From Escherichia coli (lineage in GTDB: Bacteria > Pseudomonadota > Gammaproteobacteria > Enterobacterales > Enterobacteriaceae): a stretch of 64,000 nucleotides of DNA. How positions within the stretch are numbered: position 1 is the first letter of the stretch; every line of letters starts with the position of its first letter. The position numbers were made by a program, and so were the translations under genes. The stretch is taken from the NCBI RefSeq assembly GCF_046105845.1, contig NZ_CP151004.1; one strand, 5' to 3'. This document shows positions 1 through 64,000 of the stretch, piece after piece. The notes below the pieces were generated by a model, which saw only the letters and a program-made list of their open reading frames with translations, was not told where the DNA came from and did not search any database.

Positions 1-607
1 GGTAAGGGAATTTGTGAATTAACTCTGGGTGCAGCCATAGCATTCCCCAACTTTTGGCTGCCCACTTGCAGGTTAACCAGGGTGACATAAAAAGGTGATG
101 GATTATGAACATTGATATAGTTACCGGATCGCGAAAACTTGAGTGTGTCCGGCGCTTCTGCGGGTAATTCTTGTAGTTGAATTGGACGGAGAAATAACTT
201 CATGCGCGATAAAATCGCCAATTGCAAAACATTCCTGCCGTTCAATGCATTTTTATCTACCGAAGGGATCGTCTTAACATTCATCCAGAACAGAGACTCA
301 CGATCTGCCGCCAGCGGTGGACCGGTGTAAATAATACGCAAAGTATTTTCGCTTTTGGGTTCACTAACAAACAGTGGCGGTGTAATGATGAATGACTTTT
401 CTTTTACACCGCTGCTGTTTTCAATCCACGAATTGACCAGAAAGCGCTCATTGGTATGGCTATTTCTAATCCATACCGCAGTCTGTTTAGCATCAGCGGG
501 ATAAATAATACGCGTGGCACCTAATGCGATCCCTCCGGCAGCATGGGCGCTGGCCGAAATGATTAAATAAAATATAATGAGCATCAATAACTTTATTTTA
601 GTCATCA
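1..607 (-). CDS. sfmC: Fimbrial periplasmic chaperone (PapD family), partial: C-terminus lies beyond the window start
   Basis: My own minus-strand translation from ATG at 607 is open to position 1: [49 protein letters not shown]... with Sec signal peptide and chaperone-like motifs. Not in the ORF track because no stop falls inside the window. Position downstream of sfmA fits the sfm operon. Confidence 0.75.
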
Positions 608-827
608 TAGTTAATACGCCTTGTGTATTCCTGACGGCAAAAATAAGGAGTATAAAGAAATGATTGCTTTGGTTTCTTACAACACATCATTCCCTTTTCA
701 TTTAATAAAGCGGCATGATACAAAGTGAACATGATTTCGATTTACATTGCCACCATACCGCTTCAGACAACCGGTACATTACTTTGTTATAAGACGTGAT
801 ATATAATTCAAAACAACGTGGTTTTGA

Positions 828-1370
828 TTATTCGTATCTCATAATAAAAGTCGCGTCAGCATTTGCTTGCCCTGCTGATGCACTTGTACCGGTGCCTTTA
901 TAACGTGCAGAAAAATGAAGAACGTTGGTCCCGGGGATCAAGTTCTGGTTGGTTGAGAAGCTATTCCCATCAGGTTTGAGAATTGCGGATGTATTATCAA
1001 GTATTTCAATACCGACACCCGTTGCTGTTGTTGTATTGGTACTGGATGCAATGGCCAATAAATTATCATTGATTGCATCAGCCTGACCAGAAAATGCAAC
1101 GGCAGCATTAGCGGCAACAACAGGATCGCAGTCGTTCAACTGAATGGTGAATGGAATTAATGCAGAGGTATTACCAACAGCATTGAAAATATCGGTACGA
1201 TATTGACCGAGTGTGACAACCTGGTCTGCCGAGTCAGTATTCACTGAACAGGCAGCATTCACCAGTTCACCTTCAAAGTGAATTGTACCGCCATCTACAA
1301 CGGCAGCATAACTACCCGTAGCGGCGAATAGTGCGGCGGCCAGCGCAGACGAAATAAATCTTAATTTCAT
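828..1370 (-). CDS. sfmA: Type 1-like fimbrial major subunit
   Basis: ORF 828..1403; likely start is the internal ATG at 1370 ([25 protein letters not shown]...), giving ~180 aa with signal peptide and fimbrillin-like sequence. Sits beside folD as in E. coli. Confidence 0.85.
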
Positions 1371-1840
1371 ATATATTCCTTCAATCTCATTTATCGACTC
1401 CACATCCGTATATAACCGATTACTTTATTTAAGACACTTATAGTAGTAAATTCCTTTTTATCCTCTAAGAATGTCTTAATTGAAAATATGCACTCTATTC
1501 TAAAAAATAGAGAGCCCCGTTAGATGAATACTTCCGCGCAAAATATATTCAACACAAATATAGACCTGAAGCGGTAAATTACCAGGCTGAAAATTCTTTT
1601 TATATTGTCAGGTATTTCTTAAATTATCTTAATCCTTTGACAAGGAAATAAGTCAGTTCCAGATTTACAACGCCATCATGGACGAAAAATGAAGCTTTCA
1701 ATCTCAGCGACAGTGCGCCTCACCTTCGCACGAGGTCGCTTCACGCGATAAATCTGAAACGAAACCTGACAGCGCGCCCCGCTTCTGACAAAATAGGCGC
1801 ATCCCCTTCGACCTACGTAACAGATGGAATCCTCTCTCTG

Positions 1841-2707
1841 ATGGCAGCAAAGATTATTGACGGTAAAACGATTGCGCAGCAGGTGCGCTCTGAAGTTGCT
1901 CAAAAAGTTCAGGCGCGTATTGCAGCCGGACTGCGGGCACCAGGACTGGCCGTTGTGCTGGTGGGTAGTAACCCTGCATCGCAAATTTATGTCGCAAGCA
2001 AACGCAAGGCTTGTGAAGAAGTCGGGTTCGTCTCCCGCTCTTATGACCTCCCGGAAACCACCAGCGAAGCGGAGCTGCTGGAGCTTATCGATACGCTGAA
2101 TGCCGACAACACCATCGATGGCATTCTGGTTCAACTGCCGTTACCGGCGGGTATTGATAACGTCAAAGTGCTGGAACGTATTCATCCGGACAAAGACGTG
2201 GACGGTTTCCATCCTTACAACGTCGGTCGTCTGTGCCAGCGCGCGCCACGTCTGCGTCCCTGCACCCCGCGCGGTATCGTCACGCTGCTTGAGCGTTACA
2301 ACATTGATACCTTCGGCCTTAACGCCGTGGTGATTGGCGCATCGAATATCGTCGGTCGCCCAATGAGCATGGAACTGCTGCTGGCAGGTTGCACCACCAC
2401 CGTGACTCACCGTTTCACTAAAAATCTGCGTCACCACGTAGAAAATGCCGATCTGTTGATCGTTGCCGTCGGCAAGCCGGGCTTTATTCCTGGTGACTGG
2501 ATCAAAGAAGGCGCAATTGTGATTGATGTTGGCATCAACCGTCTGGAAAATGGCAAAGTTGTGGGCGACGTCGTGTTTGAAGACGCGGCTAAACGCGCCT
2601 CATACATTACGCCTGTTCCCGGCGGCGTTGGCCCAATGACGGTTGCCACGCTGATTGAAAACACGCTACAGGCGTGCGTTGAATATCATGATCCACAGGG
2701 TGAGTAA
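1841..2707 (+). CDS. folD: Bifunctional methylenetetrahydrofolate dehydrogenase / methenyl-THF cyclohydrolase
   Basis: 288-aa ORF, recognised FolD sequence ([23 protein letters not shown]...). Confidence 0.97.
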
Positions 2708-2708
2708 C

Positions 2709-2921
2709 ATGGCGACATTTTCTTTAGGTAAACATCCGCACGTTGAGCTGTGCGACTTGCTGAAACTGGAAGGCTGGAGCGAAAGCGGCGCGCAGGCGAA
2801 AATCGCGATTGCCGAAGGCCAGGTGAAAGTCGACGGTGCGGTTGAAACGCGCAAACGCTGCAAAATCGTTGCCGGGCAGACAGTGAGTTTTGCCGGTCAC
2901 AGCGTACAGGTTGTTGCCTGA
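2709..2921 (+). CDS. ybcJ: S4-like RNA-binding protein YbcJ
   Basis: ORF 2655..2921; internal ATG at 2709 gives the 70-aa form MATFSLGKHPHVELCDLLKLEGW... One-base gap after folD stop. Confidence 0.9.
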   Translation: MATFSLGKHPHVELCDLLKLEGWSESGAQAKIAIAEGQVKVDGAVETRKRCKIVAGQTVSFAGHSVQVVA

Positions 2922-2929
2922 TCCCTTTC

Positions 2930-2961
2930 CCGGCCTGTAACAACAGGCCGGTTCTCTTTTC
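2930..2961 (+). terminator. Rho-independent terminator after ybcJ
   Basis: 9-bp stem ccggcctgt / acaggccgg with 4-nt loop, then ttctctttt. Confidence 0.6.
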
Positions 2962-3028
2962 AGACTTTTGCCCTCTACGCCCCGTTCATCCATGCTGATA
3001 GCATCGACATTTTGCCGAAGCGATCATC

Positions 3029-3550
3029 ATGCCAACCGTTATTACGCACGCCGCCGTTCCCCTTTGCATTGGTTTAGGGTTGGGTTCGAAAGTCATCCCT
3101 CCGCGTCTTTTATTTGCCGGAATCGTCCTGGCGATGCTGCCTGATGCCGACGTATTGTCGTTTAAATTTGGCGTTGCTTACGGCAATGTTTTTGGTCATC
3201 GCGGGTTTACCCATTCGCTGGTGTTTGCGTTTGTTGTCCCGCTGTTATGTGTGCTGATTGGACGTCGATGGTTCAGGGCTGGGCTGATTCGCTGCTGGCT
3301 GTTTTTAACCGTCTCGTTGTTATCGCACAGCTTGCTGGATTCGGTAACCACTGGCGGTAAGGGCGTTGGCTGGCTGTGGCCGTGGTCAGATGAACGCTTT
3401 TTCGCTCCCTGGCAGGTGATTAAAGTCGCGCCGTTTGCATTGTCTCGTTACACCACGCCGTACGGACATCAGGTGATTATTTCTGAATTGATGTGGGTAT
3501 GGTTGCCGGGGATGCTACTGATAGGAATGTTGTGGTGGCGCAGACGATAA
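3029..3550 (+). CDS. ybcI: Inner-membrane protein YbcI (putative metal-dependent hydrolase family)
   Basis: 173-aa hydrophobic ORF matching YbcI. Confidence 0.9.
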   Translation: MPTVITHAAVPLCIGLGLGSKVIPPRLLFAGIVLAMLPDADVLSFKFGVAYGNVFGHRGFTHSLVFAFVVPLLCVLIGRRWFRAGLIRCWLFLTVSLLSHSLLDSVTTGGKGVGWLWPWSDERFFAPWQVIKVAPFALSRYTTPYGHQVIISELMWVWLPGMLLIGMLWWRRR

Positions 3551-3585
3551 CCGGATGCGAAAACTCGCATCCGGCAATAGCGCAA

Positions 3586-4971
3586 TTACTTACGACGCCA
3601 GGTGGTCCCTTGCGGGCCATCTTCCAGCACGATCCCCATCTCGTTAAGACGGTCACGCGCCGCATCTGCCGCCGCCCAGTCTTTCGCTTTACGGGCATCC
3701 AGACGCTGTTGAATTAACGCTTCAATCTCAGCCACTTCACTGTCGTCTGCCTGCGCGCCGCTTTGCAGGAACGCTTCCGGTTCTTGCTCCAGCAGGCCCA
3801 ATACAGCGGAAAGTTTACGCAGATGAGACGCCATTGCATTCGCCGCTGCCATATCTTCTGCTTTCAGACGGTTCACTTCACGGGCCATATCAAACAGCAC
3901 GGAATAGGCTTCCGGGGTGTTGAAATCGTCGTCCATCGCTTCAATAAAGCGCGCTTCAAACGCTTCGCCACCGGCAGGCGCAACGGTTTTATCTGTGCCA
4001 CGCAGCGCAGTGTAGAGACGCTCCAGCGCCGCACGTGCCTGCTTCAGGTTCTCTTCGCTGTAGTTCAGCTGGCTGCGATAGTGGCCTGACATCAGGAAGT
4101 AACGCACGGTTTCCGCGTCGTAGTATTTCAGCACATCGCGCACGGTAAAGAAGTTACCCAGCGATTTGGACATCTTCTCGCGGTCAACCATCACCATCCC
4201 GGAGTGCATCCAGTAGTTTACATACTGACCATCATGGGCACAGGTGGACTGCGCGATTTCATTCTCGTGGTGCGGGAACATCAGGTCAGAACCGCCGCCG
4301 TGGATATCAAAGTGGTTACCCAGCTGCTTGCAGTTCATTGCCGAACATTCAATGTGCCAGCCTGGACGGCCCGCGCCCCACGGAGACGGCCAGCTCGGTT
4401 CGCCCTCTTTCGACATCTTCCACAGAACGAAGTCCATCGGGTTGCGTTTGTCATCAACCACGTCAACGCGCGCGCCAGCCTGCAACTGGTCGAGATCCTG
4501 ACGCGACAGCACGCCATAAGTTGGATCGGTCGGTACGTCAAACATCACGTCGCCGTTGTCCGCCACATAAGCGTGACCTTTGGCGATAAGTTGCTCAGTG
4601 AGTTCAATAATTTCTGCGATATGGTGCGTCGCGCGCGGCTCCATATCCGGGCGCAGAATGTTCAAAGCATCAAAATCTTTGTGCATTTCGGCGATCATGC
4701 GATCCACCAGCGCTACAAAGCTTTCGCCATTTTCATTGGCGCGTTTGATGATTTTGTCATCGATATCGGTAATGTTACGCACATACTTCAGCTTATAGCC
4801 GAGGAAACGCAGGTAACGCGCAACCACGTCAAAGGCAACAAAGGTACGCCCGTGACCGATATGACAGAGATCGTAAACGGTGATTCCACACACGTACATG
4901 CCGACTTCCCCGGCGTGAATAGGCTTAAATTCCTCTTTTTGGCGTGTCAGAGTATTGAAGATTTTTAGCAT
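3586..4971 (-). CDS. cysS: Cysteine--tRNA ligase
   Basis: 461-aa ORF with class I aaRS HIGH motif (CHIGHGRTF) and KMSKS; recognised CysS. Confidence 0.97.
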
Positions 4972-5144
4972 CGAAGATTCCGTTTAGACATGTGTGGGTA
5001 ATTGAGTTGCGTATAATACCCATATTTCCCGCGCGAATCAGCATACATTGCGTGATGATCCGATCGTGCGGTTATGCTATAACACCACCCTATATATGAC
5101 CCGAACCGGGTTGAAGCACCAATCAAACGGAACAGGATGCAAAA

Positions 5145-5639
5145 ATGGTTACTTTCCACACCAATCACGGCGATATTGTCATCAAAACTTTTGACGATAA
5201 AGCACCTGAAACAGTTAAAAACTTCCTGGACTACTGCCGCGAAGGTTTTTACAACAACACCATTTTCCACCGTGTAATCAACGGATTTATGATTCAGGGC
5301 GGCGGTTTTGAACCGGGTATGAAACAAAAAGCCACCAAAGAACCGATCAAAAACGAAGCCAACAACGGTCTGAAAAATACCCGCGGTACGCTGGCAATGG
5401 CCCGTACTCAGGCACCGCACTCTGCAACTGCACAGTTCTTCATCAACGTGGTTGATAACGACTTCCTGAACTTCTCTGGCGAAAGCCTGCAAGGTTGGGG
5501 CTACTGCGTGTTTGCTGAAGTGGTTGAAGGCATGGACGTGGTAGACAAAATCAAAGGTGTGGCAACCGGTCGTAGCGGTATGCACCAGGACGTGCCAAAA
5601 GAAGACGTTATCATTGAAAGCGTGACAGTTAGCGAGTAA
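5145..5639 (+). CDS. ppiB: Peptidyl-prolyl cis-trans isomerase B (cyclophilin)
   Basis: 164-aa ORF, recognised PpiB ([24 protein letters not shown]...). Confidence 0.97.
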
Positions 5640-5641
5640 TC

Positions 5642-6364
5642 GTGGCGACACTCTTTATTGCAGATCTTCATCTCTGCGTGGAAGAACCGGCGATCACCGC
5701 CGGTTTTCTGCGTTTTTTAGCGGGGGAAGCCCGCAATGCCGACGCGCTGTATATTCTTGGCGATCTGTTTGAAGCGTGGATTGGCGACGACGATCCCAAC
5801 CCACTCCATCGCCAGATGGCGGCAGCGATCAAAGCGGTGTCCGATTCCGGTGTTCCCTGTTATTTCATTCATGGCAACCGTGATTTTCTGCTCGGCAAAC
5901 GCTTTGCCCGTGAAAGCGGCATGACGTTATTGCCGGAAGAAAAGGTGCTCGAATTGTATGGTCGCCGGGTATTGATTATGCATGGCGACACGCTGTGCAC
6001 CGATGACGCCGGTTATCAGGCTTTTCGCGCCAAAGTCCACAAACCCTGGCTGCAAACGCTATTCCTCGCCCTGCCGTTGTTTGTGCGCAAACGCATTGCC
6101 GCGCGAATGCGAGCGAACAGCAAAGAAGCCAACAGCAGTAAATCGCTGGCGATCATGGACGTTAACCAAAACGCGGTGGTCAGTGCGATGGAAAAACATC
6201 AGGTGCAATGGCTGATTCACGGGCATACCCATCGCCCGGCAGTACATGAACTTATCGCCAATCAGCAACCTGCTTTCCGCGTCGTGCTGGGTGCCTGGCA
6301 TACTGAAGGTTCAATGGTGAAAGTCACGGCAGATGACGTTGAGCTGATTCATTTTCCGTTTTAA
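5642..6364 (+). CDS. lpxH: UDP-2,3-diacylglucosamine pyrophosphohydrolase
   Basis: 240-aa ORF with GTG start at 5642 ([11 protein letters not shown]...); calcineurin-like phosphoesterase motifs (GDLFEAW, GNRDF). Confidence 0.95.
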
Positions 6365-6480
6365 ATACCCGCAACTTTGCTGATTTCACAGCCACGCAAC
6401 CGTTTTCCTTGCTCTCTTTCCGTGCTATTCTCTGTGCCCTCAAAAGCCGAGAGTTGTGCACCACAGGAGTTTTAAGACGC

Positions 6481-6990
6481 ATGTCTTCCCGCAATAATCC
6501 GGCGCGTGTCGCCATCGTGATGGGGTCCAAAAGCGACTGGGCTACCATGCAGTTCGCCGCCGAAATCTTCGAAATCCTGAATGTCCCACACCACGTTGAA
6601 GTGGTTTCTGCTCACCGCACCCCCGATAAACTGTTCAGCTTCGCCGAAAGTGCCGAAGAAAACGGTTATCAGGTGATTATTGCGGGCGCAGGCGGCGCAG
6701 CGCACCTGCCTGGCATGATTGCCGCCAAAACGCTGGTGCCAGTGCTGGGCGTGCCAGTACAGAGCGCCGCACTGAGCGGTGTCGATAGCCTCTACTCCAT
6801 CGTACAAATGCCGCGCGGCATTCCGGTGGGTACACTGGCGATTGGTAAAGCTGGCGCGGCAAACGCGGCGTTACTGGCAGCACAAATTCTTGCAACTCAT
6901 GATAAAGAGCTACACCAGCGTCTGAATGACTGGCGCAAAGCCCAGACTGACGAAGTGCTGGAAAACCCGGACCCGCGAGGTGCGGCATGA
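6481..6990 (+). CDS. purE: N5-carboxyaminoimidazole ribonucleotide mutase
   Basis: ORF 6409..6990; ATG at 6481 gives the 169-aa form [20 protein letters not shown]... Confidence 0.95.
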
Positions 6991-8054
6991 AACAGGTTTG
7001 CGTCCTCGGTAACGGGCAGTTAGGCCGTATGCTGCGTCAGGCAGGCGAACCGTTAGGCATTGCTGTCTGGCCAGTCGGGCTGGACGCTGAACCGGCGGCG
7101 GTGCCTTTTCAACAAAGCGTGATTACCGCTGAGATCGAACGCTGGCCGGAAACCGCATTAACCCGCGAGCTGGCGCGCCATCCGGCCTTTGTGAACCGCG
7201 ATGTATTCCCGATTATTGCTGACCGTCTGACTCAGAAGCAGCTTTTCGACAAGCTTCACCTGCCGACCGCACCGTGGCAGTTACTTGCCGATCGCAGCGA
7301 GTGGCCTGCGGTGTTTGATCGTTTAGGTGAGCTGGCGATTGTTAAGCGCCGCACTGGTGGCTATGACGGACGCGGTCAATGGCGTTTACGCGCCGATGAA
7401 ACCGAACAGTTACCGGCTGAATGCTACGGCGAATGTATTGTCGAGCAGGGCATAAACTTCTCTGGTGAAGTGTCGCTGGTTGGCGCGCGCGGTTTTGATG
7501 GCAGCACCGTGTTTTATCCGCTGACGCATAACCTGCATCAGGACGGTATTTTGCGCACCAGCGTCGCTTTCCCGCAGGCCAACGCACAGCAACAAACACA
7601 AGCCGAAGAGATGTTGTCGGCGATTATGCAGGAACTGGGCTATGTGGGCGTGATGGCGATGGAGTGTTTTGTCACCCCGCAAGGTCTGTTGATCAACGAA
7701 CTGGCTCCTCGTGTGCATAACAGCGGTCACTGGACACAAAACGGTGCCAGCATCAGCCAGTTTGAGCTGCATCTGCGGGCGATTATCGATCTGCCGTTAC
7801 CGCAACCGGTAGTGAATAGTCCGTCGGTGATGATCAACCTGATTGGTAGCGATGTGAATTATGACTGGCTGAAACTGCCGCTGGTGCATCTGCACTGGTA
7901 CGACAAAGAAGTCCGTCCGGGGCGTAAAGTGGGGCATCTGAATTTGACCGACAGCGACACATCGCGTCTGACCGCGACGCTGGAAGCCTTAATTCCGCTG
8001 CTGCCGCCGGAGTATGCCAGCGGCGTGATGTGGGCGCAGAGTAAGTTCAGTTAA
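6987..8054 (+). CDS. purK: N5-carboxyaminoimidazole ribonucleotide synthase
   Basis: 355-aa ATP-grasp ORF overlapping the purE stop by 4 bp. Confidence 0.95.
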
Positions 8055-8069
8055 CCTGGTGCTCATTTG

Positions 8070-8170
8070 ATTGCCGGATGCGGCGTGAACGCCTTATCCG
8101 ACCTGTGGAAACAGTGATATTTCCAGGTCGGATAATCAGCATCGCATCAGGCACAAATACCGAATGCCTA
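8070..8170. repeat. REP/BIME palindromic elements
   Basis: gccggatgcggcgtgaacgccttatccgacctg and a second inverted REP-like unit between convergent purK and arcC. Confidence 0.6.
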
Positions 8171-8173
8171 CGA

Positions 8174-9067
8174 CTACAGCGAAATACAGGTCCCCGCTTC
8201 GCCCGCCAGCGTCTCTTCAATCCGCGATAACGCCCCAATCCACGCAGGTTTACCACGGCTTCTGACATAGCCACTCACCGCAGTCACCTTCGGCCCCATC
8301 GAACCATCGGCTTTGGCAAATGGCGCTAACTCATCCGGTGTGGCATGGCGAATGGCACGTTGCTGCGGCGTTCCCCAGTTTTCATATACCGCATCAGCAT
8401 CGGTGAGGATCACCAGTCCATCGGCATTAATCTGCTCGGCAAGCAACGCAGCGGCGAGATCTTTATCAATCACCGCTTCACTCCCTGCTCCGTCATCCGT
8501 CACCGGCACACCGCCGCCGCCACTGCAAATTACCACATGCCCCTCTTTGAGCAACAACTCAATGGCTTCGCTGTCGAGAATTTTACGCGGTTGCGGAGAC
8601 GCCACCACCCGGCGTAAATATTTACCATCACGTTTCATCTGCCAGCCATAAGCCGCTTCCAGTGCCTCTTGTTCTTCTGGCTGATAAACCGGACCGATAA
8701 ACTTCTCTGGCTGCAAAAACGCCGGATCATCAGGCGAAACTTCAATGCGCGTCAGCACCGTCGTGACAGGCGGCATCTGCGGCTGTGCGCCCAAACTCTG
8801 CGCCAGCATATAGCCAATCATCCCCTGGCTTTCCGCAACCAGCACATCCAGCGGATACGGTTCTACCTCTTTCCACGCCAGATTCTGCAATGCCAGCAGC
8901 CCCACCTGCGGCCCGTTGCCGTGAACAATCGCCAGCCGATAAGAACGGGCCAGGCGCGCCAGCGCGGGTACAGCACTGGCGATATTGCGATATTGATTTT
9001 CTGCCGTCAGCGCCTCACCGCGCTGGAGTAAGGCGTTGCCCCCAAGAGCCACAACCAGTGTTTTCAT
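8174..9067 (-). CDS. arcC: Carbamate kinase-like protein
   Basis: 297-aa ORF, carbamate kinase family ([18 protein letters not shown]...); matches the E. coli ybcF/arcC position. Confidence 0.9.
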
Positions 9068-9879
9068 GGTTTTCCTTGTAATAATTGTTGGCCAAGCCAG
9101 AACCCCAGCAGCGTATCTGCCCCTGACGTATGCCCCAGCGCCAGCAGCGAATCAATCGCAACAGCGGTACGTTTCGGGCAACTCAGAGCATGAACAAAGT
9201 GCAGGAGTGGCGAGGCGAAATATCCTTGCGCGGCATAACGTAAATAACTGACGCTCACCGCAGTGGTAACGAGTTGAAGATGGTCGGAACAGGCAAAAAA
9301 ATGGCGACCGGAGCGCGCATCTAAAGCGCCATAATACCAGGCCGCCAGCAGCATTCCGCTCAGCGTGTCATCATGACTTGGCGTTAATCCCGGACCTTTA
9401 CCCAGCCAGTGCCGCCAGTCGGTCTTCACGCCATTGAGCGCGGCCTGAAAACAGTGGCGAAACTGGCGTAATTCAGCAGGCAGCGGATCGCTTGTCGCCA
9501 TCGCCAGTGGCCCGAAAAGCCCGGTTTCCTCCGCGCGTTGCATCCATGCAACGGCAAGCGGTTGAGGATGCGCAGGCGGCGTAATACGCAGCAGATAATA
9601 ACGCTGTGGCTGTTTAACCGTGAAACGCCCGAGGCGAATCCCTTGTGCCACAACCTGTGGTCGTTCATTGCCGCATAATCCACCGCATAACGCATCGAAT
9701 TGCGCGCGGCGAAGCACCCATCCGCCGGGGCCGAAACCACTACCCTGACGATGCAGCGTTAACAGTTCGCCGCTTTCCGTCATCAGGTTAATCGCCCGCC
9801 GCCACACTCCCGCTAACCGCCAGGACTGGCGATAATTCGGTGCGCTACTAATGGCAAGCAGAGGATGGATGATCGTCAT
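9064..9879 (-). CDS. ylbF: Conserved protein YlbF
   Basis: 271-aa ORF overlapping arcC start by 4 bp; position and sequence match ylbF. Confidence 0.85.
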
Positions 9880-9889
9880 TGTGCGTTCC

Positions 9890-11149
9890 TCAACCTATCC
9901 CCATGCTTTCAGCCAGTGCTTCCAGCGCTTGTTCAAAGCAGGCCAACGGTGCCCGCACAGTGCCTGCGCCAATCTGCCCGATCCCCGCCTCTTTATGGGC
10001 GATACCGGTATTGATGAGTGGCGTAATGCCGGTTTCTACCACGCGACGAATATCCAGCCCCAGGCACGCGCCCTGGAAATCCCAGCCGGGGATCTGCAAC
10101 TGCATATTGCGTTCAAGATAAATTTCCGCCATCTCTTCAGATACCGCCCTGGCCGCTTCCATGCCACCCGCACCGACAAAGCGCGTTACGCCAGGTGCTG
10201 CGATCATCGCCGCTCCGCCAATACCAAAGGTTTCGGTAATTGCGCTATCGCCCATATCCGGGTTCGCCTGCTCCTGCGAGAAGCCGGTGAAAAACAGACC
10301 TTGGGGAGTGTTTACAGGCGCAGTAAACCAGCGTTCGCCCAGCCCGCTGACCCGAATCCCGAACATATTGCCGTTGCGGGTCATTGCCGTGACGATGCTG
10401 CCTGCGCGGATCATCGCACCAGCATCCATCGCCGCCTTGCAGTAAGCCATCGCGAGGTTAAGGAAGAACTGATCGGTCACGCTGAGGAAATCCATCACTT
10501 CCGCAATGTGCTGTTTATCATGATCGAGGCGTGCAATTTGTGGGGCCAGCGTACGCATTAACAGTGCTGAGGAAGCAATATTGCGTTGATGGAACTCATC
10601 GCCCATGGTAATGCCCTGCGCCATCATTGCCGTGAGATCGATACCGCGCTCCATGCGCCCCAGCGCCGCGCTTAATACTGGCATTAACACATCGCGCATC
10701 CAGCGATGGCGAGTCAGGACATCTTCGCCGTAAGCGCCAAAACGCATCACTTTGCCGATACCTTCGTTGAGGTTGCAGTACGCCCGGTTGCCGTCGGTCA
10801 CGTTCTCGACCACCAGCATCGGCATACTGGCAGAAGTAATACCGCCCATTGGCCCGACGGCATTCACATGGTGACAAGGAATGAAGTTCACTTCCCCCTG
10901 CTCCAGTATTGCCAGCGCCTGCGCTTCATCTTTCGCCCAGCCTTCGAACAGACATGCGCCCACGCACGCCCCTTTCATGGGTCCGGTCATCTCCTGCCAG
11001 CGCATTGGCGGCCCGGCGTGAAGCAGTGTTTTGCCCTTGTTTAGTTCGCTGATAAGTGAAGAAGCCGGTTGCACATCCAGCCAGTGTGGACGAGCGCGAC
11101 GAATTTGTTCGATAACCGCAGCATTGGCTTGCGCCACTGATGTAAACAT
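9890..11149 (-). CDS. ylbE: Conserved protein YlbE, intact
   Basis: Uninterrupted 419-aa ORF between ylbF and fdrA. Confidence 0.85.
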
Positions 11150-11158
11150 GGGAACCCC

Positions 11159-12826
11159 TTATTGCAAACGTTCTAATAAACGAGCCAGTTTTTTATTGCC
11201 GCCGGCGACTGGCGACCATTGGTAATGCACAACCGGTTTGCTGGCGCTTTGTAGCTCCAGCGCAAAGCTGCGTAATCCGATGTTAATCACGGCGACGTTT
11301 TCCAGTAATGACGGTGTGTGTTGCTGTGCGGCAGGCGAGAGCGGATGAATTAACGCTGCCGCCAGCAAGGTGGCTTCCGGTAGCGAACTCACGACAGCAA
11401 TCCCCGCATCTTCCAGCGTGGCGATTTGCTGCGAGCGGCATTGCGGGTCACGTTCGGTACCTGTCACCGTGGCAATGGCGTACAGCGGTTGGCTGTCTGA
11501 ACGCGCGGCACAGGCTTTTTGCCAGGCGCTCACCAGCGAGGCGGCAGGATCGGCGGTCGCACCGAAGCCAATCACGACATCAAGCAGCAACACGCGCACT
11601 TGCGGTTTAGCGCCGAGATCGGCAATTAACTGGTTGCGTAAGGTTGGGTCGATCATCGGATGGGGACGCCCGACGGTGTAGAAATCATCGCCAAGGTCAA
11701 TGATCTGGTGACCATCGGCGTCGAGCATCATGCCGTGATGATGGGTATCGTCGGCTTCCACGCCAAGGTGTCCGGCAAGTAATCCCGCCGCTTCAGCAGC
11801 CAGCGTACCGCCGGTATACAAACCGCAAATAAATCCGCTGCTGACAGGTGCTATTGCGTTACGTCGCGCCGTGACGCGTGAAAGCAGGCAAGCCAGGCGT
11901 GCGGCCTCATCCAGCGAGGAGGCAAACCAGACATTTTCGTCGCGGGCCACCGCCGGGGTATAACCTAAAAACAGCGCCACCGTCGGTTTGCCGGTTGCTT
12001 TCATGGCATTAACAATTTTCAGACGCACAGCTTCGGCAGGTGGTTTTGAAACAAATGCCAGCACTTCGCTTTTCTCGTCTGCACTGAGCATTTCCAGCGC
12101 CGTCAGCGCACTGATGCCGCCCACTTCACGGCTGAGGTCGCGCCCGCCAAGGCCAATCGCGTGAGTAATTCCCTCCCCTGCCAGCGCAATCTGCGAACAC
12201 AGCTCCTGAATCCCGGTACCGGAAGCGCCAATGACGCCAATATTGCCTTCCGGCATCACGTTAGCAAAAGCCAGCGGCGTGGCGGCAATCATCGACGTAC
12301 CGCAGTCTGGCCCCATCACCAGCAAGCCTTTTTCCCGCGCGCGGGTTTTAAGTTGGATTTCATCTTCCAGCGTGACGTTATCGGAGAACATCATCACGTT
12401 GAGGTTGCGATCCAGCGCCTGATTCGCCAGCTCCGCCGCATACTCGCCAGCCACTGAAATCAGCGCCAGACTGGCGTCGGGTAATTTCTGACAGGCACTG
12501 TCCCAGCGACGCACCTGCGTCAACGCCTGGCTGCTGCCTGAACCCTGCGCCAGTTGTTTTAGCGCCTCTTCAAGCTGCTGCATAACCGCCTGCGCGATCC
12601 CCGCATCCGCCGCTTCGCTACGAATTGCCACGCAAATATCGTTCGGCGTGGCGTGATTAAAATCGTCATGCCAGAAACCTGTCGTCTCTAATAACGCTTT
12701 ATTGGCAGGCGTACCCATCATTACAGAAACATCATCAACATTTTCTGATTCGCTAAGTTTTCGTGAAATAATCATTAAACTGACCGAATCCTGAAAACAC
12801 CCTTTTTTAATAAAGGCGTGGATCAT
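11159..12826 (-). CDS. fdrA: FdrA (acyl-CoA synthetase / succinyl-CoA synthetase alpha-like)
   Basis: 555-aa ORF with CoA-binding and ligase-CoA-like segments; recognised FdrA. Confidence 0.9.
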   Translation of the reverse strand: MIHAFIKKGCFQDSVSLMIISRKLSESENVDDVSVMMGTPANKALLETTGFWHDDFNHATPNDICVAIRSEAADAGIAQAVMQQLEEALKQLAQGSGSSQALTQVRRWDSACQKLPDASLALISVAGEYAAELANQALDRNLNVMMFSDNVTLEDEIQLKTRAREKGLLVMGPDCGTSMIAATPLAFANVMPEGNIGVIGASGTGIQELCSQIALAGEGITHAIGLGGRDLSREVGGISALTALEMLSADEKSEVLAFVSKPPAEAVRLKIVNAMKATGKPTVALFLGYTPAVARDENVWFASSLDEAARLACLLSRVTARRNAIAPVSSGFICGLYTGGTLAAEAAGLLAGHLGVEADDTHHHGMMLDADGHQIIDLGDDFYTVGRPHPMIDPTLRNQLIADLGAKPQVRVLLLDVVIGFGATADPAASLVSAWQKACAARSDSQPLYAIATVTGTERDPQCRSQQIATLEDAGIAVVSSLPEATLLAAALIHPLSPAAQQHTPSLLENVAVINIGLRSFALELQSASKPVVHYQWSPVAGGNKKLARLLERLQ

Positions 12827-13142
12827 AACAACTCCTTAAAAATTGCACCCATGGCAATTGCACGAGCAGTGTTAATGTGGCAATTACGGTATCGATGACA
12901 ACGGGTAAATAAGGTGATGAATATCACACAGGGATTATTAACAAAAGAATTCAAATAACCGCCATGTTATTACGCGTTACTTTTTAATAAGCGTGGTTGT
13001 TTTAAAAACCAGGTTAAAAGCGAGCGGATTATCAAATAAATTCTAACTATATTTTTTTGCCTGTCTGGATCACATAATCCAGATATTTTCCCTGTATGTT
13101 AATTGCAGTCATGCTTCACACCGTCGTTAAAAAGGAAGACAG

Positions 13143-14192
13143 ATGAAAATCAGTCGGGAAACACTCCACCAGCTAATCGAGAATAAACTCTGCCAGGCTG
13201 GGTTAAAACGTGAGCACGCTGCAACCGTGGCTGAAGTATTGGTTTACGCCGATGCCAGAGGGATCCACTCTCATGGCGCGGTGCGTGTTGAATACTACGC
13301 AGAACGCATTTCAAAAGGCGGCACCAACCGTGAACCGGAATTTCGTCTTGAAGAAACCGGGCCGTGTTCGGCAATTTTACATGCCGACAATGCCGCCGGA
13401 CAGGTCGCGGCGAAAATGGGTATGGAACATGCCATCAAAACCGCCCAGCAAAAAGGCGTTGCGGTGGTCGGTATCAGCCGGATGGGTCACAGCGGCGCAA
13501 TCTCTTATTTTGTACAGCAGGCAGCTCGCGCCGGGTTAATTGGCATTTCGATGTGCCAGTCCGATCCAATGGTGGTGCCGTTTGGCGGCGCGGAAATTTA
13601 CTACGGAACTAACCCACTGGCCTTTGCCGCGCCGGGAGAAGGCGACGAGATCCTTACCTTTGATATGGCGACTACCGTACAGGCATGGGGAAAAGTGCTC
13701 GACGCCCGCTCGCGTAATATGTCTATCCCGGATACCTGGGCGGTCGATAAAAACGGAGCACCAACAACCGATCCATTTGCAGTTAACGCCCTGCTCCCTG
13801 CCGCCGGACCGAAAGGGTATGGCCTGATGATGATGATTGACGTCCTCTCAGGCGTCTTACTCGGCTTACCGTTCGGGCGACAGGTTAGTTCGATGTATGA
13901 CGATTTACACGCCGGGCGTAATTTGGGGCAATTACATATCGTTATTAATCCGAACTTTTTCTCCTCCAGCGAACTATTCCGTCAACATCTTAGCCAGACC
14001 ATGCGCGAATTAAATGCCATAACCCCCGCGCCCGGTTTTAACCAGGTTTATTATCCCGGACAGGATCAGGATATTAAACAACGCAAAGCCGCCGTCGAAG
14101 GCATCGAAATTGTTGATGATATTTACCAGTATTTAATTTCCGACGCGCTTTATAACACGTCATACGAAACGAAAAATCCCTTTGCGCAATAA
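13143..14192 (+). CDS. allD: Ureidoglycolate dehydrogenase
   Basis: 349-aa ORF, recognised AllD; divergent from fdrA across a 316-bp AT-rich promoter region. Confidence 0.95.
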   Translation: MKISRETLHQLIENKLCQAGLKREHAATVAEVLVYADARGIHSHGAVRVEYYAERISKGGTNREPEFRLEETGPCSAILHADNAAGQVAAKMGMEHAIKTAQQKGVAVVGISRMGHSGAISYFVQQAARAGLIGISMCQSDPMVVPFGGAEIYYGTNPLAFAAPGEGDEILTFDMATTVQAWGKVLDARSRNMSIPDTWAVDKNGAPTTDPFAVNALLPAAGPKGYGLMMMIDVLSGVLLGLPFGRQVSSMYDDLHAGRNLGQLHIVINPNFFSSSELFRQHLSQTMRELNAITPAPGFNQVYYPGQDQDIKQRKAAVEGIEIVDDIYQYLISDALYNTSYETKNPFAQ

Positions 14193-14213
14193 TTATTGAG
14201 ACAGGACTTTCTT

Positions 14214-15449
14214 ATGATTACACATTTCCGTCAAGCCATAGAAGAAACGCTGCCCTGGCTTTCCTCTTTTGGCGCTGACCCAACGGGTGGTATGACCCGT
14301 TTACTTTATTCGCCGGAATGGCTGGAAACTCAGCAGCAATTTAAAAAAAGAATGGCAGCAAGCGGGCTGGAAACACGTTTCGATGAAGTGGGGAATTTAT
14401 ATGGTCGCCTGAGTGGCACCGAATATCCACAGGAAGTGGTTCTGAGCGGTTCGCATATCGATACCGTGGTTAACGGCGGTAACCTCGACGGGCAATTCGG
14501 CGCGCTGGCGGCGTGGCTGGCAATTGACTGGCTGAAAACGCAATACGGCGCGCCGTTACGTACGGTCGAAGTGGTGGCGATGGCAGAAGAAGAAGGCAGC
14601 CGCTTCCCGTATGTCTTCTGGGGCAGTAAAAATATCTTTGGGCTGGCGAATCCTGACGACGTGCGGAATATCTGTGATGCCAAAGGAAATAGTTTTGTCG
14701 ATGCGATGAAGGCTTGCGGATTTACTCTGCCGAACGCCCCACTAACTCCGCGTCAGGATATTAAAGCCTTTGTCGAACTGCATATCGAACAGGGCTGTGT
14801 GCTGGAAAGTAATGGGCAGTCAATTGGCGTGGTGAATGCAATTGTCGGGCAGCGTCGTTATACGGTGACGCTGAACGGCGAATCAAACCATGCAGGCACC
14901 ACGCCGATGGGTTATCGTCGTGATACGGTTTACGCTTTCAGTCGCATTTGCCATCAGTCGATCGAAAAAGCGAAAAAGATGGGCGACCCGCTGGTGCTGA
15001 CCTTTGGCAAGGTGGAGCCGCGTCCGAATACGGTGAATGTGGTGCCGGGTAAAACCACGTTCACCATTGATTGTCGTCATACCGATGCTGCCGTGCTGCG
15101 CGATTTCACCCAACAGTTAGAAAACGACATGCGGGCGATTTGCGATGAAATGGACATTGGTATTGATATCGATTTATGGATGGACGAAGAACCCGTGCCG
15201 ATGAATAAGGAGCTGGTCGCCACCCTGACAGAATTGTGTGAAAGTGAAAAACTGAATTACCGGGTGATGCACAGTGGTGCCGGGCACGACGCGCAAATTT
15301 TCGCGCCTCGCGTGCCGACCTGCATGATTTTCATTCCCAGCATCAACGGGATCAGCCATAACCCGGCGGAACGCACCAATATTACCGACCTTGCCGAAGG
15401 GGTCAAAACGTTGGCACTCATGCTTTATCAACTTGCCTGGCAGAAATAA
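14214..15449 (+). CDS. allC: Allantoate amidohydrolase
   Basis: ORF 14196..15449 begins at a TTG; ATG at 14214 gives the 411-aa form MITHFRQAIEETLPWL...; M20 peptidase family. Confidence 0.95.
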   Translation: MITHFRQAIEETLPWLSSFGADPTGGMTRLLYSPEWLETQQQFKKRMAASGLETRFDEVGNLYGRLSGTEYPQEVVLSGSHIDTVVNGGNLDGQFGALAAWLAIDWLKTQYGAPLRTVEVVAMAEEEGSRFPYVFWGSKNIFGLANPDDVRNICDAKGNSFVDAMKACGFTLPNAPLTPRQDIKAFVELHIEQGCVLESNGQSIGVVNAIVGQRRYTVTLNGESNHAGTTPMGYRRDTVYAFSRICHQSIEKAKKMGDPLVLTFGKVEPRPNTVNVVPGKTTFTIDCRHTDAAVLRDFTQQLENDMRAICDEMDIGIDIDLWMDEEPVPMNKELVATLTELCESEKLNYRVMHSGAGHDAQIFAPRVPTCMIFIPSINGISHNPAERTNITDLAEGVKTLALMLYQLAWQK

Positions 15450-15459
15450 GGAGTTATAA

Positions 15460-16245
15460 ATGGGATATTTAAATAACGTCACCGGTTACCGCGATGATTT
15501 ACTGGCTAACCGTGCGATTGTTAAACACGGTAATTTCGCGCTGCTAACCCCGGACGGTCTGGTAAAAAATATTATTCCGGGCTTTGAAAATTGTGACGCG
15601 ACAATCCTCTCCACGCCAAAGCTGGGTGCCTCTTTTGTTGATTATCTGGTCACACTGCATCAAAACGGTGGTAACCAACAGGGCTTCGGTGGTGAAGGAG
15701 TTGAAACGTTCCTGTATGTGATCTCTGGAAATATCACTGCCAAAGCTGAAGGGAAAACATTTACCTTAAGCGAAGGTGGCTATCTTTATTGCCCGCCAGG
15801 CTCCTTAATGACGTTTGTTAACGCCCAGGCCGAAGACAGCCAAATCTTTTTATATAAGCGCCGCTATGTTCCGGTAGAAGGCCATGCACCGTGGCTGGTT
15901 TCTGGCAATGCCAGCGAGCTCGAACGCATTCATTATGAAGGCATGGACGATGTTATTCTGCTGGATTTTCTGCCCAAAGAGTTAGGTTTTGATATGAACA
16001 TGCATATCCTCTCTTTTGCGCCAGGTGCCAGCCACGGTTATATCGAAACTCACGTCCAGGAACACGGTGCCTATATTCTTTCCGGTCAGGGGGTTTATAA
16101 CCTCGACAATAACTGGATCCCGGTGAAAAAAGGCGATTACATCTTTATGGGCGCTTATTCCTTACAGGCCGGTTATGGCGTAGGGCGTGGTGAAGCGTTT
16201 AGTTATATTTACTCGAAAGATTGCAACCGCGACGTAGAGATTTAA
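15460..16245 (+). CDS. allE: (S)-ureidoglycine aminohydrolase (cupin)
   Basis: 261-aa ORF, recognised YlbA/AllE. Confidence 0.93.
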   Translation: MGYLNNVTGYRDDLLANRAIVKHGNFALLTPDGLVKNIIPGFENCDATILSTPKLGASFVDYLVTLHQNGGNQQGFGGEGVETFLYVISGNITAKAEGKTFTLSEGGYLYCPPGSLMTFVNAQAEDSQIFLYKRRYVPVEGHAPWLVSGNASELERIHYEGMDDVILLDFLPKELGFDMNMHILSFAPGASHGYIETHVQEHGAYILSGQGVYNLDNNWIPVKKGDYIFMGAYSLQAGYGVGRGEAFSYIYSKDCNRDVEI

Positions 16246-16287
16246 GTCATACCACTCGCCTGATTATTTTTAGCTATGTTGGATTTT

Positions 16288-16314
16288 GCCACGGTTTATA
16301 CCGTGGCTTTTTTT
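16288..16314 (+). terminator. Rho-independent terminator after allE
   Basis: gccacggt-ttat-accgtggc hairpin followed by ttttttt. Confidence 0.7.
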
Positions 16315-16329
16315 GCGGTAAATTCAGGT

Positions 16330-16360
16330 AAAAAACGGATGCGGGATAAAATGCATCCGC
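16330..16360 (-). terminator. Probable terminator after glxK
   Basis: Minus-strand hairpin cggatgc/gcatccg with a 10-nt loop, followed by a U-run (A-run 16330..16335 on plus). Confidence 0.5.
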
Positions 16361-16374
16361 TCTAATGGCAAGAG

Positions 16375-17520
16375 TCAGTTTTTAATTCCCTGACCTATTT
16401 TAATGGCGCAGGCAATATTTCGTGCGCTGTTGAAGAGATTGGTTTCACCGCTGGCGAGCACTTCGGCTAAAGGTGCCAGACGTGGCAAAATGCTGAACAC
16501 CGCGTCAATGCCGTACTGGTGCACCACTTCCACGCCGTCACCCAATACGCCAGCAATCCCAATCACCGGGACATTAAACTGCTTCGCCACCGACGCCACG
16601 CCCAGCGGTGCTTTACCGCCTGCCGTTTGCGAGTCGATGCGCCCTTCCCCGGTGATCACCAGCGCTGCGCCCTGCACCGCCTGCTCCAGGTTGACCGCCC
16701 GCAGTACAATCTCAATACCCGGTTTAATATCCGCATTGAGGAATACCGCCGCCGCAATACCCATCCCGCCCGCCGCGCCGCCGCCCGTCATCTGGCAGAC
16801 GTTGATTTCAGTTTGCTGTTGTAAAACACGGGCGTAATTTTGCAGCCCCTGCTCCAGCTCTTCGACCATTTCCGGCGTTGCCCCTTTTTGCGGGCCGAAC
16901 ACCGCCGCCGCGCCGCGTGCCCCTACCAGCGGATTATCAACATCACATGCGACTTCAATATGGCAGTTCGCCAGACGCGGATCGCATTCATCCATCTCAA
17001 TTCTTGCCACGCGCGCTAAATTGCCGCCGTTAGCCGCCAGCACCTGGCCGTCGGCATCGAGAAAACGCACACCAAGCGCCTGCGCCATGCCCATACCGCC
17101 GTCGACCGTCGCACTGCCGCCAATGCCGAGAATAATATGGCGAATGTCGTTATCCAGCGCATGCCGAATTAACTCCCCCGTACCAAAACTGGAGGCCAGC
17201 AACGGATTACGCTTTTCAGGCGCGACCAGCATCAGGCCACTTGCTGCCGCCATCTCAATCACCGCCGTTTTCCCGTCGCCGGTAAGGCCATAAAAAGCAT
17301 TCACTTTTTCGCCCATCGGCCCGCAGACTTCAAGCGTCACGATGTTGCCGCCCGTCGCGGCGACCATCGCATCCACCGTCCCTTCGCCGCCATCCGCTAT
17401 CGGCAAACAGATATAGTGCGCATCGGGAAAGAGGGTCGAAAACCCGGCTTTAATTGCCTGACAACATTTTTCTGCACTTAAGCTCTCTTTAAAAGAGTCT
17501 GGCGCAATGACAATCTTCAT
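16375..17520 (-). CDS. glxK: Glycerate 2-kinase
   Basis: ORF 16375..17526; ATG at 17520 gives [18 protein letters not shown]...; glycerate kinase family. Confidence 0.93.
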
Positions 17521-17541
17521 TATCAATCCTTTTTCAACAAA

Positions 17542-18849
17542 TTATTCGATGCGTTCCCACGGAATAAGGTTATCCATAAGAACAGCCAGTAAAATCCCGA
17601 CCAGTAAGCCGTTACTGAGCAGAGGACGAAGCGTTAATGGAAGGTCTTGCAGATACACAGGCGGTAATGCCATTAAAAATATGCCGACAAATAACGGCAA
17701 TGCGAGTCGATAAATATTGCGAGCGGTAAACGTGATTTGCTGGCTAAAAACCAGCGCGGAAAAGAGTAAAGGCAGATAAGAAACCAGCATGACCGCGCTA
17801 CTCACTGGTAAGGGGATACTGCAAAACAGACGCGTGAGTGCCGGAACCAGCGCCACCAGCAGGCAAATAACGCTGCCATAAATAAACGAACGCCGCGTGT
17901 AATCGCCAGTCTGGGTTAATAAACCAATGGATGAAACAAACGGTGAAAATGGAACTACCGCCAGCGGTACGGTTATCAGCGTCATAAATCCGGTCGCCAC
18001 AAAGCTACGACGATAACGCGTATTCCCCGCGCCCTGCTGCGGATAAAAAACATCCGTGCCCCGAATCGCACCGTAGGTATTGCTGATATTTACCAGACCT
18101 GTAATCACCGCCGTCAGAATAATTCCCGGCGACAAAGCACCGCCACTGCCGAGCGGGAACCACTGCCAGTGCAACTCACCGGAGAGCGAATGCGAAGAAG
18201 GAAAGCAAAAGTACCACAATAACCAGCCGGTTATCGTGCCGACCAGCAGGCCATAACGGGCAAAACGTTGCGGCAGAAAGATAATCATCGCCAGTACCAG
18301 GCACATCACCGCGACCGAGAGTGCGAACGGCGGTAACTGAATTTTAAAATTCGGGTCGGCTATGCCAAACGGCAGCCCGAGCATACCCTTGAAAAAGATA
18401 GTGGTCAGCTGCGCGCCCAGCATCAACATAAACAAGACCATCACCGACGGCGTAAATAACCGCGCCAGACGATGACCTAATCCGCTAAAACCAATCAACA
18501 TCGTCAGCACGCCAGAGAGCGCAATTCCCACCGCCAGGCTGGTAGCGATATCGTTGATCGGTGTCCCGCGCGATGCTTCGCCAAGGGTGATAGTAAGGAT
18601 GGTTCCCCACCACAGGCCACCCGGTCCTTCCATAATAGCGCGACGATGACCGCAAAACGCCTGAGCGAAGCAGGCCAGTGCGGTAGCAAGAAAAGCATAT
18701 TGCGTGAGCGTAAGCAGGCTACTTTGCGGCAACTGAAAAGCAGAAAGTAGCGTAGGAGGAACCACAACCGTGTTGCAAAAAATAAAGAAAAACCACTGAA
18801 ATCCTGATAACAGGCTTTCGCGGCTGACTGCAAAATTGAACATAAACAC
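17542..18849 (-). CDS. ybbY: Putative purine/nucleobase permease
   Basis: 435-aa polytopic membrane ORF (NCS2-like) between glxK and allB; start could be the second Met. Confidence 0.85.
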   Translation of the reverse strand: MFMFNFAVSRESLLSGFQWFFFIFCNTVVVPPTLLSAFQLPQSSLLTLTQYAFLATALACFAQAFCGHRRAIMEGPGGLWWGTILTITLGEASRGTPINDIATSLAVGIALSGVLTMLIGFSGLGHRLARLFTPSVMVLFMLMLGAQLTTIFFKGMLGLPFGIADPNFKIQLPPFALSVAVMCLVLAMIIFLPQRFARYGLLVGTITGWLLWYFCFPSSHSLSGELHWQWFPLGSGGALSPGIILTAVITGLVNISNTYGAIRGTDVFYPQQGAGNTRYRRSFVATGFMTLITVPLAVVPFSPFVSSIGLLTQTGDYTRRSFIYGSVICLLVALVPALTRLFCSIPLPVSSAVMLVSYLPLLFSALVFSQQITFTARNIYRLALPLFVGIFLMALPPVYLQDLPLTLRPLLSNGLLVGILLAVLMDNLIPWERIE

Positions 18850-18899
18850 ACCTTAACCGGAGAATGCCCGCCGCAAGGACGGGCATTGCAGGGGCCAGA

Positions 18900-20261
18900 T
18901 TACTGCTGATGTTTAAGGATAAATTGACCTTTCGGCGCAACAGGGAAGCCCTGTTCAATGTCGTAAATCACATCACCACGTAAGATGGTTTTCGTGATAC
19001 GCGCGCCAATGGTACGGCCAACATACGGGCTGACTTTGTGGCGATATTCCAGATCGTCATTGGTAAGAACATAGCTGCTATTCGGCTGAATGAAGACGAA
19101 GTCGGCATCTTTTCCTGGGGCGATACGGCCTTTTTGCTGCAGACCGAAAATATCTGCTGCGTTAGTCGCCATTAATTTGCCGAACATTGGCAGAGACATT
19201 CCGCGTTTCTGTACCGCTTCATCGAACATCACGTCCATACAGTTTTGCAGACCGGCAATACCGCCCCATGCTTCCATGATGTTGCCGGCTTTCATTTCCG
19301 GAGGGCATGGTGAGTGGTCGGAAACCAGGCAGTCGATTTCACCGTTAAATAGTTTTTCCCACATGCCTTTCTGGTTTTCCAGATCGCGGATCGGCGGTGA
19401 ACACTTCGCCAGAGTACCGATTTCTTCGAACTGATCGGTATCCAGTACAAAGTAATGCGGGCAGGATTCACAGGTAACATCCTGGCCTTCCTGACGTGCA
19501 CGAGTCACTTCCTCAACACCTTCCGGGCTGCTGATATGGCAAACGTGCAGACGGCAACCAGCAACTTTCGCCAGGTACAGCACGCGGCGAATCGCTTCCA
19601 CTTCGGTAAATACCGGACGCGAAGCCACATAGTCATGTGCGGTTACGCGACCTTCACTTTTCGCTTCTTCGCCCAGTGCATCACAGATCAGCGCGTTTTC
19701 GCAGTGAACCAGCACCGGCTGCCCCAGTTCGCCCAGCTTCTGCGCACCTTTGAAGAACTGCCAGTCGTTTACATCACGGAAGTCGTTGTCGATACCGCGA
19801 TCGCCACAGGTCGCAACGAAGCATTTGAAGCCGACAACGCCCACTTCATCCAGCTCATGCAGACGGTCGATGTTGTAAGACACCAGGCCACCGAGTTGTG
19901 CCGCATCGATAGTCAGCTTGCCTTTGGCGGCATCAAACTTCAGTTCAATCGATGCGCGGTCAACCGTTGCAGGCAGCTGGTTGAGCGGCATTTCGATCAT
20001 GGTGGTGATACCGCCTTTTGCCGCTGCGCGAGTGCCAGTTTCATAACCTTCCCAGTGGCTACGACCCGGTTCAGAAATATGGGTGTGCGCATCAACCATG
20101 CCCGGCGAAACCACCAGACCAGACGCATCCATCACTTCTTTTGCATCACCCAGATCCTGACCGATAGCAGCAATTTTCCCGCCTTTAACGGCGATATCTA
20201 CAACGCGAGCTTCGTTTTCTAAAATAACGGTGCCGTTTTTAATGATTAAATCAAAAGACAT
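18900..20261 (-). CDS. allB: Allantoinase
   Basis: 453-aa ORF, cyclic amidohydrolase family with metal-binding HxH (DAHTH); recognised AllB. Confidence 0.96.
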
Positions 20262-20320
20262 AACAAACTCCTTGTAAAATACAGATTGGTTTTTAACTCA
20301 ATGTTCAATATCGGGATTAA

Positions 20321-21775
20321 TTAACCTATGGTTTTTTGCTCTCCTGTTTTTTCTGCTGTTGTACGTTTCTTTAATAAGGCGTAGGCCGCAAAGGCGACGA
20401 TGACGCCGACAAACCATGAAACACGAGATAACGGTTCCATAAAGGGAATAAACTTACCGCCAAGAGATAAAATAACGGCCACCAGAGTTACTGAAAACGC
20501 AGTGAGGTTAAAACCGTTATCGTAATATTTATAATCGCCAGGTGCGGTGTACAGTTCATCAAGATTAATTTGCCCACGCATCACCACAAAATAATGCGCC
20601 ATCATGACACCAATTACCGGACCCAGCATTCCGCCGATAATATCGAGGAACAGATAAATACTGTCCTGATTTTCCATTAATTTCCACGGGCAGATCAGCA
20701 GGCTGATAATACTGGCAATCAGTACGCCGTTTTTATAGGTCAGTTTTGTCGGTGCAATAGCGGCAATCTGATAACCGGCCGGAATAATATTACCGGTGGC
20801 GTTAGTGGAGATAGTTGTCATCAGAATAACCAGTACCGCAAAGAACGAGGCGAACAGGCTGTCCCAACGCTGAACAATATCCAGCACGTTCCAGGTATCA
20901 GCGCCGTAGTGAATACTGGCTCCGGCAATAATACATACCCCGGCGACAGCAAACAGAATATAGGCCACAACTAAACCCAGCGTTTGCCCCAGCGCTTGCT
21001 CACGAAACGAGTGGGCGTTTTGCGTAAAGTCGGATGCGCTCACCGCCGGTGCTGCCCATACCGCAACTACCGCGTTAATCACCACCAGGAACAGGAAGCC
21101 ACTGTTTTCTGCTTTCTGAATACCGCTCGGAATGTAGTCAAAGATTGGACCGAGCCCGACCAGCGAAATCGCCCAAAGCGCCATACCGCCGAAAACGATA
21201 TAGATGCACGGGTTAAGAATGGCGGTGAATTTATTTAAAACTTTGCCACCGCCGAAACCGATTCCGACGTTCACCAGCCAGAAGAGTAAGAAAGTGATTA
21301 AGCCCGGTAGAGAAAGCCCTAACAGGGTAAAATCACCACCGAGAGTTAAAAATCCCGGCCAGATTTTGCCAATCAGGATCAAGCAGGCCAGTGACCCCGC
21401 GTAACATTGCAAGCCAAACCACATAATGGCAGCAATCCCGCCTCTTAATAATCCGGGAAACAGTGCACCACGTACGCCGTAAGAAGCACGCAGGATCATG
21501 GCAAAAGGCACACCGTATTTACTGCCCGCAGCACCGTTTAATACCATTACCGCGGCAATGAAAAAGGCGCTGATGATAATTGCCAGCATAATACTAAAGG
21601 TAGACAAGCCGAGAATAAAAAAGCCGCCGACCATCACATAATTGGGAACGTTATGAACCGAACCCATCCATAAGGTAAAATAGTTAAATGTTTTCCAGGT
21701 CCGCTGACTTTGCGTTTTCGGCAATAGATCTTCGCTATAGCCGCGTTGCTGGAATAGTTTTCTCTGATGTTCCAT
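20321..21775 (-). CDS. ybbW: Allantoin permease (NCS1 family)
   Basis: 484-aa 12-TM-like ORF; recognised YbbW/AllW. Confidence 0.92.
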   Translation of the reverse strand: MEHQRKLFQQRGYSEDLLPKTQSQRTWKTFNYFTLWMGSVHNVPNYVMVGGFFILGLSTFSIMLAIIISAFFIAAVMVLNGAAGSKYGVPFAMILRASYGVRGALFPGLLRGGIAAIMWFGLQCYAGSLACLILIGKIWPGFLTLGGDFTLLGLSLPGLITFLLFWLVNVGIGFGGGKVLNKFTAILNPCIYIVFGGMALWAISLVGLGPIFDYIPSGIQKAENSGFLFLVVINAVVAVWAAPAVSASDFTQNAHSFREQALGQTLGLVVAYILFAVAGVCIIAGASIHYGADTWNVLDIVQRWDSLFASFFAVLVILMTTISTNATGNIIPAGYQIAAIAPTKLTYKNGVLIASIISLLICPWKLMENQDSIYLFLDIIGGMLGPVIGVMMAHYFVVMRGQINLDELYTAPGDYKYYDNGFNLTAFSVTLVAVILSLGGKFIPFMEPLSRVSWFVGVIVAFAAYALLKKRTTAEKTGEQKTIG

Positions 21776-21945
21776 AAATCCCTCTTAATTTCACGTATCG
21801 AATAACGTTGTTTTAATCTAGCTATGAGGAACAAATAAAATAAAAAATATTATTTTTAATGCTGAAGCAACATCTTTGGCTGCTTTCTTTTTTTAATATT
21901 GCTGGCCGATTCATTTTCTGATATCGGCCATTTTTATTGCGGGTA

Positions 21946-22824
21946 TCAGGCCAGTTTATGGTTAGCCATTAATTCCAGCGCCAGCACTAACGCAGAGTGA
22001 TCCAACTGGCTGCCACCGTTTGCCGCACAGGTATTAAATAACTCCTGGCAGGTCGCAGTGTTTGGCAGGTTCAGCGCAAGTGCTTTCGCACTTTGCAGTG
22101 CCAGGTTGAGATCTTTCTGGTGCAGCGCAATTTTAAAACCTGGATTAAAGGTGCGTTTAATCATGCGCTCACCGTGAACTTCCAGAATACGTGAGGAAGC
22201 AAAGCCGCCCATCAGCGCCTGGCGCACACGTACCGGATCCGCTCCGGCTTTTGAAGCAAATAGCAGGGCTTCAGAAACCGCTTCAATATTGAGCGCCACG
22301 ATAATCTGATTTGCCACTTTGCAGGTTTGACCGTCGCCGTTACCGCCCACGAGGGTGATATTTTTACCGAGCAGTTCAAACAGCGGTTTAACACGTTCAA
22401 ATACCGCTTCGTCGCCGCCAACCATAATCGACAACGTCCCTTCACGCGCGCCGATTTCACCGCCGGAGACGGGCGCATCGAGATAATCGCCGCACAGTTC
22501 ATTCACCTGACGAGCGAAACGTTTAGTTTCGATCGGGGAAATGGAGCTCATATCAACAATGGTTTTGCCCTTCAGCGAGGTTTTGGTACAACCATTTTCA
22601 CCAAACAGAACTTCTTCAACCTGTGGCGTATCCGGCACCATAATAAAAATGATGTCCGATGCTTCCGTTACCTGGCGCGCAGTTTCAACACTGACGGCAC
22701 CCAGTGACAGTAATTCATCAGCAACCGGACCAATGGTTGTGACATGCAGTTGATGACCGGCACGCGCCAGATTAATGGCCATCGGTGTACCCATAATGCC
22801 TAAGCCAATAAATCCCAGTTTCAT
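21946..22824 (-). CDS. glxR: Tartronate semialdehyde reductase
   Basis: 292-aa ORF with N-terminal Rossmann motif GFIGLGIMG. Confidence 0.95.
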   Translation of the reverse strand: MKLGFIGLGIMGTPMAINLARAGHQLHVTTIGPVADELLSLGAVSVETARQVTEASDIIFIMVPDTPQVEEVLFGENGCTKTSLKGKTIVDMSSISPIETKRFARQVNELCGDYLDAPVSGGEIGAREGTLSIMVGGDEAVFERVKPLFELLGKNITLVGGNGDGQTCKVANQIIVALNIEAVSEALLFASKAGADPVRVRQALMGGFASSRILEVHGERMIKRTFNPGFKIALHQKDLNLALQSAKALALNLPNTATCQELFNTCAANGGSQLDHSALVLALELMANHKLA

Positions 22825-22923
22825 AATTAACCTCTTTTAAATTTCGCTTTTCCTGAATTCAGACAACACGATCCCCTGCCGACTTAGCGACCTAAAAAAG
22901 CATTGTCTGAATAGCGTTACGTT

Positions 22924-23700
22924 TTAACGGTACGGATCCATCCAGCGTAAACCGGCTTCCGTGGTGGTTTGGGGTTTATATTCACACCCAACCCAACCGT
23001 TGTAGTCAGAATTTTCAATTACCGTAAAGAGATATTCGTAATTAATTTCTCCGGTTCCCGGTTCGCCGCGATGCGGATTATCGGCAATTTGCAGGTGACC
23101 AATTTTATCCGCCCATTGAGTCATAGTGTTGGTTAATTCACCTTCCATCCGCTGCATGTGATAAATGTCATACTGAATTTTCAAATTGCAGCAACCAACA
23201 TCATCAATCAGTTTCAGCGCCTGCCGAGTTCCGGTGAGATGGAAACCAGGAATATCAAAATGGTTGATAGGTTCAATCAGTAATAAAATATCTTCTTTCA
23301 TCAGCATATTCGCGGCATAACGCAGGTTTTCTACAAGCGTTGTGTGAATCTGTTCACTGCTGAAACCAGCCGGCGTTTTACCAACCAGACAGTTAATTTT
23401 TTTATTACCCAGCGCACGAGCATAACGAATCGCTGCTGCTACGCCATCCCGAAACTCTTCTTCACGACCAGGAATACAAGCAATACCCCGCTCGCCCGCC
23501 GCCCAGTCACCTGCCGGTAAATTGTGCAACGTATGTTCGAGTTTATTACTCGCCAGCACCTGTTTTAATTCTTCAATGTCATAGTCATAAGGGAACATAA
23601 ATTCAACGCCGCGAAAACCACACTGCGCAGCTTTCTCAAAACGGGCGAGAAAATCATATTCACCAAATAACATCGATAAATTAGCAGAGAAACGTAACAT
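22924..23700 (-). CDS. hyi: Hydroxypyruvate isomerase
   Basis: 258-aa ORF, recognised Hyi. Confidence 0.95.
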   Translation of the reverse strand: MLRFSANLSMLFGEYDFLARFEKAAQCGFRGVEFMFPYDYDIEELKQVLASNKLEHTLHNLPAGDWAAGERGIACIPGREEEFRDGVAAAIRYARALGNKKINCLVGKTPAGFSSEQIHTTLVENLRYAANMLMKEDILLLIEPINHFDIPGFHLTGTRQALKLIDDVGCCNLKIQYDIYHMQRMEGELTNTMTQWADKIGHLQIADNPHRGEPGTGEINYEYLFTVIENSDYNGWVGCEYKPQTTTEAGLRWMDPYR

Positions 23701-23712
23701 TATTTATCTCCC

Positions 23713-25494
23713 TTATTCATAGTGCATGAAGCAGGTTTCAGTCGGTGCGTCCACTGCGTTATCGGCGATATCTTCAAATTCCATGACGTTATCCAGTTCG
23801 CTGCCCATCGAAATATTGGTCACACGCTCGAGAATAACTTCCACGACTACCGGTACCCGATATTGCGCCATTAAGGCTTTCGCCTGTTCAAAGGCTGGTG
23901 CAATATCTTCCGGTTTGAAAACGCGAATCGCTTTACAACCTAAACCTTCCGCTACTTTTACGTGGTCGACGCCGTAACCGTTCACTTCACTGGAGTTAAT
24001 ATTTTCGAACGCGAGCTGTACGCAGTAATCCATATCAAACGCGCGCTGCGACTGGCGAATCAGCCCCAGATAGGCGTTATTGACCAGTACATGGATGTAC
24101 GGAATGTTGAACTGTGCGCCAACGGCTAATTCTTCAATCAGGAACTGGAAGTCGAAGTCACCGGAAATCGCCACCACATTGCGCTCTGGATCAGCGGCAC
24201 ACACGCCCAGCGCCGCCGGAATGGTCCAGCCCAACGGGCCTGCCTGCCCACAGTTGATCCAGTGGCGGTCTTTAAAGACATGCAGCATTTGTGCCGCAGC
24301 GATTTGTGACAGACCAATGGTGGTGACATAACAAACATCGCGACCAAAGGCTTTGTTCATCTCTTCATACACGCGCTGCGGTTTCACCGGCACATTGTCG
24401 AAGTGGGTTTTGCGCAGCAAAGTGCGTTTGCGCTGCTGGCAGTCGGCGACCCATTCTTTACGACACGGCAGACGACCCGCTTTTTGCATCTCCTGCGCCA
24501 CTTCAACCAGCAGTGTCAGCGCCGCTTTAGCATCAGAGACAATGCCGAGATCCGGACACAGCACGCGGCCAATTTGCGTCGGCTCAATATCGATATGAAC
24601 GATTTTGCGCCCTTCGGTGTATTTCTCTACCGAACCGGTATGACGGTTCGCAAAACGGTTACCGATACCAAACACCATGTCGGACGCCAGTAGCGTTGCG
24701 TTACCGTAACGATGCGCGGTTTGCAGACCCACCATCCCGGCCATCAGTTCGTGGTCATCCGGGATACAGCCCCAGCCCATCAGCGTTGGGATCACCGGAA
24801 CGCTGGTCAGTTCAGCAAACTGTTGTAGCAGTGCAGCTGCGTCAGCATTGATTACCCCGCCCCCGGCAACAATCACCGGACGTTCGGCCTGAATTAACAT
24901 TTCTACCGCTTTTTCGATCTGCATACGGCTGGCAGCAGGTTTGTAGACCGGCAGCGGTTCGTACATGTCAGGATCAAACTCGATTTCCGCAACCTGAACG
25001 TCGAACGGTAAATCCACCAGTACCGGACCCGGACGACCAGAACGCATCAGGTGAAACGCCTGTTGCAGCACGCGAGGCACCAGCGCCGCTTCACGAACTG
25101 TAACCGCCATTTTGCTGACCGGTTTAGCAATTGCTTCAATATCTACGGCCTGAAAATCTTCTTTATGCAGACGGGCGCGCGGTGCCTGGCCGGTAATGCA
25201 CAGAATAGGAATGGAATCAGCAGAAGCGGAATAGAGCGCGGTGATCATGTCCGTGCCCGCAGGACCGGAAGTCCCCAGACATACGCCGATATTCCCTGCC
25301 GTTGCGCGGGTATAACCTTCCGCCATGTGCGAAGCACCTTCCACATGACGCGCCAGAATGTGACGAATACCGCCGTGCTTACGCATCGCTGAGTAGAACG
25401 GATTGATTGCAGCTCCCGGAACGCCGAAGGCGGTGGTGATACCTTCTTTCTCCAGCACATACATTGCCGCGTCAACGGCTCTCATTTTTGCCAT
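23713..25494 (-). CDS. gcl: Glyoxylate carboligase (ThDP-dependent)
   Basis: ORF 23713..25584; ATG at 25494 gives the 593-aa form [34 protein letters not shown]... Confidence 0.96.
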
Positions 25495-25505
25495 TTTATT
25501 CCTAC

Positions 25506-25522
25506 CTCTATTAATTGGAAAA
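25506..25522. promoter_or_regulatory. Candidate AllR operator in the gcl promoter region
   Basis: Perfect 17-bp palindrome ttggaaaaattttccaa just upstream of the gcl start; a near-identical palindrome sits in the allS-allA intergenic region. Confidence 0.6.
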
Positions 25523-25536
25523 ATTTTCCAACTTTC

Positions 25537-25562
25537 AAATTTTGTCAAAAAACCCCGCTCCG
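25537..25562 (-). terminator. Probable terminator after allR
   Basis: Minus-strand hairpin cccgct/agcggg with 6-nt loop, followed by a U-run. Confidence 0.5.
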
Positions 25563-25583
25563 CAGAGCGGGATGCGACAGACA

Positions 25584-26399
25584 CTATGGATGTGCTTTCA
25601 GTCCCAACGCCGTGCTGATATCGCGGGCGGTGTCTCTGACCAGCTCACCCTGACTGACAAAACGATCTTCTGTCAGTCTTGATGAAGGCCCGGAGATGGA
25701 GATAGCGGCAACAACGCTACCTACATCATCGTAAATTGCTGAAGCTATGCAATTCAGACCGACAACATGCTCTTCTTTATCTACGGTATAGCCCAGTTCA
25801 CGCGCTTGTTCCAGGTCCTTCAGCAAGGTGGGCATATCCACAAGCGTCGTTGGCGTAAACTGCTGCAAACCGGTTTGCAGAATGATGCTCATCAACTCCT
25901 CTTCCGCCAGCGGATAAAGCAGCGCCTTGCCCGCACCGGAAGCATGCAGCGGCAGACGACTGCCCAGCGGCGCACACATCCTGACCATCGATTTACACTC
26001 CAACTGACCAATTAATACTGCTTCATTGCCGTTACGAATCGCGACATTGACCGTTTCGCCGGAAAGTAACATCAGGCGGCGCATAAACGGCCCGGCGACG
26101 GAGAGGACATCGCGGTTATGGATGTACGCCGCACCGACGTTAAAAACACCTAATCCTATATGCCACCAGCCTAACTGACTGTCCTGGTAGACAAAATCCG
26201 CTGCCTGTAAAACCTTCAGCAAGCGAAAGGTCGTGGAGAGCGGCAAATCCAGATTGAGAGAAATATCGCTAACCGACGAACTCCCCCCACTTTTTTCCAG
26301 ATATTGCAGAATCGCAATTCCCCGCTCTAACGCCTGTGCGCCCTTCTGTGCCACAGGCTCCGCCTGTCCTGGCCTGCCGCGCCGTCTAACTTCCGTCAT
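25584..26399 (-). CDS. allR: IclR-family repressor of allantoin/glyoxylate genes
   Basis: 271-aa ORF, recognised AllR ([32 protein letters not shown]...). Confidence 0.95.
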
Positions 26400-26454
26400 A
26401 CCTACGTTAACTCCGACCTACAAGTGAGCATAAACAATGAACAATTAGTTTATC

Positions 26455-26859
26455 TTATGCAAGTCGGTTGCAGGCGAAAAGTGGGTGATGCCAGACGTTA
26501 CGATGGTAATTCACTCCCTGTTCGCCGTTGGTAATAAACGCCCGCAGAGTTGACAGGTCTGGTTTGTCGTCACCTAACGCCACGACCACCACAAACACTT
26601 CACCTTTCATCGGGATAAAGGCCTGAGTACCCAGCGGATGACGTTCGAGTTCGTGAATGGTCAGCGGCAGATTCGCCGGTTGCGCGCGGTTAATGCTGAT
26701 AAGCGTACGGTCTTGCTCAAGAATCTCAACCAGCGCCAAATCGTGGTAACGCTCCACCAGGCCATTGTTAATATGGAAAAAATCCCGTTGCTGCGTTTCG
26801 ATTACATCGCCATAAGCACTAAAGGCTTCCTGACTTAACGGTAATACCTGAAGTTTCAT
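26455..26859 (-). CDS. allA: Ureidoglycolate lyase, apparently C-terminally shortened
   Basis: 134-aa [31 protein letters not shown]... ending ...[11 protein letters not shown], stop 55 bp upstream of allR start. Start at 26859 is bounded by an in-frame TGA upstream. Confidence 0.8.
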
Positions 26860-26964
26860 CTTTTTGTCCTTGTAACATAATTCCGTTCAACCACCGCCGA
26901 CCGGTCAGCTTGGTTTCAATAACAGGCAATCTAAAACCTTAAGAGAACAACATCAACACAAAAG

Positions 26965-26981
26965 TTGGAATATTTTTCCAA
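26965..26981. promoter_or_regulatory. Candidate AllR operator in the allS-allA divergent promoter region
   Basis: 17-bp palindrome ttggaatatttttccaa, near-identical to the one upstream of gcl. Confidence 0.6.
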
Positions 26982-27088
26982 AACTAGATTTAGTCCACAA
27001 ATTGAACAGGGTTATCATGTAAAAATACTGATAAATCAGAGGATAAGAAAATCACGCAACTTGCGGATTTAAAAGGGGATACCTGAAG

Positions 27089-28015
27089 ATGTTCGATCCA
27101 GAAACCTTGCGGACTTTCATTGCGGTTGCTGAAACAGGAAGTTTTTCAAAAGCGGCAGAACGATTATGTAAAACCACGGCGACAATCAGTTATCGCATTA
27201 AACTTCTGGAAGAGAATACCGGAGTGGCGCTGTTTTTCCGCACGACTCGCAGCGTGACGTTGACAGCGGCTGGCGAGCATCTACTTTCTCAGGCCAGAGA
27301 CTGGCTGAGCTGGCTGGAAAGTATGCCAAGCGAGCTGCAACAGGTGAATGATGGCGTGGAACGCCAGGTGAATATTGTCATCAACAACCTGCTCTATAAT
27401 CCCCAGGCCGTCGCCCAGTTGCTGGCGTGGCTGAATGAGCGTTACCCCTTTACCCAGTTTCACATCTCCCGACAAATCTATATGGGCGTCTGGGACTCGC
27501 TATTGTACGAAGGTTTTTCGCTGGCTATCGGCGTCACGGGAACTGAGGCGCTGGCAAATACCTTTAGTCTTGATCCCTTAGGATCGGTGCAATGGCGCTT
27601 TGTCATGGCGGCGGATCATCCGCTGGCGAACGTTGAAGAGCCGCTAACAGAAGCTCAGTTGCGTCGCTTTCCGGCGGTCAATATTGAAGACAGCGCCCGC
27701 ACCTTAACCAAACGCGTCGCCTGGCGATTGCCAGGGCAAAAAGAGATTATTGTTCCTGATATGGAAACGAAAATCGCCGCCCATCTGGCGGGCGTTGGCA
27801 TTGGTTTTTTGCCAAAATCACTTTGCCAGTCAATGATCGATAATCAACAACTGGTCAGCCGGGTAATCCCAACGATGCGCCCTCCTTCGCCATTGAGTCT
27901 GGCATGGCGCAAATTTGGCAGCGGCAAAGCGGTAGAAGATATTGTGACCTTGTTTACCCAACGCAGGCCGGAAATCAGCGGATTTTTAGAAATTTTCGGC
28001 AACCCACGCAGTTAA
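27089..28015 (+). CDS. allS: LysR-family activator of allantoin catabolism
   Basis: 308-aa ORF with N-terminal HTH; recognised AllS. Confidence 0.93.
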
Positions 28016-28068
28016 AAATCAAGTTTCCTTGCGCGTTGGCGCGTAAAATAGCGCGCAAGCTGATTTGA

Positions 28069-29178
<1,110 letters not shown>

Positions 29179-29241
29179 TGGGCGGTATTCTGAAACGGCG
29201 ATTGTCGTGAGAACAGAATGGTTGCACCAGAATACAGATAT

Positions 29242-29271
29242 AAAAAAACCGACATGACAGTCGGTTTTTTT
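29242..29271. terminator. Bidirectional intrinsic terminator
   Basis: Perfect 12-bp stem aaaaaaaccgac / gtcggttttttt with 6-nt loop; a U-run follows in either reading direction. Lies after selU (+) and at the predicted 3' end of the antisense sRNA (-). Confidence 0.6.
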
Positions 29272-29329
29272 ATTTTTTCCGCCCAAAACTTGGTGGTTCC
29301 GGGCAGAAATGAAACAGTCCTCATCTAGC
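29242..29329 (-). ncRNA. Candidate antitoxin sRNA of a type I toxin-antitoxin module
   Basis: Minus-strand promoter -35 TTGAAT (29364..29359), 17-bp spacer, -10 TATAAT (29341..29336); predicted start ~29329; terminator 29242..29271. Its 5' end is the reverse complement of 29315..29330, a 16-nt direct repeat of 29503..29518 in the toxin 5' UTR, so it can pair with the toxin mRNA in trans. Confidence 0.4.
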
Positions 29330-29335
29330 AAGTGA

Positions 29336-29364
29336 ATTATAAGTCAGGATGCCTACATATTCAA
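29336..29364 (-). promoter_or_regulatory. Near-consensus sigma70 promoter for the candidate antisense sRNA
   Basis: TTGAAT-17 bp-TATAAT read on the minus strand. Confidence 0.45.
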
Positions 29365-29589
29365 ACAGCTATGTTGGCGATACAATCCCGACGCTAGTAG
29401 TGATACTGCCTCAAGGGATTACCGCAGTGCGGAAAAGTACTTTTAAGTCCTGGTCAGGATACAGGTGGTGCTGATTCTGGTGCTCTAATTTGGAGAGAGG
29501 CAGTCCTCATCTAGCACATGAAGAAAATCATAGTTACAGGCAACGTAAGGGTAAGCTGTGATTGTCTTTCTCCCTTAAGGGAGCAACGG

Positions 29590-29673
29590 ATGAAAACTTT
29601 TCTCGATAAAGTTCTCATCATTCTTAAGGCGCTAATCGCGCTGCTGGAACTGATCCGTCAGTTTATTGAATAA
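29590..29673 (+). CDS. Candidate type I toxin: 27-aa hydrophobic membrane peptide (DinQ/TisB-like)
   Basis: atg...taa encoding MKTFLDKVLIILKALIALLELIRQFIE; SD-like aggga 7-9 nt upstream; single predicted TM helix; the ALIALLELIR stretch matches my recollection of E. coli DinQ. Too short to appear in the ORF track. Confidence 0.5.
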   Translation: MKTFLDKVLIILKALIALLELIRQFIE

Positions 29674-29690
29674 CTGAGGAAACGTAGCTA

Positions 29691-29745
29691 AGGCCGAAGG
29701 TTTACCACCTTCGGCCTTTAAAAAAACCGACATGACAGTTGGTTT
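29691..29745 (+). terminator. Tandem terminator-like hairpins after the toxin ORF
   Basis: GC hairpin aggccgaagg / ccttcggcct, then a degenerate second copy of the aaaaaaaccgac-atgaca-gttgg element with a T-rich tail. Confidence 0.4.
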
Positions 29746-29776
29746 CATATTTATTGCCAAAATGCACACTGTTCAT

Positions 29777-29875
29777 GCCAGATGCGGCGTAAACGCCTTA
29801 TCCGGCCTACACAATCTTGCAAAATCAATATATTGCACGATCCTCGTAGGCCTGATAAGCGTAGCGCATCAGGCA
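29777..29875. repeat. REP/BIME palindromic elements
   Basis: gccagatgcggcgtaaacgccttatccggcctac ... cgtaggcctgataagcgtagcgcatcaggc, inverted REP pair next to the ybbP stop. Confidence 0.6.
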
Positions 29876-29890
29876 ATCTAACGCCTGTCA

Positions 29891-32305
29891 TCATCCCGCA
29901 AACTGCCTGAACAGCGCCTTACCCTTAACCAGTCGCGCACCCAGCCAGCCGCCGAAAAGCGACAGCAGCAGTGCACCGCTGCACGGCAGCACAATCCACA
30001 ATCGCCAGTCTGGCTCCCACGGAAAATCAAACACTTTCGCCTGCAACACTGCCAGCGCCGTTTCCGCACCAATTGCGGCTACCAGGCCAGAAACAAACCC
30101 AAGCATGGCGAACTCACACCACAATGTCGTGCGCAGCAGCTTTTTCCCCGCACCGAGTGTGCGCCACACCACCAGCTCCTGATGACGCTGACGCATTCCC
30201 ACCTGCACCTGTGCCAGCAACAGCAACATACCGCAGGCGGTGACCAGCACCACCATCACCTCCAGCGCCCGACTTACCTGCTCCAGCACCTGACCGACCT
30301 GTTTTAAAATCGCGCCAATGTCTAACAGGCTAATGGTAGGGAACTGGCGGTTGAGTTGCGTCAACATGCCGTTGCCATTCTCCCAGCGGAAACTGGTAAG
30401 CCAGCTCTGCGGTTGCCCGTCTAATGCCCCTTCAGGGAAAATAAAATAGAAATTAGGCCGCAGACTTTCCCAGTCCACTTTGCGCAGGCTGGTCACTTTA
30501 GCGCGGAACTCCTGGGTATCGCCCATAAAAGTCACGGTATCACCGAGGGCAACGTTTAAGCGTTTCGCCAGCCCCTCTTCCATCGACACTTCATCGGCTT
30601 TTGGCGGCCAGTTACCGGCGACAATCGGATTATGATCGGGCCGCGTATTTTGCCAGGTAAGATTAAGTTCGCGATTGAGCGCCTCATCTTCATTGCCTTC
30701 TGTCGGCTTGCCGTTAATCGCCGTCAGTCTCGCCCGCACCACCGGATAAAATGATTCCGGGACTATCTGATGTTCCGCGAGGAACGCTTTTAGCGGTGCT
30801 ACCTGTTCTGTGGCGATGTTGATTAAAAAGTAGTTCGGGCTTTCTGGCGGTAGCTGCTGCTGCCAGCGGTCAAGCAGATCGCCACGCAGCACCAGCAGCA
30901 GTGCCAACAGCATAAAGGAGAGCGAAAATGCCGAAAGCTGGCTTAACGTTGACCACGGCTGACGTAACAGGCGGCTAACCGCCAGGCGCAGAGGTAGCGA
31001 TTTCAGCGTCATGCGGCGAAGTACATTCAGCAGCATCCAGCCCAGCACACCGCACAGCAAAGCCAGTACTACCGCGCCCGCCAGCACCGCCCAGAGCAGC
31101 ATACTGCCGCCCATTAATCCGGCGAGCAGCAGCACAACCACCACACTGACAATCGGCAGATAAAACTTGAGCGGCCAGACGTTCGCGACCACATCATTAC
31201 GCAATACGCGTAAAGGCTGCGTTGCCAGCAACAAGCGGTACGGTCGTAGCCCCACCAGCAGCGAGATGACCGTCATGGTGCCCAGCGCCCACAACCACGG
31301 CCAGAGGCTGGCTGGCGGTAGTGCAGCAGGCAGAACGGGCTTGAGCAGCACCATCAACACGTTTTCGAACAACAGGCCTATCGCCCCGCCGGTAACGGCT
31401 GAAAGCGTCAGCACCATCAACCACTGACCGACGATTAGCTTACGCAGTTGCGCTCGCCCTGCCCCCAGCGTTTTGAGGATCGCCACAAGATCGTAGCGAC
31501 TGCGACAGTAATGATTCATCGCCACCGCCACCGCTGCCACTGCCAGCAGCAAGGTCAGAAGCGCCGAAAGCAGCAGGAACTGTTGCGAGCGTTCCATCGA
31601 GCGCCCCAGCGCGCCTTCGTCCTGTTCCAGACCGTACCAGCGTTGTTCGGGTTTAAGCTGGGGTAACAACCATTTCTCATAGCCGTCGAGCTGGTTCTCG
31701 TTGCCGCCGAATTTATAGCGCCAGGTGACCCGACTTCCCGGCTGCACGGCTCCGGTTTTATCGACATCCGCCAGATTCATCATCAGACGCGGAGCCATCT
31801 GGAAGGGGTTAAAACCGGAATCCGGTTCCTGAATCACTTCTCCGGCAATCCGCAAGGTGGCATCACCCACGTCGATGGTGTCGCCTGTTTTCAGGTTAAG
31901 CAGTGCCATCAGGCGTGGGGCCAGCAATACGCTGCCCGCCTGCGGTTTCAGGCCAGGGGGATTAGTTTGCAGATCGCCATACATCGGGTAGATATCATCC
32001 ACCGCTTTGACGTTCGCCAGCTGCGGTGTGTCGCCTGCAAATGTCATGGTGGCGAAAGTCAGCTGCTTGCCGACTTTCAGGCCGCGCTTTTGCGCTTCCT
32101 CCAGCCACGCTTGCGGCACTTCGCGCGAACTGCGCAACGCCCGATCGCCCGCCATAAACTCCCGGCTTTGCTGGCTTAAGCCCTTCTCCATGCGATCGCT
32201 GATATTGCCCAGCGCCAGCACGCAGGCCACCGCCAGGCTTAGCGCCAGCCAGACAATTAATAGCGACGGCGAGCGCCATTCGCGCCAGAACCAACGTGCA
32301 ATCAT
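29891..32305 (-). CDS. ybbP: FtsX-like ABC transporter permease
   Basis: 804-aa multi-TM ORF, overlaps ybbA stop by 4 bp. Confidence 0.93.
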   Translation of the reverse strand: MIARWFWREWRSPSLLIVWLALSLAVACVLALGNISDRMEKGLSQQSREFMAGDRALRSSREVPQAWLEEAQKRGLKVGKQLTFATMTFAGDTPQLANVKAVDDIYPMYGDLQTNPPGLKPQAGSVLLAPRLMALLNLKTGDTIDVGDATLRIAGEVIQEPDSGFNPFQMAPRLMMNLADVDKTGAVQPGSRVTWRYKFGGNENQLDGYEKWLLPQLKPEQRWYGLEQDEGALGRSMERSQQFLLLSALLTLLLAVAAVAVAMNHYCRSRYDLVAILKTLGAGRAQLRKLIVGQWLMVLTLSAVTGGAIGLLFENVLMVLLKPVLPAALPPASLWPWLWALGTMTVISLLVGLRPYRLLLATQPLRVLRNDVVANVWPLKFYLPIVSVVVVLLLAGLMGGSMLLWAVLAGAVVLALLCGVLGWMLLNVLRRMTLKSLPLRLAVSRLLRQPWSTLSQLSAFSLSFMLLALLLVLRGDLLDRWQQQLPPESPNYFLINIATEQVAPLKAFLAEHQIVPESFYPVVRARLTAINGKPTEGNEDEALNRELNLTWQNTRPDHNPIVAGNWPPKADEVSMEEGLAKRLNVALGDTVTFMGDTQEFRAKVTSLRKVDWESLRPNFYFIFPEGALDGQPQSWLTSFRWENGNGMLTQLNRQFPTISLLDIGAILKQVGQVLEQVSRALEVMVVLVTACGMLLLLAQVQVGMRQRHQELVVWRTLGAGKKLLRTTLWCEFAMLGFVSGLVAAIGAETALAVLQAKVFDFPWEPDWRLWIVLPCSGALLLSLFGGWLGARLVKGKALFRQFAG

Positions 32306-32988
32306 GCTTCCTCCTGCAACTGCCCGTTCATCAGCCGTAAGCAGCGGTCGCAGCGTGCCGCCAGTTGCAGGTCGTGGGTCACCATAATCAACGTGGTGCC
32401 ATGTTCACGGTTGAGGGAAAACAGCAGGTCGGCAATTTTATCGCCCGTCTGGCGGTCAAGGTTGCCGGTGGGTTCGTCGGCAAACAGCACATCAGGTCGA
32501 CCATTAAAGGCTCGCGCCAGCGCCACTCGTTGCTGTTCGCCGCCGGAAAGCTGTGCCGGAAGATGATCAAGACGTTTACCCAGACCTAACTGTTCGAGCA
32601 ACGCTTTCGCTCCGTTACGACTTTCCGCGCTACTCTCACCGCGCAGCAGCGCCGGAAGCTCGACGTTTTCCAGCGCGTTAAGGGTAGGAATTAACATAAA
32701 TGACTGAAAAACAAAGCCGACGTGCTTCGCGCGCAACTTTGCCCGCGCTTCTTCGTCCATATTATGTAGCGGTTGTCCCACCAGACTCACTTCGCCACTG
32801 CTGCCGTCATCCAGCCCGGCGAGGATCGCCAGCAAAGTTGACTTACCCGATCCCGACTCGCCCACCAGTGCGATGGTCTCGCCACGTTTGACAACCAGCT
32901 CAACTCCGGTGAGGATGGAGAGTTCATGCTCCCCCTGACCGACGGACTTCTTAAGATGATGAACTTCAACAATGTTTTCCGCTGGCAT
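32302..32988 (-). CDS. ybbA: ABC transporter ATP-binding protein
   Basis: 228-aa ORF with Walker A GESGSGKST, signature LSGGEQQR, Walker B LFADEPTGNLD. Confidence 0.93.
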   Translation of the reverse strand: MPAENIVEVHHLKKSVGQGEHELSILTGVELVVKRGETIALVGESGSGKSTLLAILAGLDDGSSGEVSLVGQPLHNMDEEARAKLRAKHVGFVFQSFMLIPTLNALENVELPALLRGESSAESRNGAKALLEQLGLGKRLDHLPAQLSGGEQQRVALARAFNGRPDVLFADEPTGNLDRQTGDKIADLLFSLNREHGTTLIMVTHDLQLAARCDRCLRLMNGQLQEEA

Positions 32989-33582
32989 TTGCCCTTCCTG
33001 TTCCTGGTCCTGTTAACCTTCCGTGCCGCCGCAGCGGACACGTTATTGATTCTGGGTGATAGCCTGAGCGCCGGGTATCGAATGTCTGCCAGCGCGGCCT
33101 GGCCTGCCTTGTTGAATGATAAGTGGCAGAGTAAAACGTCGGTAGTCAATGCCAGCATCAGCGGCGACACCTCGCAACAAGGGCTGGCGCGCCTTCCGGC
33201 TCTGCTGAAACAGCATCAGCCGCGTTGGGTACTGGTTGAACTGGGCGGCAATGACGGTTTGCGTGGTTTTCAGCCACAGCAAACCGAGCAAACGCTGCGC
33301 CAGATTTTGCAGGATGTCAAAGCCGCCAACGCTGAACCATTGTTAATGCAAATACGTCTGCCTGCAAACTATGGTCGCCGTTATAATGAAGCCTTTAGCG
33401 CCATTTACCCCAAACTCGCCAAAGAGTTTGATGTTCCGCTGCTGCCCTTTTTTATGGAAGAGGTCTACCTCAAGCCACAATGGATGCAGGATGACGGTAT
33501 TCATCCCAACCGCGACGCCCAGCCGTTTATTGCCGACTGGATGGCGAAGCAGTTGCAGCCCTTAGTAAATCATGACTCATAA
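32956..33582 (+). CDS. tesA: Acyl-CoA thioesterase I / lysophospholipase L1 (SGNH hydrolase)
   Basis: ORF 32926..33582; ATG at 32956 gives the 208-aa form MMNFNNVFRW... with GDSLS motif. Its 5' end overlaps the divergent ybbA start by 33 bp. Confidence 0.93.
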   Translation: MMNFNNVFRWHLPFLFLVLLTFRAAAADTLLILGDSLSAGYRMSASAAWPALLNDKWQSKTSVVNASISGDTSQQGLARLPALLKQHQPRWVLVELGGNDGLRGFQPQQTEQTLRQILQDVKAANAEPLLMQIRLPANYGRRYNEAFSAIYPKLAKEFDVPLLPFFMEEVYLKPQWMQDDGIHPNRDAQPFIADWMAKQLQPLVNHDS

Positions 33583-34381
33583 AGCAACGGAGATCCTGAC
33601 AGGTAAAGTTATGCAAAAATCGGTCTTAATTACCGGATGTTCCAGTGGAATTGGCCTGGAAAGCGCGCTCGAATTAAAACGCCAGGGTTTTCATGTGCTG
33701 GCAGGTTGCCGGAAACCGGATGATGTTGAGCGCATGAACAGCATGGGATTTACCGGCGTGTTGATCGATCTGGATTCACCAGAAAGTGTTGATCGCGCAG
33801 CCGACGAAGTGATCGCCCTGACCGATAATTGTCTGTATGGGATCTTTAACAATGCCGGATTCGGCATGTATGGCCCCCTTTCCACCATCAGCCGTGCGCA
33901 GATGGAACAGCAGTTTTCCGCCAACTTTTTCGGCGCACACCAGCTCACCATGCGCCTGTTACCCGCGATGTTACCGCACGGTGAAGGACGTATTGTGATG
34001 ACCTCATCGGTGATGGGATTAATCTCCACGCCGGGTCGTGGCGCTTACGCAGCCAGTAAATATGCGCTGGAGGCGTGGTCGGATGCGCTGCGCATGGAGC
34101 TGCGCCACAGCGGAATAAAAGTCAGCCTGATCGAACCCGGTCCCATTCGTACTCGCTTCACCGACAACGTCAACCAGACGCAAAGTGATAAACCAGTCGA
34201 AAATCCCGGCATCGCCGCTCGCTTTACGTTGGGGCCGGAAGCGGTGGTGGACAAAGTACGCCATGCTTTTATTAGCGAGAAGCCGAAGATGCGCTATCCG
34301 GTAACGCTGGTGACCTGGGCAGTAATGGTGCTTAAGCGCCTGCTGCCGGGGCGCGTGATGGACAAAATATTGCAGGGATGA
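33572..34381 (+). CDS. ybbO: Short-chain dehydrogenase/reductase
   Basis: 269-aa ORF with TGCSSGIG NAD(P)-binding motif and YAASK catalytic motif. Confidence 0.92.
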   Translation: MTHKATEILTGKVMQKSVLITGCSSGIGLESALELKRQGFHVLAGCRKPDDVERMNSMGFTGVLIDLDSPESVDRAADEVIALTDNCLYGIFNNAGFGMYGPLSTISRAQMEQQFSANFFGAHQLTMRLLPAMLPHGEGRIVMTSSVMGLISTPGRGAYAASKYALEAWSDALRMELRHSGIKVSLIEPGPIRTRFTDNVNQTQSDKPVENPGIAARFTLGPEAVVDKVRHAFISEKPKMRYPVTLVTWAVMVLKRLLPGRVMDKILQG

Positions 34382-34399
34382 GTTGAAGCGCGCGCTTAA

Positions 34400-35296
<897 letters not shown>

Positions 35297-35326
35297 ATTT
35301 CCGTTGATCGGCACATGAACCACAAC

Positions 35327-35352
35327 GCCGGATGCGATGCTGCGCATCCGGC
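35327..35352. terminator. Bidirectional hairpin between convergent cnoX and fetB
   Basis: 10-bp stem gccggatgcg / cgcatccggc with 6-nt loop; REP-like. Confidence 0.5.
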
Positions 35353-35358
35353 ATTGCA

Positions 35359-36138
35359 TCATTTCTTCTTCAATTGCGTCACCACCAACTGGTGGCGCGA
35401 ATTGTAAAACTTACGATAGGTTAAATAGCAGGCAATAATGGTCGACAGGCTGGCGGTTGAGAGCAGCATAAAGGTCACCATAATCTGATATTTAATCGCC
35501 TTCACCGGATCAATCCCGGCAAATATCAGCCCGGACATCATTCCTGGTAAACTCACTAAGCCAACCGTTTTTGCTGAATCGACCGTCGGAATTAAAGCCG
35601 CGCGAATACTGTCGCGAATCAATATCGCTGAAGCCTGTTTCGGCGTCGCGCCAAGACTCAGTTTCTCCTGAATCTGTTGCTGTTCGCTAATAACCCGTTG
35701 CCCTAAATTGTTGTAACACAACCCCACCGCTACCATGGCGTTACCGGCTATCATCCCGGCGATAGGGATCACCTGCATCGGGATAAATTCAATCGACCCT
35801 GAGAGAATCAGCACCGCCAGGGTAATTCCCGCCCCGACCGTAATGGCAATAAACGATGAGATAAAAGCTTTAGCAATATATTTACTGCGTTTTTGCGCGT
35901 TCCACGCCGCATTAAAGCAGATAAATAACACCATCAATAATGTCAGGCTGGCATCATCCACGCTGAAAATATACTTCAGCACATAGCCGACAATAATCAG
36001 CTGAATTATCGCGCGCCCGACGCTCCAGAGAATATCTTTCTCCAGCGCCAGTTTTTCTTTATGGCTAATTAAGATTGCCACCACCACCAGCATTAATGCC
36101 AGTGCCAATGATTCGTTAGTAATATTATGCGAGTTCAT
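35359..36138 (-). CDS. fetB: Iron export ABC transporter permease
   Basis: ORF 35359..36165; ATG at 36138 gives the 259-aa form MNSHNITNESLALALMLVVV...; overlaps fetA stop by 14 bp. Confidence 0.9.
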   Translation of the reverse strand: MNSHNITNESLALALMLVVVAILISHKEKLALEKDILWSVGRAIIQLIIVGYVLKYIFSVDDASLTLLMVLFICFNAAWNAQKRSKYIAKAFISSFIAITVGAGITLAVLILSGSIEFIPMQVIPIAGMIAGNAMVAVGLCYNNLGQRVISEQQQIQEKLSLGATPKQASAILIRDSIRAALIPTVDSAKTVGLVSLPGMMSGLIFAGIDPVKAIKYQIMVTFMLLSTASLSTIIACYLTYRKFYNSRHQLVVTQLKKK

Positions 36139-36802
36139 AGCGTGCTTCCTGCATTTCTCCGGCATGCGGTTGCAGTGTAATCACTTTATCCGCATGATTA
36201 ATTTCGTCTTTATCGTGTGTCACCCACAGCACGGCAATATTTTGCTCGCGCACATAGCGATGGATCATCTCATTAACGTTATGTTTATTACTTTCATCCA
36301 GCGCGCTGGTGATTTCATCCAGCAATAAAACCTTCGGCATAAATTGCAGGTTACGAATCAATGAGATGCGTTGTTTTTCACCACCAGATAGCTCGGCGAT
36401 ATTCTTCGTCAAAATGGTGTCCGGTAAGGCGAAGCGTTCGAGAAAATCGAGAAAAATGGCTGGGTCAGGCTGCTGGTTACGGATCTGCCAGGGAAAGATC
36501 AGATTATCGTATACCGTATCGCCAAACAGCGTCGGCGTCTGGGCGCAGTAAGACACTTGCTGGCGGTAGATTTCTGGCTTTAGTGTGCTGACATCCTCAC
36601 CTTCAAACAGTAACGTTCCGCTGGTTGGGCTGATCAATGAAGCAACTATTTTTAGCAGCGTACTTTTGCCACAACCAGAAGGACCGGTAATTAACTTAAA
36701 TTCGCCAGCACGCAGCGAAAAATTGATGTTATTAAGAATCTTCGCATCACCCGCCAGATATCCTACGTTTTGTAGCTGAAGCAAAGGACTATTTTCCTGC
36801 AT
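36125..36802 (-). CDS. fetA: Iron export ABC transporter ATP-binding protein
   Basis: 225-aa ORF with Walker A GPSGCGKST, signature LSGGEKQR, Walker B LLLDEITSALD. Confidence 0.92.
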   Translation of the reverse strand: MQENSPLLQLQNVGYLAGDAKILNNINFSLRAGEFKLITGPSGCGKSTLLKIVASLISPTSGTLLFEGEDVSTLKPEIYRQQVSYCAQTPTLFGDTVYDNLIFPWQIRNQQPDPAIFLDFLERFALPDTILTKNIAELSGGEKQRISLIRNLQFMPKVLLLDEITSALDESNKHNVNEMIHRYVREQNIAVLWVTHDKDEINHADKVITLQPHAGEMQEARYELA

Positions 36803-36947
36803 CGCTGTTCCCTTTTTCTGATTTTTACTAAAAACAGTTTATCCTTCGCAGGAATAAGGGGGAACTCTCTTTCAGTAATCAGGTATAATTTGTTTAATCA
36901 AGCAGCAATTTTGCTGATTATGGACGGTACAACAGGAGGTTTTTCCG

Positions 36948-37865
36948 ATGCTTATCTTTATCCCTATTCTCATTTTTGTCGCGCTGGTCATTGTCGGCGC
37001 GGGCGTCAAAATCGTGCCGCAGGGCTATCAATGGACGGTAGAACGTTTTGGTCGCTATACCAAAACGTTACAGCCGGGGCTCAGTCTGGTGGTGCCGTTT
37101 ATGGATCGCATTGGTCGCAAGATCAATATGATGGAGCAAGTGCTCGATATCCCTTCCCAGGAAGTTATCTCGAAAGATAACGCCAACGTTACCATCGACG
37201 CCGTGTGCTTTATTCAGGTGATTGACGCGCCGCGCGCGGCTTATGAAGTCAGCAATCTGGAGCTGGCGATCATCAACCTGACCATGACTAACATCCGTAC
37301 CGTGCTGGGTTCAATGGAACTTGACGAAATGCTCTCTCAGCGCGACAGCATCAACTCACGCCTGCTGCGTATTGTCGATGAGGCCACCAACCCGTGGGGG
37401 ATTAAAGTCACCCGTATTGAAATTCGCGACGTGCGCCCACCAGCAGAGCTTATCTCTTCAATGAACGCGCAGATGAAAGCGGAACGTACCAAACGCGCTT
37501 ACATCCTTGAAGCGGAAGGGATCCGTCAGGCGGAAATCCTCAAAGCCGAAGGTGAAAAACAGTCGCAAATCCTGAAAGCGGAAGGCGAACGTCAGTCGGC
37601 GTTTTTACAGGCTGAAGCGCGTGAACGTTCCGCTGAAGCAGAAGCCCGCGCCACCAAAATGGTGTCTGAAGCCATTGCCTCCGGCGATATTCAGGCGGTG
37701 AACTACTTCGTAGCACAGAAATACACCGAAGCGTTACAGCAGATCGGTTCCTCCAGTAACAGCAAAGTAGTGATGATGCCATTAGAGGCCAGCAGCCTGA
37801 TGGGGTCGATTGCCGGGATTGCCGAGCTGGTGAAAGACAGCGCCAACAAACGGACTCAGCCATGA
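36948..37865 (+). CDS. qmcA: SPFH/stomatin-family protein QmcA
   Basis: 305-aa ORF with N-terminal TM segment and band-7 domain. Confidence 0.93.
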
Positions 37866-38320
37866 TGGAGTTAATGGTCGTTCATCCACATATTTTCTGG
37901 CTCAGTCTCGGCGGGTTGCTGCTGGCAGCCGAGATGCTGGGCGGAAATGGTTATTTGTTGTGGAGCGGCGTGGCAGCGGTGATTACCGGTCTGGTGGTCT
38001 GGCTGGTGCCGCTGGGTTGGGAGTGGCAAGGGGTGATGTTTGCCGTCCTGACGCTGCTCGCCGCCTGGCTGTGGTGGAAATGGTTGTCGCGGCGGGTGCG
38101 CGAACAAAAGCACAGCGACAGTCATTTAAACCAGCGCGGGCAGCAGCTTATTGGCCGACGTTTTGTGCTGGAATCTCCGCTGGTCAACGGGCGAGGTCAT
38201 ATGCGCGTCGGTGACAGTTCATGGCCTGTCAGCGCCAGCGAGGATCTCAGTGCAGGTACGCATGTTGAGGTGATTGCGATAGAAGGGATAACGCTGATTA
38301 TCCGTGCGGTCATCGCCTGA
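37862..38320 (+). CDS. ybbJ: NfeD-like inner membrane protein
   Basis: 152-aa ORF overlapping qmcA stop by 4 bp (classic SPFH-NfeD pair). Confidence 0.9.
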
Positions 38321-38480
<160 letters not shown>

Positions 38481-38504
38481 GCTATATTAACTGGCATTGG
38501 CAAA

Positions 38505-38867
38505 TTACTCGTCACTACCTTTATTCATGTTTTTTTGGTCTTCATCCGGATAATGTTTTTTTAGATATTCCAGGACGTTTTTATTGACCTTGTGTTGCGT
38601 ATACACCCACCCTTTCCAGTAATCAGGCTGGTCCAGGTAAACTTCTGGCGGAATGGTGAAATCAGAAAGCGTTAACCATTCGGCTAACAGATCGGGGTTT
38701 CGTTTCTGGATTAACTGCAACAGCATAATCAGTGACATAGCTGAGGCAGGAGCCGTACTATCACCACTCAAATATTTCCACACTGTTGACCGGTTCGAAC
38801 GAAAAAGGATCGGTAGCAATGCCCGGTCCAGATTCATTTCATTAAAAATCTTCTCAAATTCATTCAT
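38505..38867 (-). CDS. Hypothetical 120-aa protein, possible HTH-type regulator
   Basis: ORF with SD-like aggaaa 8 nt upstream of ATG at 38867; segment LLPILFRSNRSTVWKYLSGD resembles a helix-turn-helix. Divergent from the autotransporter gene across a 366-bp AT-rich region. I do not recognise the family. Confidence 0.45.
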   Translation of the reverse strand: MNEFEKIFNEMNLDRALLPILFRSNRSTVWKYLSGDSTAPASAMSLIMLLQLIQKRNPDLLAEWLTLSDFTIPPEVYLDQPDYWKGWVYTQHKVNKNVLEYLKKHYPDEDQKNMNKGSDE

Positions 38868-39233
38868 TTAAATTTTCCTGCCTGGCGTAAACCTCTTAAA
38901 AATTGAGATTTATCAAAGAAACGCATTTTAGCACACATCAGGAACCGCTTCACGTTTAGTTCAGAAACAGAATTTATTTCGCTTATCAAAACAAGTCTTT
39001 ACTCTTTTTTACATTGAAAGAGCACAAAATGATTTTCTATTTTATTTATATAAGAAACATTTTTTGTTTCTTATTGGTGGTGTTTACGCTTACACCAGAC
39101 AAAAATGCGCTTTACATCACACAAATGGCGGCGTAGATTTCGATCAAATTGCAACGCAGATTAATTCTTATAACAACGTTTTACGTTGCTTATAGAAACA
39201 AATATGTGACTTACTTTGAAAGAGAAAAAATGC

Positions 39234-42125
39234 ATGAAAACTGTAAAGCTGTCTTTACTGGCTGTCGTTGTTGCTACCGCGGTAAGTCCATCTGCGTTTG
39301 CGGGTGATACTGTTGAGGCGGCAACGACAGAATTAACGGCAATCCAGCCAGGAATGTCGCAATCGGAAATTGATCAGAAAATTGGTCGATTTTTAGAAAG
39401 GACAGGGAATAGTGCAGCCGCACAAAATTATCTGATTGCGCATGATTACCGGACAACGACACCTCAGGAAAATACAGCTGCCTCTCCCGTACAGCCCGCC
39501 AATACGCTGAACCCGATAACCAATCAAGCGCAGACCGACCGCGACAACGGGCAGGATACCGCCATTCAGGACGCACAACATGCCGCCAACTGGGCTTCAC
39601 TGAAAGCTGATGACGCGCAGCACGCCATCACGGTGGCGCAGACGGATATTGATGCCAATAAAGCCGCCATCGCCGACACCCGTAATGATGTCTCCGCAGT
39701 GCAGTCAGACGTCACCAACATAAAAGGCGATGTCGCACATGCCCAGTCAACGGCTGACCATGCCAACGCTAACGCCAACACCGCTCTGATGAACGGCGTC
39801 AAACTTTCCGGTGCTGTGGCAGAAAACAAAAACAATATCGAACAGAACCGCAGCGATATTGCTGACCAGCAGAAACTGTTGGCATCAAACGAGCAAAAAC
39901 AGATCGTCCGCGACAACGGGCAGGATACCGCCATTCAGGACGCGCAACATGCCGCCAACTGGGCTTCACTGAAAGCTGATGACGCGCAGCACGCCATCAC
40001 GGTGGCGCAGACGGATATTGATGCCAATAAAGCCGCCATCGCCGACACCCGTAATGATGTCTCCGCAGTGCAGTCAGACGTCACCAACATAAAAGGCGAT
40101 GTCGCACATGCCCAGTCAACGGCTGACCATGCCAACGCTAACGCCAACACCGCTCTGATGAACGGCGTCAAACTTTCCGGTGCTGTGGCAGAAAACAAAA
40201 ACAATATCGAACAGAACCGCAGCGATATTGCTGACCAGCAGAAACTGTTGGCATCAAACGAGCAAAAACAGATCGTCCGCGACAACGGGCAGGATACCGC
40301 CATTCAGGACGCGCAACATGCCGCCAACTGGGCTTCAATGAAAGCTGATGACGCGCAGCACGCCATTATGGTGGCGCAGACGGATATTGATGCCAATAAA
40401 GCCGCCATCGCCGACACCCGTAATGATGTCTCCGCAGTGCAGTCAGACGTCACCAACATAAAAGGCGATGTCGCACATGCCCAGTCAACGGCTGACCATG
40501 CCAACGCTAACGCCAACACCGCTCTGATGAACGGCGTCAAACTTTCCGGTGCTGTGACAGAAAACAAAAACAACATCGAACAGAACCGCAGCGATATTGC
40601 CGACCAGCAGAAACTGTTGGCATCAAACGAGCAAAAACAGATCGTCCGCGACAACGGGCAGGATACCGCCATTCAGGACGCACAACATGCCGCCAACTGG
40701 GCTTCAATGAAAGCTGATGACGCGCAGCACGCCATTATGGTGGCGCAGACGGATATTGATGCCAATAAAGCCGCCATCGCCGACACCCGTAATGATGTCT
40801 CCGCAGTGCAGTCAGACGTCACCAACATAAAAGGCGATGTCGCACATGCCCAGTCAACGGCTGACCATGCCAACGCTAACGCCAACACCGCTCTGATGAA
40901 CGGCGTCAAACTTTCCGGTGCTGTGACAGAAAACAAAAACAACATCGAACAGAACCGCAGCGATATTGCCGACCAGCAGAAACTGTTGGCATCAAACGAG
41001 CAAAAACAGATCGTCCGCGACAACGGGCAGGATACCGCCATTCAGGACGCACAACATGCCGCCAACTGGGCTTCAATGAAAGCTGATGACGCGCAGCACG
41101 CCATTATGGTGGCGCAGACGGATATTGATGCCAATAAAGCCGCCATCGCCGACACCCGTAATGATGTCTCCGCAGTGCAGTCAGACGTCACCAACATAAA
41201 AGGCGATGTCGCACATGCCCAGTCAACGGCTGACCATGCCAACGCTAACGCCAACACCGCTCTGATGAACGGCGTCAAACTTTCCGGTGCTGTGACAGAA
41301 AACAAAAATAATATCGAACAGAACCGCAGCGATATTGCTGACCAACAGCAACAACTCGACGAAACCCGGAAAACCGTTGCCGCCACCGGTGATGTACAGA
41401 CTGCCGCCCGATATCAGAGCATGATTGACGCCAGACAGACTGCTGCTGCCAATGCGCAACAGGAACAAGCGGACACCCAGCAGCAACAAATGGACGATCA
41501 GCAGAAACAAATCGACGCGACGCAAAAAACGGTTTCCGCACTTGGCGATGCCCAGACCAACGCACATTATCAAGAGATGGTTAACGCCGGACTGAGAGCA
41601 CAAAATGATGCGAATGCGCGTACTGCAGCAGAACAAAAACAAAAAATAGATACTCTGGCGACTAACCAGGCAACGCAACAGCATATCGATAGTGTGCAGT
41701 ACGGGGAACAAATTCAGCGTCTGGCGCAAGACTCAACACAAACGCATGAACAAATTGACAGCCTGACACAAGACGTAACCCAAACGCATCAGCAGTTAAG
41801 CAACACGCAAAAACGAGTAGCGGATAATAGCCAGCAGATTACTACGCTCAATAACCATTTCAGTTCGCTGAAAAACGAAGTTGAGGACAACCGTAAAGAA
41901 GCCAATGCGGGAACTGCATCAGCCATCGCTATCGCCTCACAACCACAGGTGAAAGCCGGTGACTTTATGATGATGTCAGCGGGAGCGGGAACCTTCAACG
42001 GTGAATCTGCGGTGTCTGTCGGAACATCTTTTAATGCCGGAACGCATACCGTGATTAAAGCCGGTGTCTCTGCGGATACGCAATCTGATTTCGGCGCGGG
42101 TGTCGGCGTGGGATATTCTTTCTAA
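39234..42125 (+). CDS. Trimeric autotransporter adhesin-like protein (type Vc) with coiled-coil repeat stalk and YadA-type anchor
   Basis: ORF 39216..42125; ATG at 39234 gives 963 aa. Sec signal peptide MKTVKLSLLAVVVATAVSPSAFA; long Q/A/N/D-rich helical repeat region; C-terminus EANAGTASAIAIASQPQVKAGDFMMMSAGAGTFNGESAVSVGTSFNAGTHTVIKAGVSADTQSDFGAGVGVGYSF fits the YadA-like anchor pattern (alternating small residues, glycine-rich beta strands, terminal aromatic). No recognisable YadA head motifs. Confidence 0.75.
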   Translation: MKTVKLSLLAVVVATAVSPSAFAGDTVEAATTELTAIQPGMSQSEIDQKIGRFLERTGNSAAAQNYLIAHDYRTTTPQENTAASPVQPANTLNPITNQAQTDRDNGQDTAIQDAQHAANWASLKADDAQHAITVAQTDIDANKAAIADTRNDVSAVQSDVTNIKGDVAHAQSTADHANANANTALMNGVKLSGAVAENKNNIEQNRSDIADQQKLLASNEQKQIVRDNGQDTAIQDAQHAANWASLKADDAQHAITVAQTDIDANKAAIADTRNDVSAVQSDVTNIKGDVAHAQSTADHANANANTALMNGVKLSGAVAENKNNIEQNRSDIADQQKLLASNEQKQIVRDNGQDTAIQDAQHAANWASMKADDAQHAIMVAQTDIDANKAAIADTRNDVSAVQSDVTNIKGDVAHAQSTADHANANANTALMNGVKLSGAVTENKNNIEQNRSDIADQQKLLASNEQKQIVRDNGQDTAIQDAQHAANWASMKADDAQHAIMVAQTDIDANKAAIADTRNDVSAVQSDVTNIKGDVAHAQSTADHANANANTALMNGVKLSGAVTENKNNIEQNRSDIADQQKLLASNEQKQIVRDNGQDTAIQDAQHAANWASMKADDAQHAIMVAQTDIDANKAAIADTRNDVSAVQSDVTNIKGDVAHAQSTADHANANANTALMNGVKLSGAVTENKNNIEQNRSDIADQQQQLDETRKTVAATGDVQTAARYQSMIDARQTAAANAQQEQADTQQQQMDDQQKQIDATQKTVSALGDAQTNAHYQEMVNAGLRAQNDANARTAAEQKQKIDTLATNQATQQHIDSVQYGEQIQRLAQDSTQTHEQIDSLTQDVTQTHQQLSNTQKRVADNSQQITTLNNHFSSLKNEVEDNRKEANAGTASAIAIASQPQVKAGDFMMMSAGAGTFNGESAVSVGTSFNAGTHTVIKAGVSADTQSDFGAGVGVGYSF
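39540..41343 (+). repeat. 4.9 tandem copies of a 369-bp (123-aa) near-identical in-frame repeat within the autotransporter gene
   Basis: cgcgacaacgggcaggatacc recurs at 39540, 39909, 40278, 40647 and 41016 (exact 369-bp period). Unit begins RDNGQDTAIQDAQHAANWAS... Copies 1-2 and copies 3-5 form two subtypes (LKADD/ITVAQ/AVAEN versus MKADD/IMVAQ/AVTEN). Confidence 0.92.
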
Positions 42126-42210
42126 TATTCCAATCCTCAATATAAATAAGAGCAAGGAAGCTTGCCGGGTTTCACCTCTTCATTAATTTGTACATTATTT
42201 AAGGTTAACA

Positions 42211-42633
42211 ATGATGAATAGTTCCATTAAATCGTTTTCCCTGCTGGCGGTTATATTACTGGCTGGCTGTAGTTCACCCACTTCCCGCATCGCAGATTGC
42301 CAGGCGCAGGGCGTCAGCCATGACACCTGTTATCTCGCAGAACAACAGCGTCAGACGGCTATTTTAAGTGCATCCGAGGCGCAGGCATTTAAAAATGCAG
42401 AAGCCGCACAACATGCCCAGGCGGCAAAGAAAGCCATTTATAAAGGATTTGGCATGACCTTTAGAATGAGCAGTAAGAACTTTGCTTATCTCAATGATTC
42501 ATTATGTGCAATTGATGAAGACAATAAAGATGCCACTGTTTATCAGTCAGGTCTTTATAACGTCATTGTTTATCACCACACGGGAAAAGTCGCCTTAATG
42601 AAGGAAGGTCAGTTTGTGGGTTATTTAAAATGA
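42211..42633 (+). CDS. Putative lipoprotein (140 aa)
   Basis: Signal peptide with lipobox LLAGC, Ser at +2; 85 bp downstream of and co-directional with the autotransporter gene. Confidence 0.6.
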   Translation: MMNSSIKSFSLLAVILLAGCSSPTSRIADCQAQGVSHDTCYLAEQQRQTAILSASEAQAFKNAEAAQHAQAAKKAIYKGFGMTFRMSSKNFAYLNDSLCAIDEDNKDATVYQSGLYNVIVYHHTGKVALMKEGQFVGYLK

Positions 42634-42833
42634 AGGAGCAAAGGAAAATCCCCCTGACGCATATTATGATTATCGGTGCGTTTATTTTTGCCTTCTTGCA
42701 AGTGGTGTTATTAGCCTCCCTGGTTCACGCTGTGAATGTTAACAATGAAATCCAGGAAGGCTTATTTCAATCGGGGCGCATAATGGTAGAAAGTTTGCAG
42801 CATATTCTTTCGGTGCAAACGGGGATTAACTGA
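42630..42833 (+). CDS. Putative small single-pass membrane protein (67 aa)
   Basis: Start overlaps the lipoprotein stop (ATGA); hydrophobic segment IMIIGAFIFAFLQVVLLASLV; stop lies 3 bp from the convergent cueR stop. Confidence 0.4.
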   Translation: MKEQRKIPLTHIMIIGAFIFAFLQVVLLASLVHAVNVNNEIQEGLFQSGRIMVESLQHILSVQTGIN

Positions 42834-42836
42834 TTT

Positions 42837-43244
42837 TCACCCCGCCCGATGATGACAGCAGCCGGAGAGATTTTCGATAATCGGGCAGTCGGCGCTGTCA
42901 TCGCCAGGGCAGGCATTCGCCAGCGCCAACAGCTGGTTGCGCATGGATTGCAGTTCTTCGATATGTCGCTCGATCTCCGCCACTTTCTCCAGGGTGCGAC
43001 GTTTGACGTCGGCACTGTGACGCTGCGGATCGTTAAACAGATTCACCAGCTCGCCGCTCTCTTCCAGGTTAAAGCCCACCTGGCGTGCCTGGCGCAGTAA
43101 GGTCAGTTCGTTGAGATGCTGCTGCGTGTAAGTACGATAACCGTTTTCGCTGCGCATCGGCGGCGTCACCAGCCCCTTCTCTTCATAGAAGCGGATTGCT
43201 TTGCTGGTCAGGCCGGTAATTTTTGCTACATCGCTAATGTTCAT
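42837..43244 (-). CDS. cueR: MerR-family copper-responsive regulator
   Basis: 135-aa [32 protein letters not shown]... with C-terminal metal-binding CPGDDSADC...CCHH; recognised CueR. Confidence 0.95.
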
Positions 43245-44416
43245 CGTTCGCGCAACGCCTCCTGTGCTTTATTAAAGGGTTTCAACAGATAATCCAGCAC
43301 GCTTTTTTTGCCGGTGCGGATATCGACCGTCGCCACCATGCCGGGAAATATCGGAAACTGCTGTTTACTTTTGTTTTCCAGATGGTTGCTGAAAGTGCGA
43401 ATGTACACCCGATAGTAATAAACATCGCGCCGCACTTCATCCTGCACGGTGTCTGGTGATATCACCGCCACTTCTCCCGGCAGGCCGCCGTAGATGGAGT
43501 AATCGTAGGCGGTTATTTTCACCAGCGATTTTTGCCCCGGATGGATAAACGCCACATCGCGCGGGGAGATTTTTGCCTCGATCAGCAGTTGCTCATCCAG
43601 CGGCACGATGGTCATCAGTTTACCACCGGGGGCAATGACCCCGCCAACCGTGGTGACGTCAATGTCCTGAACAATGCCTCGCACCGGCGCGGTAAAGTTG
43701 AGCCTGGTGAGGGAGTCTTCCCGTCCACGGATCACCGAACGCTGGGTTTCCACTTCCGCATTGGCTTTCGCTAACTCTTCGCGCGCCTGAACGTAATATT
43801 GCGTGCGCACGTCGCTAAGTTTGTTTTCCAGTTCATTGGCCTGGCGTTGCAGGCGCAGCACTTCAACGCTGCTCGCCGCCCCCTGTTTTACCAGCGGCTG
43901 GGTCATCGCCAGTTCGCGGTTGACCAGGCTAATCCCCTGCGTCAGCCCGGTGGTGGCTTTGTTCAGCCCATCGCGGCGAGTGTTGTACAACGCCGTTTCC
44001 GACTCGATAAGTTCGGGGAATTTATTCAGTTCGTCAGGGAAGACCAGCGGTTTATTGCTCACTTCCGCCCGCAGCCGCGCCGAGGTTGCCAGCGCCGCGT
44101 ACAGCCGCGACATTGCTTCCTGGACGTCGGATTCCGTTTTGGTGCGGTTAAGCTGCGCCAGCGGCTGGCCCTGTTCAACAATATCGCCAACCTTGACGTC
44201 GAGATGATACAGAATTCCGCCTTCCAGCGACTGCACCACCTGTTCGCGCCCGGAGGGTTCTACCGTGCCGCTGCCGGTGGTGACTTCATCAAGCTGGAAG
44301 TACCACGCCCAGCCGAGAAAACAGAGCAGCATCACAGCGGTAACGCGTACCGCCAGCGCCGAACGCGGCAAGCGGGGTTCAGTCAGGCCACGGTTGTATT
44401 GCAGTTGTCCGTTCAT
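43241..44416 (-). CDS. Type I secretion periplasmic adaptor (HlyD family membrane fusion protein)
   Basis: 391-aa ORF with N-terminal TM anchor, long coiled-coil region and C-terminal beta domain typical of HlyD/LapC; its stop overlaps the cueR start (ATGA). Confidence 0.88.
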
Positions 44417-46575
44417 GCGGCAGACCCCTTATTCTTCTCCTGCAACACCACCCGTCGCGCCGTGGGTTCGCTCTGTTCACGCAAAATGGCCTCTTTCGCG
44501 CCATCCATCACAATCCGCCCCTGATCCATCACGATGATCCTGTCCACCAGTTGCAGCATCGCCGTGCGGTGAGTAGCGATGACCAGCGTGCGATGCCCAA
44601 TCCACTGTTTCAGTTGTTCGATTAAATACGCTTCCGCCATTTCGTCCAGCGAGGCGCTGGGTTCATCGAGCAGCACGATATTGGGTTGAGAGATGAGTAG
44701 CCGCGCCAGCAGCAGCGTTTGCCGCTGACCACCAGAGAGGCCAAATCCCCCTTCCTGAATCATGTAGTTGAGGCCGTTTTTCTGCTTCTGCACAAAGGGC
44801 AGCGCGCCACTTAGCGTTAACGCGCGTTCGATATCTTCATCGCTGGCCTCCGGCATCCCCATGGTGAGGTTTTCCCGCAGCGAACCAAAAAACAGTCGCC
44901 CGGTCTGGCTCAGCAGCCCCATGTCGCGGCGCAGATCTGCCGGATCAAGTTGCCCGATGCTGATGTTATCCAGTAGCACCTGCCCCTGCTGGGCGATACG
45001 CATTCCGGCGAGCATTTGCAGTAGCGTTGATTTACCCGCGCCGTTGCGCCCGAGAATGGCGATTTTCTCTCCGGCCTGAATGTTGAGTTTGCCAATCGCC
45101 ACATCGGCAATCTTCTCTTCTTCGTCGTAATAAAATACCGCGTTGCTGAACTGATAATTGCCGTGCAGCACCGCTTTATGCACCAGTTTGCCGTGTTCCG
45201 GCTGATCCACCGGGCGCTTCATCAGTTCATCAAGGCCATTACGCGCTACTTTCGCCTGCTGCCAGCGCGAGAGCACGCCGGATATCTGCGACAGCGGCGC
45301 GATGGTGCGCGAAGCCAGGATCGTCGTCCCGACCAGCGCGCCGGTGGTCATGTCACCGTTCATTACCATAAAGCAGCCCACCAACAGCACCACCACGTAG
45401 ACGATGGACTGCACTTCCTGGGTCCAGGTGAGCAGTAGCCCGGTGAGAAAACGTTGCTTCATACTGATGGACGAGGCCACGTCGTTGGTGTGGTTCCACT
45501 GATTCTGAAAACGCTGTTCGGCGCGCAGCAGCTTAATATCTTCAATCGACTGCACGGCTTCCACCAGCGTAGCGTTACGCACCGCCGACTCGCGCATCCC
45601 TTCGTTCGCCAGCCGCGCCAGCGGGCGTTGTACCAGCAGGCCGGGGATCACCAATAACGGCAGCGCCAGCAAAACCACCAGCACCAGCCAGCCGCCAATC
45701 ATCCACAAAATAAAGACAAACAGCAGGAAGAACGGCAGATCCGCCACTGCACCAATAGTGGTGGAGGTGATCAGCTCCCGAACCGATTCCAGTTCGCGGA
45801 TCTGCGAGATAAACGATCCGGTGGATTTCGATCGCACGTTGTTTTTAAGCCGTAGCGCATGACCAAAAACGCGATCCGAAATACGCAGATCCGCCCGCTT
45901 GCCGATCACATCCGAAAGATGTGTGCGCACCATGCGCATACAGAACTCAAACAGGATCGCCATCATCACCCCGGCGAACAGCACCCATAGCGTCGGGTAC
46001 GATTGCGCCGGAACGACGCGGTCGTAAACCTGCATCGAGAAAATCATCGCCGCAAGCGCCAGCACGTTCGCCACCAGTGACGCCAGCATAATATCGCCAT
46101 AGCGCCGCCAGTCTTTTAGCGAGAGATTCCAGAACCAGTTCGCCTGATACGGGCGAATATAGTCGTCTACCCGCGCGTCAGGAATAGCGCTGAGCGGGCG
46201 CAACAGCGCCAGTTCGACGATGTTATCTTCAATATCCGTAACGTTAAGCGTGGTTTCCAGCCCTTCGTCACCGCTGAACTGAACGCTGATATTGTCGTGA
46301 TTATCGCGGCGGGTGATCACGCCAATCTGCTGATTATCAAATACCGCGATCAGCGGCAGACGCCACGGGTTAAGCGAGTCGGCGGAGAACTCCACCAACC
46401 GTAACCCCATTCCCAACTGCCGCGCCATATCGGTGAGCAACTCTTCCCGCTTGCTGTCGCGCTCCCAGTTGACGGTTGCGCGCACGTTCTCCTGAGAAAA
46501 ATCGAGGCGGTAATAACGCGCCACGGCGATCATCGCCTCCAGCCAGGCTTCCACGGACTGGGCATTTTTTTTCAT
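44413..46575 (-). CDS. Type I secretion ABC transporter (ATPase/permease) with N-terminal C39-like extension
   Basis: 720-aa ORF: ~150-aa N-terminal extension, 6-TM region, then Walker A GRNGAGKST, signature LSGGQRQ, Walker B LLDEPSASLD; its stop overlaps the adaptor start (ATGA). Confidence 0.9.
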   Translation of the reverse strand: MKKNAQSVEAWLEAMIAVARYYRLDFSQENVRATVNWERDSKREELLTDMARQLGMGLRLVEFSADSLNPWRLPLIAVFDNQQIGVITRRDNHDNISVQFSGDEGLETTLNVTDIEDNIVELALLRPLSAIPDARVDDYIRPYQANWFWNLSLKDWRRYGDIMLASLVANVLALAAMIFSMQVYDRVVPAQSYPTLWVLFAGVMMAILFEFCMRMVRTHLSDVIGKRADLRISDRVFGHALRLKNNVRSKSTGSFISQIRELESVRELITSTTIGAVADLPFFLLFVFILWMIGGWLVLVVLLALPLLVIPGLLVQRPLARLANEGMRESAVRNATLVEAVQSIEDIKLLRAEQRFQNQWNHTNDVASSISMKQRFLTGLLLTWTQEVQSIVYVVVLLVGCFMVMNGDMTTGALVGTTILASRTIAPLSQISGVLSRWQQAKVARNGLDELMKRPVDQPEHGKLVHKAVLHGNYQFSNAVFYYDEEEKIADVAIGKLNIQAGEKIAILGRNGAGKSTLLQMLAGMRIAQQGQVLLDNISIGQLDPADLRRDMGLLSQTGRLFFGSLRENLTMGMPEASDEDIERALTLSGALPFVQKQKNGLNYMIQEGGFGLSGGQRQTLLLARLLISQPNIVLLDEPSASLDEMAEAYLIEQLKQWIGHRTLVIATHRTAMLQLVDRIIVMDQGRIVMDGAKEAILREQSEPTARRVVLQEKNKGSAA

Positions 46576-46578
46576 TAT

Positions 46579-49500
46579 CTACACCACCATCAACTGATGA
46601 TTCGCCAGCAAAGTGGCGAGGTCGGTGTGCACGCCCGTCAGCGTGACCACGTTAGTTGTCGCAAAAGTGCCGCCCGTGCCGTCGCGGTCGATCTGTACGA
46701 TGGTGTCGCTGCCGCTCTGGGTGACTTTGACAAAATCACCGATGTTTCCGGCCTGCGCATCCAGCGTTGCCACGCCGTTGACGTAGCTGGCTTTACCGTT
46801 GCCGGTGTAGCCGCTGCCCTGTAACAACTCGCGGATATCAATGCGATCGGTGTCGGCGGTGCCTTCCCATGTCCCTACCGTAAAGCCATTCACCACGTCT
46901 GAGCCGTTGCCGCCGGTCGCGTCGCTGGCGTTGAGCAGTTTATAGAGCAAGGTGTCGTGGCCGCCGTTGCCGATGTTGAGCGTGTCGTTACCGCCGCGCC
47001 CTTCCAGTTGGTTATCGCCGCTGCTGCCGGTCAGAGTGTCGTTAAAATTCGAGCCGGATATCCCTTCGATATTGGTAAATGTCGAGGTGTTAAAGCCGGT
47101 GGCCTGCGCGGCGGTGCTGCTTAAGTTCGCGGTCACGCCCACCGTCGAGAGGCGGAAATCAACCACGTCCATCCCGCCATTCGCCAGCCACGTTCCGGTG
47201 CCGGAGCTGTACACCCAACCGCCGGAGCCGTCGTAAGTGTCGGTGCCTGCGGTGGCAAAGAAGGTGTCGTTATAGCCGGTGCCGACGAACTTGCCATTGT
47301 TGCTCGCGGTGCCTGCTTCGGCGCTGAGGTCGTAAGCGTGGGTGGCATCGGTGGCCTGTAAGCCGCCCCAGCTGGTGTTGACCGTCTGGTCGATATTGCT
47401 GGCGGTGGTGCCGGTGGATTTGATCAGCACCGCGTTGTAGGTTTCTCCGGCATTCAGCCCGTAGAAGTTGACCAGCGCCGAGGTGTCGTTAACCCCCATA
47501 CCCGACTGCGGGTTGATGATTTGCGTGGCGACCAGCACTCCCGCCGAGTTGTACAGTTTTACGGTATTGCCGTAATAGACGTTAATGCCGTTAGGATCGG
47601 TGATGCGCAGGTGCAGCGAAGTGCCGTAGCTCACCGTGTTGGTGTTGCGAATAAGATAGACGCTGCCCGACTGTTTGGTCACCAGCACATCCACCGCGCC
47701 GTCCCAGTCGTAGTCCATTGCCGCCACGCCGCTGGTGGTACCGCTCTGGCTACCGCCGAGGGCCGATTGTGTCCAGTTGCTGGCATTGCTGACGTTGGTA
47801 TAAAGATACGACTGCCCGGTCTGGGCGATACGGGCGATATCCATCAGGCCGTCATGGTTCCAGTCCACCGCCAGGCTAAACTGGCTGGCGTAGGTGGTTG
47901 CCGTTGCGCCCACCGCCACCGGGCTACCCAGTACACCGTTGGTGTTGAATAACAGCGAGCCGTAGTTAGCTCTTCCCTGGCTGGCGGGCAGGAAGAGATC
48001 CATATCGCCGTCGCCATCGAAATCGGCCCAGGTCATGGAAACGCTGCTGCTCATAGCGCCACTACCCGCCCCGCTCAGGAAGGTATTGGTGGTGTTCTGC
48101 CCCCAGACAAACGTCCCATTCCCCTGGTTGATGAGCGAAGACAGTGTGTAATAGTTATTCAGGTTATAGGTGTGCTGAACCAGGTCGATCCTGCCGTCAT
48201 TATTCAGATCGACGCCAGAACCTTCGTTGAGCGAAAGATACCCCGTCACCGCCCCGCCCACCGTGGCGCTACCGCCGCTGTTCGACGTGGTGGAGGTGCC
48301 TACCAGCGTGCCTGCGTTGTTCCACAAGAAGGTGTTAGAGTCCGGCCCGCCCGCGTCGCCAATCCAGAAGTCGAGATAGCCGTCGCCCTCTTTATCAAAT
48401 GCCACAATCGAGCCGTACCACGTCAGGGTGCCGACGGTGACCTGAATAGCGCTGGAAAAGGTGCCGTCGCCGTTATTGGTAAAGCCGTTGATATAGCCTG
48501 TACCGTAGTCATCACGGGTGATAAACAGATCGCCCGTGCCGTTACGGTCGTAATCGGCGATGGAGCTGGTGGCGTAGTTGTTGCCGCTCTGATACAGCGT
48601 CAGCGCGGTCTTCGACCAGGTGAGTGGGTCAGTCGATTGCATTACCTGCTGGTTTGCCAGCACCGTCCACATCCCGTGCGAGTCGAGGCCGTAGGTCAAT
48701 CCCCAGGCGGTGGTTTTGCTGACGGTGGTCCAGGTCGGTGTGTAATCAATCGCCGCATTAACCGTCACCGTGCCGTTGCTAATATTGGCGTTATTGCCGT
48801 TACCCGCCGAACTTTTTACCTGCGCAGTAACGGTATAGGCGGTCGCGGAAACTGTCAGCGCATCGGTATCCGGCAACTGTACATACCAGGTGTTGTGCGC
48901 CGGATCGACCACTACCGCGCCGCCCGGTTCAGAGGTGTAGGTTTTGCCGTTGATCACCACTTCAACATACTGCCCACTGGCGAGTGCCGCCGTGATTACC
49001 CCGCTGATAATCGGCGTGGTATCGCGCGTGGTCTGGCTGGTAATTTGCGCCAGCGTGGTCGGAATAGAGGTATCGACCGTCAGGACAAAATCACTGGAGG
49101 CGGTGATATTCCCCGCCAGATCCACCACTCGCGCACTGTAGGTGTAGGCACCGCTCACCAGCCCGCTGTCGCTGTAGGTCCAGTTCAGTGCGCCTACCAT
49201 CGTTACCGCGCCTAACAGCAGGCCGTTACGGTAGAGGTAAACCACTTCACCGCTGGCAAGCGGGCCGGAGAGCACGCCGTTCAGCAACGGCGTAGTGTCG
49301 TCGGTGGCCTGCGAACTGCTTAATGTCCCCTGCCGCTGCCCGACGTCATCAGTGTACGACACAATGGTCGGCGTCGCGGTGGGGTTAATCGTATCGACCA
49401 CCACCGTTTTCGACACCACCGGACCGGTGTTCCCCGCCAGATCCAGCACCCGCACCTGATAAACATAGCTGCCGTCGGTCAGCGTGCGGCTGTCAGTGTA

Positions 49501-52500
49501 GGTCCACTGCGTGCCGTTGGTGGTGAGCGTGATCCAGGTCGCGCCACCATCGAGGCTAATCTGCGCCACTTCGCCACTGGCAAGCCCCGCCCCCAGTGAA
49601 CCCGTCAGCGTGAGCGTGGTATCGCTGGTGATAAAGTCAGTTGCCGAACTCCCCGTGTCGGTGCTGATACTGGCGATGGTGAGTACCTGCGCCGGGTTAA
49701 CGGTATCGATCAGCGCCGACTGGCTGCCGGTTGCGCCAACGTTGCCCGCAAGATCGACTACCCGCACCTGCCAGGTGGTGGTGCCGTTGGTGAGCGTGCG
49801 CCCGTCAACGTAACTCCAGTTAAGGCCGTCTGCGGCGACGGTCACGTTCACCCAGGTTGCGCCGTTGTCGGTACTGATTTGCGCGAACTCATTAGCGCCG
49901 AGCGCCGCGCCCAGCACGCCGCGCACGGTAAGCGAGGTGTCGCTGGTAATAAAATCGCTACTGCTGGCTCCGGTGTCATCGCTGATACCGGTAATGGTGA
50001 TACTTTTCGCCGCTTCCGGGCTGGTGGTGTCGACCACCACATTTTGCGTTGCGGTCTGCCCGACATTCCCCGCCAGATCCACCACCCGCACCGTGTAGTT
50101 CCAGGTGCCGTCGGTCAGTGTGCGACCATCGGCATAGCTCCAGCTGGTGCCGATAACGGTTAAGGTGGTCCAGGTAACACCGCCGTCGAGGCTGATTTGC
50201 GCCCGTTCATCGGCGGCAAGCGCCGCGCCGAGCGTGCCGCGCACGGTCAGCGTGGTGTCGCGGGTGACAAAATCGCTGCTGCTTAACCCGGTGTCATCGC
50301 TGATGCCCGCAATGGCGATGGTTTTGCTCGCCAGCGGCGCGGTGGTGTCCACAGTGACTATCTGGCTGGCGGTCGCGCCGATATTTCCGGCGGTGTCGAT
50401 CACCCGCACCTGATAGTTGTAGTTGCCGTCGCTCAGCGTGCGCCCGTCAAGATATGTCCAGGTTAAGCCGCTTACCGAAAGATTCTGCCAGGTGGTGCCG
50501 CCGTCGATGCTGATTTGCGCGAACTCACCGGCAGAAAGCGCCGCGCCCAGCGTGCCGCTTACCGCAAGCGTCGTGTCGCTGGTGACAAAATCGTTAGTGA
50601 TCAGGCCCGTATCGGTAGTGATCGCGCTGATGGCGATGGTTTTCACCGCGGGATCTGGCGCGATGGTGTCGATCACCACATTCTGGCTGTCGGTGGCACC
50701 GACGTTGCCCGCAGCGTCAATCACCCGCACCTGATAGAGATAGTTGCCATCGGTCAGCGTGCGGCTGTCGTTATAACGCCAGGTCGTGCCGGTAACGGTG
50801 AGCGTGGTCCAGGTTACGCCGCCGTCGATACTGATTTGTGCCGTCTCGTTACTGGCAAGCGCGGCGGTGAGCGAGCCGTTGACCACCACCGGACTGACGC
50901 TGGTGATAAAGTCGCTGGCGCTAAGCCCAGTGTCGGCTTGCAGGGAATCGATATTAATACCCATCGCCGGGACGCTGAGATCGACAGTAATGGTGTGATT
51001 GCTGCTGCCGGTGTTGCCAATGGCGTTGCTCACCGAGGCATTAATCACATAGGCATTGCCGTCCGTCAGCGCGGTGACATCGGCGCTGCCGAGGGTGTAG
51101 CTCCAGCTACCGCCGGTCTGTACCGTGGTGGTGTAGGTTTTGCCGTTTAAGGTCAGGGTCAGCGTCTGCCCGACGGGTGCGGTGGTGGTGCCGCTGATCA
51201 CCAGCGACGAGCCGTGTTCCGCCGCGTTCACCACATCATCGCCCGCAAAGGTGTTGATGGTGACGGTAGGCACATCGCCGTTCAACGTCACGCCACGGCT
51301 GGCGCTGCCGGGGTTTCCGGCCTGATCGGCGACCGACGCGCTGATGGTGTAGCTGCCGTCGCTTAATCCGGCAAACTGCTGCGCCGGAATAAACACCGAC
51401 CAGCTTCCGCCGCTGCCGACCGTTGCAGTCCAGCTCTGACCGTTAAAGGTGACGGTCACCGTCTGGCCCACTTCAGCGGTGGTGGTGCCGCTGATGGTTT
51501 GCCCAGCGAGCTGTTCGGCGTTGTTGATAATATCGTCACCCGCCACCGTGGCGATGGTGACCGTGGGCGCAACGGTATCGACGGTCAGGGCGTGCGTGGT
51601 TTGACCGGGGTTACCGGCGCGATCGTTCACGCTGGCGGTAATGGTCTGCGCGCCCTGCCCGAGTGCGGCCAGATCCGCCGCAGGCACGTTAAGCGCCCAG
51701 GTGCCATTGGCGGCCACCGTGGCAGTGTAAGTTTTGCCGCCAAAGGTGACAGTGACCGTCTGCCCCACTTCCGCGCTGGTCGAGCCGTTAAGGGTTAACG
51801 GCTGCTGTTGTTCGGCGGCGTTGAGTCGGTCGTCCGTTGAAACCGTGTTTATGCTGATAATCGGCGCGGTGAGATCCACCGCAACACTGCGCGAGGCCGT
51901 GGCGCTGTTTCCGGCGCTGTCCTGGGCGGAGGCGCTAACCGTGTAGCTGGTGCCATCCGCCAGTGCCGCGACGTCTGCCGCCGGCACGTTCACGCTCCAG
52001 CTCCCGTTGCTCTGAATGGTGGCGCTGTAGCCTTTGCCGTTAAGCAACACGGTCACTACTGTACCTGCGGCAAAGTTCGTTCCGGTGCCGATCAGGGTCA
52101 GCGCACTGCCCGCTTCGGCGGCGTTAATAATATTATCGCCGCTGATGGTGCTGACCGAGAGCGACACTGCCGCCGTGTTCACCTGCACGTTGTGCGTCTG
52201 CGTGCTGCTGTTGCCTGCGCTATCGGTGATAGTGGCGCTGATGGTCACCGTGCCGTCTGCAAGGCCGGAAATCACGCTGGCAGGCACGCCGACGCTCCAG
52301 TTGCCGCTGGCATCGGTGCTGGTGACATACTGCTGCCCGGCGATGGTCACCACCAGGCGGTCGCCCGCCACTGCGCCCGTGGCGGTGCCGCTGATAATCT
52401 GCGCCTGAGTGTGTTCGACGTTGTTAATCACATCATCGCCCGCCACGGTGTTAAAACTGATCACCGGCGCAGTGGTATCGACGGTCACGCCTTTGCTGGC

Positions 52501-55500
52501 GCTGCCAGGGTTACCCGCCAAATCGCTGACCGTGGCGGTCAGGGTGTAGCCGTTATTGGCAAGTGCGGTTAAGTCGCTGGCGGGCAGCGTTAAACTCCAG
52601 CTGCCGTCTGCCTGCACCGTGGTCTGGTAGTTAGTGCCGTTAAGCGTGACGGTCAGCGTCTGCCCCGTCTCCGCCGTGCTGGTGCCGGATACCGTCACGC
52701 CCGCCGCCGCTTCGCTGGCATTGATGATGTTATCGCTGGCAATGGTGTTGATGGTCACCGTTGGCGCGGCGCTATCGACGCTGTATTCATGCGTTGCCGT
52801 GGCGCTGTTGCCGTTGACGTTAGTCACCCGCACCTGGGCGCTGGCATCGCCGTCACGCAGGGCCGCCATATCCGCCGCCGGAACGGTGGTGCTCCAGCTA
52901 CCGTTTGCCGCCACCGTGGTGGTGTAGGTTTTACCGCCAAAAGTAATGGTAACGGTTTGCCCCGCTTCGACGCCGGACGTGCTGCCGGAGAGCGTTAGCG
53001 CCGCGCCTTTTTCGGCGGCGTTAATCACATCATCGCTGGTAATGCTGTTCATGCTGATGGCGACGGTAGTGAGATCAACAGTCAGCGGATGGGTAATGCT
53101 GGTTTGCGTTCCGGCACTGTTCGCGCCGCTAACGGTAATGTTCAGCGTTCCCGCAGGCCAGTTGCTGACATCCGCCGCCGGAACGCCGACGCTCCAGCTG
53201 CCGTTTGCCAGCACCGTGGCGGCGTAAGTTTGGTTATTAATCACCACCGTCAACGCCGTACCTGCGGCAAAACCGGAACTGCTGCCAGTAATCACCTGCG
53301 CCTGGGCGTGTTCGATAATATTCACCACATCATCGCCCGCGACGGTATCCACCCGCAGGCCGGGTAGACTGGCATCGATGGTGATATCGCGCGTGCCGCT
53401 ACCGGTGTTGCCAACGGCGTTGGTCACCAAGGCATTAACCGTTAACTCACCGTTACCCAGCGCCTGCCAGTCGGCGGCAGGTACGCTCACATTCCAACTT
53501 AAATCAGCCTGGACCGTGGCGGTGTAAGTTTTACCGCCCAGTTCAACGGTGACGGTGCTGCCCGCCGCCGCACCGGTTACCTGGCCGCTGATGGTTTGCG
53601 CACTGCCTGCTTCAGCGGCGTTGATAATATCGTCCGTCGCCACCGGATTAATGGTGACGCCCGGTAGCGCGGTATTGACCTGCACGTTATGGCTGGCGGT
53701 GCTGCTGTTACCCTGAGCATTTGTGACGCTCGCCGTCACGCTGTAGGTGGCTTCGCCCAGCGCACTGACCGCCGAGGCGGGCACGGTTACGCTCCAGTTG
53801 CCGGAGGCGTCGGTAGTGGCGCTGTAGTTTTGTCCGTTCAGCGTAACGGTGATCGCCGTACCCGCAGGCTGATCGCTGGTGCCGGAAAGCGTCAGATCAG
53901 ATCCTTTTTCCGTCGCGTTGATCACATCATCGCCCGCGATGGTGTTGATGCTAATCACTGGCGCGCTGAGGCTGACGGTCACGGTGCGGCTGGCGTCATC
54001 GCTGTTACCCGCCCGATCGCTGACGCTGGCGGTGATGGTCTGTGCGCCGCTACCCAGTGCCGTAACATCCGCCGCTGGAACGCCAACGCTCCAGTTGCCG
54101 GAGGCATCCAGGGTGGTGGTGTAGGTTTTGCCGTTGAGCACAACGCTCACCACATCGCCCGCTTCCCCGCCCGTGCTGGTGCCGGAGATCACCAGCGCCT
54201 GCGCATGTTCGGCATCGTTGATAATGTCATCGCCCGCCACAGTGTTAATGGTGAGAACCGGCGCGGTGGTGTCTACCGCCAGATTATGGCTGGCGCTGCC
54301 GGGGTTGCCCGCTTTGTCGTTGACCGTGGCGCTGACGGTGTAATTGCTTGCGCTCAGCGCGCCTAAGGCTGAAGGGGGAACGCTGACGCTCCAGCTACCG
54401 TCTGCCTGCACATTACCGCTGTAGGTTGCGCCGTTAAGGGTGACGGTGACCGTCTGCCCGGTTTCGGCGGTGCTGGTGCCGCTGATGGTGAGCGGGCTTC
54501 CCGCCTCCGTGGCGTTAAGAATATCGTCGCTGGCAATGGTGTTAATGGTGAGCGTCGGCGCGCTGGCGTCAACGCTGTACGCATGGGTCGCCGAGGCGCT
54601 GTTACCGCTCGCGCTGCTAACGCTGGCCTGCACGTTCGCCGCGCCGTCTGGCAGAGTTGCCAGATCTGCCGCCGGAACGTTCACACTCCAGCTTCCGTTG
54701 GCGGCGACGCTTGCGGTGTAGGTTTTACCGCCAAAGATGACGGTAACGGTTTGCCCGCTTTCAATCCCGCTGGTGCTGCCGGAAAGGGTCAGACCAGTGC
54801 CTTTTTCGGCGGCGTTAATTACGTCGTCGCTGGCAACGGTGTTGATGCTGATTGCCACCGCCGTTAAATCGACGGTGAACGGATGGCTGACGCTGACCGG
54901 ATTTCCGGCGCTGCTCTGGCCTGCCACGTCAACGGTTAACGCCCCCGCAGGCCATGCGCTGACGTTTGTCGCCGGAATGCCGACGCTCCAGCTCCCGTCT
55001 GCCTGTACCGTGGCGGAATAAGCCGTGCCGTTAATCGTGATCGTCAATGGCACGCCTGCATTCAGGCCGCTACTGCCGCCAGTGATCACCAGCGCCTGCC
55101 CGTGTTCAATGCTGTTGACGATATCATCGCCCGCTACCGTATCCACGCGCAGCCCTGGCAGGTTAGCGTCAATGGTGATATCCCGCGTACCGCTGCCCGT
55201 ATTGCCATTCGCGTTGGTGACCGAAGCGTTAATGGTCAAATCGCCATTGCCCAACGCCTGGAGATCGGCTGCCGGAACGCTGATACTCCAGCTTAAGTTG
55301 CCCTGTACCGTGGTGGTGTAAGTGTTGCCGCCCAGCGTGACGGTAACCGTATCGCCAGCGGCGGCACGAGTGACCACCCCGCTGATGGTTTGATCGGCCC
55401 CGGCTTCGGCGGCGTTGATAATATCATCGCCCGCCACGGTGTTGATGGTAACGCCCGGCAGGCCGCTATCGATCAGTAAATTCGCCTGGCTGCTGGCGGT

Positions 55501-58500
55501 GTTACCCGCCGCACTGGTGGCACTGGCGCTGACGGTATAGTTGGCCTGACCTAGAGCCGCCAGATCGCTCACCGGCACGGTTAAGGTCCAGTTGCCCGCC
55601 GCGTCGGTGGTGGCGCTGTAGTTATGACCGTTGAGCGTGACGGTGACCTGCGCGCCCGTCGCCAGCCCCGTACTGCTACCGCTAATGGTCAACGGCTGGC
55701 CTTTTTCATCGGCGTTCAGGACGTTATCGCCGCTGATGGCGTTAAAGGTAATTGACGGCAGGCCAGTATTGACCGTCACCTGATGCGTGGCGCTGCCGCT
55801 GTTTCCGGCGGCATCGGTGACGCTGGCGTTAATGGTCACCGTGCCGTTCGCCAGCGCCGAGACGACGCTTGCCGGAACGCCGACGCTCCAGTTACCGCTG
55901 GCATCCAGCACGGTGGTGAAGGTATTTGTGCCGATAGTCACCGTCACGGTGCTACCGGTTGCCGCACCCGTGGCGGAGCCGCTGATAATCTGCGCCTGGG
56001 CGTGTTCCGTCGCGTTGATCACATCATCGCCTGCCACCGTGTTGATGGTGACGACCGGAACGGAAGTATCCACCGTCAGGTTGTGATTAACCGAGGCCGG
56101 GTTTCCGGCTTTGTCGCTCACCGCCGCATTCACGGTGTAGTTGCTGGCGGTCAGGGCGCTTAAGTCGGCTGGCGGTACGCTGACGCTCCAGCTACCGTCC
56201 GTTTGAACCGTGCCAGTATAGTTTTCGCCATTGAGGGTGACGGTCACTGTCTGCCCCGCTTCCGCCGTGCTGCTGCCAGTGATAGTCAGCGCAGCACCCG
56301 CTTCGGCGGCGTTAAGAATGTCGTCGCCCGCAATGGTGTTAATGGTCACCGTTGGCGCGGTAGCATCGACGCTGTAAGCGTGGGTAGTGGTGGCGCTGTT
56401 GCCGTTAACATTGCTGACGTTGGCCTGCGCGCTGGCATCGCCATCACGCAGGGCCGCCATATCTGCCGCCGGAACCGAGGTGCTCCAGGAACCATTCGCC
56501 GCGACGCTTGCAGTGTAGGTTTTGCCGCCAAAGGTGACGGTGACCGTTTGCCCGGCCTCCACACCAGAAGTGCTGCCAGAGAGCGTTAACGCCGCGCCTT
56601 TTTCGGCAGCGTTAATCACGTCATCGGCAGTAATGGCGTTGATGCTGACCGCCACCGCAGTGAGATCGACAGTCACCGGATGCGTAACGCTGACCGGATT
56701 TCCGGCTGTGGTGCTACCGCTCGCCGTAATCGTGACCGTCCCCGCAGGCCAGGCGCTGACATCTGCCGCCGGAACGCCGACGCTCCATGAGCCATCCGCC
56801 AGTACCGCCGCAACATAGGTTTGCCCGTTAATGGTCAGCGTGACGTTACTGCCCGTCGCCAGACCGGAACTGCTGCCGGTAATCATCAGCGCCTGTCCGT
56901 GCTCGATAATATTGACCACATCATCGCCAGCGACAGTATCGACCCGCAGACCGGGCAGATTCGCGTCGATGGTGATTTCACGCGTGCCGTTACCGGTATT
57001 ACCTACGCTGTTCGTTACCGAAGCCGAAATGGTCAGCTCGCCGTTGCCCAGCGCCTGTAAAGCGGCTGCCGGAACATTAATACTCCAGCTTAAATTCGCC
57101 TGCACCGTGGCAGTGTAAGTCGCCCCGCCGAGCGTGACGGTTACCGTGTCGCCCGCTGCCGCGCCCGTCACTTGCCCGCTGATGCTCTGGCCCGCGCCCG
57201 CTTCGGCAGCGTTAATAATATCGTCGCTCGCGACAACGTTAATGGTGACGCCCGGCAGCGCGGTATTAACCTGCACGTTATGGCTGGCGGAACCGCTGTT
57301 GCCATCAGAGTCAGTAGCGGCGGCGGTCACCGTGTAAGTGGCTTCACCGAGGGCGCTCACCCGTGACGCCGGAACGGTCACGCTCCAGTTACCGGATGCA
57401 TCGGCAGTGGTGGTGTAATTTTGCCCGTTGAGCGTAACGGTTATCTGCGTGCCCGCAGGCTGGTCGCTGGTGCCGGAAATCGCCAGATCCGCGCCTTTCT
57501 CCGTGGCGTTGATGATGTCATCGACGGCAATGGTGTTAATGCTAAGTACCGGAGCGCCGAGCGCCACGCTGACACTGTGCGAGGCCGTGCCGCTGTTGCC
57601 TGCGGAGTCGGTGACCGTGGCGGTAATGGTCACATCCCCCTGCGCCAGTGCGGAAATCACGCTGGCAGGCACACCGATGCTCCAGTTGCCGTTGGCGTCC
57701 AGCACGGTGGTATAGGTAGTCGTGCCAATGGTCACGGAAACCGTGTTACCGGTCGTCGCGCCCGTTGCCGAGCCGCTGATAATCTGCGCCTGAGCATGTT
57801 CCGTGGCGTTGATGATGTCATCGCCCGCCACCGTGTTAATGGTGACAACCGGAGCGGCAAGGTCCACCGTCAGATTATGTGTTGCTGAAGCCGGATTTCC
57901 GGCTTTGTCGCTGACCGCCGCGCTCACCGTATAGGGACTGACAGTGAGGTTGGCTAAATCGCCAGTTGGTACGCTGACGCTCCAGTTCCCGTCTGCCTGC
58001 ACGTTGCCGCTGTAATTGACGCCGTTTAGCGTCACAGTCACCGTCTGCCCGGCTTCCGCCGTGGTGGTGCCGCTGATGGTCAGCGCCGATCCCGCTTCGG
58101 CGGCGTTAAGAATATCGTCGCTGGCGATGGTGTTGATGGTAACGGATGGCGCGGTGGCATCGACGCTGTAAGCATGCGTTGCCTGGGCGCTGTTACCTGC
58201 GACGTTGCTGACGCTGGCCTGGACGTTTGCTGCGCCGTCAGGCAAGGTTGCGAGATCGGCGACTGGGATCGTTAGCCCCCAGGTGCCGCCCGCGGCAACC
58301 GTGGTGGTGTAGCTTTTACCACCGAAGATAACGGTGATGGTCTGCCCCGCTTCCACGCCGGAGGTGGTGCCGGAAAGCTGCAAATCGCTGCCTTTTTCGG
58401 CGGCATTAATTACATCGTCAGTGGAAAGGGTGTTGATGGTGATCGCCACAGTAGCGAGATCGACCGTGACCGGATGAGTAATGCTGGTTGTGGTTCCGGC

Positions 58501-61500
58501 AGTATTCGTGCCAGAGACGGCAATATTGACCGTCCCCGCAGGCCAGTTTGTGACGTCTGTCGCCGGAACGCCGACGCTCCAGGTGCCATCGGCGAGTACC
58601 GTTGCGCCATAGGCGACGCCGTTGATAACTACCGTCAACGCCGCCCCCGCCGCCAGTCCGGTACTGCTACCGGTGACCACCAGTGCCTGAACGTGCTCAA
58701 TGCTGTTAATCACATCATCGCCTGCCACGGTATCGACGCGCAGACCAGGTAGGTTGGCGTCTATTACGATGTCGTGCGTTGCGGTGCCAGTATTATTTGC
58801 GGAATTGGTCACCGAGGCGCTGATGGTCAGTTCACCGTTGCCCAGCGCCTGCAAAACGTTCGCAGGTACGCTGACGCTCCAGCTTAAATCTGACTGCACG
58901 GTGGCGGTGTATTGATTGCCGCCAATGATGACAATAACCGTATTCCCCGCAATCGCCGTCCCCGTGACCTGACCGCTGATGGTCTGCGCCACAGCGATTT
59001 CAGCCGCGTTGATAATGTCATCGCCCGCCACGGTATTAATGATTACCCCTGGCAGGAGCGATTCGACATTCACCGTATGGGTGGTGCTGCCGCTGTTGCC
59101 CGCGCTGTCGGTGGCGCTGGCGCTAATCTGATACACCGCCTCGCCCAGTGCGCCGACCGCCGAAGCAGGCACGGTAACGCTCCAGTTACCGGAACCGTCG
59201 GTGGTGGCACTGTACGCCAGGCCGTTCAACATCACGGTGACCGTGGTGCCGATCGCCAGACCGCTGGAGCCGCCGCTGATGGTCAGATCCTGAGTTTTCT
59301 CGGTATTGTTAATAATGTCATCGCCAGAGACAGTATTGATGGTCAGCGTTGGGCCGCTGAGATCAACGGTCACATCGTGAGTCGTGCTGTCGCTGTTGCC
59401 CGCGCGATCGCTCAGGCTGGCGGTGATGGTCTGGCTACCGGTTGCCAGCGCCGTGACATCCGCCGCCGGAATACCGACGCTCCAGTTACCGGAGGCATCC
59501 AGCGTGGTGGTGTAGTTTTTGCCGTTGAGCGAGACGGTCACCACATCGCCTGCCGCCGCGCCCGTGCTGGTGCCGCTCACCACCAGCGCCTGCCCGTGTT
59601 CGATAGCGTTGATGATGTCATCGCCCGCGACGGTGTTAATGGTGAGATCCGGCGCGGTAACGTCCACCGCCAGCGCGTGGTCGGCGCTTGCCGGGTTACC
59701 CGCTTTGTCGCTTACCGTGGCGGTCACGGTATAGCTGCTGGCGATTAATCCGCTTAAATCCGTTGCCGGAACGTTCACGCTCCAGGTGCCATTCGCCTGA
59801 ACGGTGGTCTGGTAAGTGTTGTTATTGAGCGTGACGGTCAGCGTCTGCCCGGCCTGCGCCGTGGTGGTGCCGCTGATGGTGATCCCCGCGCCCGCTTCGC
59901 TCACGTTGAGAATATCGTCACTGGCGATGGTGTTGATGGTCACAAGCGGCGCAGTGGCATCGACGCTGTACGCGCGATCGGCCTGGGCGTTATTGCCGTT
60001 AATGTTGCTGACGTTCGCCTGCACGTTGCCCGCGCCATCCGGCAGCGCAGCGAGATCGGCAGGCGGTACGTTCACCGTCCAGCTACCGTTGGCTTCCACA
60101 GTAGTGGTGTAATTTTTGCCACCAAAGGTGACGGTCACCGTCTGCCCGGCTTCCACGCCGCTGGTGCTGCCGCTTACGACCAGCGTTTCGCCTTTCTCCA
60201 CGGCGTTGATCACATCATCGCCGGACAGGGTGTTAATGGTGATGGCGACCGCCGTCAGATCGACAGTGACCGGATGGGTAATGGTGGAGGTTGTTCCGGC
60301 GCTGTTGGTGCCGCTTACCGTAATATCCACCGTACCCGCAGGCCAGTTGCTGACGTCTGCCGCCGGAATACCGAGGCTCCACGTGCCGTCGGCTAACACC
60401 GTCGCGGCGTAAGTGACGTTGTTGATCACAACCGTTAACGCGGTTCCTGCCGTCAGTCCGCTGCTGCTCCCGGTGATCACCAGCGCCTGATTGTGCTCAA
60501 TGCTGTTAATAACATCATCGCCCGCCACGGTATCGACCCGCAGTCCAGGCAGATTGGCGTCGATCGTGATATCGCGCGAGCCGCTGCCCGTGTTGCCAAC
60601 GCCATTGGTGACCGAGGTGTTAACTGTCAGGTTGCCGTTACCCAGCGCCTGAATATCCGCCGCCGGAACGCTGACACTCCAGCTTAAATTGGCCTGCACT
60701 GTGGCGGTGTAGGTGTTGCCGCCCAGCGTAACGGTAACCGTATCCCCCTGCGCTGCGCCCGTCACCTGCCCGCTGATAGTCTGGGCATTTCCCGACTCGG
60801 CATCGTTAATAATATCGTCGGTCGCCACCGCGTTAATAGTGACGGCAGGCAGCGCGCTGTTGACCAGCACGTTATGGCTGGCGGAATTGCTGTTGCCTGC
60901 GCTATCGGTGACGTTCGCGGTTACCGTGTAGTTGGCTTCCCCCAGCGCGCTAACCGCCGAGGCTGGCACCGTGGCGCTCCAGTTGCCGTTGCTATCGGTC
61001 GTCGCGGTGTAATTTTGCCCGTTCAACGTCACCGTAATGGTGGTGCCCGCAGGCTGATTACTGGTGCCGGTAATTTGCAGATCCGCGCCTTTTTCCGTGG
61101 CGTTAATCACGTCATCGCTGGCGATAGTGTTGATGCCAATGGTTGGCGCGGTCAGATTCACGGTGACCGTGCGGCTGGCATCATCGCTGTTGCCTGCCGC
61201 GTCGGTAATGGTAGCTGTGATGGTTTGCGGGCCGCTGCCCAGCGCGGTGACATCTGACAGCGGAACGCCGACGCTCCAGTTGCCGGAAGCATCCAGCGTG
61301 GTGGTGTAGGTTTTACTGTTTAGCGTGACGGTGATGACATCACCCGCTTCGCCGCCAGTGCTGGAACCGGAGATCACCAGCGCCTGTCCGTGTTCGGCGG
61401 CGTTAATAATGTCATCGCCGGAGATGGTGTTGATGGTCAGCACCGGCACGGTGAGATCCACCGCCAGCCCGTGAGTGGTGGTCGCAGGGTTACCCGCTTT

Positions 61501-64000
61501 ATCGCTTACCGAGGCGCTGACCGTGTACTGACTGGCGGTCAGATTGCTGAGATCCGCCGTCGGCACGCTGACGCTCCAGCTCCCGTCCGCCAGGACGGTG
61601 CCGGTGTAAGTCACGCCATTAAGCGTGACAGTTACCGTCTGCCCCGCTTCGGCGGTGCTACTGCCGCTGATGGTTAGCGGATTGCCCGCCTCGGCGGCGT
61701 TCAGAATATCGTCGGTGGCGATGGTGTTAATGGCAAGCGTCGGTGCCGTGGCGTCGACGCTGTAGGCGTGCGTTGCCGAAGCCGTGTTGCCGTTAATAGT
61801 GCTGACGCTGGCCTGTACCGTGGCGTCGCCGTCGCGTAACGCGCTGAGATTGGCGGCAGGTACGGTGGTTGTCCAGCTACCATCGCCCGCTACGGTAGCG
61901 GTGTAGGTTTTCCCGCCAAAGGTAACGGTGACCGTTTGCCCCACTTCCACGCCGGAGGTGCTGCCTGAAAGGGTTAAATCTGCACTTTTTTCAGCGGCAT
62001 TAATCACATCGTCGCCGGAAACGGTGTTAATGGAGATCGCCACAGCTGCCAGATCGACGGTGACTGGATGGGTGATGGTGACCGGGTTTCCTGCGCTAGT
62101 AGCACCTGAAACCGTGATATTCACCGTACCCGCAGGCCAGTTGCCCACATCTGCCGCCGGAACACCAACGCTCCATGTGCCATCGGCTAATACTGTCGCA
62201 GCGTAAGTGACCGTGTTAATCACCACCGTCAGCGCCGCGCCCGCCGCCAGCCCGCTGCTGCTACCAGTTATCACCAGTGCCTGACTGTGCTCGATGCTGT
62301 TGACCACATCATCGCCCGCCACGGTATCGACGCGCAGGCCAGGCAAATTAGCGTCGATAGTAATATCTCGCGAACCGCTGCCGGTATTACCAACGCCGTT
62401 GGTCACCGAGGCATTAACTGTCAGGTCGCCATTGCCGATGGCCTGAATATCCGCCGCCGGAACGCCCACGCTCCAGCTTAAATTGCCCTGCACGGTAGTG
62501 GTGTAGGTTTTCCCGCCAAGCGTTACGGTAACCGTATCGCCCGCCGCCGCGCCCGTCACCTGCCCGCTGATGGTCTGCGCCACGCCCGATTCGGCGGCGT
62601 TAATAATGTCGTCGCTCGCCACCGGATTAAGGGTGACGCCAGGCAGTGCGGTATTCACCTGCACGTTATGGCTGGCGGAATTACTGTTACCCGCGCTGTC
62701 GGTGACATTCGCCGTCACCGTATAACTGGCTTCGCCCAGCGCACTGACGGCGGAGGCTGGCACCGTGGTGCTCCAGTTGCCTGCGGCGTCCGTCGTGGCA
62801 GTGTAATTTTGCCCGTTCAGCGTCAGCGTAATTGTGGTGCCAGCTGGCTGATTACTGGTGCCGGAAATTTGCAGATCCGCGCCTTTTTCGATGGCGTTAA
62901 TCACGTCATCGGTGGCGATGGTGTTAATGCCAATGGTCGGCGCGGTCAGATTCACTGTAACCGTGCGGCTGGCATCATCGCTATTGCCTGCCGCGTCGGT
63001 AATGCTGGCGGTGACAGTTTGCGGGCCGCTGCCCAGCGCCGTGACATCCGCCGCCGGAACGCCGACGCTCCAGTTGCCGGAGGCATCCAGCGTCGTGGTG
63101 TAGGTTTTACTGTTTAGCGTGACGGTGACGACATCCCCCGCTTCTCCGCCAGTGCTGGAACCGGAAATCACCAGCGCCTGCCCGTGTTCGGCGGCGTTAA
63201 TAATATCGTCGCCCGCAATGGTGTTGATGGTGAGTACCGGAACGGTGAGATCCACCGCCAGATTATGCGTGGTGCTCGCCGGGTTGCCTGCTTTGTCATT
63301 GACCGTGGCGGTCAGGGTGTGGCTGCCATCGGTCAATGCCTCAAGATCTGCCGCCGGAATATTAATACTCCAGCTACCGTCGGCCTGTACCGTTGCCTGA
63401 TACGTCTGCACGGTCGGGCTATTGAGCGTTATCGTAACAATCTGCCCTGCCTCGGCAGTGGTGCTGCCGCTCACCGTCACACCCGCATCGGCTTCGCTGG
63501 CGTTGACGATATTGTCGCTGGCAACGGTATTGATAATGATGGTCGGGACACTGCTGTCGACGCTGTAGTTATGCACCGCCGAGGCGCTATTGCCGTTAAT
63601 ATTGCTGACGCTGGCCTGCGCGGAGGCGCTGCCCTCTGGTAATGCTGCCAGATCGGCGGCGGGAACGGTGGCAGCCCAGCTACCATCGCTCGCCACGCTG
63701 GCAGTGTAATTTTTCCCGCCAAAGGTGACGGTGACGGTTTGACCGGATTCTACGTTAGTGGTGGTGCCGGAAAGGGTTAAATCAGCGCCTTTTTCTGTGG
63801 CGTTAATCACATCATCCGTGGCGATGGTGTTGATGGTGATCGCCGCCGGAGTGAGATCGACCATAACCGGATGCGTAATGCTCACCGGATTTTCGGCGCT
63901 ACTTTCCCCGGACACGGTAACCGTTACTGTTCCCGCAGGCCAGGCGCTAACCTGCGCCGCCGTGACGCCCACGCTCCAGCTACCATCGGCCTGCACCGCA
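46579..64000 (-). CDS. Giant RTX-type non-fimbrial adhesin, T1SS substrate; partial (N-terminus beyond window end)
   Basis: Open minus-strand frame from the window edge to TAG at 46579..46581 (at least 5805 aa in window); the leading M in the ORF track is an edge artefact. Dozens of ~100-aa Ig-like domains, a second repeat class, FG-GAP/VCBS-like motifs, RTX nonapeptides and a C-terminal secretion region; stop is 3 bp from the ABC transporter start. Confidence 0.9.
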   Translation of the reverse strand, partial: AVQADGSWSVGVTAAQVSAWPAGTVTVTVSGESSAENPVSITHPVMVDLTPAAITINTIATDDVINATEKGADLTLSGTTTNVESGQTVTVTFGGKNYTASVASDGSWAATVPAADLAALPEGSASAQASVSNINGNSASAVHNYSVDSSVPTIIINTVASDNIVNASEADAGVTVSGSTTAEAGQIVTITLNSPTVQTYQATVQADGSWSINIPAADLEALTDGSHTLTATVNDKAGNPASTTHNLAVDLTVPVLTINTIAGDDIINAAEHGQALVISGSSTGGEAGDVVTVTLNSKTYTTTLDASGNWSVGVPAADVTALGSGPQTVTASITDAAGNSDDASRTVTVNLTAPTIGINTIATDDVINAIEKGADLQISGTSNQPAGTTITLTLNGQNYTATTDAAGNWSTTVPASAVSALGEASYTVTANVTDSAGNSNSASHNVQVNTALPGVTLNPVASDDIINAAESGVAQTISGQVTGAAAGDTVTVTLGGKTYTTTVQGNLSWSVGVPAADIQAIGNGDLTVNASVTNGVGNTGSGSRDITIDANLPGLRVDTVAGDDVVNSIEHSQALVITGSSSGLAAGAALTVVINTVTYAATVLADGTWSVGVPAADVGNWPAGTVNITVSGATSAGNPVTITHPVTVDLAAVAISINTVSGDDVINAAEKSADLTLSGSTSGVEVGQTVTVTFGGKTYTATVAGDGSWTTTVPAANLSALRDGDATVQASVSTINGNTASATHAYSVDATAPTLAINTIATDDILNAAEAGNPLTISGSSTAEAGQTVTVTLNGVTYTGTVLADGSWSVSVPTADLSNLTASQYTVSASVSDKAGNPATTTHGLAVDLTVPVLTINTISGDDIINAAEHGQALVISGSSTGGEAGDVITVTLNSKTYTTTLDASGNWSVGVPLSDVTALGSGPQTITATITDAAGNSDDASRTVTVNLTAPTIGINTIASDDVINATEKGADLQITGTSNQPAGTTITVTLNGQNYTATTDSNGNWSATVPASAVSALGEANYTVTANVTDSAGNSNSASHNVLVNSALPAVTINAVATDDIINDAESGNAQTISGQVTGAAQGDTVTVTLGGNTYTATVQANLSWSVSVPAADIQALGNGNLTVNTSVTNGVGNTGSGSRDITIDANLPGLRVDTVAGDDVINSIEHNQALVITGSSSGLTAGTALTVVINNVTYAATVLADGTWSLGIPAADVSNWPAGTVDITVSGTNSAGTTSTITHPVTVDLTAVAITINTLSGDDVINAVEKGETLVVSGSTSGVEAGQTVTVTFGGKNYTTTVEANGSWTVNVPPADLAALPDGAGNVQANVSNINGNNAQADRAYSVDATAPLVTINTIASDDILNVSEAGAGITISGTTTAQAGQTLTVTLNNNTYQTTVQANGTWSVNVPATDLSGLIASSYTVTATVSDKAGNPASADHALAVDVTAPDLTINTVAGDDIINAIEHGQALVVSGTSTGAAAGDVVTVSLNGKNYTTTLDASGNWSVGIPAADVTALATGSQTITASLSDRAGNSDSTTHDVTVDLSGPTLTINTVSGDDIINNTEKTQDLTISGGSSGLAIGTTVTVMLNGLAYSATTDGSGNWSVTVPASAVGALGEAVYQISASATDSAGNSGSTTHTVNVESLLPGVIINTVAGDDIINAAEIAVAQTISGQVTGTAIAGNTVIVIIGGNQYTATVQSDLSWSVSVPANVLQALGNGELTISASVTNSANNTGTATHDIVIDANLPGLRVDTVAGDDVINSIEHVQALVVTGSSTGLAAGAALTVVINGVAYGATVLADGTWSVGVPATDVTNWPAGTVNIAVSGTNTAGTTTSITHPVTVDLATVAITINTLSTDDVINAAEKGSDLQLSGTTSGVEAGQTITVIFGGKSYTTTVAAGGTWGLTIPVADLATLPDGAANVQASVSNVAGNSAQATHAYSVDATAPSVTINTIASDDILNAAEAGSALTISGTTTAEAGQTVTVTLNGVNYSGNVQADGNWSVSVPTGDLANLTVSPYTVSAAVSDKAGNPASATHNLTVDLAAPVVTINTVAGDDIINATEHAQAQIISGSATGATTGNTVSVTIGTTTYTTVLDANGNWSIGVPASVISALAQGDVTITATVTDSAGNSGTASHSVSVALGAPVLSINTIAVDDIINATEKGADLAISGTSDQPAGTQITVTLNGQNYTTTADASGNWSVTVPASRVSALGEATYTVTAAATDSDGNSGSASHNVQVNTALPGVTINVVASDDIINAAEAGAGQSISGQVTGAAAGDTVTVTLGGATYTATVQANLSWSINVPAAALQALGNGELTISASVTNSVGNTGNGTREITIDANLPGLRVDTVAGDDVVNIIEHGQALMITGSSSGLATGSNVTLTINGQTYVAAVLADGSWSVGVPAADVSAWPAGTVTITASGSTTAGNPVSVTHPVTVDLTAVAVSINAITADDVINAAEKGAALTLSGSTSGVEAGQTVTVTFGGKTYTASVAANGSWSTSVPAADMAALRDGDASAQANVSNVNGNSATTTHAYSVDATAPTVTINTIAGDDILNAAEAGAALTITGSSTAEAGQTVTVTLNGENYTGTVQTDGSWSVSVPPADLSALTASNYTVNAAVSDKAGNPASVNHNLTVDTSVPVVTINTVAGDDVINATEHAQAQIISGSATGAATGSTVTVTIGTNTFTTVLDASGNWSVGVPASVVSALANGTVTINASVTDAAGNSGSATHQVTVNTGLPSITFNAISGDNVLNADEKGQPLTISGSSTGLATGAQVTVTLNGHNYSATTDAAGNWTLTVPVSDLAALGQANYTVSASATSAAGNTASSQANLLIDSGLPGVTINTVAGDDIINAAEAGADQTISGVVTRAAAGDTVTVTLGGNTYTTTVQGNLSWSISVPAADLQALGNGDLTINASVTNANGNTGSGTRDITIDANLPGLRVDTVAGDDIVNSIEHGQALVITGGSSGLNAGVPLTITINGTAYSATVQADGSWSVGIPATNVSAWPAGALTVDVAGQSSAGNPVSVSHPFTVDLTAVAISINTVASDDVINAAEKGTGLTLSGSTSGIESGQTVTVIFGGKTYTASVAANGSWSVNVPAADLATLPDGAANVQASVSSASGNSASATHAYSVDASAPTLTINTIASDDILNATEAGSPLTISGTSTAETGQTVTVTLNGATYSGNVQADGSWSVSVPPSALGALSASNYTVSATVNDKAGNPGSASHNLAVDTTAPVLTINTVAGDDIINDAEHAQALVISGTSTGGEAGDVVSVVLNGKTYTTTLDASGNWSVGVPAADVTALGSGAQTITASVSDRAGNSDDASRTVTVSLSAPVISINTIAGDDVINATEKGSDLTLSGTSDQPAGTAITVTLNGQNYSATTDASGNWSVTVPASAVSALGEATYSVTASVTNAQGNSSTASHNVQVNTALPGVTINPVATDDIINAAEAGSAQTISGQVTGAAAGSTVTVELGGKTYTATVQADLSWNVSVPAADWQALGNGELTVNALVTNAVGNTGSGTRDITIDASLPGLRVDTVAGDDVVNIIEHAQAQVITGSSSGFAAGTALTVVINNQTYAATVLANGSWSVGVPAADVSNWPAGTLNITVSGANSAGTQTSITHPLTVDLTTVAISMNSITSDDVINAAEKGAALTLSGSTSGVEAGQTVTITFGGKTYTTTVAANGSWSTTVPAADMAALRDGDASAQVRVTNVNGNSATATHEYSVDSAAPTVTINTIASDNIINASEAAAGVTVSGTSTAETGQTLTVTLNGTNYQTTVQADGSWSLTLPASDLTALANNGYTLTATVSDLAGNPGSASKGVTVDTTAPVISFNTVAGDDVINNVEHTQAQIISGTATGAVAGDRLVVTIAGQQYVTSTDASGNWSVGVPASVISGLADGTVTISATITDSAGNSSTQTHNVQVNTAAVSLSVSTISGDNIINAAEAGSALTLIGTGTNFAAGTVVTVLLNGKGYSATIQSNGSWSVNVPAADVAALADGTSYTVSASAQDSAGNSATASRSVAVDLTAPIISINTVSTDDRLNAAEQQQPLTLNGSTSAEVGQTVTVTFGGKTYTATVAANGTWALNVPAADLAALGQGAQTITASVNDRAGNPGQTTHALTVDTVAPTVTIATVAGDDIINNAEQLAGQTISGTTTAEVGQTVTVTFNGQSWTATVGSGGSWSVFIPAQQFAGLSDGSYTISASVADQAGNPGSASRGVTLNGDVPTVTINTFAGDDVVNAAEHGSSLVISGTTTAPVGQTLTLTLNGKTYTTTVQTGGSWSYTLGSADVTALTDGNAYVINASVSNAIGNTGSSNHTITVDLSVPAMGINIDSLQADTGLSASDFITSVSPVVVNGSLTAALASNETAQISIDGGVTWTTLTVTGTTWRYNDSRTLTDGNYLYQVRVIDAAGNVGATDSQNVVIDTIAPDPAVKTIAISAITTDTGLITNDFVTSDTTLAVSGTLGAALSAGEFAQISIDGGTTWQNLSVSGLTWTYLDGRTLSDGNYNYQVRVIDTAGNIGATASQIVTVDTTAPLASKTIAIAGISDDTGLSSSDFVTRDTTLTVRGTLGAALAADERAQISLDGGVTWTTLTVIGTSWSYADGRTLTDGTWNYTVRVVDLAGNVGQTATQNVVVDTTSPEAAKSITITGISDDTGASSSDFITSDTSLTVRGVLGAALGANEFAQISTDNGATWVNVTVAADGLNWSYVDGRTLTNGTTTWQVRVVDLAGNVGATGSQSALIDTVNPAQVLTIASISTDTGSSATDFITSDTTLTLTGSLGAGLASGEVAQISLDGGATWITLTTNGTQWTYTDSRTLTDGSYVYQVRVLDLAGNTGPVVSKTVVVDTINPTATPTIVSYTDDVGQRQGTLSSSQATDDTTPLLNGVLSGPLASGEVVYLYRNGLLLGAVTMVGALNWTYSDSGLVSGAYTYSARVVDLAGNITASSDFVLTVDTSIPTTLAQITSQTTRDTTPIISGVITAALASGQYVEVVINGKTYTSEPGGAVVVDPAHNTWYVQLPDTDALTVSATAYTVTAQVKSSAGNGNNANISNGTVTVNAAIDYTPTWTTVSKTTAWGLTYGLDSHGMWTVLANQQVMQSTDPLTWSKTALTLYQSGNNYATSSIADYDRNGTGDLFITRDDYGTGYINGFTNNGDGTFSSAIQVTVGTLTWYGSIVAFDKEGDGYLDFWIGDAGGPDSNTFLWNNAGTLVGTSTTSNSGGSATVGGAVTGYLSLNEGSGVDLNNDGRIDLVQHTYNLNNYYTLSSLINQGNGTFVWGQNTTNTFLSGAGSGAMSSSVSMTWADFDGDGDMDLFLPASQGRANYGSLLFNTNGVLGSPVAVGATATTYASQFSLAVDWNHDGLMDIARIAQTGQSYLYTNVSNASNWTQSALGGSQSGTTSGVAAMDYDWDGAVDVLVTKQSGSVYLIRNTNTVSYGTSLHLRITDPNGINVYYGNTVKLYNSAGVLVATQIINPQSGMGVNDTSALVNFYGLNAGETYNAVLIKSTGTTASNIDQTVNTSWGGLQATDATHAYDLSAEAGTASNNGKFVGTGYNDTFFATAGTDTYDGSGGWVYSSGTGTWLANGGMDVVDFRLSTVGVTANLSSTAAQATGFNTSTFTNIEGISGSNFNDTLTGSSGDNQLEGRGGNDTLNIGNGGHDTLLYKLLNASDATGGNGSDVVNGFTVGTWEGTADTDRIDIRELLQGSGYTGNGKASYVNGVATLDAQAGNIGDFVKVTQSGSDTIVQIDRDGTGGTFATTNVVTLTGVHTDLATLLANHQLMVV
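46582..47040 (-). other. RTX nonapeptide motifs and C-terminal type I secretion signal region of the adhesin
   Basis: LEGRGGNDTLNIGNGGHDTL (GGxGxD repeats) about 140 aa from the C-terminus, confirmed by reverse-complementing 46961..47020; the final ~60 aa lack Cys. Confidence 0.65.
47400..48750 (-). other. FG-GAP/VCBS-like calcium-binding repeat region of the adhesin (coordinates approximate)
   Basis: Motifs DYDRNGTGDLFI, DKEGDGYLDFWI, DLNNDGRIDLV, DFDGDGDMDLFL, DWNHDGLMDIA, DYDWDGAVDVLV. Confidence 0.5.
48750..50960 (-). repeat. Second class of ~105-aa repeats (about 7 copies) in the adhesin (coordinates approximate)
   Basis: Repeating units with motifs ...I(S/T)xDTGxSxxDF(I/V)TxDTxLT(V/L)xGxLGAxL...ISxDGGxTW...DGRTLTDG...VRV(I/V)DxAGN.... 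Confidence 0.6.
50960..64000 (-). repeat. Array of ~100-aa bacterial Ig-like domains arranged in ~6-domain (~1.8 kb) super-repeats (coordinates approximate)
   Basis: Motifs such as (I/V)NT(I/V)AxDD(I/V)(I/L)NAxE recur about every 99-100 aa; the block IDANLPGLRVDTVAGDD recurs at least 6 times at ~600-aa spacing; antisense ORFs recur with ~300-bp and 1794-bp periodicity (e.g. 61064 vs 62858). Confidence 0.8.

Follow-up and report, generated by a model that had tools for sequence, protein, structure and literature searches.

An intact ylbE (allG) gene in the allFGHK operon of an Escherichia coli strain, collinear with its counterpart in K-12 MG1655

The stretch of E. coli DNA analysed here (64,000 nucleotides, referred to below as the window) carries on its minus strand the genes fdrA, ylbE, ylbF and ybcF, whose current names are allF, allG, allH and allK and which stand for oxamic transcarbamylase and a carbamate kinase. 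The allD-allC-allE operon is transcribed away from them on the plus strand. The features of the locus, including two positions within ylbE at which a pseudogene allele of this gene differs, are as follows.

8174..9067, minus strand: ybcF (allK), catabolic carbamate kinase, called "arcC" in an earlier reading of this DNA, 297 aa (NF006926, E=1e-186; TIGR00746 arcC, E=8.5e-128)
9064..9879, minus strand: ylbF (allH), third subunit, 271 aa (Pfam PF11392 AllH, E=2e-29)
9890..11149, minus strand: ylbE (allG), oxamic transcarbamylase (oxamate carbamoyltransferase, EC 2.1.3.5) subunit, 419 aa (open reading frame, Pfam, K-12 orthology, dN/dS, PDB homologue)
10894..10898, minus strand: run of five G (five C on the plus strand), gene nt 252-256 of ylbE (alignment of the window, MG1655 version 3, W3110 and DH10B; read in the sequence)
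11036, minus strand: gene nt 114 of ylbE, the silent one of the two positions that set the K-12 pseudogene allele apart (G in the window, MG1655 version 3 and DH10B, but A in W3110)
11159..12826, minus strand: fdrA (allF), succinyl-CoA-synthetase-alpha-like subunit, 555 aa (Pfam CoA_binding and Ligase_CoA; NCBIfam NF004760 FdrA, 1041 bits)
12827..13142, between the two operons: divergent allD/allF control region, 316 bp (ungapped comparison with MG1655)
13143..16245, plus strand: allD-allC-allE operon, encoding ureidoglycolate dehydrogenase, allantoate amidohydrolase and ureidoglycine aminohydrolase (full-length, stop-free K-12 matches)

An earlier reading of the same DNA, made from the sequence only, had reported an uninterrupted 419-aa frame at 9890-11149, and the list of open reading frames confirms it: the frame lies on the minus strand, starts with ATG and ends with TGA. 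With 54.5% G+C in the window, 419 sense codons would follow one another by chance with a probability of 2.7e-8, and about 1e-4 open runs of 419 codons are expected over the six frames of 64 kb. The product matched Pfam family PF06545 (formerly DUF1116, now named "Oxamate carbamoyltransferase subunit AllG") along the whole of its profile (positions 1-215 of 215; E=7.7e-98; 326.7 bits with a cut-off of 27). Because an open run of this length is so improbable, and because of the Pfam match and the identity to K-12, the minus-strand frame is a real gene and not a product of chance. A score above the gathering threshold, together with full-length orthology to the characterised K-12 AllG, places its product in the AllG/YlbE family. 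No NCBIfam model matched YlbE or YlbF, and the assignment to the AllG family thus rests on Pfam and orthology. A full-length homologue is present in the PDB (3clq, E=4.9e-111, spanning residues 2-414 of the window AllG); this DUF1116 family protein differs from the window AllG in having 421 aa and in coming from an organism other than E. coli, and it was deposited as an "uncharacterized protein" to which the depositors assigned no function.

Within the operon the genes are closely packed: 9 nt separate the fdrA stop codon from the ylbE ATG, 10 nt separate the ylbE stop codon from the ylbF ATG, and the ends of ylbF and ybcF share 4 nt (ATGA). The corresponding K-12 junctions have equal spacing and nearly the same sequence. 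Judged from the sequence, this arrangement marks the operon as translationally coupled. All four genes have their K-12 lengths with zero internal stops, and the gene order of the allFGHK operon, divergent from allDCE, was found with every partner intact. The genes allS, allD, allC, allE, allB and allW are likewise full-length and stop-free. The control region between the two operons is as long as its K-12 counterpart and differs from that of MG1655 by 12 substitutions and no indels. In K-12, AllS and ArcA act as activators of the allF operon, and the fragments upstream of allF used in EMSA were -203/-144 for AllS and -142/-83 for ArcA (PMC12535856); six of the substitutions fall in the AllS fragment and four in the ArcA fragment.

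The sequence-only reading had also taken ylbE to be frameshifted in K-12 MG1655, which was not borne out. In NC_000913.3, ylbE (b4572, UniProt P77129) is an intact 1260-bp coding sequence (548357..549616) without a pseudogene flag, and the ylbE gene of the window aligns with it over its full length, the two differing by 33 substitutions without any indel. The alignment with the K-12 ylbE region, which that reading had itself proposed as a check, thus finds the K-12 gene intact and collinear with the frame in the window, the very outcome it had named as speaking against its claim. The codon changes between the two genes comprise 30 synonymous and 3 non-synonymous ones (dN/dS 0.029); the proteins are identical at 416 of 419 residues with 0 gaps, and the differences from K-12 AllG are E38K, A200T and S355G. 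The neighbours of the MG1655 gene, its intergenic junctions and the length of its control region are all as in the window, which is syntenic with K-12 over 38 kb. The run of five G is also present in two other MG1655 assemblies (NZ_CP010439.1 and NZ_CP032667.1) as well as in DH10B, C600 and ER1709.

A frameshifted ylbE does exist in the W3110 record (NC_007779.1, 547581..548839), where the gene is annotated as a 1259-bp "frameshifted" pseudogene. When the window, MG1655 version 3, W3110 and DH10B were aligned, the W3110 gene departed from the other K-12 records at two positions only, namely the silent A at nt 114 and a run of four G instead of five at nt 252-256, the latter leading to a stop at codon 87. 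The locus and the flanking genes of this pseudogene allele are as in the window; the allele itself (four G with A at nt 114) was not found there, as the window has five G with G at nt 114. The ylbE gene of DH10B is intact. The ylbE corrections presumably entered the MG1655 record at version 3, and the primary description of the variation among MG1655 stocks is reportedly that of Freddolino et al. in 2012. In the old MG1655 reference, ylbE was a pseudogene with a silent change at nt 114 and one G missing at about nt 253 (PMC4404585, PMC5460176, PMC4759930, PMC3045373), position 114 being named in PMC4404585. The W3110 gene shows exactly this pair of changes, which several papers found to distinguish their own MG1655-derived strains from the MG1655 reference of the time. 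According to the same four papers, MG1655 stocks carry the intact allele; ylbE+ was also found in MG1655 ATCC47076 (PMC4759930), and in NCM3722 the change was said to have "restored an intact ancestral gene" (PMC3045373).

The frequency of the W3110 allele was determined with a 71-nt probe, scored by exact match among 5,426 complete E. coli genomes. Only four records contained it exactly: W3110, CIT, LIM and CAR. Since the site coordinates in CIT, LIM and CAR (547,797-547,798) are those of W3110, we infer that these three are K-12 assemblies built on the old reference. Among the matches listed, all others were of 72 nt at 98.6% identity with the extra G, and they included one MG1655 assembly, C600, ER1709 and ATCC 8739. 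The "K-12 frameshift" is a feature of the superseded MG1655 reference and of the W3110 record. The notion of a ylbE pseudogene in MG1655 goes back to that reference; it persists through the W3110 record and through a few assemblies with old-reference coordinates, and it should not serve as a strain marker.

Across the species, 5,417 of the 5,426 complete genomes carry allG with a coverage of at least 80%, and 59 of 60 evenly spaced records matched it over exactly 1260 bp in a single piece. In indexed public assemblies, the identical 419-aa protein is listed in 14,110 blocks of the index. In all six retrieved loci that encode the identical AllG (96-97% DNA identity to the window), the order allF-allG-allH-kinase was the same. 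Because the gene is nearly universal, is matched in one piece in 59 of 60 records and yields an identical protein so widely, intactness is the rule: an intact ylbE is the norm for E. coli and no peculiarity of this strain. Relative to K-12, dN/dS was 0.10 for allF, 0.145 for allH and 0.031 for allK, beside the 0.029 of allG.

The function of AllG was established in 2024 (PMC11326118). Under anaerobic conditions, wild-type MG1655 converted 19.5 mM allantoin to 17.7 mM oxamate; deletion of allF or allG abolished oxamate formation, deletion of allH reduced it to 1.2 mM, and a triple mutant was fully restored only by allFGH jointly (PMC11326118). The purified proteins 6xHis-AllF, AllG (46 kDa, obtained from the MG1655 gene) and AllH-6xHis formed oxalurate from oxamate and carbamoyl phosphate, (KM: carbamoyl phosphate, 1.3 mM; oxamate, 36.9 mM), and AllK/YbcF was described as a catabolic carbamate kinase (PMC11326118); PMC9843812 is a further reference for ybcF as a carbamate kinase. 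The reaction is of the type catalysed by the classical transcarbamylases (ATCase PyrB, OTCase ArgI/ArgF and YgeW), that is, a reversible carbamoyl transfer between phosphate and an amine or amide, but the classical enzymes have one catalytic chain whereas AllFGH requires three different subunits, which have no sequence similarity to the classical enzymes (PMC11326118). In agreement with this, a Pfam scan at E<=0.001 found no carbamoyl-phosphate-binding or Asp/Orn-binding domain of the OTCase/ATCase type in AllF, AllG, AllH or AllK of the window, and these proteins fall outside the classical aspartate/ornithine transcarbamylase superfamily.

By analogy with K-12, the following course of events would be expected in this strain during anaerobic growth on allantoin. 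AllS and ArcA would switch on allFGHK, and the enzymes of the allD-allC-allE operon would supply oxalurate to AllFGH, with AllD oxidising ureidoglycolate to oxalurate. AllFGH, with AllF, AllG and AllH each presumably essential, would then convert oxalurate and phosphate to oxamate and carbamoyl phosphate, and AllK would use carbamoyl phosphate and ADP to yield ATP, CO2 and NH3. As the four genes are intact and under strong purifying selection, their junctions are conserved and the other all genes named above are intact, we infer that the oxamate pathway probably operates in the strain from which the window derives. The sequence-only reading had claimed that the strain would carry the functional form of the fdrA-ylbE-ylbF-arcC group, unlike MG1655. 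The first part of this claim stands, since all the genes are intact and the group looks functional; the contrast with MG1655 does not.

A gene of the same regulon, allA (ureidoglycolate lyase; 26455-26859, minus strand), is truncated in the window, encoding 134 aa compared with 160 aa in K-12. Between two CGCCTG direct repeats, 100 bp have been deleted (junction at about 26471-26477); the last 32 codons and the stop codon are thereby lost, and 6 codons stand in their place. Of the 38 genes of K-12 that were examined where the window shares its gene order, allA is the sole damaged one. An 80-nt probe for the junction was non-discriminating, because undeleted genomes matched it as two joined pieces, whereas a 46-nt probe cannot seed in such genomes; with the latter, the junction was found in only 2 of the 5,426 complete genomes, ET650 and OkiPb01685, in both of which PGAP calls allA a pseudogene without its C-terminus. 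The truncation of allA is thus a more distinctive regulon feature of this strain than its intact ylbE. Because allA is truncated, flux through the allantoin pathway may differ from that in K-12. It is conceivable, although we consider it rather unlikely, that the combination of an intact oxamate branch kept under selection (allD, allFGH and allK) with a rare truncation of allA would leave oxalurate as the obligatory route for ureidoglycolate, with oxamate, carbamoyl phosphate and ATP as the outcome. If true, this would represent a lineage-specific rewiring of allantoin catabolism toward nitrogen and ATP yield, and away from the carbon branch through glyoxylate and glycerate.

Other interpretations of the locus need to be weighed at this point. 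The one closest to the earlier reading holds that a functional ylbE is really missing from K-12 MG1655, which would make the strain of the window notable for a functional operon. The 1259-bp frameshifted gene in the W3110 record is in its favour, as are the studies in which reads were mapped to the earlier MG1655 reference and ylbE figures as a pseudogene repaired by a gain of G and an A-to-G change. Nevertheless, the intact gene in NC_000913.3 already refutes a defect in MG1655, the five G recur in two further MG1655 assemblies and in DH10B, C600 and ER1709, and the four-G allele is matched exactly in 4 records only among 5,426 genomes. Moreover, wild-type MG1655 makes 17.7 mM oxamate from allantoin while its allG deletion mutant makes none, and the allFGH genes used to prepare the recombinant enzyme were amplified from MG1655 DNA (PMC11326118). 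We regard this interpretation as extremely improbable. It is also very unlikely that ylbE of the window is open but inactive or silent, that is, an intact-looking relic disabled by one of its three amino-acid substitutions or by the changes where AllS and ArcA bind: 10 of the 12 promoter substitutions do lie inside the two EMSA fragments (for AllS and ArcA), and allA of the same regulon is already decaying, but the dN/dS of 0.029 for allG, the very wide distribution of the exact AllG protein sequence, a control region without indels and the full-length, stop-free state of the remaining regulon genes, including allS, all argue against decay of this gene.

The role of the protein could be questioned as well, in that the main role of YlbE might be other than that of an oxamic transcarbamylase subunit, its link to the operon being secondary. 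Docking scores were alike for AllF, AllG and AllH; furthermore, allG supplied on a plasmid did not restore oxamate formation in the single allG deletion mutant (PMC11326118, Table 1). Against this, deletion of allG abolishes oxamate formation, full rescue of the triple mutant is achieved by allFGH together only, activity was measured on the purified three-protein preparation (PMC11326118), and the order allF-allG-allH-kinase is kept in every locus retrieved, leaving this possibility with hardly any credence. Judging from the sequence, ylbE of the window is almost certainly an ordinary, functional wild-type allele of the gene renamed allG. It is a known gene with a known function in its normal state.

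The window is collinear with MG1655 from 559.6 to 514.4 kb, in reverse orientation and at about 97-98% identity. Over positions 1-25000, the closest complete RefSeq E. coli genome among the 5,426 is no more than 98.3% identical and K-12 is about 97.4% identical; as none is closer than 98.3% over this part, the source lineage has no close representative among these complete genomes. The window differs from K-12 at several further places. The ybcF-purK spacer (8055-8173) measures 119 bp, whereas that of K-12 measures 194 bp and apparently holds more palindromic (REP-like) units, and the glxK-allE spacer (16316-16344) is also shorter than that of K-12. At 29181-29887, the RhsD element of K-12 (rhsD-ybbC-ylbH-ybbD-ylbI-ylbG, MG1655 522.8-530.1 kb) is absent, and ybbP and selU are separated by about 700 bp of unrelated sequence.

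Further along the window, a 4.5-kb insert that K-12 lacks separates ybbJ from cueR. It contains a 969-aa open reading frame (39216-42125, plus strand) with a C-terminal YadA-like membrane anchor, which identifies the product as a trimeric autotransporter adhesin. The cueR gene (42837-43244, minus strand) is intact and is 94.9% identical to that of K-12, compared with 96-99% for neighbouring core genes; it lies at the edge of an accessory island. This island, around and beyond cueR, encodes the YadA-like autotransporter together with type I secretion genes and a giant adhesin. K-12 lacks it, and 139 of the 5,426 complete genomes carry it with a coverage of at least 80%. The giant adhesin reading frame of more than 5,805 aa occupies 46579-63996 on the minus strand and runs off the end of the window; it contains numerous Big_13 Ig-like repeats along with FG-GAP repeats and, towards the C-terminus, an RTX repeat, and it is annotated as "SiiEA BapA-related adhesin" in related genomes. 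Genes for a type I secretion ABC transporter (44413-46575) and an HlyD-family adaptor (43241-44416) adjoin it.

Follow-up and report, generated by a model that had tools for sequence, protein, structure and literature searches.

Two sites at gcl and allS/allA that match the characterized AllR operators of Escherichia coli

Organization of the gcl–allR–allA–allS locus

The window, by which we mean the whole 64-kb stretch of DNA that was analyzed, is part of the E. coli chromosome and is matched by 5404 of 5426 complete genomes. Genes were named by reference to E. coli DNA with 99.9% identity that is annotated in RefSeq, together with tblastn and Pfam searches, and the features considered here are collected in Table 1. 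An intact repressor, which an AllR operator calls for as its cognate partner, is encoded at the locus: the protein encoded by allR shows 100% identity to WP_000141275.1, which is annotated as AllR, contains the Pfam domains HTH_IclR and IclR_C, and matches the structure deposited as PDB 1TF1 ('negative regulator of allantoin and glyoxylate utilization operons') with an E-value of 2e-110.

Table 1 Coordinates of features in the 64-kb window.
Feature	Position	Strand	Remarks
STnc480	16252..16318	-	Rfam match above gathering score
gcl	23713..25494	-	glyoxylate carboligase; ATG at 25494; first gene of repressed operon
O-gcl (site 1)	25515..25531	.	TTGGAAAAATTTTCCAA; candidate AllR operator of the gcl operon
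gcl -35 (candidate)	25543..25548	-	consensus TTGACA, read from sequence; 11 nt upstream of site 1
Terminator of allR and AllZ sRNA	25552..25573	-	intrinsic; 9-bp stem followed by T run
allR	25584..26399	-	IclR-family repressor, 271 aa; gene lies between both operators
allA	26455..26859	-	ureidoglycolate lyase, truncated here (134 aa); repressed gene
O-allSA (site 2)	26965..26981	.	TTGGAATATTTTTCCAA; minus strand TTGGAAAAATATTCCAA; candidate AllR operator common to divergent allA and allS
allS	27089..28015	+	LysR-type activator of allD and allF operons, intact; repressed gene
mnmH	28084..29178	+	next gene downstream of allS
AgrB	29240..29328	-	Rfam match above gathering score; dinQ-like region between mnmH and ybbP
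ES036	29811..29853	+	Rfam match above gathering score
naRNA4	38370..38447	+	Rfam match above gathering score

Relative to nearly all E. coli, the allA gene of this strain has lost 100 bp (junction 26470|26471), a segment that in intact genomes is bordered by a 6-bp direct repeat, CAGGCG, providing microhomology at its two ends. The deletion removes the last 30 codons together with the stop codon and leaves a 134-aa open reading frame with four aberrant C-terminal residues, in which the Pfam Ureidogly_lyase domain covers only profile positions 3–133 of 162. The same junction was found in only two of the 5426 complete genomes (ET650 and OkiPb01685), where PGAP annotates allA as a pseudogene. Beginning about 72 nt upstream of the allR start codon, the deletion might affect a promoter of allR as well. 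AllA makes glyoxylate, the inducer of AllR, from allantoin-derived ureidoglycolate, so with the 3' end of its gene lost, the regulon may be impaired in its induction by allantoin in this strain, in which the regulatory circuit is otherwise whole.

Sequence, specificity and identity of the two sites

Two 17-mers upstream of gcl and between allA and allS are each two-fold symmetric, with the form TTGGAA-N5-TTCCAA and a center made up of A and T only. Site 1 is located in the 89-bp spacer between allR and gcl, at a distance of 20 nt upstream from the gcl start codon. The 229-bp spacer between allA and allS holds site 2, whose center is 114 nt away from the ATG of allA and 116 nt from that of allS. 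The first-pass annotation had described these as two near-identical 17-bp palindromes at the gcl and allS/allA promoters. Both of the strings that it quoted occur exactly in the window, and its coordinates are right for site 2 (26965..26981); those given for site 1 (25506..25522) are 9 nt off the actual position and read CTCTATTAATTGGAAAA rather than the quoted string. The near-identity was borne out, the two sites agreeing at 15 of 17 positions on the same strand and at 16 of 17 on opposite strands, or at 20 of 21 on opposite strands when a CTTT flank is included. The 9-nt offset is the one error in that annotation. Site 1 forms a perfect palindrome (8+1+8), with no other of this kind in the 64-kb window, and in site 2 seven of the eight arm pairs are complementary.

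Near-palindromes as such are common in this DNA, with 41 17-mers in the window having one arm mismatch or none. The core consensus TTGGAAWAWTWTTCCAA, by comparison, has exactly two matches in 64 kb and none in 100 dinucleotide shuffles, and no further core site was found in the 64-kb window at up to three mismatches. When spacers of equal length and composition were simulated, a common 17-mer with at most one mismatch arose in 2 of 3000 trials. A symmetrized weight matrix, built from 12 training sites of which ten came from other genomes and two were the window sites themselves, scored those two sites at 38.4 and 35.5 bits, with the next independent match in the window at 5.6 bits. A weak AllR-like match over the ribosome-binding site and ATG of gcl (core at 25488, 4.2 bits) was set aside, as its half-site pair is not conserved in Citrobacter or Providencia.

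The AllR motif KTTGGAAWAWTWTTCCAAC, as tabulated in PMC8222616 (Table 1, citing Rintoul 2002), agrees with site 2 at 19 of 19 positions on the minus strand and with site 1 at 18 of 19 on either strand. A 37-nt 'AllR recognition site' given in PMC13300388, AAATCTAGTTTTGGAAAAATATTCCAACTTTTGTATT, corresponds exactly to K-12 positions 532319..532355, and the minus strand of the window differs from it by one flank SNP outside the 17-mer; in the comparison with K-12, the flank SNP next to O-allSA stands at window position 26957. The K-12 O-allSA 17-mer (532329..532345), which is also the core of the published 37-nt site, is identical to site 2, and the K-12 O-gcl 17-mer (533879..533895) differs from site 1 at the center base only. 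The AllR boxes of K-12 share with those in the window their target genes and their placement with respect to the start codons. The distance from operator to operator is 1450 bp in the window compared with 1550 bp in K-12, owing to the allA deletion.

That AllR represses gcl, allA and allS, that it binds the K-12 sequences and that glyoxylate releases it are all reported in the literature, in which the promoter of gcl and the control region of allS–allA are the two regions named, as the earlier annotation had said; allantoin is described as an AllR corepressor (PMC12535856). We consider it very likely that the two palindromes are the two characterized AllR operators, with AllR encoded between them, and binding of AllR to both is predicted in this strain from sequence. 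The proposal that they are AllR operator candidates is thus upheld by locus identity, by the published motif and by the published recognition sequence. These sites are already known, a textbook feature, and no new AllR biology is added here. Their suggested use as an internal control for motif detection is fitting, in that the exact consensus, the shuffles and the phylogenetic footprint described below all confirm the sites; they serve as a positive control in which a reading from sequence only recovered two experimentally characterized operators.

Conservation of the sites and alternative explanations

The core pattern was searched for in one genome per species across 100,044 genomes (298 Gb), which returned at least 120 loci. 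Homologs of gcl, allR, allA and allS were present at five of the 120 matches listed and at no other match listed. Among these, two sites 1548–1647 bp apart were found in Citrobacter werkmanii, Citrobacter sp. FP75, Citrobacter sp. R56 and a metagenome-assembled genome (MAG) of Providencia, and the fifth was a short, truncated Superficieibacter locus. The other 115 listed matches were single sites, mostly in unrelated A/T-rich genomes (median GC 38%); because about 140 matches to the core pattern are expected by chance in 298 Gb, such single-site matches carry no information. Klebsiella, Salmonella and E. coli do not appear among the matches listed, an absence that carries no meaning.

When both spacers were aligned across these genomes, the arms of the 17-mers formed the longest invariant block, with changes limited to the central W positions and with flanks that diverge. 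O-gcl is invariant but for the center base in five genera, and O-allSA is conserved in six genomes. The sites are thereby conserved together with allR, as a phylogenetic footprint, in the three Citrobacter genomes, Superficieibacter and Providencia. A 13-residue segment of AllR that includes the recognition helix has the same sequence in five of the six genomes, the exception being Citrobacter sp. R56 with LSS in place of LST; in the Providencia protein the segment is unchanged despite an overall identity of 66%.

Within E. coli, the 30-mer containing O-allSA is found exactly in 4729 genomes, and the 30-mer containing O-gcl occurs among complete genomes with A at its center in 2464 and with T in 2499, a ratio of about 50:50. 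The center base of O-gcl is window position 25523, at which K-12 has the opposite allele. This base appears to be free, given a balanced A/T polymorphism over about 5000 genomes, and a symmetric dimer that makes no contact with it would be expected to permit such a balance.

A different repressor of the same family could bind the two sites in addition to AllR or in its place. IclR is the closest solved paralog of AllR, both proteins respond to glyoxylate according to the literature, and the IclR box of aceBAK and iclR resembles the AllR sites in being an A/T-rich palindrome with TGGAA/TTCCA outer arms that is read by a paralogous, glyoxylate-responsive repressor; the published IclR box, TGGAAATNATTTCCA (PMC8222616), comes within two differences of the 15-nt core at site 1 and three at site 2. 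Binding by IclR would connect the glyoxylate shunt with glyoxylate assimilation, but we regard it as very improbable: neither site is a match to the IclR box, the inner arm positions that separate the two published motifs are where the mismatches are found, and the AllR motif is fitted better, at 18–19 of 19 positions. The promoters examined here are assigned to AllR in the literature, and from genus to genus the sites accompany allR. The IclR box belongs to another regulon and another regulator. Other IclR-family sites, those of the KdgR and SsgR group (PMC8222616), share their motif class with the AllR sites, being palindromic around an A/T-rich center, but differ from them in half-site sequence and spacing and have unrelated target genes. 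A RutR box has been reported upstream of gcl, and no match to it was found near gcl at up to three mismatches.

The palindromes might instead be parts of the promoters themselves, either -35-like elements (TTGGAA agrees with TTGACA at four of six positions, and does so on both strands) or A/T-rich UP elements, for which the A/T-rich center and the position of site 2 exactly midway between two divergent genes would be suitable. A promoter element, however, requires neither a strict dyad nor identity between two unrelated promoters, nor does it require that all 12 GC-containing arm positions be invariant across genera, and at gcl a separate consensus TTGACA is present 11 nt upstream of site 1. 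This explanation is exceedingly unlikely as a substitute for repressor sites, and it is compatible with AllR binding as well. We assign an almost negligible probability to the remaining possibility, that the palindromes act as hairpins in the leader RNA of gcl, allS or allA, or are A/T-rich repeats that arose by chance. Hairpins can be drawn (-7.1, -5.4 and -4.4 kcal/mol), but their folding energies are no different from those of shuffled sequences (z = -0.9 to -1.6), and in the aligned spacers the arms do not vary and show no compensatory changes. Chance might be invoked from the 41 near-palindromes of this size in the window, but it is excluded by the shuffled sequences, by the simulated spacers and by the conservation across genera.

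Promoter geometry and neighboring features

If the sites are AllR operators, each 17-mer would be read by the HTH pairs of an AllR dimer. At gcl, the T run of the allR/AllZ terminator ends near 25547 and is overlapped by the candidate -35 hexamer, TTGACA (25548..25543); between the terminator and the gcl ATG there are only about 47 nt. With a 17-nt spacer from this hexamer, a weak -10 sequence, AATTTT, and the transcription start would fall inside or at the edge of O-gcl. We infer from this geometry that AllR bound at O-gcl would occlude the -10 and start regions and so block RNA polymerase, because a consensus -35 hexamer precedes the operator and the ribosome-binding site follows it. A gcl -10 sequence proposed by a simple promoter scan overlaps the start codon and was rejected as spurious.

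In the allA/allS spacer, a single central site would serve both divergent genes. By our own reading of the conserved blocks, the best promoter-like hexamers here flank the operator more than they clearly overlap it: one candidate allA promoter, TTGATG-17-TAGATT, would place the operator at about -52, and another, TGGACT-17-AATATT, would have its -10 sequence within the operator. At either site, following the literature, glyoxylate would free AllR from DNA and allantoin would strengthen its binding.

AllR reportedly acts as a tetramer, and each of the promoters has one dimer-sized palindrome, so a single tetramer could conceivably bridge O-gcl and O-allSA and loop out about 1.45–1.55 kb of DNA containing allR, AllZ and allA. 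The arrangement of the operators as inverted copies (20 of 21 nt) that are kept as a pair in every genus examined would fit such a loop; in the literature consulted, tetramer-dependent binding is described for IclR only. We consider bridging unlikely. If it does occur, repression of all of the promoters would be coupled.

The region on the minus strand at 25547..25781 is the counterpart of the K-12 sRNA AllZ (b4831, 533629..533863), which is derived from the allR 3' region and was verified by northern blot in PMC8175672. The annotated K-12 end of AllZ, 533863, corresponds to window position 25547, and the AllZ terminator abuts the gcl -35 and operator region; Rfam has no family for AllZ. At the boundary between stem and T run of this terminator, position 25553 has a private SNP, C in the window and A in the compared genomes, and the 89-nt allR–gcl spacer is found at 100% identity in no complete E. 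coli genome.

Upstream of allS, a block at 27017..27039 (ATGTAAAAATACTKATAAATCAG) is conserved across genera to nearly the same degree as the AllR box. This conservation is not accounted for by the AllR motif, and the block may correspond to the -10 region of allS or be bound by another regulator; nitrogen-dependent control of allS has been called unexplained (PMC12535856).

Farther downstream, the plus strand at 39216..42125 encodes a trimeric autotransporter adhesin, a 969-aa open reading frame that has a YadA-like membrane anchor and in which a 369-nt unit is repeated in tandem 4.9 times with 98% identity. On the minus strand, a giant open reading frame occupies 46579..63996 and runs to the end of the window; it spans more than 5805 aa, contains repeats of the Big_13 Ig-like, FG-GAP and RTX types, and is followed by genes for an ABC transporter (44413..46575) and an HlyD-family protein (43241..44416). 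The segment 43241..63996 on the minus strand is an island encoding a giant, type I-secreted adhesin.

Follow-up and report, generated by a model that had tools for sequence, protein, structure and literature searches.

Does the allA gene in the 64,000-nucleotide stretch of Escherichia coli DNA analyzed here (the window) truly lack its 3' end, and can its product still act as an enzyme? AllA is a Ni-dependent lyase that converts ureidoglycolate to glyoxylate and urea (PMC3793230). The original prediction gave the reading frame as 134 codons, put the intact enzyme at about 160 residues, and ascribed the difference to a 3' deletion or a frameshift removing the C-terminus or, alternatively, to an error in that expected length. 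We conclude, with a probability of about 0.82, that the window carries a genuine 100-bp deletion in allA bounded by CGCCTG repeats, that its product is that of a pseudogene, and that the deletion is recurrent in E. coli.

The truncated reading frame and its deletion

The locus comprises the following features, given in window coordinates.

26455..26859, minus strand: truncated allA reading frame, 134 codons plus a TAA stop, residues 1-129 native
26471..26476, minus strand: deletion junction with the sole remaining CGCCTG copy (CAGGCG on the plus strand), from the alignment to the intact allele
26455..26472, minus strand: new tail, codons 130-134 (C N R L A) plus TAA, formerly the start of the allA-allR intergenic DNA
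26400..26476, minus strand: former allA-allR spacer, all 77 bp of it unchanged, of which the first 22 bp are now read as part of the allA frame
25584..26399, minus strand: allR, IclR-type repressor, intact, 271 aa, from its reading frame and the comparison with strain ETEC1738
26860..27088, no strand: divergent allS-allA control region, the 300 bp 5' of the allA ATG being those of the intact ETEC1738 allele
27089..28015, plus strand: allS, LysR-type activator, intact, 308 aa, from the length of its reading frame

The minus-strand frame 26455..26859 confirms the 134 residues, and its translation places the stop codon of the tail, TAA, at 26455..26457. The breakpoint can be placed anywhere inside the six bases 26471..26476 or at either of their edges. 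The segment 26400..26859 consists of the truncated frame and the 55 bp that now separate its stop from the start of allR. The position of allA in the allantoin (ALL) cluster is normal, with both neighbors, allS and allR, present; allR is identical to the ETEC1738 allele over the compared portion (through ~60% of the gene), and its product binds the allS-allA control region (PMC12535856).

The expected length of about 160 residues proved correct, as intact AllA is encoded by a 483-bp coding sequence in ETEC1738 and the PDB chains align over residues 1-160. A homologue search of 1.84 billion representative proteins returned 1,796 relatives; those that are diverse and full-length (37-55% identity) mostly have 160-185 aa and align through query residue ~145-158, which refutes the alternative that the expected length was wrong. 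In a profile search, the 134-aa product matches Pfam PF04115 (Ureidogly_lyase) with 160.5 bits against a cutoff of 23, the match spanning only profile positions 3-133 of 162. Furthermore, the product is 100% identical to the crystallized E. coli/Shigella enzyme (PDB 1XSR/1YQC) at residues 1-129 and divergent thereafter.

Pairwise alignment, proposed against K-12, was run here against the intact ETEC1738 allele and revealed one clean gap of exactly 100 bp and no other difference between 300 bp upstream and 900 bp downstream of the allA ATG. The difference is read directly from the sequence and is not statistical, so that chance plays no part. Two copies of CGCCTG lie in the intact allele, at positions 3525-3530 and 3625-3630 of the ETEC1738 locus (L001), their spacing of 100 equalling the length of the deletion; since the bases flanking the two copies differ, the microhomology measures 6 bp and no more. 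The second copy starts directly after the TGA stop of allA, and the 77-bp spacer and allR are therefore untouched. What is removed are codons 130-160 and the stop codon. Deletion and frameshift, which had been offered as alternatives, both apply: the missing 100 bp correspond to 33 codons plus one base, hence the frame shifts, five codons of the former spacer (CNRLA) are read and TAA follows. The junction contains no foreign or IS DNA, and the sequences align cleanly up to both edges of the gap. Judged from this junction, slipped-strand mispairing or another microhomology-mediated deletion between the CGCCTG copies probably removed the segment and left one copy, upon which translation would run five codons into formerly intergenic DNA, yielding AllA(1-129)+CNRLA.

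Searching the 751 bp around allA against 5,426 complete E. coli genomes gave matches in 5,404 of them, the best being 100% identical in two pieces across 851 bp. The 94-bp inner segment that the window lacks is present in 5,365 of the 5,426. Predictions for the 3' end of allA and the spacer gave neither a sigma-70-like promoter nor a convincing terminator in either allele, and as the allA-allR spacer is fully kept, the allR promoter is probably unaffected.

The remainder of the window offers further observations. Between mnmH (28084..29178) and ybbP (29891..32305) lies a spacer of only ~0.7 kb (29179..29890), where K-12 carries the rhsD element; at the corresponding place, the ETEC1738 annotation shows a small dinQ-like type I toxin gene. 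A plus-strand reading frame at 39216..42125, with ybbJ (37862..38320) on one side and the minus-strand MerR/CueR-like gene 42837..43244 on the other, has a C-terminal YadA_anchor domain and encodes a trimeric autotransporter adhesin, which contains a tandem repeat at 39531..41352 (4.9 copies of 369 bp, or 123 aa, at 98% identity). Similar DNA is found in 1,414 of the 5,426 complete genomes, annotated as 'YadA-like family protein', with spans shorter by multiples of ~369 bp, suggesting variation in repeat copy number. A type I secretion island follows on the minus strand (43241..63996). It comprises an HlyD-family adaptor (43241..44416), an LssB-type ABC permease/ATPase (44413..46575) and a giant adhesin frame of more than 5,805 aa (46579..63996) with Ca-tandemer/Ig-like repeats and a T1SS C-terminal target domain, which runs off the window end.

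Occurrence and origins of the deletion

A gap of this kind could be an assembly or sequencing artifact hiding an intact allA in the strain, and the 100% identity of the window's flanks to intact alleles would agree with this. We consider it very improbable, however. A 6-bp repeat is far too short for an assembler to collapse 100 bp, and the junction shows the classic signature of a real deletion. Moreover, a 44-bp junction probe, which shares at most 25 contiguous bases with the intact allele and can thus draw no megablast seed from it, was found in two of the 5,426 complete genomes (~0.04%), namely ET650 (NZ_CP100936.1; frog feces, China) and OkiPb01685 (NZ_AP042523.1; bovine feces, Japan). 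In both, junction and 100-bp deletion are identical to those in the window, and PGAP labels allA a pseudogene, 'incomplete... missing C-terminus'. The exact 134-aa product also occurs on 152 public contigs (NCBI, ENA and Logan assemblies), and another 134-aa form, which carries S14C and Q24K (P0013), on 16 further ones. The complete genomes and the 152 contigs stem from unrelated projects and backgrounds, and the same product in so many independent assemblies makes an artifact very unlikely.

Is this one deletion that has spread, or several? Eleven deletion alleles, among them eight fetched carrier loci, were compared over 5.2 kb, one with a frameshifted gcl being set aside. They mutually differ at 1-157 positions per 5.2 kb, and the haplotypes on which the deletion sits are 30-157 SNPs apart over that length. 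The window is identical to none of the eight fetched loci, and its nearest relative over this distance is an intact allele, with 31 differences. Over 12 kb, its best match among the complete genomes reaches only 99.3%, so that its own genome is not one of these. ET650 and OkiPb01685 differ from the window at 128-149 positions per 5.2 kb and hence represent separate events; ET650 also has a broken allS (internal stop, L002 1481..2407), whereas allS is intact in the window. The variable sites nearest to the repeat are site 375, 9 bp upstream of it, and site 412, 23 bp downstream. Five deletion haplotypes (the window, L010, OkiPb01685, L004 and ET650) each have an intact counterpart among the complete genomes that is 100% identical over the 751 flanking bases; for a sixth, L011, the counterpart is 99.9% identical. 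It follows that the deletion is recurrent, and neither an artifact nor a single spreading allele.

A single origin followed by homologous recombination between lineages could also place one junction on several backgrounds. E. coli recombines, and for some pairs of haplotypes no distinguishing SNP is closer to the junction than 57-140 bp. This explanation is nevertheless unlikely, given that each of the five deletion haplotypes fully matches an intact haplotype of its own across the 751 bp, and that L010, which differs from the others at 9 bp on the upstream and 23 bp on the downstream side of the repeat, would require an imported tract of less than ~40 bp plus the junction. Microhomology offers a simple path to recurrence instead. 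The simplest reading of these haplotypes is thus that at least five independent deletions occurred at one repeat pair, the same deletion having apparently arisen several times in E. coli while staying at low frequency. As a consequence of its recurrence on at least five backgrounds, the deletion could serve as a homoplasic, lineage-independent marker, one that is unsuited to phylogeny.

The CGCCTG pair as a candidate preferred site

Intact allA and its spacer hold 21 direct-repeat pairs of at least 6 nt within 200 bp, five of them of 7 nt. The predicted products of 18 alternative microhomology deletions were searched by exact protein sequence. Fifteen of the 18 were absent from public contigs in this exact look-up and two were found on 1-2 contigs; the last, a 37-aa stub on 35 contigs, is ambiguous, as a nonsense mutation or a contig break yields the same product.

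We rejected the contig count as a measure of hot-spot strength, as two other disrupted forms of allA are found on as many as 128 and 83 contigs. The first of these is a 142-aa allele (ending in TIDRG), which includes the complete genome 2017.02.03CC; the second is a 122-aa form of Shigella flexneri with a stop at W123. Stops at Q114 and Q131 give further truncated products of 113 and 130 aa, and Salmonella Typhi has one of 97 aa on 85 contigs; these recurrent truncated products in public data are indexed as P0003, P0004, P0005, P0015 and P0185. Because contig counts presumably reflect clonal sampling in part, we counted haplotypes, of which there are at least five for the CGCCTG deletion, whereas no alternative accounts for more than about one event. 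This comparison mildly suggests that the CGCCTG pair is a preferred deletion site, and the recurrent allA deletion would then be a small natural example of site-preferred microhomology deletion.

Hairpin-assisted slippage was considered as well and is not claimed, owing to a low and folding-window-dependent occupancy of the stem. The stem in question, formed by the 7-nt inverted repeat GCGTCAC/GTGACGC and reaching 11 bp if one bulge is allowed (3531-3534/3536-3542 paired with 3621-3631), closes very nearly on the boundaries of the deleted 100 nt. Its ensemble probability is 0.19-0.27 in one folding window, at +2.2 kcal/mol over the MFE, and at most 0.09 in a slightly different one. Several other repeat pairs in allA are better bracketed than CGCCTG, yet were unseen as deletions, and the region folds no better than shuffled sequence (z = -1.05).

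AllA function, the allantoin pathway and known systems

In an alignment of 59 diverse homologues, the lost part contains the nearly invariant residues F136, D140 and R141 within the consensus DFLVVDRxGxxxNCxE, and a motif DFLxxDRxGSxNCD in the lost segment is common to P. putida 2BDR. An AlphaFold2 model of intact AllA, built from the homologue alignment (mean pLDDT 94.5), has strands at 134-141 (8 residues, pLDDT ~97) and 148-151 in this part. Since core strands and conserved residues are removed, AllA(1-129)+CNRLA, devoid of two C-terminal barrel strands and the three nearly invariant residues, is most likely misfolded or inactive. From conservation and model together, we hold inactivity to be highly probable, and allA in the window is most likely a pseudogene.

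All nine invariant residues of the family (F13, G17, E72, H74, Q79, V93, F108, W123 and H124) are retained in the truncated product, for which reason inactivity is something that we infer, and residual function is possible. The product could still be a working ureidoglycolate lyase or have another role, the gene then being a short allele and not a pseudogene; in keeping with this, the Pfam score is still 160 bits and the allele persists on many contigs. Even so, we regard such a working allele as distinctly improbable. Not only are the three residues lost together with two or three β-strands, including the one of 8 residues, but the domain extends through the lost segment in all 59 diverse homologues. 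In addition, the frequency in complete genomes is ~0.04%, and the short, highly identical relatives on record are either fragments or alleles disrupted in other ways.

With allA most likely a pseudogene, the enzymatic conversion of ureidoglycolate to glyoxylate and urea, which belongs to the glycerate branch, would be lost. AllA feeds only this branch, the urea of which goes to waste, E. coli being urease-negative; nitrogen release is due to AllB/AllC/AllE and to the AllD-AllFGH-AllK oxamate branch, the latter yielding 3 NH3 and 1 ATP (PMC12535856). Reading frames of reference length are present in the window for allK/ybcF, allH, allG, allF, allD, allC, allE, glxK and ybbY, and likewise for allB, allW, glxR, hyi, gcl, allR and allS. 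As these other frames of the cluster are full-length, release of allantoin nitrogen via AllB/AllC/AllE and the AllD-oxamate route should remain. The predicted phenotype is thus mild, with the dedicated route to glyoxylate lost and the use of allantoin nitrogen kept. Furthermore, each of allS, allA and allR is monocistronic, AllR has glyoxylate as its inducer (PMC12535856), and induction of the AllR regulon may possibly be slower. Growth on allantoin as sole nitrogen source, also proposed earlier, is an unclean assay of the allele, because AllA serves the glycerate branch only and because ureidoglycolate also decays spontaneously to glyoxylate and urea (PMC3793230).

Lesions in and around allA are found elsewhere too. 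IS1 is inserted inside allA in two complete genomes, PSS-04 and PSJ-32-1 (H83/H84). ETEC1738, the strain with the closest intact allA, has an internal stop in glxR (L012 17302..18180), and in two other deletion carriers the gcl call is split or shortened (L008 4366..6146; L011 4366..5934). The allantoin cluster, being conditionally useful, seems to decay sporadically across E. coli.

Recurrence could alternatively reflect positive selection for AllA loss in some niches, where ureidoglycolate would be diverted to the oxamate branch and no urea wasted. The origins of the deletion, at least five and independent, would fit, as would the existence of other allA-disrupting alleles (the 142-aa form, the 122-aa Shigella flexneri form and the IS1 insertions). 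We find selection improbable all the same, as only two of the 5,426 complete genomes carry the deletion, and as broken allS, gcl or glxR in some carriers or close relatives resembles relaxed selection on the whole cluster. The broader proposition, that the CGCCTG pair is a true deletion hot spot or a selected loss-of-function route by which the glycerate branch is repeatedly disabled, we consider unlikely; if it held, the ureidoglycolate branch point would shift toward the oxamate branch, which yields ATP and ammonia.

Taken as a recurrent deletion with a pseudogene product, allA in the window is an ordinary truncating deletion, that is, gene decay, and the allele is already public and already called a pseudogene by PGAP. 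What appears mildly new is the homoplasy of the deletion, which has at least five origins and a seemingly preferred site. Our literature search found no description of an allA allele with the 100-bp deletion; the primary genetics paper on the allantoin cluster is said to be that of Cusa et al. 1999. For annotation, allA should be flagged as a pseudogene here, and metabolic models of this strain should treat the glycerate branch of allantoin degradation as being without its dedicated enzyme.

Compared with E. coli AllA (EC 4.3.2.3; PF04115; PDB 1XSQ/1XSR/1YQC), the window has the same locus order, in which allS is divergent from allA-allR-gcl, whereas its product lacks residues 130-160 and carries CNRLA instead. 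As to the deletion itself, the classic hot spots of lacI, reportedly described by Albertini et al. 1982 and by Glickman and Ripley 1984, are said to arise by slipped mispairing between short direct repeats. The allA deletion resembles these in having two short direct repeats of which one is kept, a length equal to the repeat spacing, and recurrence at the same site. It differs in that the repeat is only 6 bp long and in that a role of bracketing palindromes is not robustly supported for allA.

What the first reader, a model, noticed from the sequence alone, without database searches (positions are those of the whole stretch)
29179..29890. Candidate type I toxin-antitoxin module (DinQ-like peptide plus antisense sRNA) in the selU-ybbP gap
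A 27-codon ORF with a good SD encodes a hydrophobic peptide (MKTFLDKVLIILKALIALLELIRQFIE) whose core matches the E. coli DinQ toxin as I recall it. About 250 bp upstream on the opposite strand is a near-consensus promoter (TTGAAT-17-TATAAT) whose predicted transcript starts with the reverse complement of a 16-nt sequence (cagtcctcatctagca) that is directly repeated in the toxin 5' UTR (29503..29518), and ends at a 12-bp-stem bidirectional terminator. Geometry and pairing logic mirror tisB/istR and zor/orz-type systems. I cannot confirm from sequence that this locus is undescribed.
Basis: partly seen in the sequence, partly recalled or inferred. Interest (0 to 1): 0.75.

Follow-up and report, generated by a model that had tools for sequence, protein, structure and literature searches.

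The report
Second DinQ-like toxin-antitoxin locus
The gap between selU and ybbP holds a real small-toxin gene and a matching antisense RNA, but it belongs to the published dinQ/agrB ("dinQ-like") family and its toxin gene is already annotated in over a thousand E. coli genomes, so it is ordinary.

Summary
Window 29179-29890 is the selU/ybbP gap of an Escherichia genome. It contains a 27-codon ORF (29590-29673), a strong divergent minus-strand promoter, an ~86-nt minus-strand RNA ending in a bidirectional terminator, and a 16-nt repeat that makes the RNA's 5' end complementary to the toxin 5' UTR.

It is not a new system. The peptide passes NCBIfam's DinQ model. The RNA passes Rfam's AgrB model. 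RefSeq annotates the ORF as "dinQ" in most of the 1326 complete E. coli genomes (of 5426) that carry the locus. Kristiansen et al. 2016 named this family dql (dinQ-like), and the DqlB branch was shown in 2025 to be a plasmid addiction module.

Comparison with five relatives supports function:
- The peptide is under purifying selection (dN/dS 0.09-0.31).
- The RNA's targeting segment co-varies with its mRNA target.
- The four-element 5' UTR switch described for dinQ is present.

It differs from dinQ proper in several ways. It has no LexA box, so "damage-inducible" is an inherited name. It has one working sRNA copy. It sits at a different site and coexists with the true dinQ. Its closest relatives are on conjugative elements. 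Roughly 170-195 genomes carry a 108-bp deletion that removes the toxin start but keeps the sRNA.

Low novelty and modest interest.

The parts
29240..29273 (.). Bidirectional intrinsic terminator. It ends the antisense sRNA on the minus strand and probably selU on the plus strand.
   Evidence: 14-bp arms with a 6-nt loop, flanked by A and T runs, called on both strands.
29244..29329 (-). AgrB-like antisense sRNA (antitoxin), about 86 nt. It has a largely open 5' targeting region, an internal stem-loop (CUGCCCGG...UGGGCGG) and a terminator hairpin.
   Evidence: Rfam RF02891 AgrB matches 29328-29240 at 51.4 bits (gathering 40), full length 1-84. About 70% identical to K-12 agrB/agrA. Fold. The start at 29329/29328 is inferred from the -10 position and from homology with the agrB +1.
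29336..29364 (-). sRNA promoter: TTGAAT (29364-29359), 17-nt spacer, TATAAT (29341-29336).
   Evidence: The position and spacing match relatives, for example L006 with TTGAAC-17-TATACT (my reading of the sequence printed).
29381..29386 (+). Inferred -10 (TACAAT) of the toxin promoter. Its -35 region overlaps the sRNA -35 on the other strand. No LexA box is present.
   Evidence: Position is homologous to the TATAAT of L006/L010 and the TATGAT of dinQ. The gap between the two divergent starts is 64 nt, as in L006/L010. No CTG-N10-CAG occurs anywhere in 29179-29890. The promoter scan did not call this site, which is weak with a poor -35.
29393..29722 (+). Inferred primary toxin mRNA, about 330 nt with a 197-nt 5' UTR.
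   Evidence: 61% identical to the 331-nt K-12 dinQ mRNA along its whole length. The 5' end GCUAG pairs with CUAGC at 29511-29515, and this pairing co-varies across the family.
29393..29412 (+). Element 1: the 5' arm of the long stem (S1, including a/a'). It pairs with the sRNA target region in the full-length transcript.
   Evidence: In the MFE fold of 29393-29722, 29393-29412 pairs with 29497-29516. Pair 2/129 in the alignment is UA in 5 sequences and CG in the window.
29445..29453 (+). Invariant AAGUCCUGG just 3' of the position homologous to the dinQ U44 processing site.
   Evidence: These columns are invariant in the six-module alignment. The dinQ +44 site comes from PMC5066626. Processing at this locus is inferred, not shown.
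29492..29515 (+). sRNA target site, which includes element 2 (GGAGAGAGG, the anti-anti-SD).
   Evidence: RNAduplex gives 15 Watson-Crick pairs (29501-29515) and a 9-position extension with G-U pairs and one mismatch. The site is a direct repeat of 29315-29330.
29561..29583 (+). Element 3 (29561-29574) and element 4 with the SD (29579-29583). Together they form the SD hairpin CUCCC-UUAA-GGGAG. Alternatively, element 3 pairs with element 2.
   Evidence: Folds of the 5'-truncated RNA pair 29492-29505 with 29561-29574. When the sRNA site is blocked, the 29570-29574/29579-29583 hairpin forms. The palindrome is repeat I4.
29590..29673 (+). Toxin ORF: 27 codons and a stop, MKTFLDKVLIILKALIALLELIRQFIE.
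   Evidence: NCBIfam DinQ 37.2 bits against cut-off 30. Relatives are all 27 aa with dN/dS 0.09-0.31. The upstream in-frame extension of the 51-aa RefSeq model (29518-) has stop codons in three of the four relatives checked (L006, L010, L009).
29690..29718 (+). Toxin mRNA terminator hairpin: 12-bp G+C-rich stem with a short U tract.
   Evidence: Inverted repeat I3. Its position is homologous to the dinQ terminator SL9.
29719..29758 (.). Degenerate second copy of the sRNA terminator and 3' end: a vestigial sRNA copy or duplication scar. It may act as a back-up terminator.
   Evidence: Direct repeat D1 is 83% identical over 40 nt at 478-nt spacing. The local alignment scores 63 against 19 +/- 3 for shuffles. 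The scan calls it terminator-like on the plus strand.

Best explanation
This is a chromosomal type I toxin-antitoxin module of the dinQ/agrB (dinQ-like, dql) family. It is a paralogue of dinQ and most probably of the DqlA type.

Proposed mechanism, inferred step by step from homology with the experimentally dissected dinQ/agrB system:
1. A weak sigma-70 promoter makes a ~330-nt mRNA. Its 5' end pairs with the region around 29497-29516. That leaves the SD locked in a small hairpin, so the primary transcript is translationally inert and poorly accessible to the sRNA.
2. 5' trimming near 29441 frees element 2 (GGAGAGAGG). Element 2 then pairs with element 3 and releases the SD, allowing translation of a 27-residue membrane helix that damages the inner membrane.
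3. The strongly and divergently transcribed ~86-nt AgrB-like sRNA pairs through its 5' end with 29492-29515. This recaptures element 2 so the SD hairpin re-forms, and it probably creates an RNase III substrate. The toxin is kept silent.

Unlike dinQ, the locus has no LexA box, so it is probably not under SOS control.
For: - Shown here, family identity: the peptide passes the DinQ model and the sRNA passes the AgrB model. The locus is collinear with K-12 dinQ/agrB at 61% (mRNA) and about 70% (sRNA) identity.
- Shown here, promoter and terminator: both are present for the sRNA.
- Shown here, pairing: the cognate duplex is -48.2 kcal/mol against -24.9 +/- 3.0 for shuffles. Cross-pairs with dinQ, AgrB and AgrA give -34.6 to -40.1.
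- Shown here, specificity: across six modules the cognate pair gives the best energy in five of six sRNA rows. L011 is a near tie (-47.9 vs -47.7).
- Shown here, covariation: the variable targeting segment differs between modules but matches within each. The mRNA 5' end, the target 3' end and the sRNA 5' end change together. The window has GCUAG/CUAGC/CUAG, most others have GUUAG/CUAAC/UUAG, and plasmid modules have GUUGG/CCAAC and GUCUA/UAGAC.
- Shown here, UTR structure: the consensus fold of six UTRs has 44 pairs, 13 of them with compensatory changes. Elements 1:2, 2:3 and 3:4 are present.
- Shown here, coding constraint: dN/dS is 0.09-0.31 for the 27-codon ORF.
- From the literature: the dinQ switch, AgrB action and RNase III cleavage (PMC5066626); the definition of the dql family; DqlB toxicity and rescue by its agrB-like RNA (PMC12365149).
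Against: - No expression or toxicity data exist for this locus.
- The toxin promoter is weak. It has a TACAAT -10 and no good -35 at 16-18 nt, and the scan did not call it.
- sRNA-target complementarity is shorter than in K-12: 14-16 perfect pairs against 23. The 34-nt duplex energy (-42.6) equals that of AgrA with dinQ (-42.7), and AgrA is reported not to protect against dinQ.
- In silico, the SD of the truncated mRNA is still predicted to be paired, with GUGCUCU at 29480-29486. The open state is therefore not reproduced. The same method is also poor for dinQ +44, giving P(unpaired) of 0.22.
- The locus is present in only about 24% of E. coli genomes, and roughly 170-195 genomes have lost the toxin start.
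Confidence: 0.8

Rival explanations
1. The locus is a decaying relic of a mobile-element addiction module. It is homologous to dinQ/agrB, but the toxin is no longer meaningfully expressed or toxic, and the locus persists only because E. coli lineages are young.
For: - The closest relatives sit in conjugative elements and an F-like plasmid.
- Distribution is patchy, 1326 of 5426 genomes, at a site occupied by the rhsD island in K-12.
- A recurrent or inherited 108-bp deletion removes the target, SD and start codon in roughly 170-195 genomes.
- BS-01 has a degenerate sRNA remnant.
- A vestigial second sRNA copy lies at 29719-29758.
- The toxin promoter is weak.
- Stop-loss and indel variants of the peptide exist in databases.
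Against: - In the window the ORF, SD, sRNA promoter, terminators and every switch element are intact.
- The window-specific A-to-G change in the target is compensated in both the mRNA 5' end and the sRNA, which implies selection on pairing after divergence from relatives.
- Retention of the sRNA in the toxin-deleted genomes, and loss of the toxin start rather than the sRNA, is what one expects if the toxin is active.
Confidence: 0.15
2. It is the SOS-inducible dinQ gene itself, as the RefSeq product name (damage-inducible type I toxin DinQ) says.
For: The NCBIfam equivalog model NF041472 is passed, and PGAP names it dinQ.
Against: - The canonical dinQ next to gor is present in 5422 of 5426 E. 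coli genomes, so carriers have both.
- The peptide is only 62% identical to DinQ, with a different C-terminus (RQFIE against FLLQLLN).
- No CTG-N10-CAG LexA box exists anywhere in the gap, whereas the dinQ box is found by the same scan.
- The genomic site is different.
Confidence: 0.02
3. The sRNA is the functional part. It acts mainly in trans on other targets, for example by neutralising incoming plasmid or ICE dql toxins (anti-addiction) or by regulating dinQ.
For: The sRNA has the strongest promoter in the region. It is retained when the toxin start is deleted. The orphan OrzP sRNA of MG1655 is a precedent (PMC11264685).
Against: - Pairing of the window sRNA with dinQ, with four dql relatives and with two plasmid modules is non-cognate in quality. 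Energies are -27.8 to -37.6 kcal/mol and the longest perfect run is 6-8 nt, against 14-16 nt for its own mRNA.
- The targeting segment is module-specific.
Confidence: 0.03

Closest known systems
dinQ/agrB (with agrA) of E. coli K-12, in the gor-arsR gap (Weel-Sneve 2013, PMC3567139; Kristiansen 2016, PMC5066626)
   Same: - The toxin is a 27-aa single-helix hydrophobic peptide with the ALIALLELIR core.
- An 82-86-nt sRNA with the same two-hairpin shape is transcribed divergently.
- The sRNA 5' end pairs with the 5' UTR about 75-100 nt upstream of the start codon.
- The 5' UTR is about 195 nt and has the a/a' stem, SL2, SL4 and the 1:2, 2:3 and 3:4 elements.
- The terminator is homologous.
   Different: - No LexA box.
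- ATG start instead of GTG.
- One functional sRNA copy, with a vestigial copy downstream of the toxin, instead of tandem agrA/agrB upstream.
- Shorter perfect complementarity, 14-16 nt against 23 nt.
- C-terminus RQFIE instead of FLLQLLN.
- Accessory locus in about 24% of genomes, against about 100% for dinQ.
dql (dinQ-like) genes, subgroups dqlA and dqlB (Kristiansen 2016). DqlB/agrB was validated as a plasmid addiction module on pOXA-48 (PMC12365149).
   Same: - It fits the published definition: a dinQ homologue by 5' UTR and signature residues, found in Enterobacteriaceae chromosomes and plasmids, sometimes together with dinQ, and often annotated with an over-long N-terminus.
- It shares the RQFI[DE] C-terminus with DqlB.
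   Different: - It is not DqlB. NF041473 scores 23.2 bits against a cut-off of 35, and it lacks the 7-residue insertion that the alignment shows in the 31-aa DqlB.
- Assignment to DqlA is by elimination only, because the reference sequences (the paper's Fig. 3B) could not be read.
- It is chromosomal and fixed at one site rather than plasmid-borne.
27-aa relatives on Salmonella and Enterobacter integrative conjugative elements (L006, L010), a Klebsiella aerogenes F-like plasmid (L009) and a Salmonella integrase-adjacent island (L011)
   Same: - Peptides are 70-81% identical and the same length.
- An AgrB-like sRNA lies upstream on the opposite strand. Rfam confirms this for L006, L009 and L010; for L011 it is located by sequence similarity only.
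- L006 and L010 have the same 64-nt spacing between the divergent start sites.
   Different: - The targeting segment of the sRNA and mRNA is different.
- Those modules lie among transfer genes, whereas the window module lies between housekeeping genes with no mobile-element genes nearby.
zorO/orzO, tisB/istR-1 and shoB/ohsC
   Same: The sRNA is divergent and non-overlapping, and it pairs within a long, processed 5' UTR. The primary transcript is inert.
   Different: - There is no sequence-family relationship at curated thresholds. Rfam OrzO-P scores 24 bits against a gathering score of 60.
- NCBIfam returns only DinQ and DqlB for the peptide.
- One paper notes weak zor 5' UTR similarity upstream of plasmid dinQ-type ORFs (PMC11264685).

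Membership tests
dinQ/agrB - dql type I toxin-antitoxin family | Small hydrophobic single-helix peptide with the DinQ signature residues | tested here: met
   NCBIfam NF041472 scores 37.2 bits against cut-off 30. The alignment shows the ALIALLELIR core. GRAVY is 1.24. Database relatives carry precomputed Pfam PF28061 DinQ.
dinQ/agrB - dql type I toxin-antitoxin family | AgrB-type sRNA encoded upstream of the toxin on the opposite strand, without overlapping it | tested here: met
   Rfam RF02891 scores 51.4 bits against gathering 40, full-length, at 29328-29240 on the minus strand. It has its own promoter and terminator.
dinQ/agrB - dql type I toxin-antitoxin family | sRNA 5' region complementary to the toxin 5' UTR upstream of the ribosome-binding site | tested here: met
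   14-16 perfect pairs with an extension. Energy is -48.2 kcal/mol against -24.9 +/- 3.0 for shuffles. The segment co-varies with the target across modules.
dinQ/agrB - dql type I toxin-antitoxin family | Long 5' UTR with a/a', SL2, SL4 and the mutually exclusive elements 1:2, 2:3 and 3:4 that gate the SD | tested here: met
   The UTR is 197 nt. All the pairings are found in folds. The consensus structure has 13 compensatory pairs, including a window-specific one in a/a'.
dinQ/agrB - dql type I toxin-antitoxin family | The SD becomes accessible in the 5'-processed mRNA | tested here: inconclusive
   The thermodynamic prediction keeps the SD paired in the truncated RNA, with P(unpaired) 0.01. 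The same method gives only 0.22 for the experimentally open dinQ +44.
dinQ/agrB - dql type I toxin-antitoxin family | 5' processing, RNase III cleavage of the duplex, peptide toxicity and membrane localisation | not testable with these tools
   These need Northern blots or RACE, in vitro cleavage assays and induction assays.
dinQ proper (SOS regulon member, orthologue of b4613) | LexA box overlapping the promoter | tested here: not met
   No CTG-N10-CAG occurs in 29179-29890. The best heterology-type score is 16.7, against 4.0 for the dinQ box (the dinQ box was part of the scoring set).
dinQ proper (SOS regulon member, orthologue of b4613) | Position between gor and arsR, as a single-copy orthologue | tested here: not met
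   The window locus lies between selU and ybbP. The gor-linked dinQ is present in 5422 of 5426 genomes.
DqlB | Passes the NCBIfam DqlB model, being a 31-aa peptide with an internal insertion | tested here: not met
   NF041473 scores 23.2 bits against cut-off 35. The window peptide is 27 aa and lacks the insertion.
DqlA | Amino-acid signature of the DqlA subgroup as drawn in Fig. 3B of Kristiansen 2016 | not testable with these tools
   The figure and supplements are not held. The assignment is by elimination.
zor/orz | OrzO/OrzP-type sRNA and ZorO-type peptide | tested here: not met
   Rfam OrzO-P scores 24.1 and 19.4 bits against gathering 60. NCBIfam gives no ZorO hit at E up to 10.

The most novel reading that the evidence does not exclude
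The module is a domesticated, SOS-independent DqlA-type system with a chromosomal role distinct from that of dinQ. One possibility is that it stabilises or polices the selU-ybbP/rhsD recombination hot-spot. Another is that it responds to a stress other than DNA damage. The orphan sRNA left in the ~170-195 toxin-deleted genomes may have acquired a trans-regulatory function.
Probability: 0.1. Interest if true: 0.5.

Novelty: already known. Interest (0 to 1): 0.2.

Why it matters
The finding mainly matters for annotation.

- About a quarter of complete E. coli genomes carry two genes named "damage-inducible type I toxin DinQ". The selU-ybbP copy has no LexA box, so its regulation is probably different.
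- The RefSeq model of this copy is 51 aa instead of 27 aa.
- Its antitoxin sRNA is not annotated in the RefSeq records I examined.
- The non-DqlB 27-aa branch has, as far as I could find, no experimental characterisation.
- The natural toxin-start deletion that retains the sRNA is a ready-made comparison for asking whether the toxin is costly.

None of this changes how type I systems are understood.

Tried and rejected
- tblastn of the 27-aa peptide against plasmids returned nothing, probably because of low-complexity masking. The DNA search in distant mode instead found 1827 plasmids, mostly annotated dqlB.
- The local Pfam-A library has no DinQ model and gave no hit, although precomputed PF28061 labels exist for relatives.
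- LexA control is rejected. There is no canonical box. Two one-mismatch sites (CTACATATTCAAACAG at 29353 and GTGAATTATAAGTCAG at 29332) have a changed CTG triplet and score poorly.
- Anti-addiction or cross-talk with dinQ, ICE or plasmid modules is not supported by the duplex matrices.
- Thermodynamic folding could not show SD opening in the truncated mRNA.
- The supplements and figures of Kristiansen 2016 are not held. I therefore could not verify whether this exact locus is among their 14 dql sequences, or confirm the DqlA label.
- No paper in the library mentions dinQ together with ybbP, selU, ybbB or mnmH.
Full report
**1. What is in the sequence**

Window 29179-29890 is the whole gap between selU/mnmH (28084-29178, +) and ybbP (29891-32305, -).

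- A 27-codon ORF at 29590-29673 encodes MKTFLDKVLIILKALIALLELIRQFIE. GGAG lies 6 nt upstream of the ATG.
- A minus-strand promoter reads TTGAAT-17-TATAAT (29364-29336). It was the only sigma-70-like site found in 29100-29950.
- A 14-bp bidirectional terminator lies at 29240-29273.
- A 16-nt exact direct repeat lies at 29315-29330 and 29501-29516. It extends to 22 nt at 91% identity.
- The toxin hairpin terminator is at 29690-29718.
- It is followed by a degenerate second copy of the sRNA terminator (29719-29758, 83% over 40 nt).
- The rest of the gap (about 29771-29882) is REP-type sequence. It gives Rfam hits to REP-derived families ES036 and naRNA4.

**2. What it is**

The peptide passes NCBIfam NF041472 (toxin_DinQ, 37.2 bits, cut-off 30). 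It fails NF041473 (DqlB, 23.2 bits, cut-off 35). The minus-strand stretch 29328-29240 passes Rfam AgrB (RF02891, 51.4 bits, gathering 40, full length).

Aligned with the K-12 dinQ locus (L002), the toxin mRNA region is 61% identical end to end, and the sRNA is about 70% identical to agrB and agrA. RefSeq annotates the ORF as "dinQ: damage-inducible type I toxin DinQ" in this position.

The locus is a paralogue, not dinQ itself. The gor-linked dinQ is present in 5422 of 5426 complete E. coli genomes. The selU-ybbP module is in 1326 of them, always chromosomal, with one place per genome as a rule (median 1, highest 2).

**3. Literature**

Kristiansen et al. 2016 (PMC5066626) found by BLAST a class of dinQ homologues in chromosomes and plasmids of Enterobacteriaceae. 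They named it dql (dinQ-like) and split it into dqlA and dqlB. They noted that some strains carry dql together with dinQ, and that most Dql peptides are unannotated or annotated with an over-long N-terminus. T1TAdb incorporated these loci. DqlB with its agrB-like RNA was validated in 2025 as an addiction module of pOXA-48 and found on 3310 plasmids (PMC12365149).

The family is therefore known. The window peptide is neither DinQ type (C-terminus FLLQLLN) nor DqlB type (31 aa, with an insertion). It belongs to a third 27-aa group, MK.F.[DE]K...LKAL[IV]ALLELIRQFI[DEN], which by elimination is probably DqlA. I could not read the figure to confirm this. No paper in the library links dinQ with ybbP or selU.

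**4. Comparative evidence that it works**

I fetched four relatives of the 27-aa group:
- L006, on a Salmonella integrative conjugative element;
- L010, on an Enterobacter hormaechei integrative conjugative element;
- L009, on a Klebsiella aerogenes F-like plasmid;
- L011, on a Salmonella integrase-adjacent island.

L006, L009 and L010 each have an Rfam AgrB hit upstream on the opposite strand. For L011 I located the sRNA by sequence similarity.

*Coding constraint.* All five ORFs are 27 codons, and pairwise dN/dS is 0.09-0.31. The in-frame upstream extension used by the 51-aa RefSeq model contains stop codons in three of the four relatives checked (L006, L010, L009). The 27-aa ORF is therefore the real one.

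*Antisense specificity.* The segment between GAGA and ATCTA differs in every module but matches between sRNA gene and mRNA within each module.

| Module | Variable segment |
|---|---|
| Window | CAGTCCTC |
| L009 | CAAGCTTT |
| L011 | CAGCACTC |
| K-12 agrB | GAGTTCTT |

In the 34-nt duplex matrix the cognate pair is best in five of six rows, and L011 is a near tie. The longest perfect run is largest for the cognate pair in every row except L006 and L010 (9 nt cognate against 11 nt with L009): window 14, L009 15, L011 19, K-12 23.

*Three-way covariation.* The window mRNA starts GCUAG and its target ends CUAGC, and its sRNA starts (G)CUAG. Most relatives have GUUAG, CUAAC and UUAG. Two plasmid modules have GUUGG/CCAAC and GUCUA/UAGAC. 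This supports the inferred mRNA start at about 29393, the long 5' stem and the sRNA pairing.

*Consensus structure.* RNAalifold on six UTRs gives 44 pairs, 13 of them with compensatory changes.

**5. Mechanism (inferred by homology, with each element located)**

- In the full-length RNA, 29393-29412 pairs with 29497-29516. This is the analogue of S1, duplex 1:2. The SD sits in or next to the CUCCC-UUAA-GGGAG hairpin.
- In an RNA starting at 29441, homologous to dinQ +44, 29492-29505 pairs with 29561-29574 (the 2:3 analogue).
- When 29493-29516 is blocked, as the sRNA would do, the SD hairpin re-forms.
- The sRNA covers 29492-29515, with 15 Watson-Crick pairs and a G-U-rich extension.

This is the logic demonstrated for dinQ/agrB by SHAPE, mutagenesis, in vitro translation and RNase III assays.

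The prediction did not reproduce an open SD in the truncated RNA. The same method performs poorly on dinQ +44, so that step is unresolved.

**6. How it differs from dinQ**

- There is no LexA box. No CTG-N10-CAG occurs in the gap, while the same scan finds the dinQ box. The product name "damage-inducible" is therefore inherited, not supported.
- The toxin promoter is weak (TACAAT, poor -35). It is arranged back to back with the strong sRNA promoter, with 64 nt between the start sites, as in the ICE modules.
- There is one working sRNA copy, with a vestigial terminator copy downstream of the toxin. K-12 has tandem agrA and agrB instead.
- The perfect complementarity is shorter than in K-12. The duplex energy equals that of the reportedly ineffective AgrA-dinQ pair. 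This is the main caveat on the strength of repression.

**7. Population picture**

- 1130 genomes have at least 80% of the core.
- Roughly 170-195 genomes carry a 108-bp deletion (29502-29609) between AGTCCTCATC and AGTTCTCATC. It removes the sRNA target, the SD, the ATG and the first six codons, and leaves the sRNA intact. RefSeq annotates nothing there in the sampled records.
- K-12 has an IS remnant and the rhsD island at this site.
- Strain BS-01 keeps a degenerate sRNA fragment abutting rhs sequence.
- Among 100,044 species-representative genomes, only Escherichia sp. E1V33 has both 16-mers. It has them at the same selU-ybbP site, at 98% identity.
- The window sRNA does not pair above non-cognate level with dinQ, ICE or plasmid dql mRNAs.

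**8. Verdict**

The finding is an instance of a published family that current pipelines already annotate automatically for the toxin and can detect with Rfam for the sRNA.

What remains is locus-level detail:
- the missing LexA box;
- the over-long CDS model;
- the unannotated sRNA;
- the natural toxin deletion;
- the ancestry on mobile elements.

Novelty: already known. Interest: low, 0.2.

Noticed in passing
window 29502-29609; L003 (NZ_CP159639.1) 1376-2040: Roughly 170-195 complete E. coli genomes carry a 108-bp deletion between the near-repeats AGTCCTCATC and AGTTCTCATC. It removes the sRNA target, SD, ATG and first six codons of the toxin, and keeps the sRNA and its promoter. No gene is annotated there in the sampled records (H65-H69).
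   Followed up: partly
window 29719-29758 (weak similarity continues to about 29802): A degenerate second copy of the sRNA terminator and 3' end lies directly after the toxin terminator, 478 nt from the first copy. It may be a scar of a tandem duplication or a dead second sRNA. The scan calls it terminator-like on the plus strand.
   Followed up: partly
window 29518-29589: RefSeq/PGAP models the toxin as 51 aa starting at 29518. The extension lies over the conserved SL4 RNA region, and the frame has stop codons in relatives L006, L010 and L009. The 27-aa ORF is the conserved one.
   Followed up: yes
window 29771-29882: REP/BIME-type palindromic sequence fills the ybbP-proximal part of the gap. 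It gives Rfam hits to ES036 (40.3 bits, gathering 37.6) and sub-threshold hits to naRNA4. These are repeat-derived families, so I read the hits as REP elements and not as specific sRNA genes.
   Followed up: no
proteins P0020 and P0014: Database peptides combine the N-terminal part of this toxin (MKTFLDKVLIVLKALIALLELIR) with the DinQ C-terminus (FLLQLLN, or QLLNN). This suggests recombination or gene conversion between the two paralogous loci in some strains.
   Followed up: no
proteins P0006, P0009, P0010, P0015, P0019: Stop-loss variants (RQFIE followed by TEET, QLRKRS or SLRKRS) and a 2-residue VL duplication of the toxin occur in E. coli assemblies. The window's Ile11 (LIILK) is a minority allele; most database copies have Val (LIVLK).
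   Followed up: no
L006 2181-2614, L010 2163-2596, L009 443-889, L011 2224-2680: The closest relatives of the module lie inside integrative conjugative elements (between DUF3262/RAQPRD and TraG-D genes), in an F-like plasmid near traM/traY/FinP, and next to a phage-type integrase. The E. coli chromosomal copy looks like a stranded mobile-element module.
   Followed up: partly
L005 (K-12 519000-531500) and L004 2378-3130 (strain BS-01): The selU-ybbP interval is a variable site. K-12 holds ylbG, the rhsD island and pseudogenes there and has no module. BS-01 keeps a degenerate sRNA fragment abutting an rhs-type pseudogene.
   Followed up: partly
window 29353-29368: CTACATATTCAAACAG, between the two divergent promoters, resembles a LexA box except for G-to-A in the first CTG triplet. 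It scores poorly (16.7 on a heterology-type index) and is probably not functional.
   Followed up: partly
hit H71, CP061270.1 (PLSDB 'plasmid', 1.2 Mb): The only plasmid-collection record with the full locus at 99% identity is a 1.2-Mb E. coli record. It is probably a chromosome fragment or chromid misfiled as a plasmid.
   Followed up: no

Follow-up and report, generated by a model that had tools for sequence, protein, structure and literature searches.

The Rhs-free selU-ybbP junction of an Escherichia coli chromosome, very likely a common allele of a multi-allelic hotspot, carries a dinQ-like cassette

Introduction

What occupies the chromosomal site of the K-12 rhsD element in an E. coli genome from which that element is absent, and how is the absence to be understood? 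We address this question for the window, by which we mean the whole stretch of 64,000 nucleotides of contig NZ_CP151004.1 (assembly GCF_046105845.1) that was analysed. An original prediction, made from the letters of this stretch, stated that in K-12 rhsD and its associated ORFs lie between ybbP and selU, noted that the two genes are only ~710 bp apart here, assigned to the gap a small module plus REP elements, and called the site a strain-specific hypervariable junction. The literature provides a framework for this locus: in Jackson et al. 2009 (PMC2935791), the site between ybbA and ybbB is rhs 'position 3', which those authors infer to have been gained after the split from basal lineages. 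Below, we describe the interval in the window and its comparison with K-12, the cassette that it contains, the alleles found at the same site in other E. coli genomes and the state of the site in outgroups.

Results

Layout of the interval

The variable interval is delimited by two convergent genes:

28084-29178, + strand: selU (mnmH/ybbB), tRNA 2-selenouridine synthase, an ORF of 364 aa; left edge of the variable interval
29179-29890, no strand: intergenic interval of 712 bp, the exact gap between the two convergent stop codons
29891-32305, - strand: ybbP, ABC-transporter permease, an ORF of 804 aa; right edge of the variable interval

The ORF list and the sequence give the gene order allR, allA, allS, selU (+), then ybbP (-), ybbA and tesA. 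The RefSeq genome AST215, which is 99.55% identical to the window over 26471-32960 and 99.9% identical across the gap, is annotated allS-mnmH-dinQ-ybbP-ybbA. The K-12 MG1655 annotation reads ybbP-rhsD-ybbC-ylbH(pseudo)-ybbD(pseudo)-ylbI(pseudo)-ylbG-selU, which agrees with the order given in the original prediction, and places selU 7.3 kb from ybbP, against the 712 bp that the ORF list yields for the window and that had been estimated at ~710 bp. In BLAST comparisons with K-12, selU is 96.4% identical over 28000-29180 and ybbP is 97.1% identical. The two sequences remain homologous up to 29180, which is 2 nt beyond the selU stop codon, and are homologous again from 29885, 6 nt short of the ybbP stop codon; therefore, the entire ~704-bp spacer is swapped for ~7.3 kb in K-12. 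The longest ORF within 29179-29890 measures 51 aa.

The search for Rhs sequences covered the full window. With K-12 RhsD as the query, tblastn against the whole 64-kb window returned a best E value of 1.3 and no genuine match, and blastn with the DNA of the 7.3-kb K-12 island produced zero matches in the same 64 kb. The core-end motif PxxxxDPxGL was not found in a six-frame search, the gap contains no ~1,400-aa YD-repeat ORF of the clade I RhsD type, and neither the gap nor the 64-kb window holds relics of Rhs, ybbC or ylbG. The RhsD element of K-12 (rhs position 3) shares with the window its chromosomal site and flanking genes, and its occupancy is documented as variable among strains. Compared with that element, the window has no YD-repeat ORF, ybbC, ylbG or DNA similarity, and corresponds to the unoccupied state.

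The dinQ-like cassette

The small module and REP elements of the original prediction could be given an identity: the gap holds a dinQ-like cassette and a REP pair. The cassette comprises the following features:

29240-29328, - strand: AgrB-like antisense sRNA, a putative antitoxin; Rfam RF02891 AgrB, full length 1-84
29336-29364, - strand: sigma-70-like promoter of the AgrB-like sRNA, TTGAAT-17-TATAAT; promoter scan, 10/12 matches
29360-29386, + strand: candidate dql promoter, TTCAAA ... TACAAT; proposed solely because the region aligns colinearly with the sequence upstream of K-12 dinQ
29414-29515, + strand: dql 5' UTR region predicted by RNAduplex to pair with the AgrB-like sRNA
29590-29673, + strand: dql, a 27-aa DinQ-family membrane peptide, MKTFLDKVLIILKALIALLELIRQFIE; NCBIfam NF041472 toxin_DinQ
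29690-29745, + strand: dql 3' hairpins, consisting of a GC-rich stem at 29690-29718 and then a degenerate D1' hairpin at 29724-29745; repeat and terminator scans

The sRNA match to Rfam RF02891 AgrB reaches 51.4 bits against a gathering score of 40, and its predicted fold of -38 kcal/mol lies at z = -7.0 relative to shuffled sequence. The sRNA gene is situated 262 nt upstream of the dql ATG, from which it is divergent without overlap, and it is equipped with its own promoter and with a terminator that forms a perfect 14-bp hairpin. Transcription is predicted to start ~7 nt past the promoter, at roughly 29328, the position where the Rfam match begins. The candidate dql promoter overlaps that of the sRNA in divergent orientation and was missed by the promoter scan because its spacer is 15 nt long. 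A 22-nt direct repeat with 91% identity between its copies, D2 (29315-29336 and 29501-29522), forms the core of the pairing region, and through it the sRNA is antisense to the dql 5' UTR. The RNAduplex energy computed for the sRNA and the dql 5' UTR is -71.0 kcal/mol, against -44.2 +/- 4.3 for 200 shuffles (~6 SD beyond); for comparison, the K-12 agrB:dinQ duplex gives -87 kcal/mol.

Which peptide does the cassette encode? In AST215, PGAP annotates as dinQ a longer ORF of 51 aa at 29518-29673 (+). The NCBIfam model NF041472 toxin_DinQ scores 37.2 bits with the 27-aa form and 34.7 bits with the 51-aa form, the cutoff being 30, and the DqlB model reaches 23.2 bits with the dql peptide, under its cutoff of 35. 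A GGGAG Shine-Dalgarno sequence lies ~7 nt upstream of the ATG at 29590, and the likely product of dql is the 27-aa peptide that starts at this codon. A terminator-like site was detected on the + strand at 29724-29745.

The dinQ-like (dql) family was described by Kristiansen et al. 2016 (PMC5066626), and by its sequence the cassette matches a member of this published family of type I toxin-antitoxin systems. Alignment shows the dql unit to be colinear with K-12 dinQ-agrA at ~67% column identity. The layout in common with K-12 dinQ-agrAB (Weel-Sneve et al. 2013) and the dql family (Kristiansen et al. 2016) consists of a divergent upstream AgrB-like sRNA, a long 5' UTR with an sRNA-complementary repeat and a 27-aa hydrophobic peptide with ALIALLELIR. 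In contrast to K-12 dinQ-agrAB, which is located at arsR-gor, the window copy sits at selU-ybbP, has one agr copy instead of two, begins dql with ATG rather than GTG, is only ~67% identical in DNA and carries 40-nt direct repeats on both sides of the unit. By analogy with K-12 dinQ/agrB, the AgrB-like sRNA, transcribed divergently, would pair with the 5' UTR of the dql mRNA and this pairing would keep the 27-aa membrane toxin off; we infer the expression, toxicity and antisense control of the window copy from homology.

The PGAP name raises the question of SOS control. The canonical LexA operator, CTG-N10-CAG, does not occur within 29150-29900, and the 20-nt LexA consensus, with 3 mismatches allowed, has no match in the window. 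Every site returned by a looser CTG-N10-CAG scan departs from the core at one position, and this includes the best candidate, CTACATATTCAAACAG at 29353-29368. In the alignment, the LexA operator of K-12 dinQ, CTGTATGATTATCCAG, falls opposite a gap in the window copy. As a canonical LexA box is missing, regulation may differ from that of dinQ, and PGAP's label 'damage-inducible type I toxin DinQ' may give a wrong impression of this paralogue. Viewed separately, positions 29353-29368 and 29381-29410 of the window hold no counterpart to the K-12 dinQ LexA operator.

Repeats and insertion structure

The cassette lies within a segment that other alleles do not have, and several repeats mark its borders:

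29193-29765, no strand: segment missing from 'empty' and REP-only alleles; lies between ...ATTCTG and CACACTGTTCATGCC
29241-29280, no strand: direct repeat D1, left copy, 40 nt; doubles as the bidirectional terminator hairpin for the AgrB-like sRNA
29719-29758, no strand: direct repeat D1', right copy, 40 nt; 83% identical to D1
29776-29878, no strand: BIME, with a REP at 29776-29810, a spacer and an inverted REP at 29846-29878; REP consensus and Rfam ES036

Alignment with strains E50, N68 and EM10-18-28 defined the segment 29193-29765, whose GC content is 43% vs 54.5% for the window. The motifs ATTCTG and CACRCTGTTCATGC flank it in the window and directly adjoin one another in N68, E50 and E. 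albertii. Repeats D1 and D1' bracket a 478-bp unit, 29241-29718, that holds the sRNA and the toxin. A counterpart with a solo repeat was found in SCPM-O-B-8794 (locus L011, 11084-11340), where both arms of the cassette are joined via a single hybrid D1 copy and the cassette is absent. This genome is a GTDB representative labelled E. coli; its flanks are only ~94% identical to the window, and it is therefore probably another Escherichia species. Its solo-repeat state is either the scar of recombination between the repeats or the pre-insertion state. Among the best 25 matches in E. coli no solo-repeat allele was encountered, all of them being two-piece across the full cassette, and the form appears to be absent or rare in complete E. 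coli genomes.

To the right of the cassette, the REP consensus is present at 29781-29810 with 0 mismatches, 0 being expected by chance. Direct reading of the sequence places an inverted REP-like arm at 29846-29878, and the BIME spacer at 29811-29853 matches Rfam ES036 (40.3 bits vs a threshold of 37.6). According to the alignment, the window shares this BIME with the REP-only allele; copy number among alleles ranges from 0 to 2. As REP/BIME repeats go, 29776-29878 is a typical inverted REP pair between convergent genes, and there is nothing unusual about it.

Alleles among E. coli genomes

A census of 5,426 complete E. coli genomes was taken with junction-specific BLAST queries at a coverage of at least 80%:

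2,865/5,426 (52.8%): K-12-type ybbP-rhsD junction
1,319/5,426 (24.3%): the window's junction (dql allele)
573/5,426 (10.6%): Hcp-ET junction (extended-toxin Hcp, in which Hcp carries a fused toxin domain, and four DUF2931 genes)
339/5,426 (6.2%): REP-only gap of ~240 bp
128/5,426 (2.4%): 58-bp gap, with the type strain ATCC 11775 among them

These classes are based on coverage thresholds and not on explicit typing; ~196 genomes (3.6%) fall outside them and slight overlap between classes is possible. The comparison of this junction with K-12 and other E. coli thus yields rhsD in K-12, no rhsD in the window and several alleles elsewhere. The junction deserves to be called hypervariable, with at least five major alleles as well as IS and deletion variants; it is not strain-specific, because the window's form recurs in 1,319 of the 5,426 genomes and in another Escherichia species. 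Named carriers include ATCC 8739, O145:H28, PCN033 and E2348/69, which we take to belong to different phylogroups. Copies of the cassette with at least 95% identity occur in 1,325 E. coli records, a number close to that of the 1,319 window-type junctions, and this dql variant therefore seems confined to the selU-ybbP site. A recent plasmid origin of the cassette was considered and rejected: PLSDB matches above 95% are all mis-filed chromosomes of 1.2-4.9 Mb, and the true plasmid copies of dql/dqlB in PLSDB are ~70% identical in the toxin half only.

Is the cassette a working unit, or has it decayed? The cassette core is intact in 1,130 of the 1,319 window-type junctions. By subtraction, ~189 complete E. 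coli genomes appear to have a 108-bp deletion, seen at locus L006 (1501-2253), that spans window positions 29503-29610 between the near-repeats AGTCCTCATC and AGTTCTCATC, and takes out the sRNA target, the Shine-Dalgarno sequence and the dql start with its first codons. In E2348/69, an IS481-family element of ~1.09 kb (locus L003 10907-12000) is inserted at window 29364-29370 with a 7-bp target duplication; it falls exactly between the promoters of the sRNA and of dql, which diverge here, and the -35 and -10 elements of dql are probably uncoupled by it. These deletions and this insertion, together with the Escherichia species that has only the solo repeat, indicate that the cassette is dispensable, and they could be taken to mean that what is left of the small module has decayed and lost its function, the gap being effectively spacer DNA. 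For the window this is unlikely: promoter, sRNA fold, complementarity, Shine-Dalgarno sequence, ORF and hairpins are all intact in it, and Escherichia sp. E1V33, with flanks 97% identical, carries the dql allele with only 4 substitutions in the cassette, 2 of them in the ORF, where one amino acid is changed. A MAFFT alignment had given the appearance that the sRNA gene of E2348/69 is replaced; BLAST coordinates show this to be a misalignment around a simple IS insertion.

Exactly this selU-ybbP interval is where Hcp-ET T6SS effector islands, which the window does not have, are located in E. whittamii and in 573 genomes of E. coli; they therefore represent alternative cargo of the hotspot. In AVS0093 (locus L008 7195-11872) the cargo includes a 666-aa Hcp (TssD) with a C-terminal extension. 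Between 2 and 4 DUF2931-like genes sit 3' of the Hcp-ET gene; they may be immunity genes.

Outgroups and polarity

Species-representative genomes were scanned for SelU and then searched by tblastn with YbbP, RhsD and Dql. Across Escherichia, Citrobacter, Raoultella, Enterobacter and others, selU and ybbP are convergent neighbours and the fillings between them differ. The gap of E. albertii is REP-only and measures 248 bp, and in E. whittamii (locus L012 1140-4467) the interval contains Hcp-ET and immunity-like genes. Citrobacter sp. FP75 (locus L015 11092-14992) has between selU and ybbP a 4.1-kb insert that encodes a MetI/MetN/MetQ-like ABC transporter and a porin; therefore, the interval is variable at the genus level too. 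The Citrobacter-type transporter/porin layout is repeated at loci L016-L019 and L021. Among the outgroup genomes scanned, none of the non-E. coli loci shows RhsD beside selU. RhsD was seen beside selU only in one 4-kb contig (L045) binned as 'uncultured Alistipes sp.', in which SelU and RhsD are each 98% identical to E. coli; it is almost certainly mis-binned E. coli DNA in a Bacteroidota MAG.

Could this lineage once have had RhsD and then lost it, either by deletion or because recombination with an Rhs-free donor replaced the interval? The allele is present in distantly related strains, for example the four carriers listed above, and the divergence of the flanks climbs toward the junction. 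Identity to K-12 is ~99% in allS and allA and ~96% in selU beside the junction, with values of 95.7-96.7% over 28271-29170, the 3' two-thirds of selU; on the other side, ybbP is more diverged from K-12 than tesA and ybbO, so that divergence peaks beside the hotspot. Judged from the sequence, this drop in identity fits old allele-linked haplotypes or imported segments. Scattered carriers and flank divergence suggest that alleles move by recombination, which makes replacement possible, and allelic replacement would leave no scar. Nevertheless, we regard a past loss of RhsD as quite improbable. No Rhs, ybbC or ylbG relic survives in the gap or the window, and the motifs ATTCTG...CACRCTGTTCATGC and the BIME are common to E. 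albertii and the empty alleles, and could not have been restored simply by deleting the K-12 island. The late gain of position 3 inferred by Jackson et al. 2009 (PMC2935791) also speaks against a loss. Taken together, outgroups without RhsD, that published inference and the lack of any Rhs relic make an ancestral Rhs-free state the most likely, and on this comparison, which draws its polarity from a few outgroup genomes and a single paper, we consider the state to be probably ancestral and not a loss.

Could the absence have arisen during assembly? Rhs cores are repeats present in many copies, at which short-read assemblies often break, yet an artefact in which a repeated Rhs element was collapsed or skipped deserves practically no credence here: the gap consists of uninterrupted unique sequence that the complete genomes listed match from end to end at 98.7-99.9% identity, it is found at a coverage of at least 80% in 1,319 complete genomes, AST215 is annotated alike, and homology to K-12 stops precisely at both stop codons and not within an Rhs repeat.

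Discussion

Based on these observations, we propose that the window very likely represents one common allele of the known multi-allelic selU-ybbP hotspot, and that the Rhs element entered part of E. coli at a later time. The site has conserved flanks, five major contents in E. coli and others in Citrobacter and E. whittamii. The hotspot would exist in a near-empty state, with REPs only, with a dinQ-like cassette, with an Hcp-toxin/immunity island or with an RhsD element. The state of the window would then be the older Rhs-free condition to which a ~570-bp dql/AgrB-like cassette and a BIME have been added. Homologous recombination in the conserved flanks is the probable route by which alleles spread between lineages.

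What are the implications of such an arrangement? The absence of rhsD is a normal, widespread allele and ordinary strain variation, not a peculiarity of this strain or of its assembly. The junction census summarises in compact form how toxin-type cargo is exchanged at a hotspot, and is possibly useful for strain typing or for studies of polymorphic toxin turnover. The components themselves are already known: the variable rhsD site, the dql/AgrB family, REP/BIME repeats and Hcp-ET islands have been described, and the gene is annotated by PGAP. Only three points are mildly new: the lack of a LexA box, the 478-bp unit bracketed by repeats, for which a solo-repeat counterpart exists, and the allele frequencies. 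We speculate, as a tentative extension that we think is more probably wrong than right, that the dql copy, having no LexA box, is an SOS-independent DinQ paralogue, carried on a discrete unit of 478 bp that is bracketed by direct repeats of its own sRNA terminator and can be cleanly gained and lost, as the solo-repeat state of one Escherichia species would illustrate, and that selU-ybbP preferentially collects mutually exclusive conflict cargo. If this were true, the conflict cargo at the site would be a type I toxin-antitoxin cassette, an Rhs toxin or an Hcp-fused toxin.

Some minor observations were made elsewhere in the window and its neighbourhood. The interval ybbJ-cueR is a second variable interval nearby, with a YadA-like adhesin and hypothetical genes in some strains and a frameshifted ORF in others; this variation was seen at loci L003 21060-24287, L008 20741-21419 and L009 20925-23345. 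Two further Rfam matches in the window are above threshold, one to STnc480 at 16252-16318 (-) with 84.9 bits and one to naRNA4/CssrE, a REP-derived RNA, at 38370-38447 (+) with 71.9 bits.

Follow-up and report, generated by a model that had tools for sequence, protein, structure and literature searches.

A short hairpin sequence occurs twice, 478 bp apart, between the selU and ybbP genes of Escherichia coli, and the question that the locus raises is what each of the two copies is. We addressed it in a 64,000-nucleotide stretch of E. coli DNA (contig NZ_CP151004.1), which we call the window and in whose coordinates all positions are given. The preliminary description of this stretch, made from the letters alone, had placed a perfect element at 29242–29271 and a degenerate one at 29720–29745, and both are found there. 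Copy 1 reads AAAAAAACCGAC-ATGACA-GTCGGTTTTTTT (A7-CCGAC-ATGACA-GTCGG-T7) and together with flanking A and T residues makes a perfect 14-bp stem with a 6-nt loop (29240–29273). Copy 2, AAAAAAACCGACATGACAGTTGGTTT, carries one mismatch, a C>T in the 3' arm, and has lost the T-run. With up to three mismatches allowed, the element has exactly two matches in the window, against 0.00 expected from 100 dinucleotide-preserving shuffles.

The resemblance between the copies is sharply bounded on one side and blurred on the other. Their left flanks are unrelated. To the right, the direct repeat grows in the repeat search to 40 nt, of which 83% are identical (29241–29280 versus 29719–29758, spacing 478), and the local score observed to the right of the hairpin was reached in 126 of 5000 shuffles (p ~0.025). 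We regard the 27-nt core of copy 2 (29719–29745) as certain, and the similarity beyond it, some 17 nt up to 29762, as only suggestive.

Upstream of the two hairpins lies selU (synonym mnmH), encoding tRNA 2-selenouridine synthase (28084–29178, plus strand), which is followed on the plus strand by hairpin 1; downstream lies the convergent ybbP (29891–32305, minus strand). Both genes are in the ORF list and in the RefSeq annotation of near-identical genomes. Alignment of the selU–ybbP junction across strains, a check that had been proposed at the outset, defines the boundaries of an indel at 29193–29762: strains E50, LF82 and N68 have empty sites in which this 570-bp segment is missing and both hairpins are absent. 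The segment holds the whole of what we describe below as a DinQ/AgrB-type module, together with both hairpins; apart from the toxin, its ORF list contains short spurious frames only, and no transposase or recombinase. Outside the module, REP/BIME elements follow at 29770–29880 (inverted repeat; Rfam ES036 and naRNA4-type matches; strain alignment). Their number varies by strain in the alignment of GTEN_24, E50 and LF82. A divergent lineage, represented by metagenome contigs with flanking genes ~95–96% identical and the module at the same site, has no REP/BIME elements between the module and ybbP.

The predicted toxin is encoded by a 27-codon ORF (29590–29673, plus strand) with the peptide MKTFLDKVLIILKALIALLELIRQFIE. 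It passes the NCBIfam equivalog model toxin_DinQ (NF041472) with 37.2 bits against a cutoff of 30, and stays under the cutoff of 35 for the DqlB model (NF041473) with 23.2 bits. RefSeq names the gene dinQ in near-identical genomes, and the DNA of the ORF aligns with the K-12 dinQ locus. A Pfam-A scan of the peptide matched no family, and the precomputed Pfam field of the protein-search matches lists PF28061. PGAP sometimes annotates a longer toxin ORF, 29518–29673. The closest relatives of the toxin are found on Salmonella integrative or conjugative elements and plasmids.

Upstream of the toxin ORF, the Shine–Dalgarno (SD) sequence AAGGGAG (29577–29583) sits inside an inverted repeat with arms at 29567–29576 and 29577–29586. 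Downstream, the inverted repeat, its fold and the alignment to K-12 and plasmid dql loci point to a terminator hairpin, AAGGCCGAAGGT-TTACC-ACCTTCGGCCTT (29690–29718, plus strand). Its position is homologous to that of the K-12 dinQ terminator, only three U follow it, and it is 100% conserved in the divergent lineage. Between the sRNA gene described below and the toxin, the best candidate LexA site matches at 6/8 core positions and 11/20 overall and overlaps the sRNA promoter; the K-12 figures are 7/8 and 15/20. For want of an evident LexA box, it is doubtful that the selU–ybbP toxin merits the name 'damage-inducible', or that it is under SOS control by a LexA operator as dinQ proper is.

What, then, is copy 1? 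The Rfam AgrB model (RF02891) matches the minus strand from 29328 to 29240 with 51.4 bits (gathering score 40, E = 2.2e-07, model positions 1–84 of 84), which predicts an AgrB-family antitoxin sRNA gene of ~89 nt, and copy 1 (29240–29273, minus strand) is the terminator stem of this match. The Rfam alignment, the terminator scan and folding all point to the same element. Folding of the sRNA (−38.7 kcal/mol, z −7.2) leaves the 5' antisense segment single-stranded and forms an internal stem-loop followed by the terminator. A promoter scan places a sigma-70-like site at 29336–29364 on the minus strand (TTGAAT, 17 nt, TATAAT; 10/12 positions), in agreement with the 5' end of the Rfam match; being a consensus match only, it suggests a transcription start at ~29328–29330. 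The sRNA gene is divergent from the toxin gene, lies 5' of the toxin ORF and does not overlap it, a layout that is the same in K-12 and in plasmid loci.

The two genes are connected by a 22-nt direct repeat detected by repeat search and duplex prediction. One copy, CAGTCCTCATCTAGCA..., forms the putative antisense segment of the sRNA (29315–29336, minus strand); the other lies in the toxin 5' UTR (29501–29522, plus strand) and is its predicted target. The 5' end of the sRNA has 16 nt of perfect complementarity to the toxin 5' UTR upstream of the SD sequence, with extended imperfect pairing, and the duplex of its first 40 nt with the mRNA is predicted at −55.5 kcal/mol, compared with a mean of −25.4 (sd 3.2) for shuffled controls. 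The arrangement mirrors the 'agrAB repeat' described for dinQ (PMC3567139).

Several further properties of copy 1 fit a terminator. The scan scores it as terminator-like on both strands, its 14-bp stem being followed by a U-run each way, and it folds at −16.4 kcal/mol as plus-strand RNA and at −17.5 kcal/mol as minus-strand RNA, with z about −7. Stems of the form A7-CC(C)GAC...G(T/C)CGG-T6-7 end agrA and agrB of K-12 as well as the agr-like sRNAs of plasmids and Salmonella: the agr-like sRNAs of four plasmid loci end in the same stem, with slight variation, and two Salmonella loci on mobile elements show it on direct reading. The stem is thus conserved as a part of the sRNA gene. Judged by the thresholds of Rfam and NCBIfam, the selU–ybbP module is a member of the dinQ/agrB family. 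We are confident that copy 1 is the Rho-independent terminator of an AgrB-family sRNA and that the module is of the DinQ/AgrB type. RefSeq has no feature annotated under the hairpin 1 region, and the sRNA is thus unannotated at the selU–ybbP locus.

Because its A7/T7 flanks are symmetrical, copy 1 can, judging from its sequence, also act as a plus-strand terminator after selU and end selU transcription; where the module is missing, no terminator hairpin follows selU. In this it is like the bidirectional terminators found between convergent genes, as its perfect palindromic A7/T7 stem has plus-strand selU on one side and the minus-strand sRNA on the other. Unlike them, copy 1 is by descent part of the sRNA gene. 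Any termination in vivo, at either hairpin, is a prediction from sequence. It had been suggested that the copies bracket a toxin–antitoxin module, and such a module does lie between them; however, copy 1 is not a flank but the 3' end of the module's own antitoxin sRNA gene.

The closest described system is the dinQ-agrA/agrB type I locus that lies between arsR and gor in E. coli K-12 (Weel-Sneve et al. 2013, PMC3567139; Kristiansen et al. 2016, PMC5066626). The selU–ybbP module aligns with it end to end, from just downstream of the agrA terminator through the sRNA, the 5' UTR and the toxin ORF to the toxin terminator. Both loci have a divergent AgrB-family sRNA that ends in an A7-CCGAC...GTCGG-T hairpin and whose 5' end is antisense to a repeat in the toxin 5' UTR. 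In both, a hairpin sequesters the SD sequence, the toxin is 27 aa long and built around the core ALIALLELIR, and the U tract of the toxin terminator is short. K-12 likewise has two direct copies of the terminator hairpin, because agrA and agrB are tandem duplicates. The differences are that the selU–ybbP locus has a single full sRNA gene, that its second hairpin stands downstream of the toxin and not upstream, without sRNA body or promoter, that the hairpin loop is ATGACA rather than TTTGC, that it lacks a convincing LexA box, and that the chromosomal site is selU–ybbP rather than arsR–gor. In K-12 the selU–ybbP site is presumably filled by the rhsD region.

The second point of reference is the dql (dinQ-like) group. 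The genes dqlA and dqlB occur on chromosomes and plasmids of Enterobacteriaceae (PMC5066626; T1TAdb, PMC8594479), and 14 dql genes are listed by Kristiansen et al. 2016 (PMC5066626). The selU–ybbP module has in common with them that it is a second-class dinQ homologue, present in some strains alongside dinQ, and further the conserved 5' UTR, the sigma-70 promoter, the Rho-independent terminator and the upstream agr-like sRNA, which the Rfam AgrB model also detects in plasmid loci; its toxin ends in LELIRQFI(E/D), as do DqlB and the Salmonella relatives. It differs in that its peptide scores as DinQ and not as DqlB in NCBIfam, and in that the plasmid and Salmonella loci have no copy of the hairpin after the toxin gene.

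Copy 2 is the part of the locus that needs explaining. Starting a single base past the terminator of the toxin, it forms the module's right edge (29719–29762 if the suggestive extension is counted), and the stretch of copy 1 that corresponds to its right-hand ~17 nt is the start of the sRNA body. No copy of an agr terminator follows the toxin gene in the other dinQ/dql loci inspected (K-12, four plasmid loci, and Salmonella ICE and plasmid loci). Two specific roles were considered and rejected. The preliminary description had taken the copies as the two terminators of the module, which holds for copy 1, the predicted terminator of the AgrB-like sRNA, but not for copy 2: the toxin has its own, family-conserved terminator at 29690–29718. 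Nor does copy 2 end a second full sRNA gene, as to its right there is no Rfam AgrB match or sRNA body, just ~17 nt of weak similarity and then the REP elements.

The divergent lineage allows constraint on copy 2 to be gauged. Relative to the window, the copy 2 region differs at 8 of 44 positions and the rest of the module at 16 of 526 (Fisher p = 2e-4), and the copy 2 rate is indistinguishable from that of flanking DNA (11/76, p = 0.6). Hairpin 1 differs at 1 of 34 nt, and the toxin 5' UTR is 98–99% identical. Since copy 2 changes at the pace of unconstrained flanking DNA, we read it most probably as the vestige of a duplication: a partial duplicate, ~27–44 nt long, of the sRNA 3' end, found only in the selU–ybbP module. 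On balance we lean towards this vestige being non-functional. The idea that the copies are the footprint of a duplication had been raised from the start, and it is the best reading of copy 2.

We therefore set out the following explanation for the locus as a whole. The segment 29193–29762 would be a chromosomal dinQ-like type I toxin–antitoxin module, made up of a 27-aa membrane toxin encoded on the plus strand and an sRNA of ~89 nt transcribed divergently from the minus strand. The 5' end of the sRNA would base-pair with the repeated sequence in the toxin 5' UTR. Copy 1 would be the intrinsic terminator of the sRNA, doubling as a plus-strand terminator after selU, and copy 2 a lineage-specific partial duplicate comprising the terminator and ~17 nt of the 3' end of the sRNA gene. 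Most likely it is what remains of a second module, or a second agr gene, that once stood next door in tandem, as agrA and agrB do in K-12, and it would now be drifting neutrally. The only demonstrated consequence of copy 2 is recombination with copy 1, which deletes 478 bp. Taken whole, with copy 1 as sRNA terminator and copy 2 as vestigial partial duplicate in a DinQ/AgrB-type module, we give this explanation a probability of roughly 0.7. Comparison with K-12, whose agrA/agrB pair shows how readily the family duplicates, makes a tandem duplication the most plausible origin of copy 2. We searched for tandem arrays of the module in 5426 complete E. coli genomes, 100,044 species genomes and a metagenome collection and found none, the spacings between hairpins being 478 bp or shorter deletion variants; the lack of any array, and the maximum of two hairpins per genome, count against a tandem origin.

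Of the competing explanations, the one that survives best assigns copy 2 a function, either as a back-up plus-strand terminator for the toxin mRNA or as an insulator toward the convergent ybbP. Copy 2 folds at −8.5 kcal/mol (copy 1: −16.4) directly after the toxin's own terminator, which has only three U, and the terminator scan lists it on the plus strand with 8 pairs. It is nonetheless marginal there, with a G.U pair in its 8-bp stem, an interrupted U-run and the tail CATATTTATT, and on the minus strand it fails. A further point in favour is the pattern of stem changes. Of two independent transitions, one (C>T) hit the 3' arm in E. coli and the other (A>G) the 5' arm in the divergent lineage. 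Each gives G.U on plus-strand RNA, as would be expected of a functional hairpin on that strand, and an A.C mismatch on minus-strand RNA, where it breaks the stem of copy 2; yet two of two such outcomes have a chance probability of ~0.25. Copy 2 is also invariant or nearly so in the sampled E. coli carriers of the module, but this conservation is uninformative because the whole module is ~99% identical within the species. Set against a function are the flank-like, neutral divergence, some six times faster than in the rest of the module, the erosion of both the A-run and the T-run in both lineages, and the other dinQ/dql loci, which manage without a copy 2 and have a similar toxin terminator whose U tract is short. 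We consider a functional copy 2 unlikely. That it is a hairpin under selection on the plus strand, for toxin mRNA termination or as a shield from ybbP, or that the repeat pair is a built-in excision device leaving a solo terminator behind, seems to us quite improbable. Copy 2 is probably without function, apart from serving as substrate for precise deletion of the module.

That deletion is seen in the strain distribution. Among 5426 complete E. coli genomes, 1319 carry the full-length module. A search of the same genomes with a 38-nt hairpin query (E<=10) returned 2647 places in 1330 of them, never more than two per genome and always at the selU–ybbP locus; the corresponding search of plasmids found none. 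Thirteen genomes have a single hairpin match, among them PapRG-06-5, which has a full module with a loop variant. The sole confirmed solo-hairpin allele among complete E. coli genomes is that of LR-28, where the left flank of copy 1 is followed by the GTTGG variant and right flank of copy 2, and the flanks are identical to those in the window. An exact 20-mer scan of 100,044 species genomes, one per species, gave three loci. One is a full module in Escherichia sp. E1V33. Another, in the divergent E. coli SCPM-O-B-8794, is a solo hairpin that has copy 1's flank on its left and copy 2's on its right. The third is an unrelated match, and about one chance match is expected. Exact 20-mer matches in an AT-rich Enterobacterales MAG and in two environmental contigs have unrelated surroundings, and we put them down to chance or to convergent hairpins. 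Rare alleles show that the two hairpin copies recombine, deleting the 478 bp between them and leaving a solo hairpin. Altogether, the decay alleles comprise deletions of 478, 186, 108 and 71 bp and one IS insertion.

The solo hairpins could be read in the opposite direction, as ancestral sites. The copies would then be footprints of insertion of a mobile or circular toxin–antitoxin cassette into a pre-existing selU/ybbP terminator hairpin, by target-site duplication or a Campbell-type event. A 478-bp unit does lie between direct repeats, LR-28 and SCPM-O-B-8794 do carry solo hairpins, and the mobile-element location of the closest toxin relatives in Salmonella would suit such an origin. The empty sites speak differently. 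The hairpin is wholly missing from them, and the indel takes in, besides the two copies, a further 48 nt on the left and 17 nt on the right; because the empty-site strains E50, LF82 and N68 lack both hairpins, the repeats are not a target-site duplication or an att pair, and the suggestion of insertion footprints in the preliminary description falls with this. The content of the solo alleles points the same way: some 10 nt immediately left of hairpin 1 are similar to what lies downstream of agr terminators at unrelated loci (CAG-R-Y-R-T before the A-run), and since the hairpin and these ~10 nt are common to agr terminators elsewhere, the solo alleles carry module-derived sequence and are therefore remnants, not virgin targets. 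The GTTGG variant in LR-28, with flanks identical to those of the full module, is as expected of a recent deletion, and the segment is devoid of any recombinase or transposase. We judge the insertion reading very unlikely.

The last reading takes the hairpin for a dispersed REP-like repeat that has nothing to do with the module. This was the outcome that the preliminary description had named as fatal to its proposal, and it deserves next to no credence: the hairpin does adjoin genuine REP/BIME elements, but it occurs just twice in the 64-kb window, in 1330 of 5426 genomes never above two per genome, in module-bearing genomes only and always at selU–ybbP, never on plasmids, and at only three loci, one of them unrelated, in the 20-mer scan of species genomes, so that it is not a dispersed repeat.

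The kind of system that we describe here is already known, the selU–ybbP locus is already annotated as dinQ, and the feature is an ordinary one. The importance of reading the hairpins as an sRNA terminator and its partial duplicate lies mainly in annotation, as it allows an unannotated antitoxin sRNA to be placed at 29328->29240. Beyond this, the internal direct repeats of the module, that is, the hairpin pair and the antisense/target pair, are substrates for recurrent precise deletions, and the resulting series of decay alleles may be used for studying how chromosomal type I toxin–antitoxin modules are lost.

The selU-ybbP module is shortened in some E. coli, for example O157:H16 Res13-Lact-PEA12-26 (L017), by a 186-bp deletion covering window positions 29337-29522. 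It runs exactly from one copy of the antisense/target repeat CAGTCCTCATCTAGCA (29315-29336, in the sRNA gene) to the other (29501-29522, in the toxin 5' UTR), and several genomes (H98, H105 and H108) have a span shortened in the same way. This allele has lost the promoters of both the sRNA and the toxin; despite this, PGAP still calls dinQ there. A second deletion, of 108 bp (window 29502-29609), lies between the short repeats AGTyCTCATC in EC31 (L004) and in two further loci, L033 and L035. It removes the target in the toxin 5' UTR, the SD and the start codon, and it is recurrent: several genomes and metagenome contigs carry it, with a spacing of 370 bp between the two hairpin copies. The third, a 71-bp deletion in a human gut metagenome contig (L036; equivalent to window ~29652-29722), fuses hairpin copy 2 straight onto the toxin ORF (…CTGGAACTGA) and eliminates both the C-terminus of the toxin and the toxin terminator, leaving a hairpin spacing of 407 bp. 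It is another decay allele of the module.

In E. coli O127:H6 E2348/69 (L008) an inserted gene for an IS481-family transposase (positions 1397-2443 of that locus) separates the sRNA gene from the toxin gene. The insertion point is at or adjoining the -35 box of the sRNA promoter, equivalent to window ~29364, and both hairpin copies are kept.

In the stem of hairpin copy 2 (29719-29745) two substitutions have arisen independently: E. coli has C>T in the 3' arm, and the divergent lineage of metagenome contigs (L025, L029 and L037) has A>G in the 5' arm. Each of them produces a G.U pair on the plus-strand RNA and an A.C mismatch on the minus-strand RNA. The exact 20-mer AACCGACATGACAGTCGGTT is also present in unrelated AT-rich contexts. 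At L013 (3535-3554), from an uncultured Enterobacterales MAG, it adjoins a tRNA gene, and in the near-identical environmental contigs L026 and L031 it makes a different hairpin, GCTAAACCGAC…GTCGGTTTAGC. All three occurrences probably reflect chance or convergence.

REP/BIME elements occupy window positions 29770-29880, in the gap that separates the module from ybbP. Rfam reports ES036 (CssrF) at 29811-29853 with a score barely over the gathering threshold (40.3 versus 37.6), and a sub-threshold match to naRNA4 at 29807-29771. REP units vary in number among strains, with extra units in GTEN_24 and none in the divergent lineage.

The closest relatives of the toxin outside Escherichia (70-73% identity) are on Salmonella enterica contigs (L018-L022), on mobile elements of two settings: adjoining a phage-type integrase gene together with SprT-like and ParA-like genes, or within a cluster of ICE-type conjugation genes that includes TraG-D_C and DtrJ-like genes. 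By inspection of the two loci read (L018 and L019), the toxin is in each case preceded by an agr-like sRNA terminator and not followed by a hairpin.

PGAP places the toxin start differently among genomes, giving either a 156-nt (51-codon) ORF at 29518-29673 or an 84-nt (27-codon) ORF at 29590-29673; only the latter fits the DinQ peptide model and is preceded by an SD. Upstream of this 'damage-inducible' toxin, window 29329-29520 contains no convincing LexA operator, the best LexA-like site agreeing at 6/8 core positions and 11/20 overall, compared with 7/8 and 15/20 for K-12 dinQ. For this reason the RefSeq product name may, judging from the sequence, overstate what is known for the selU-ybbP paralogue.
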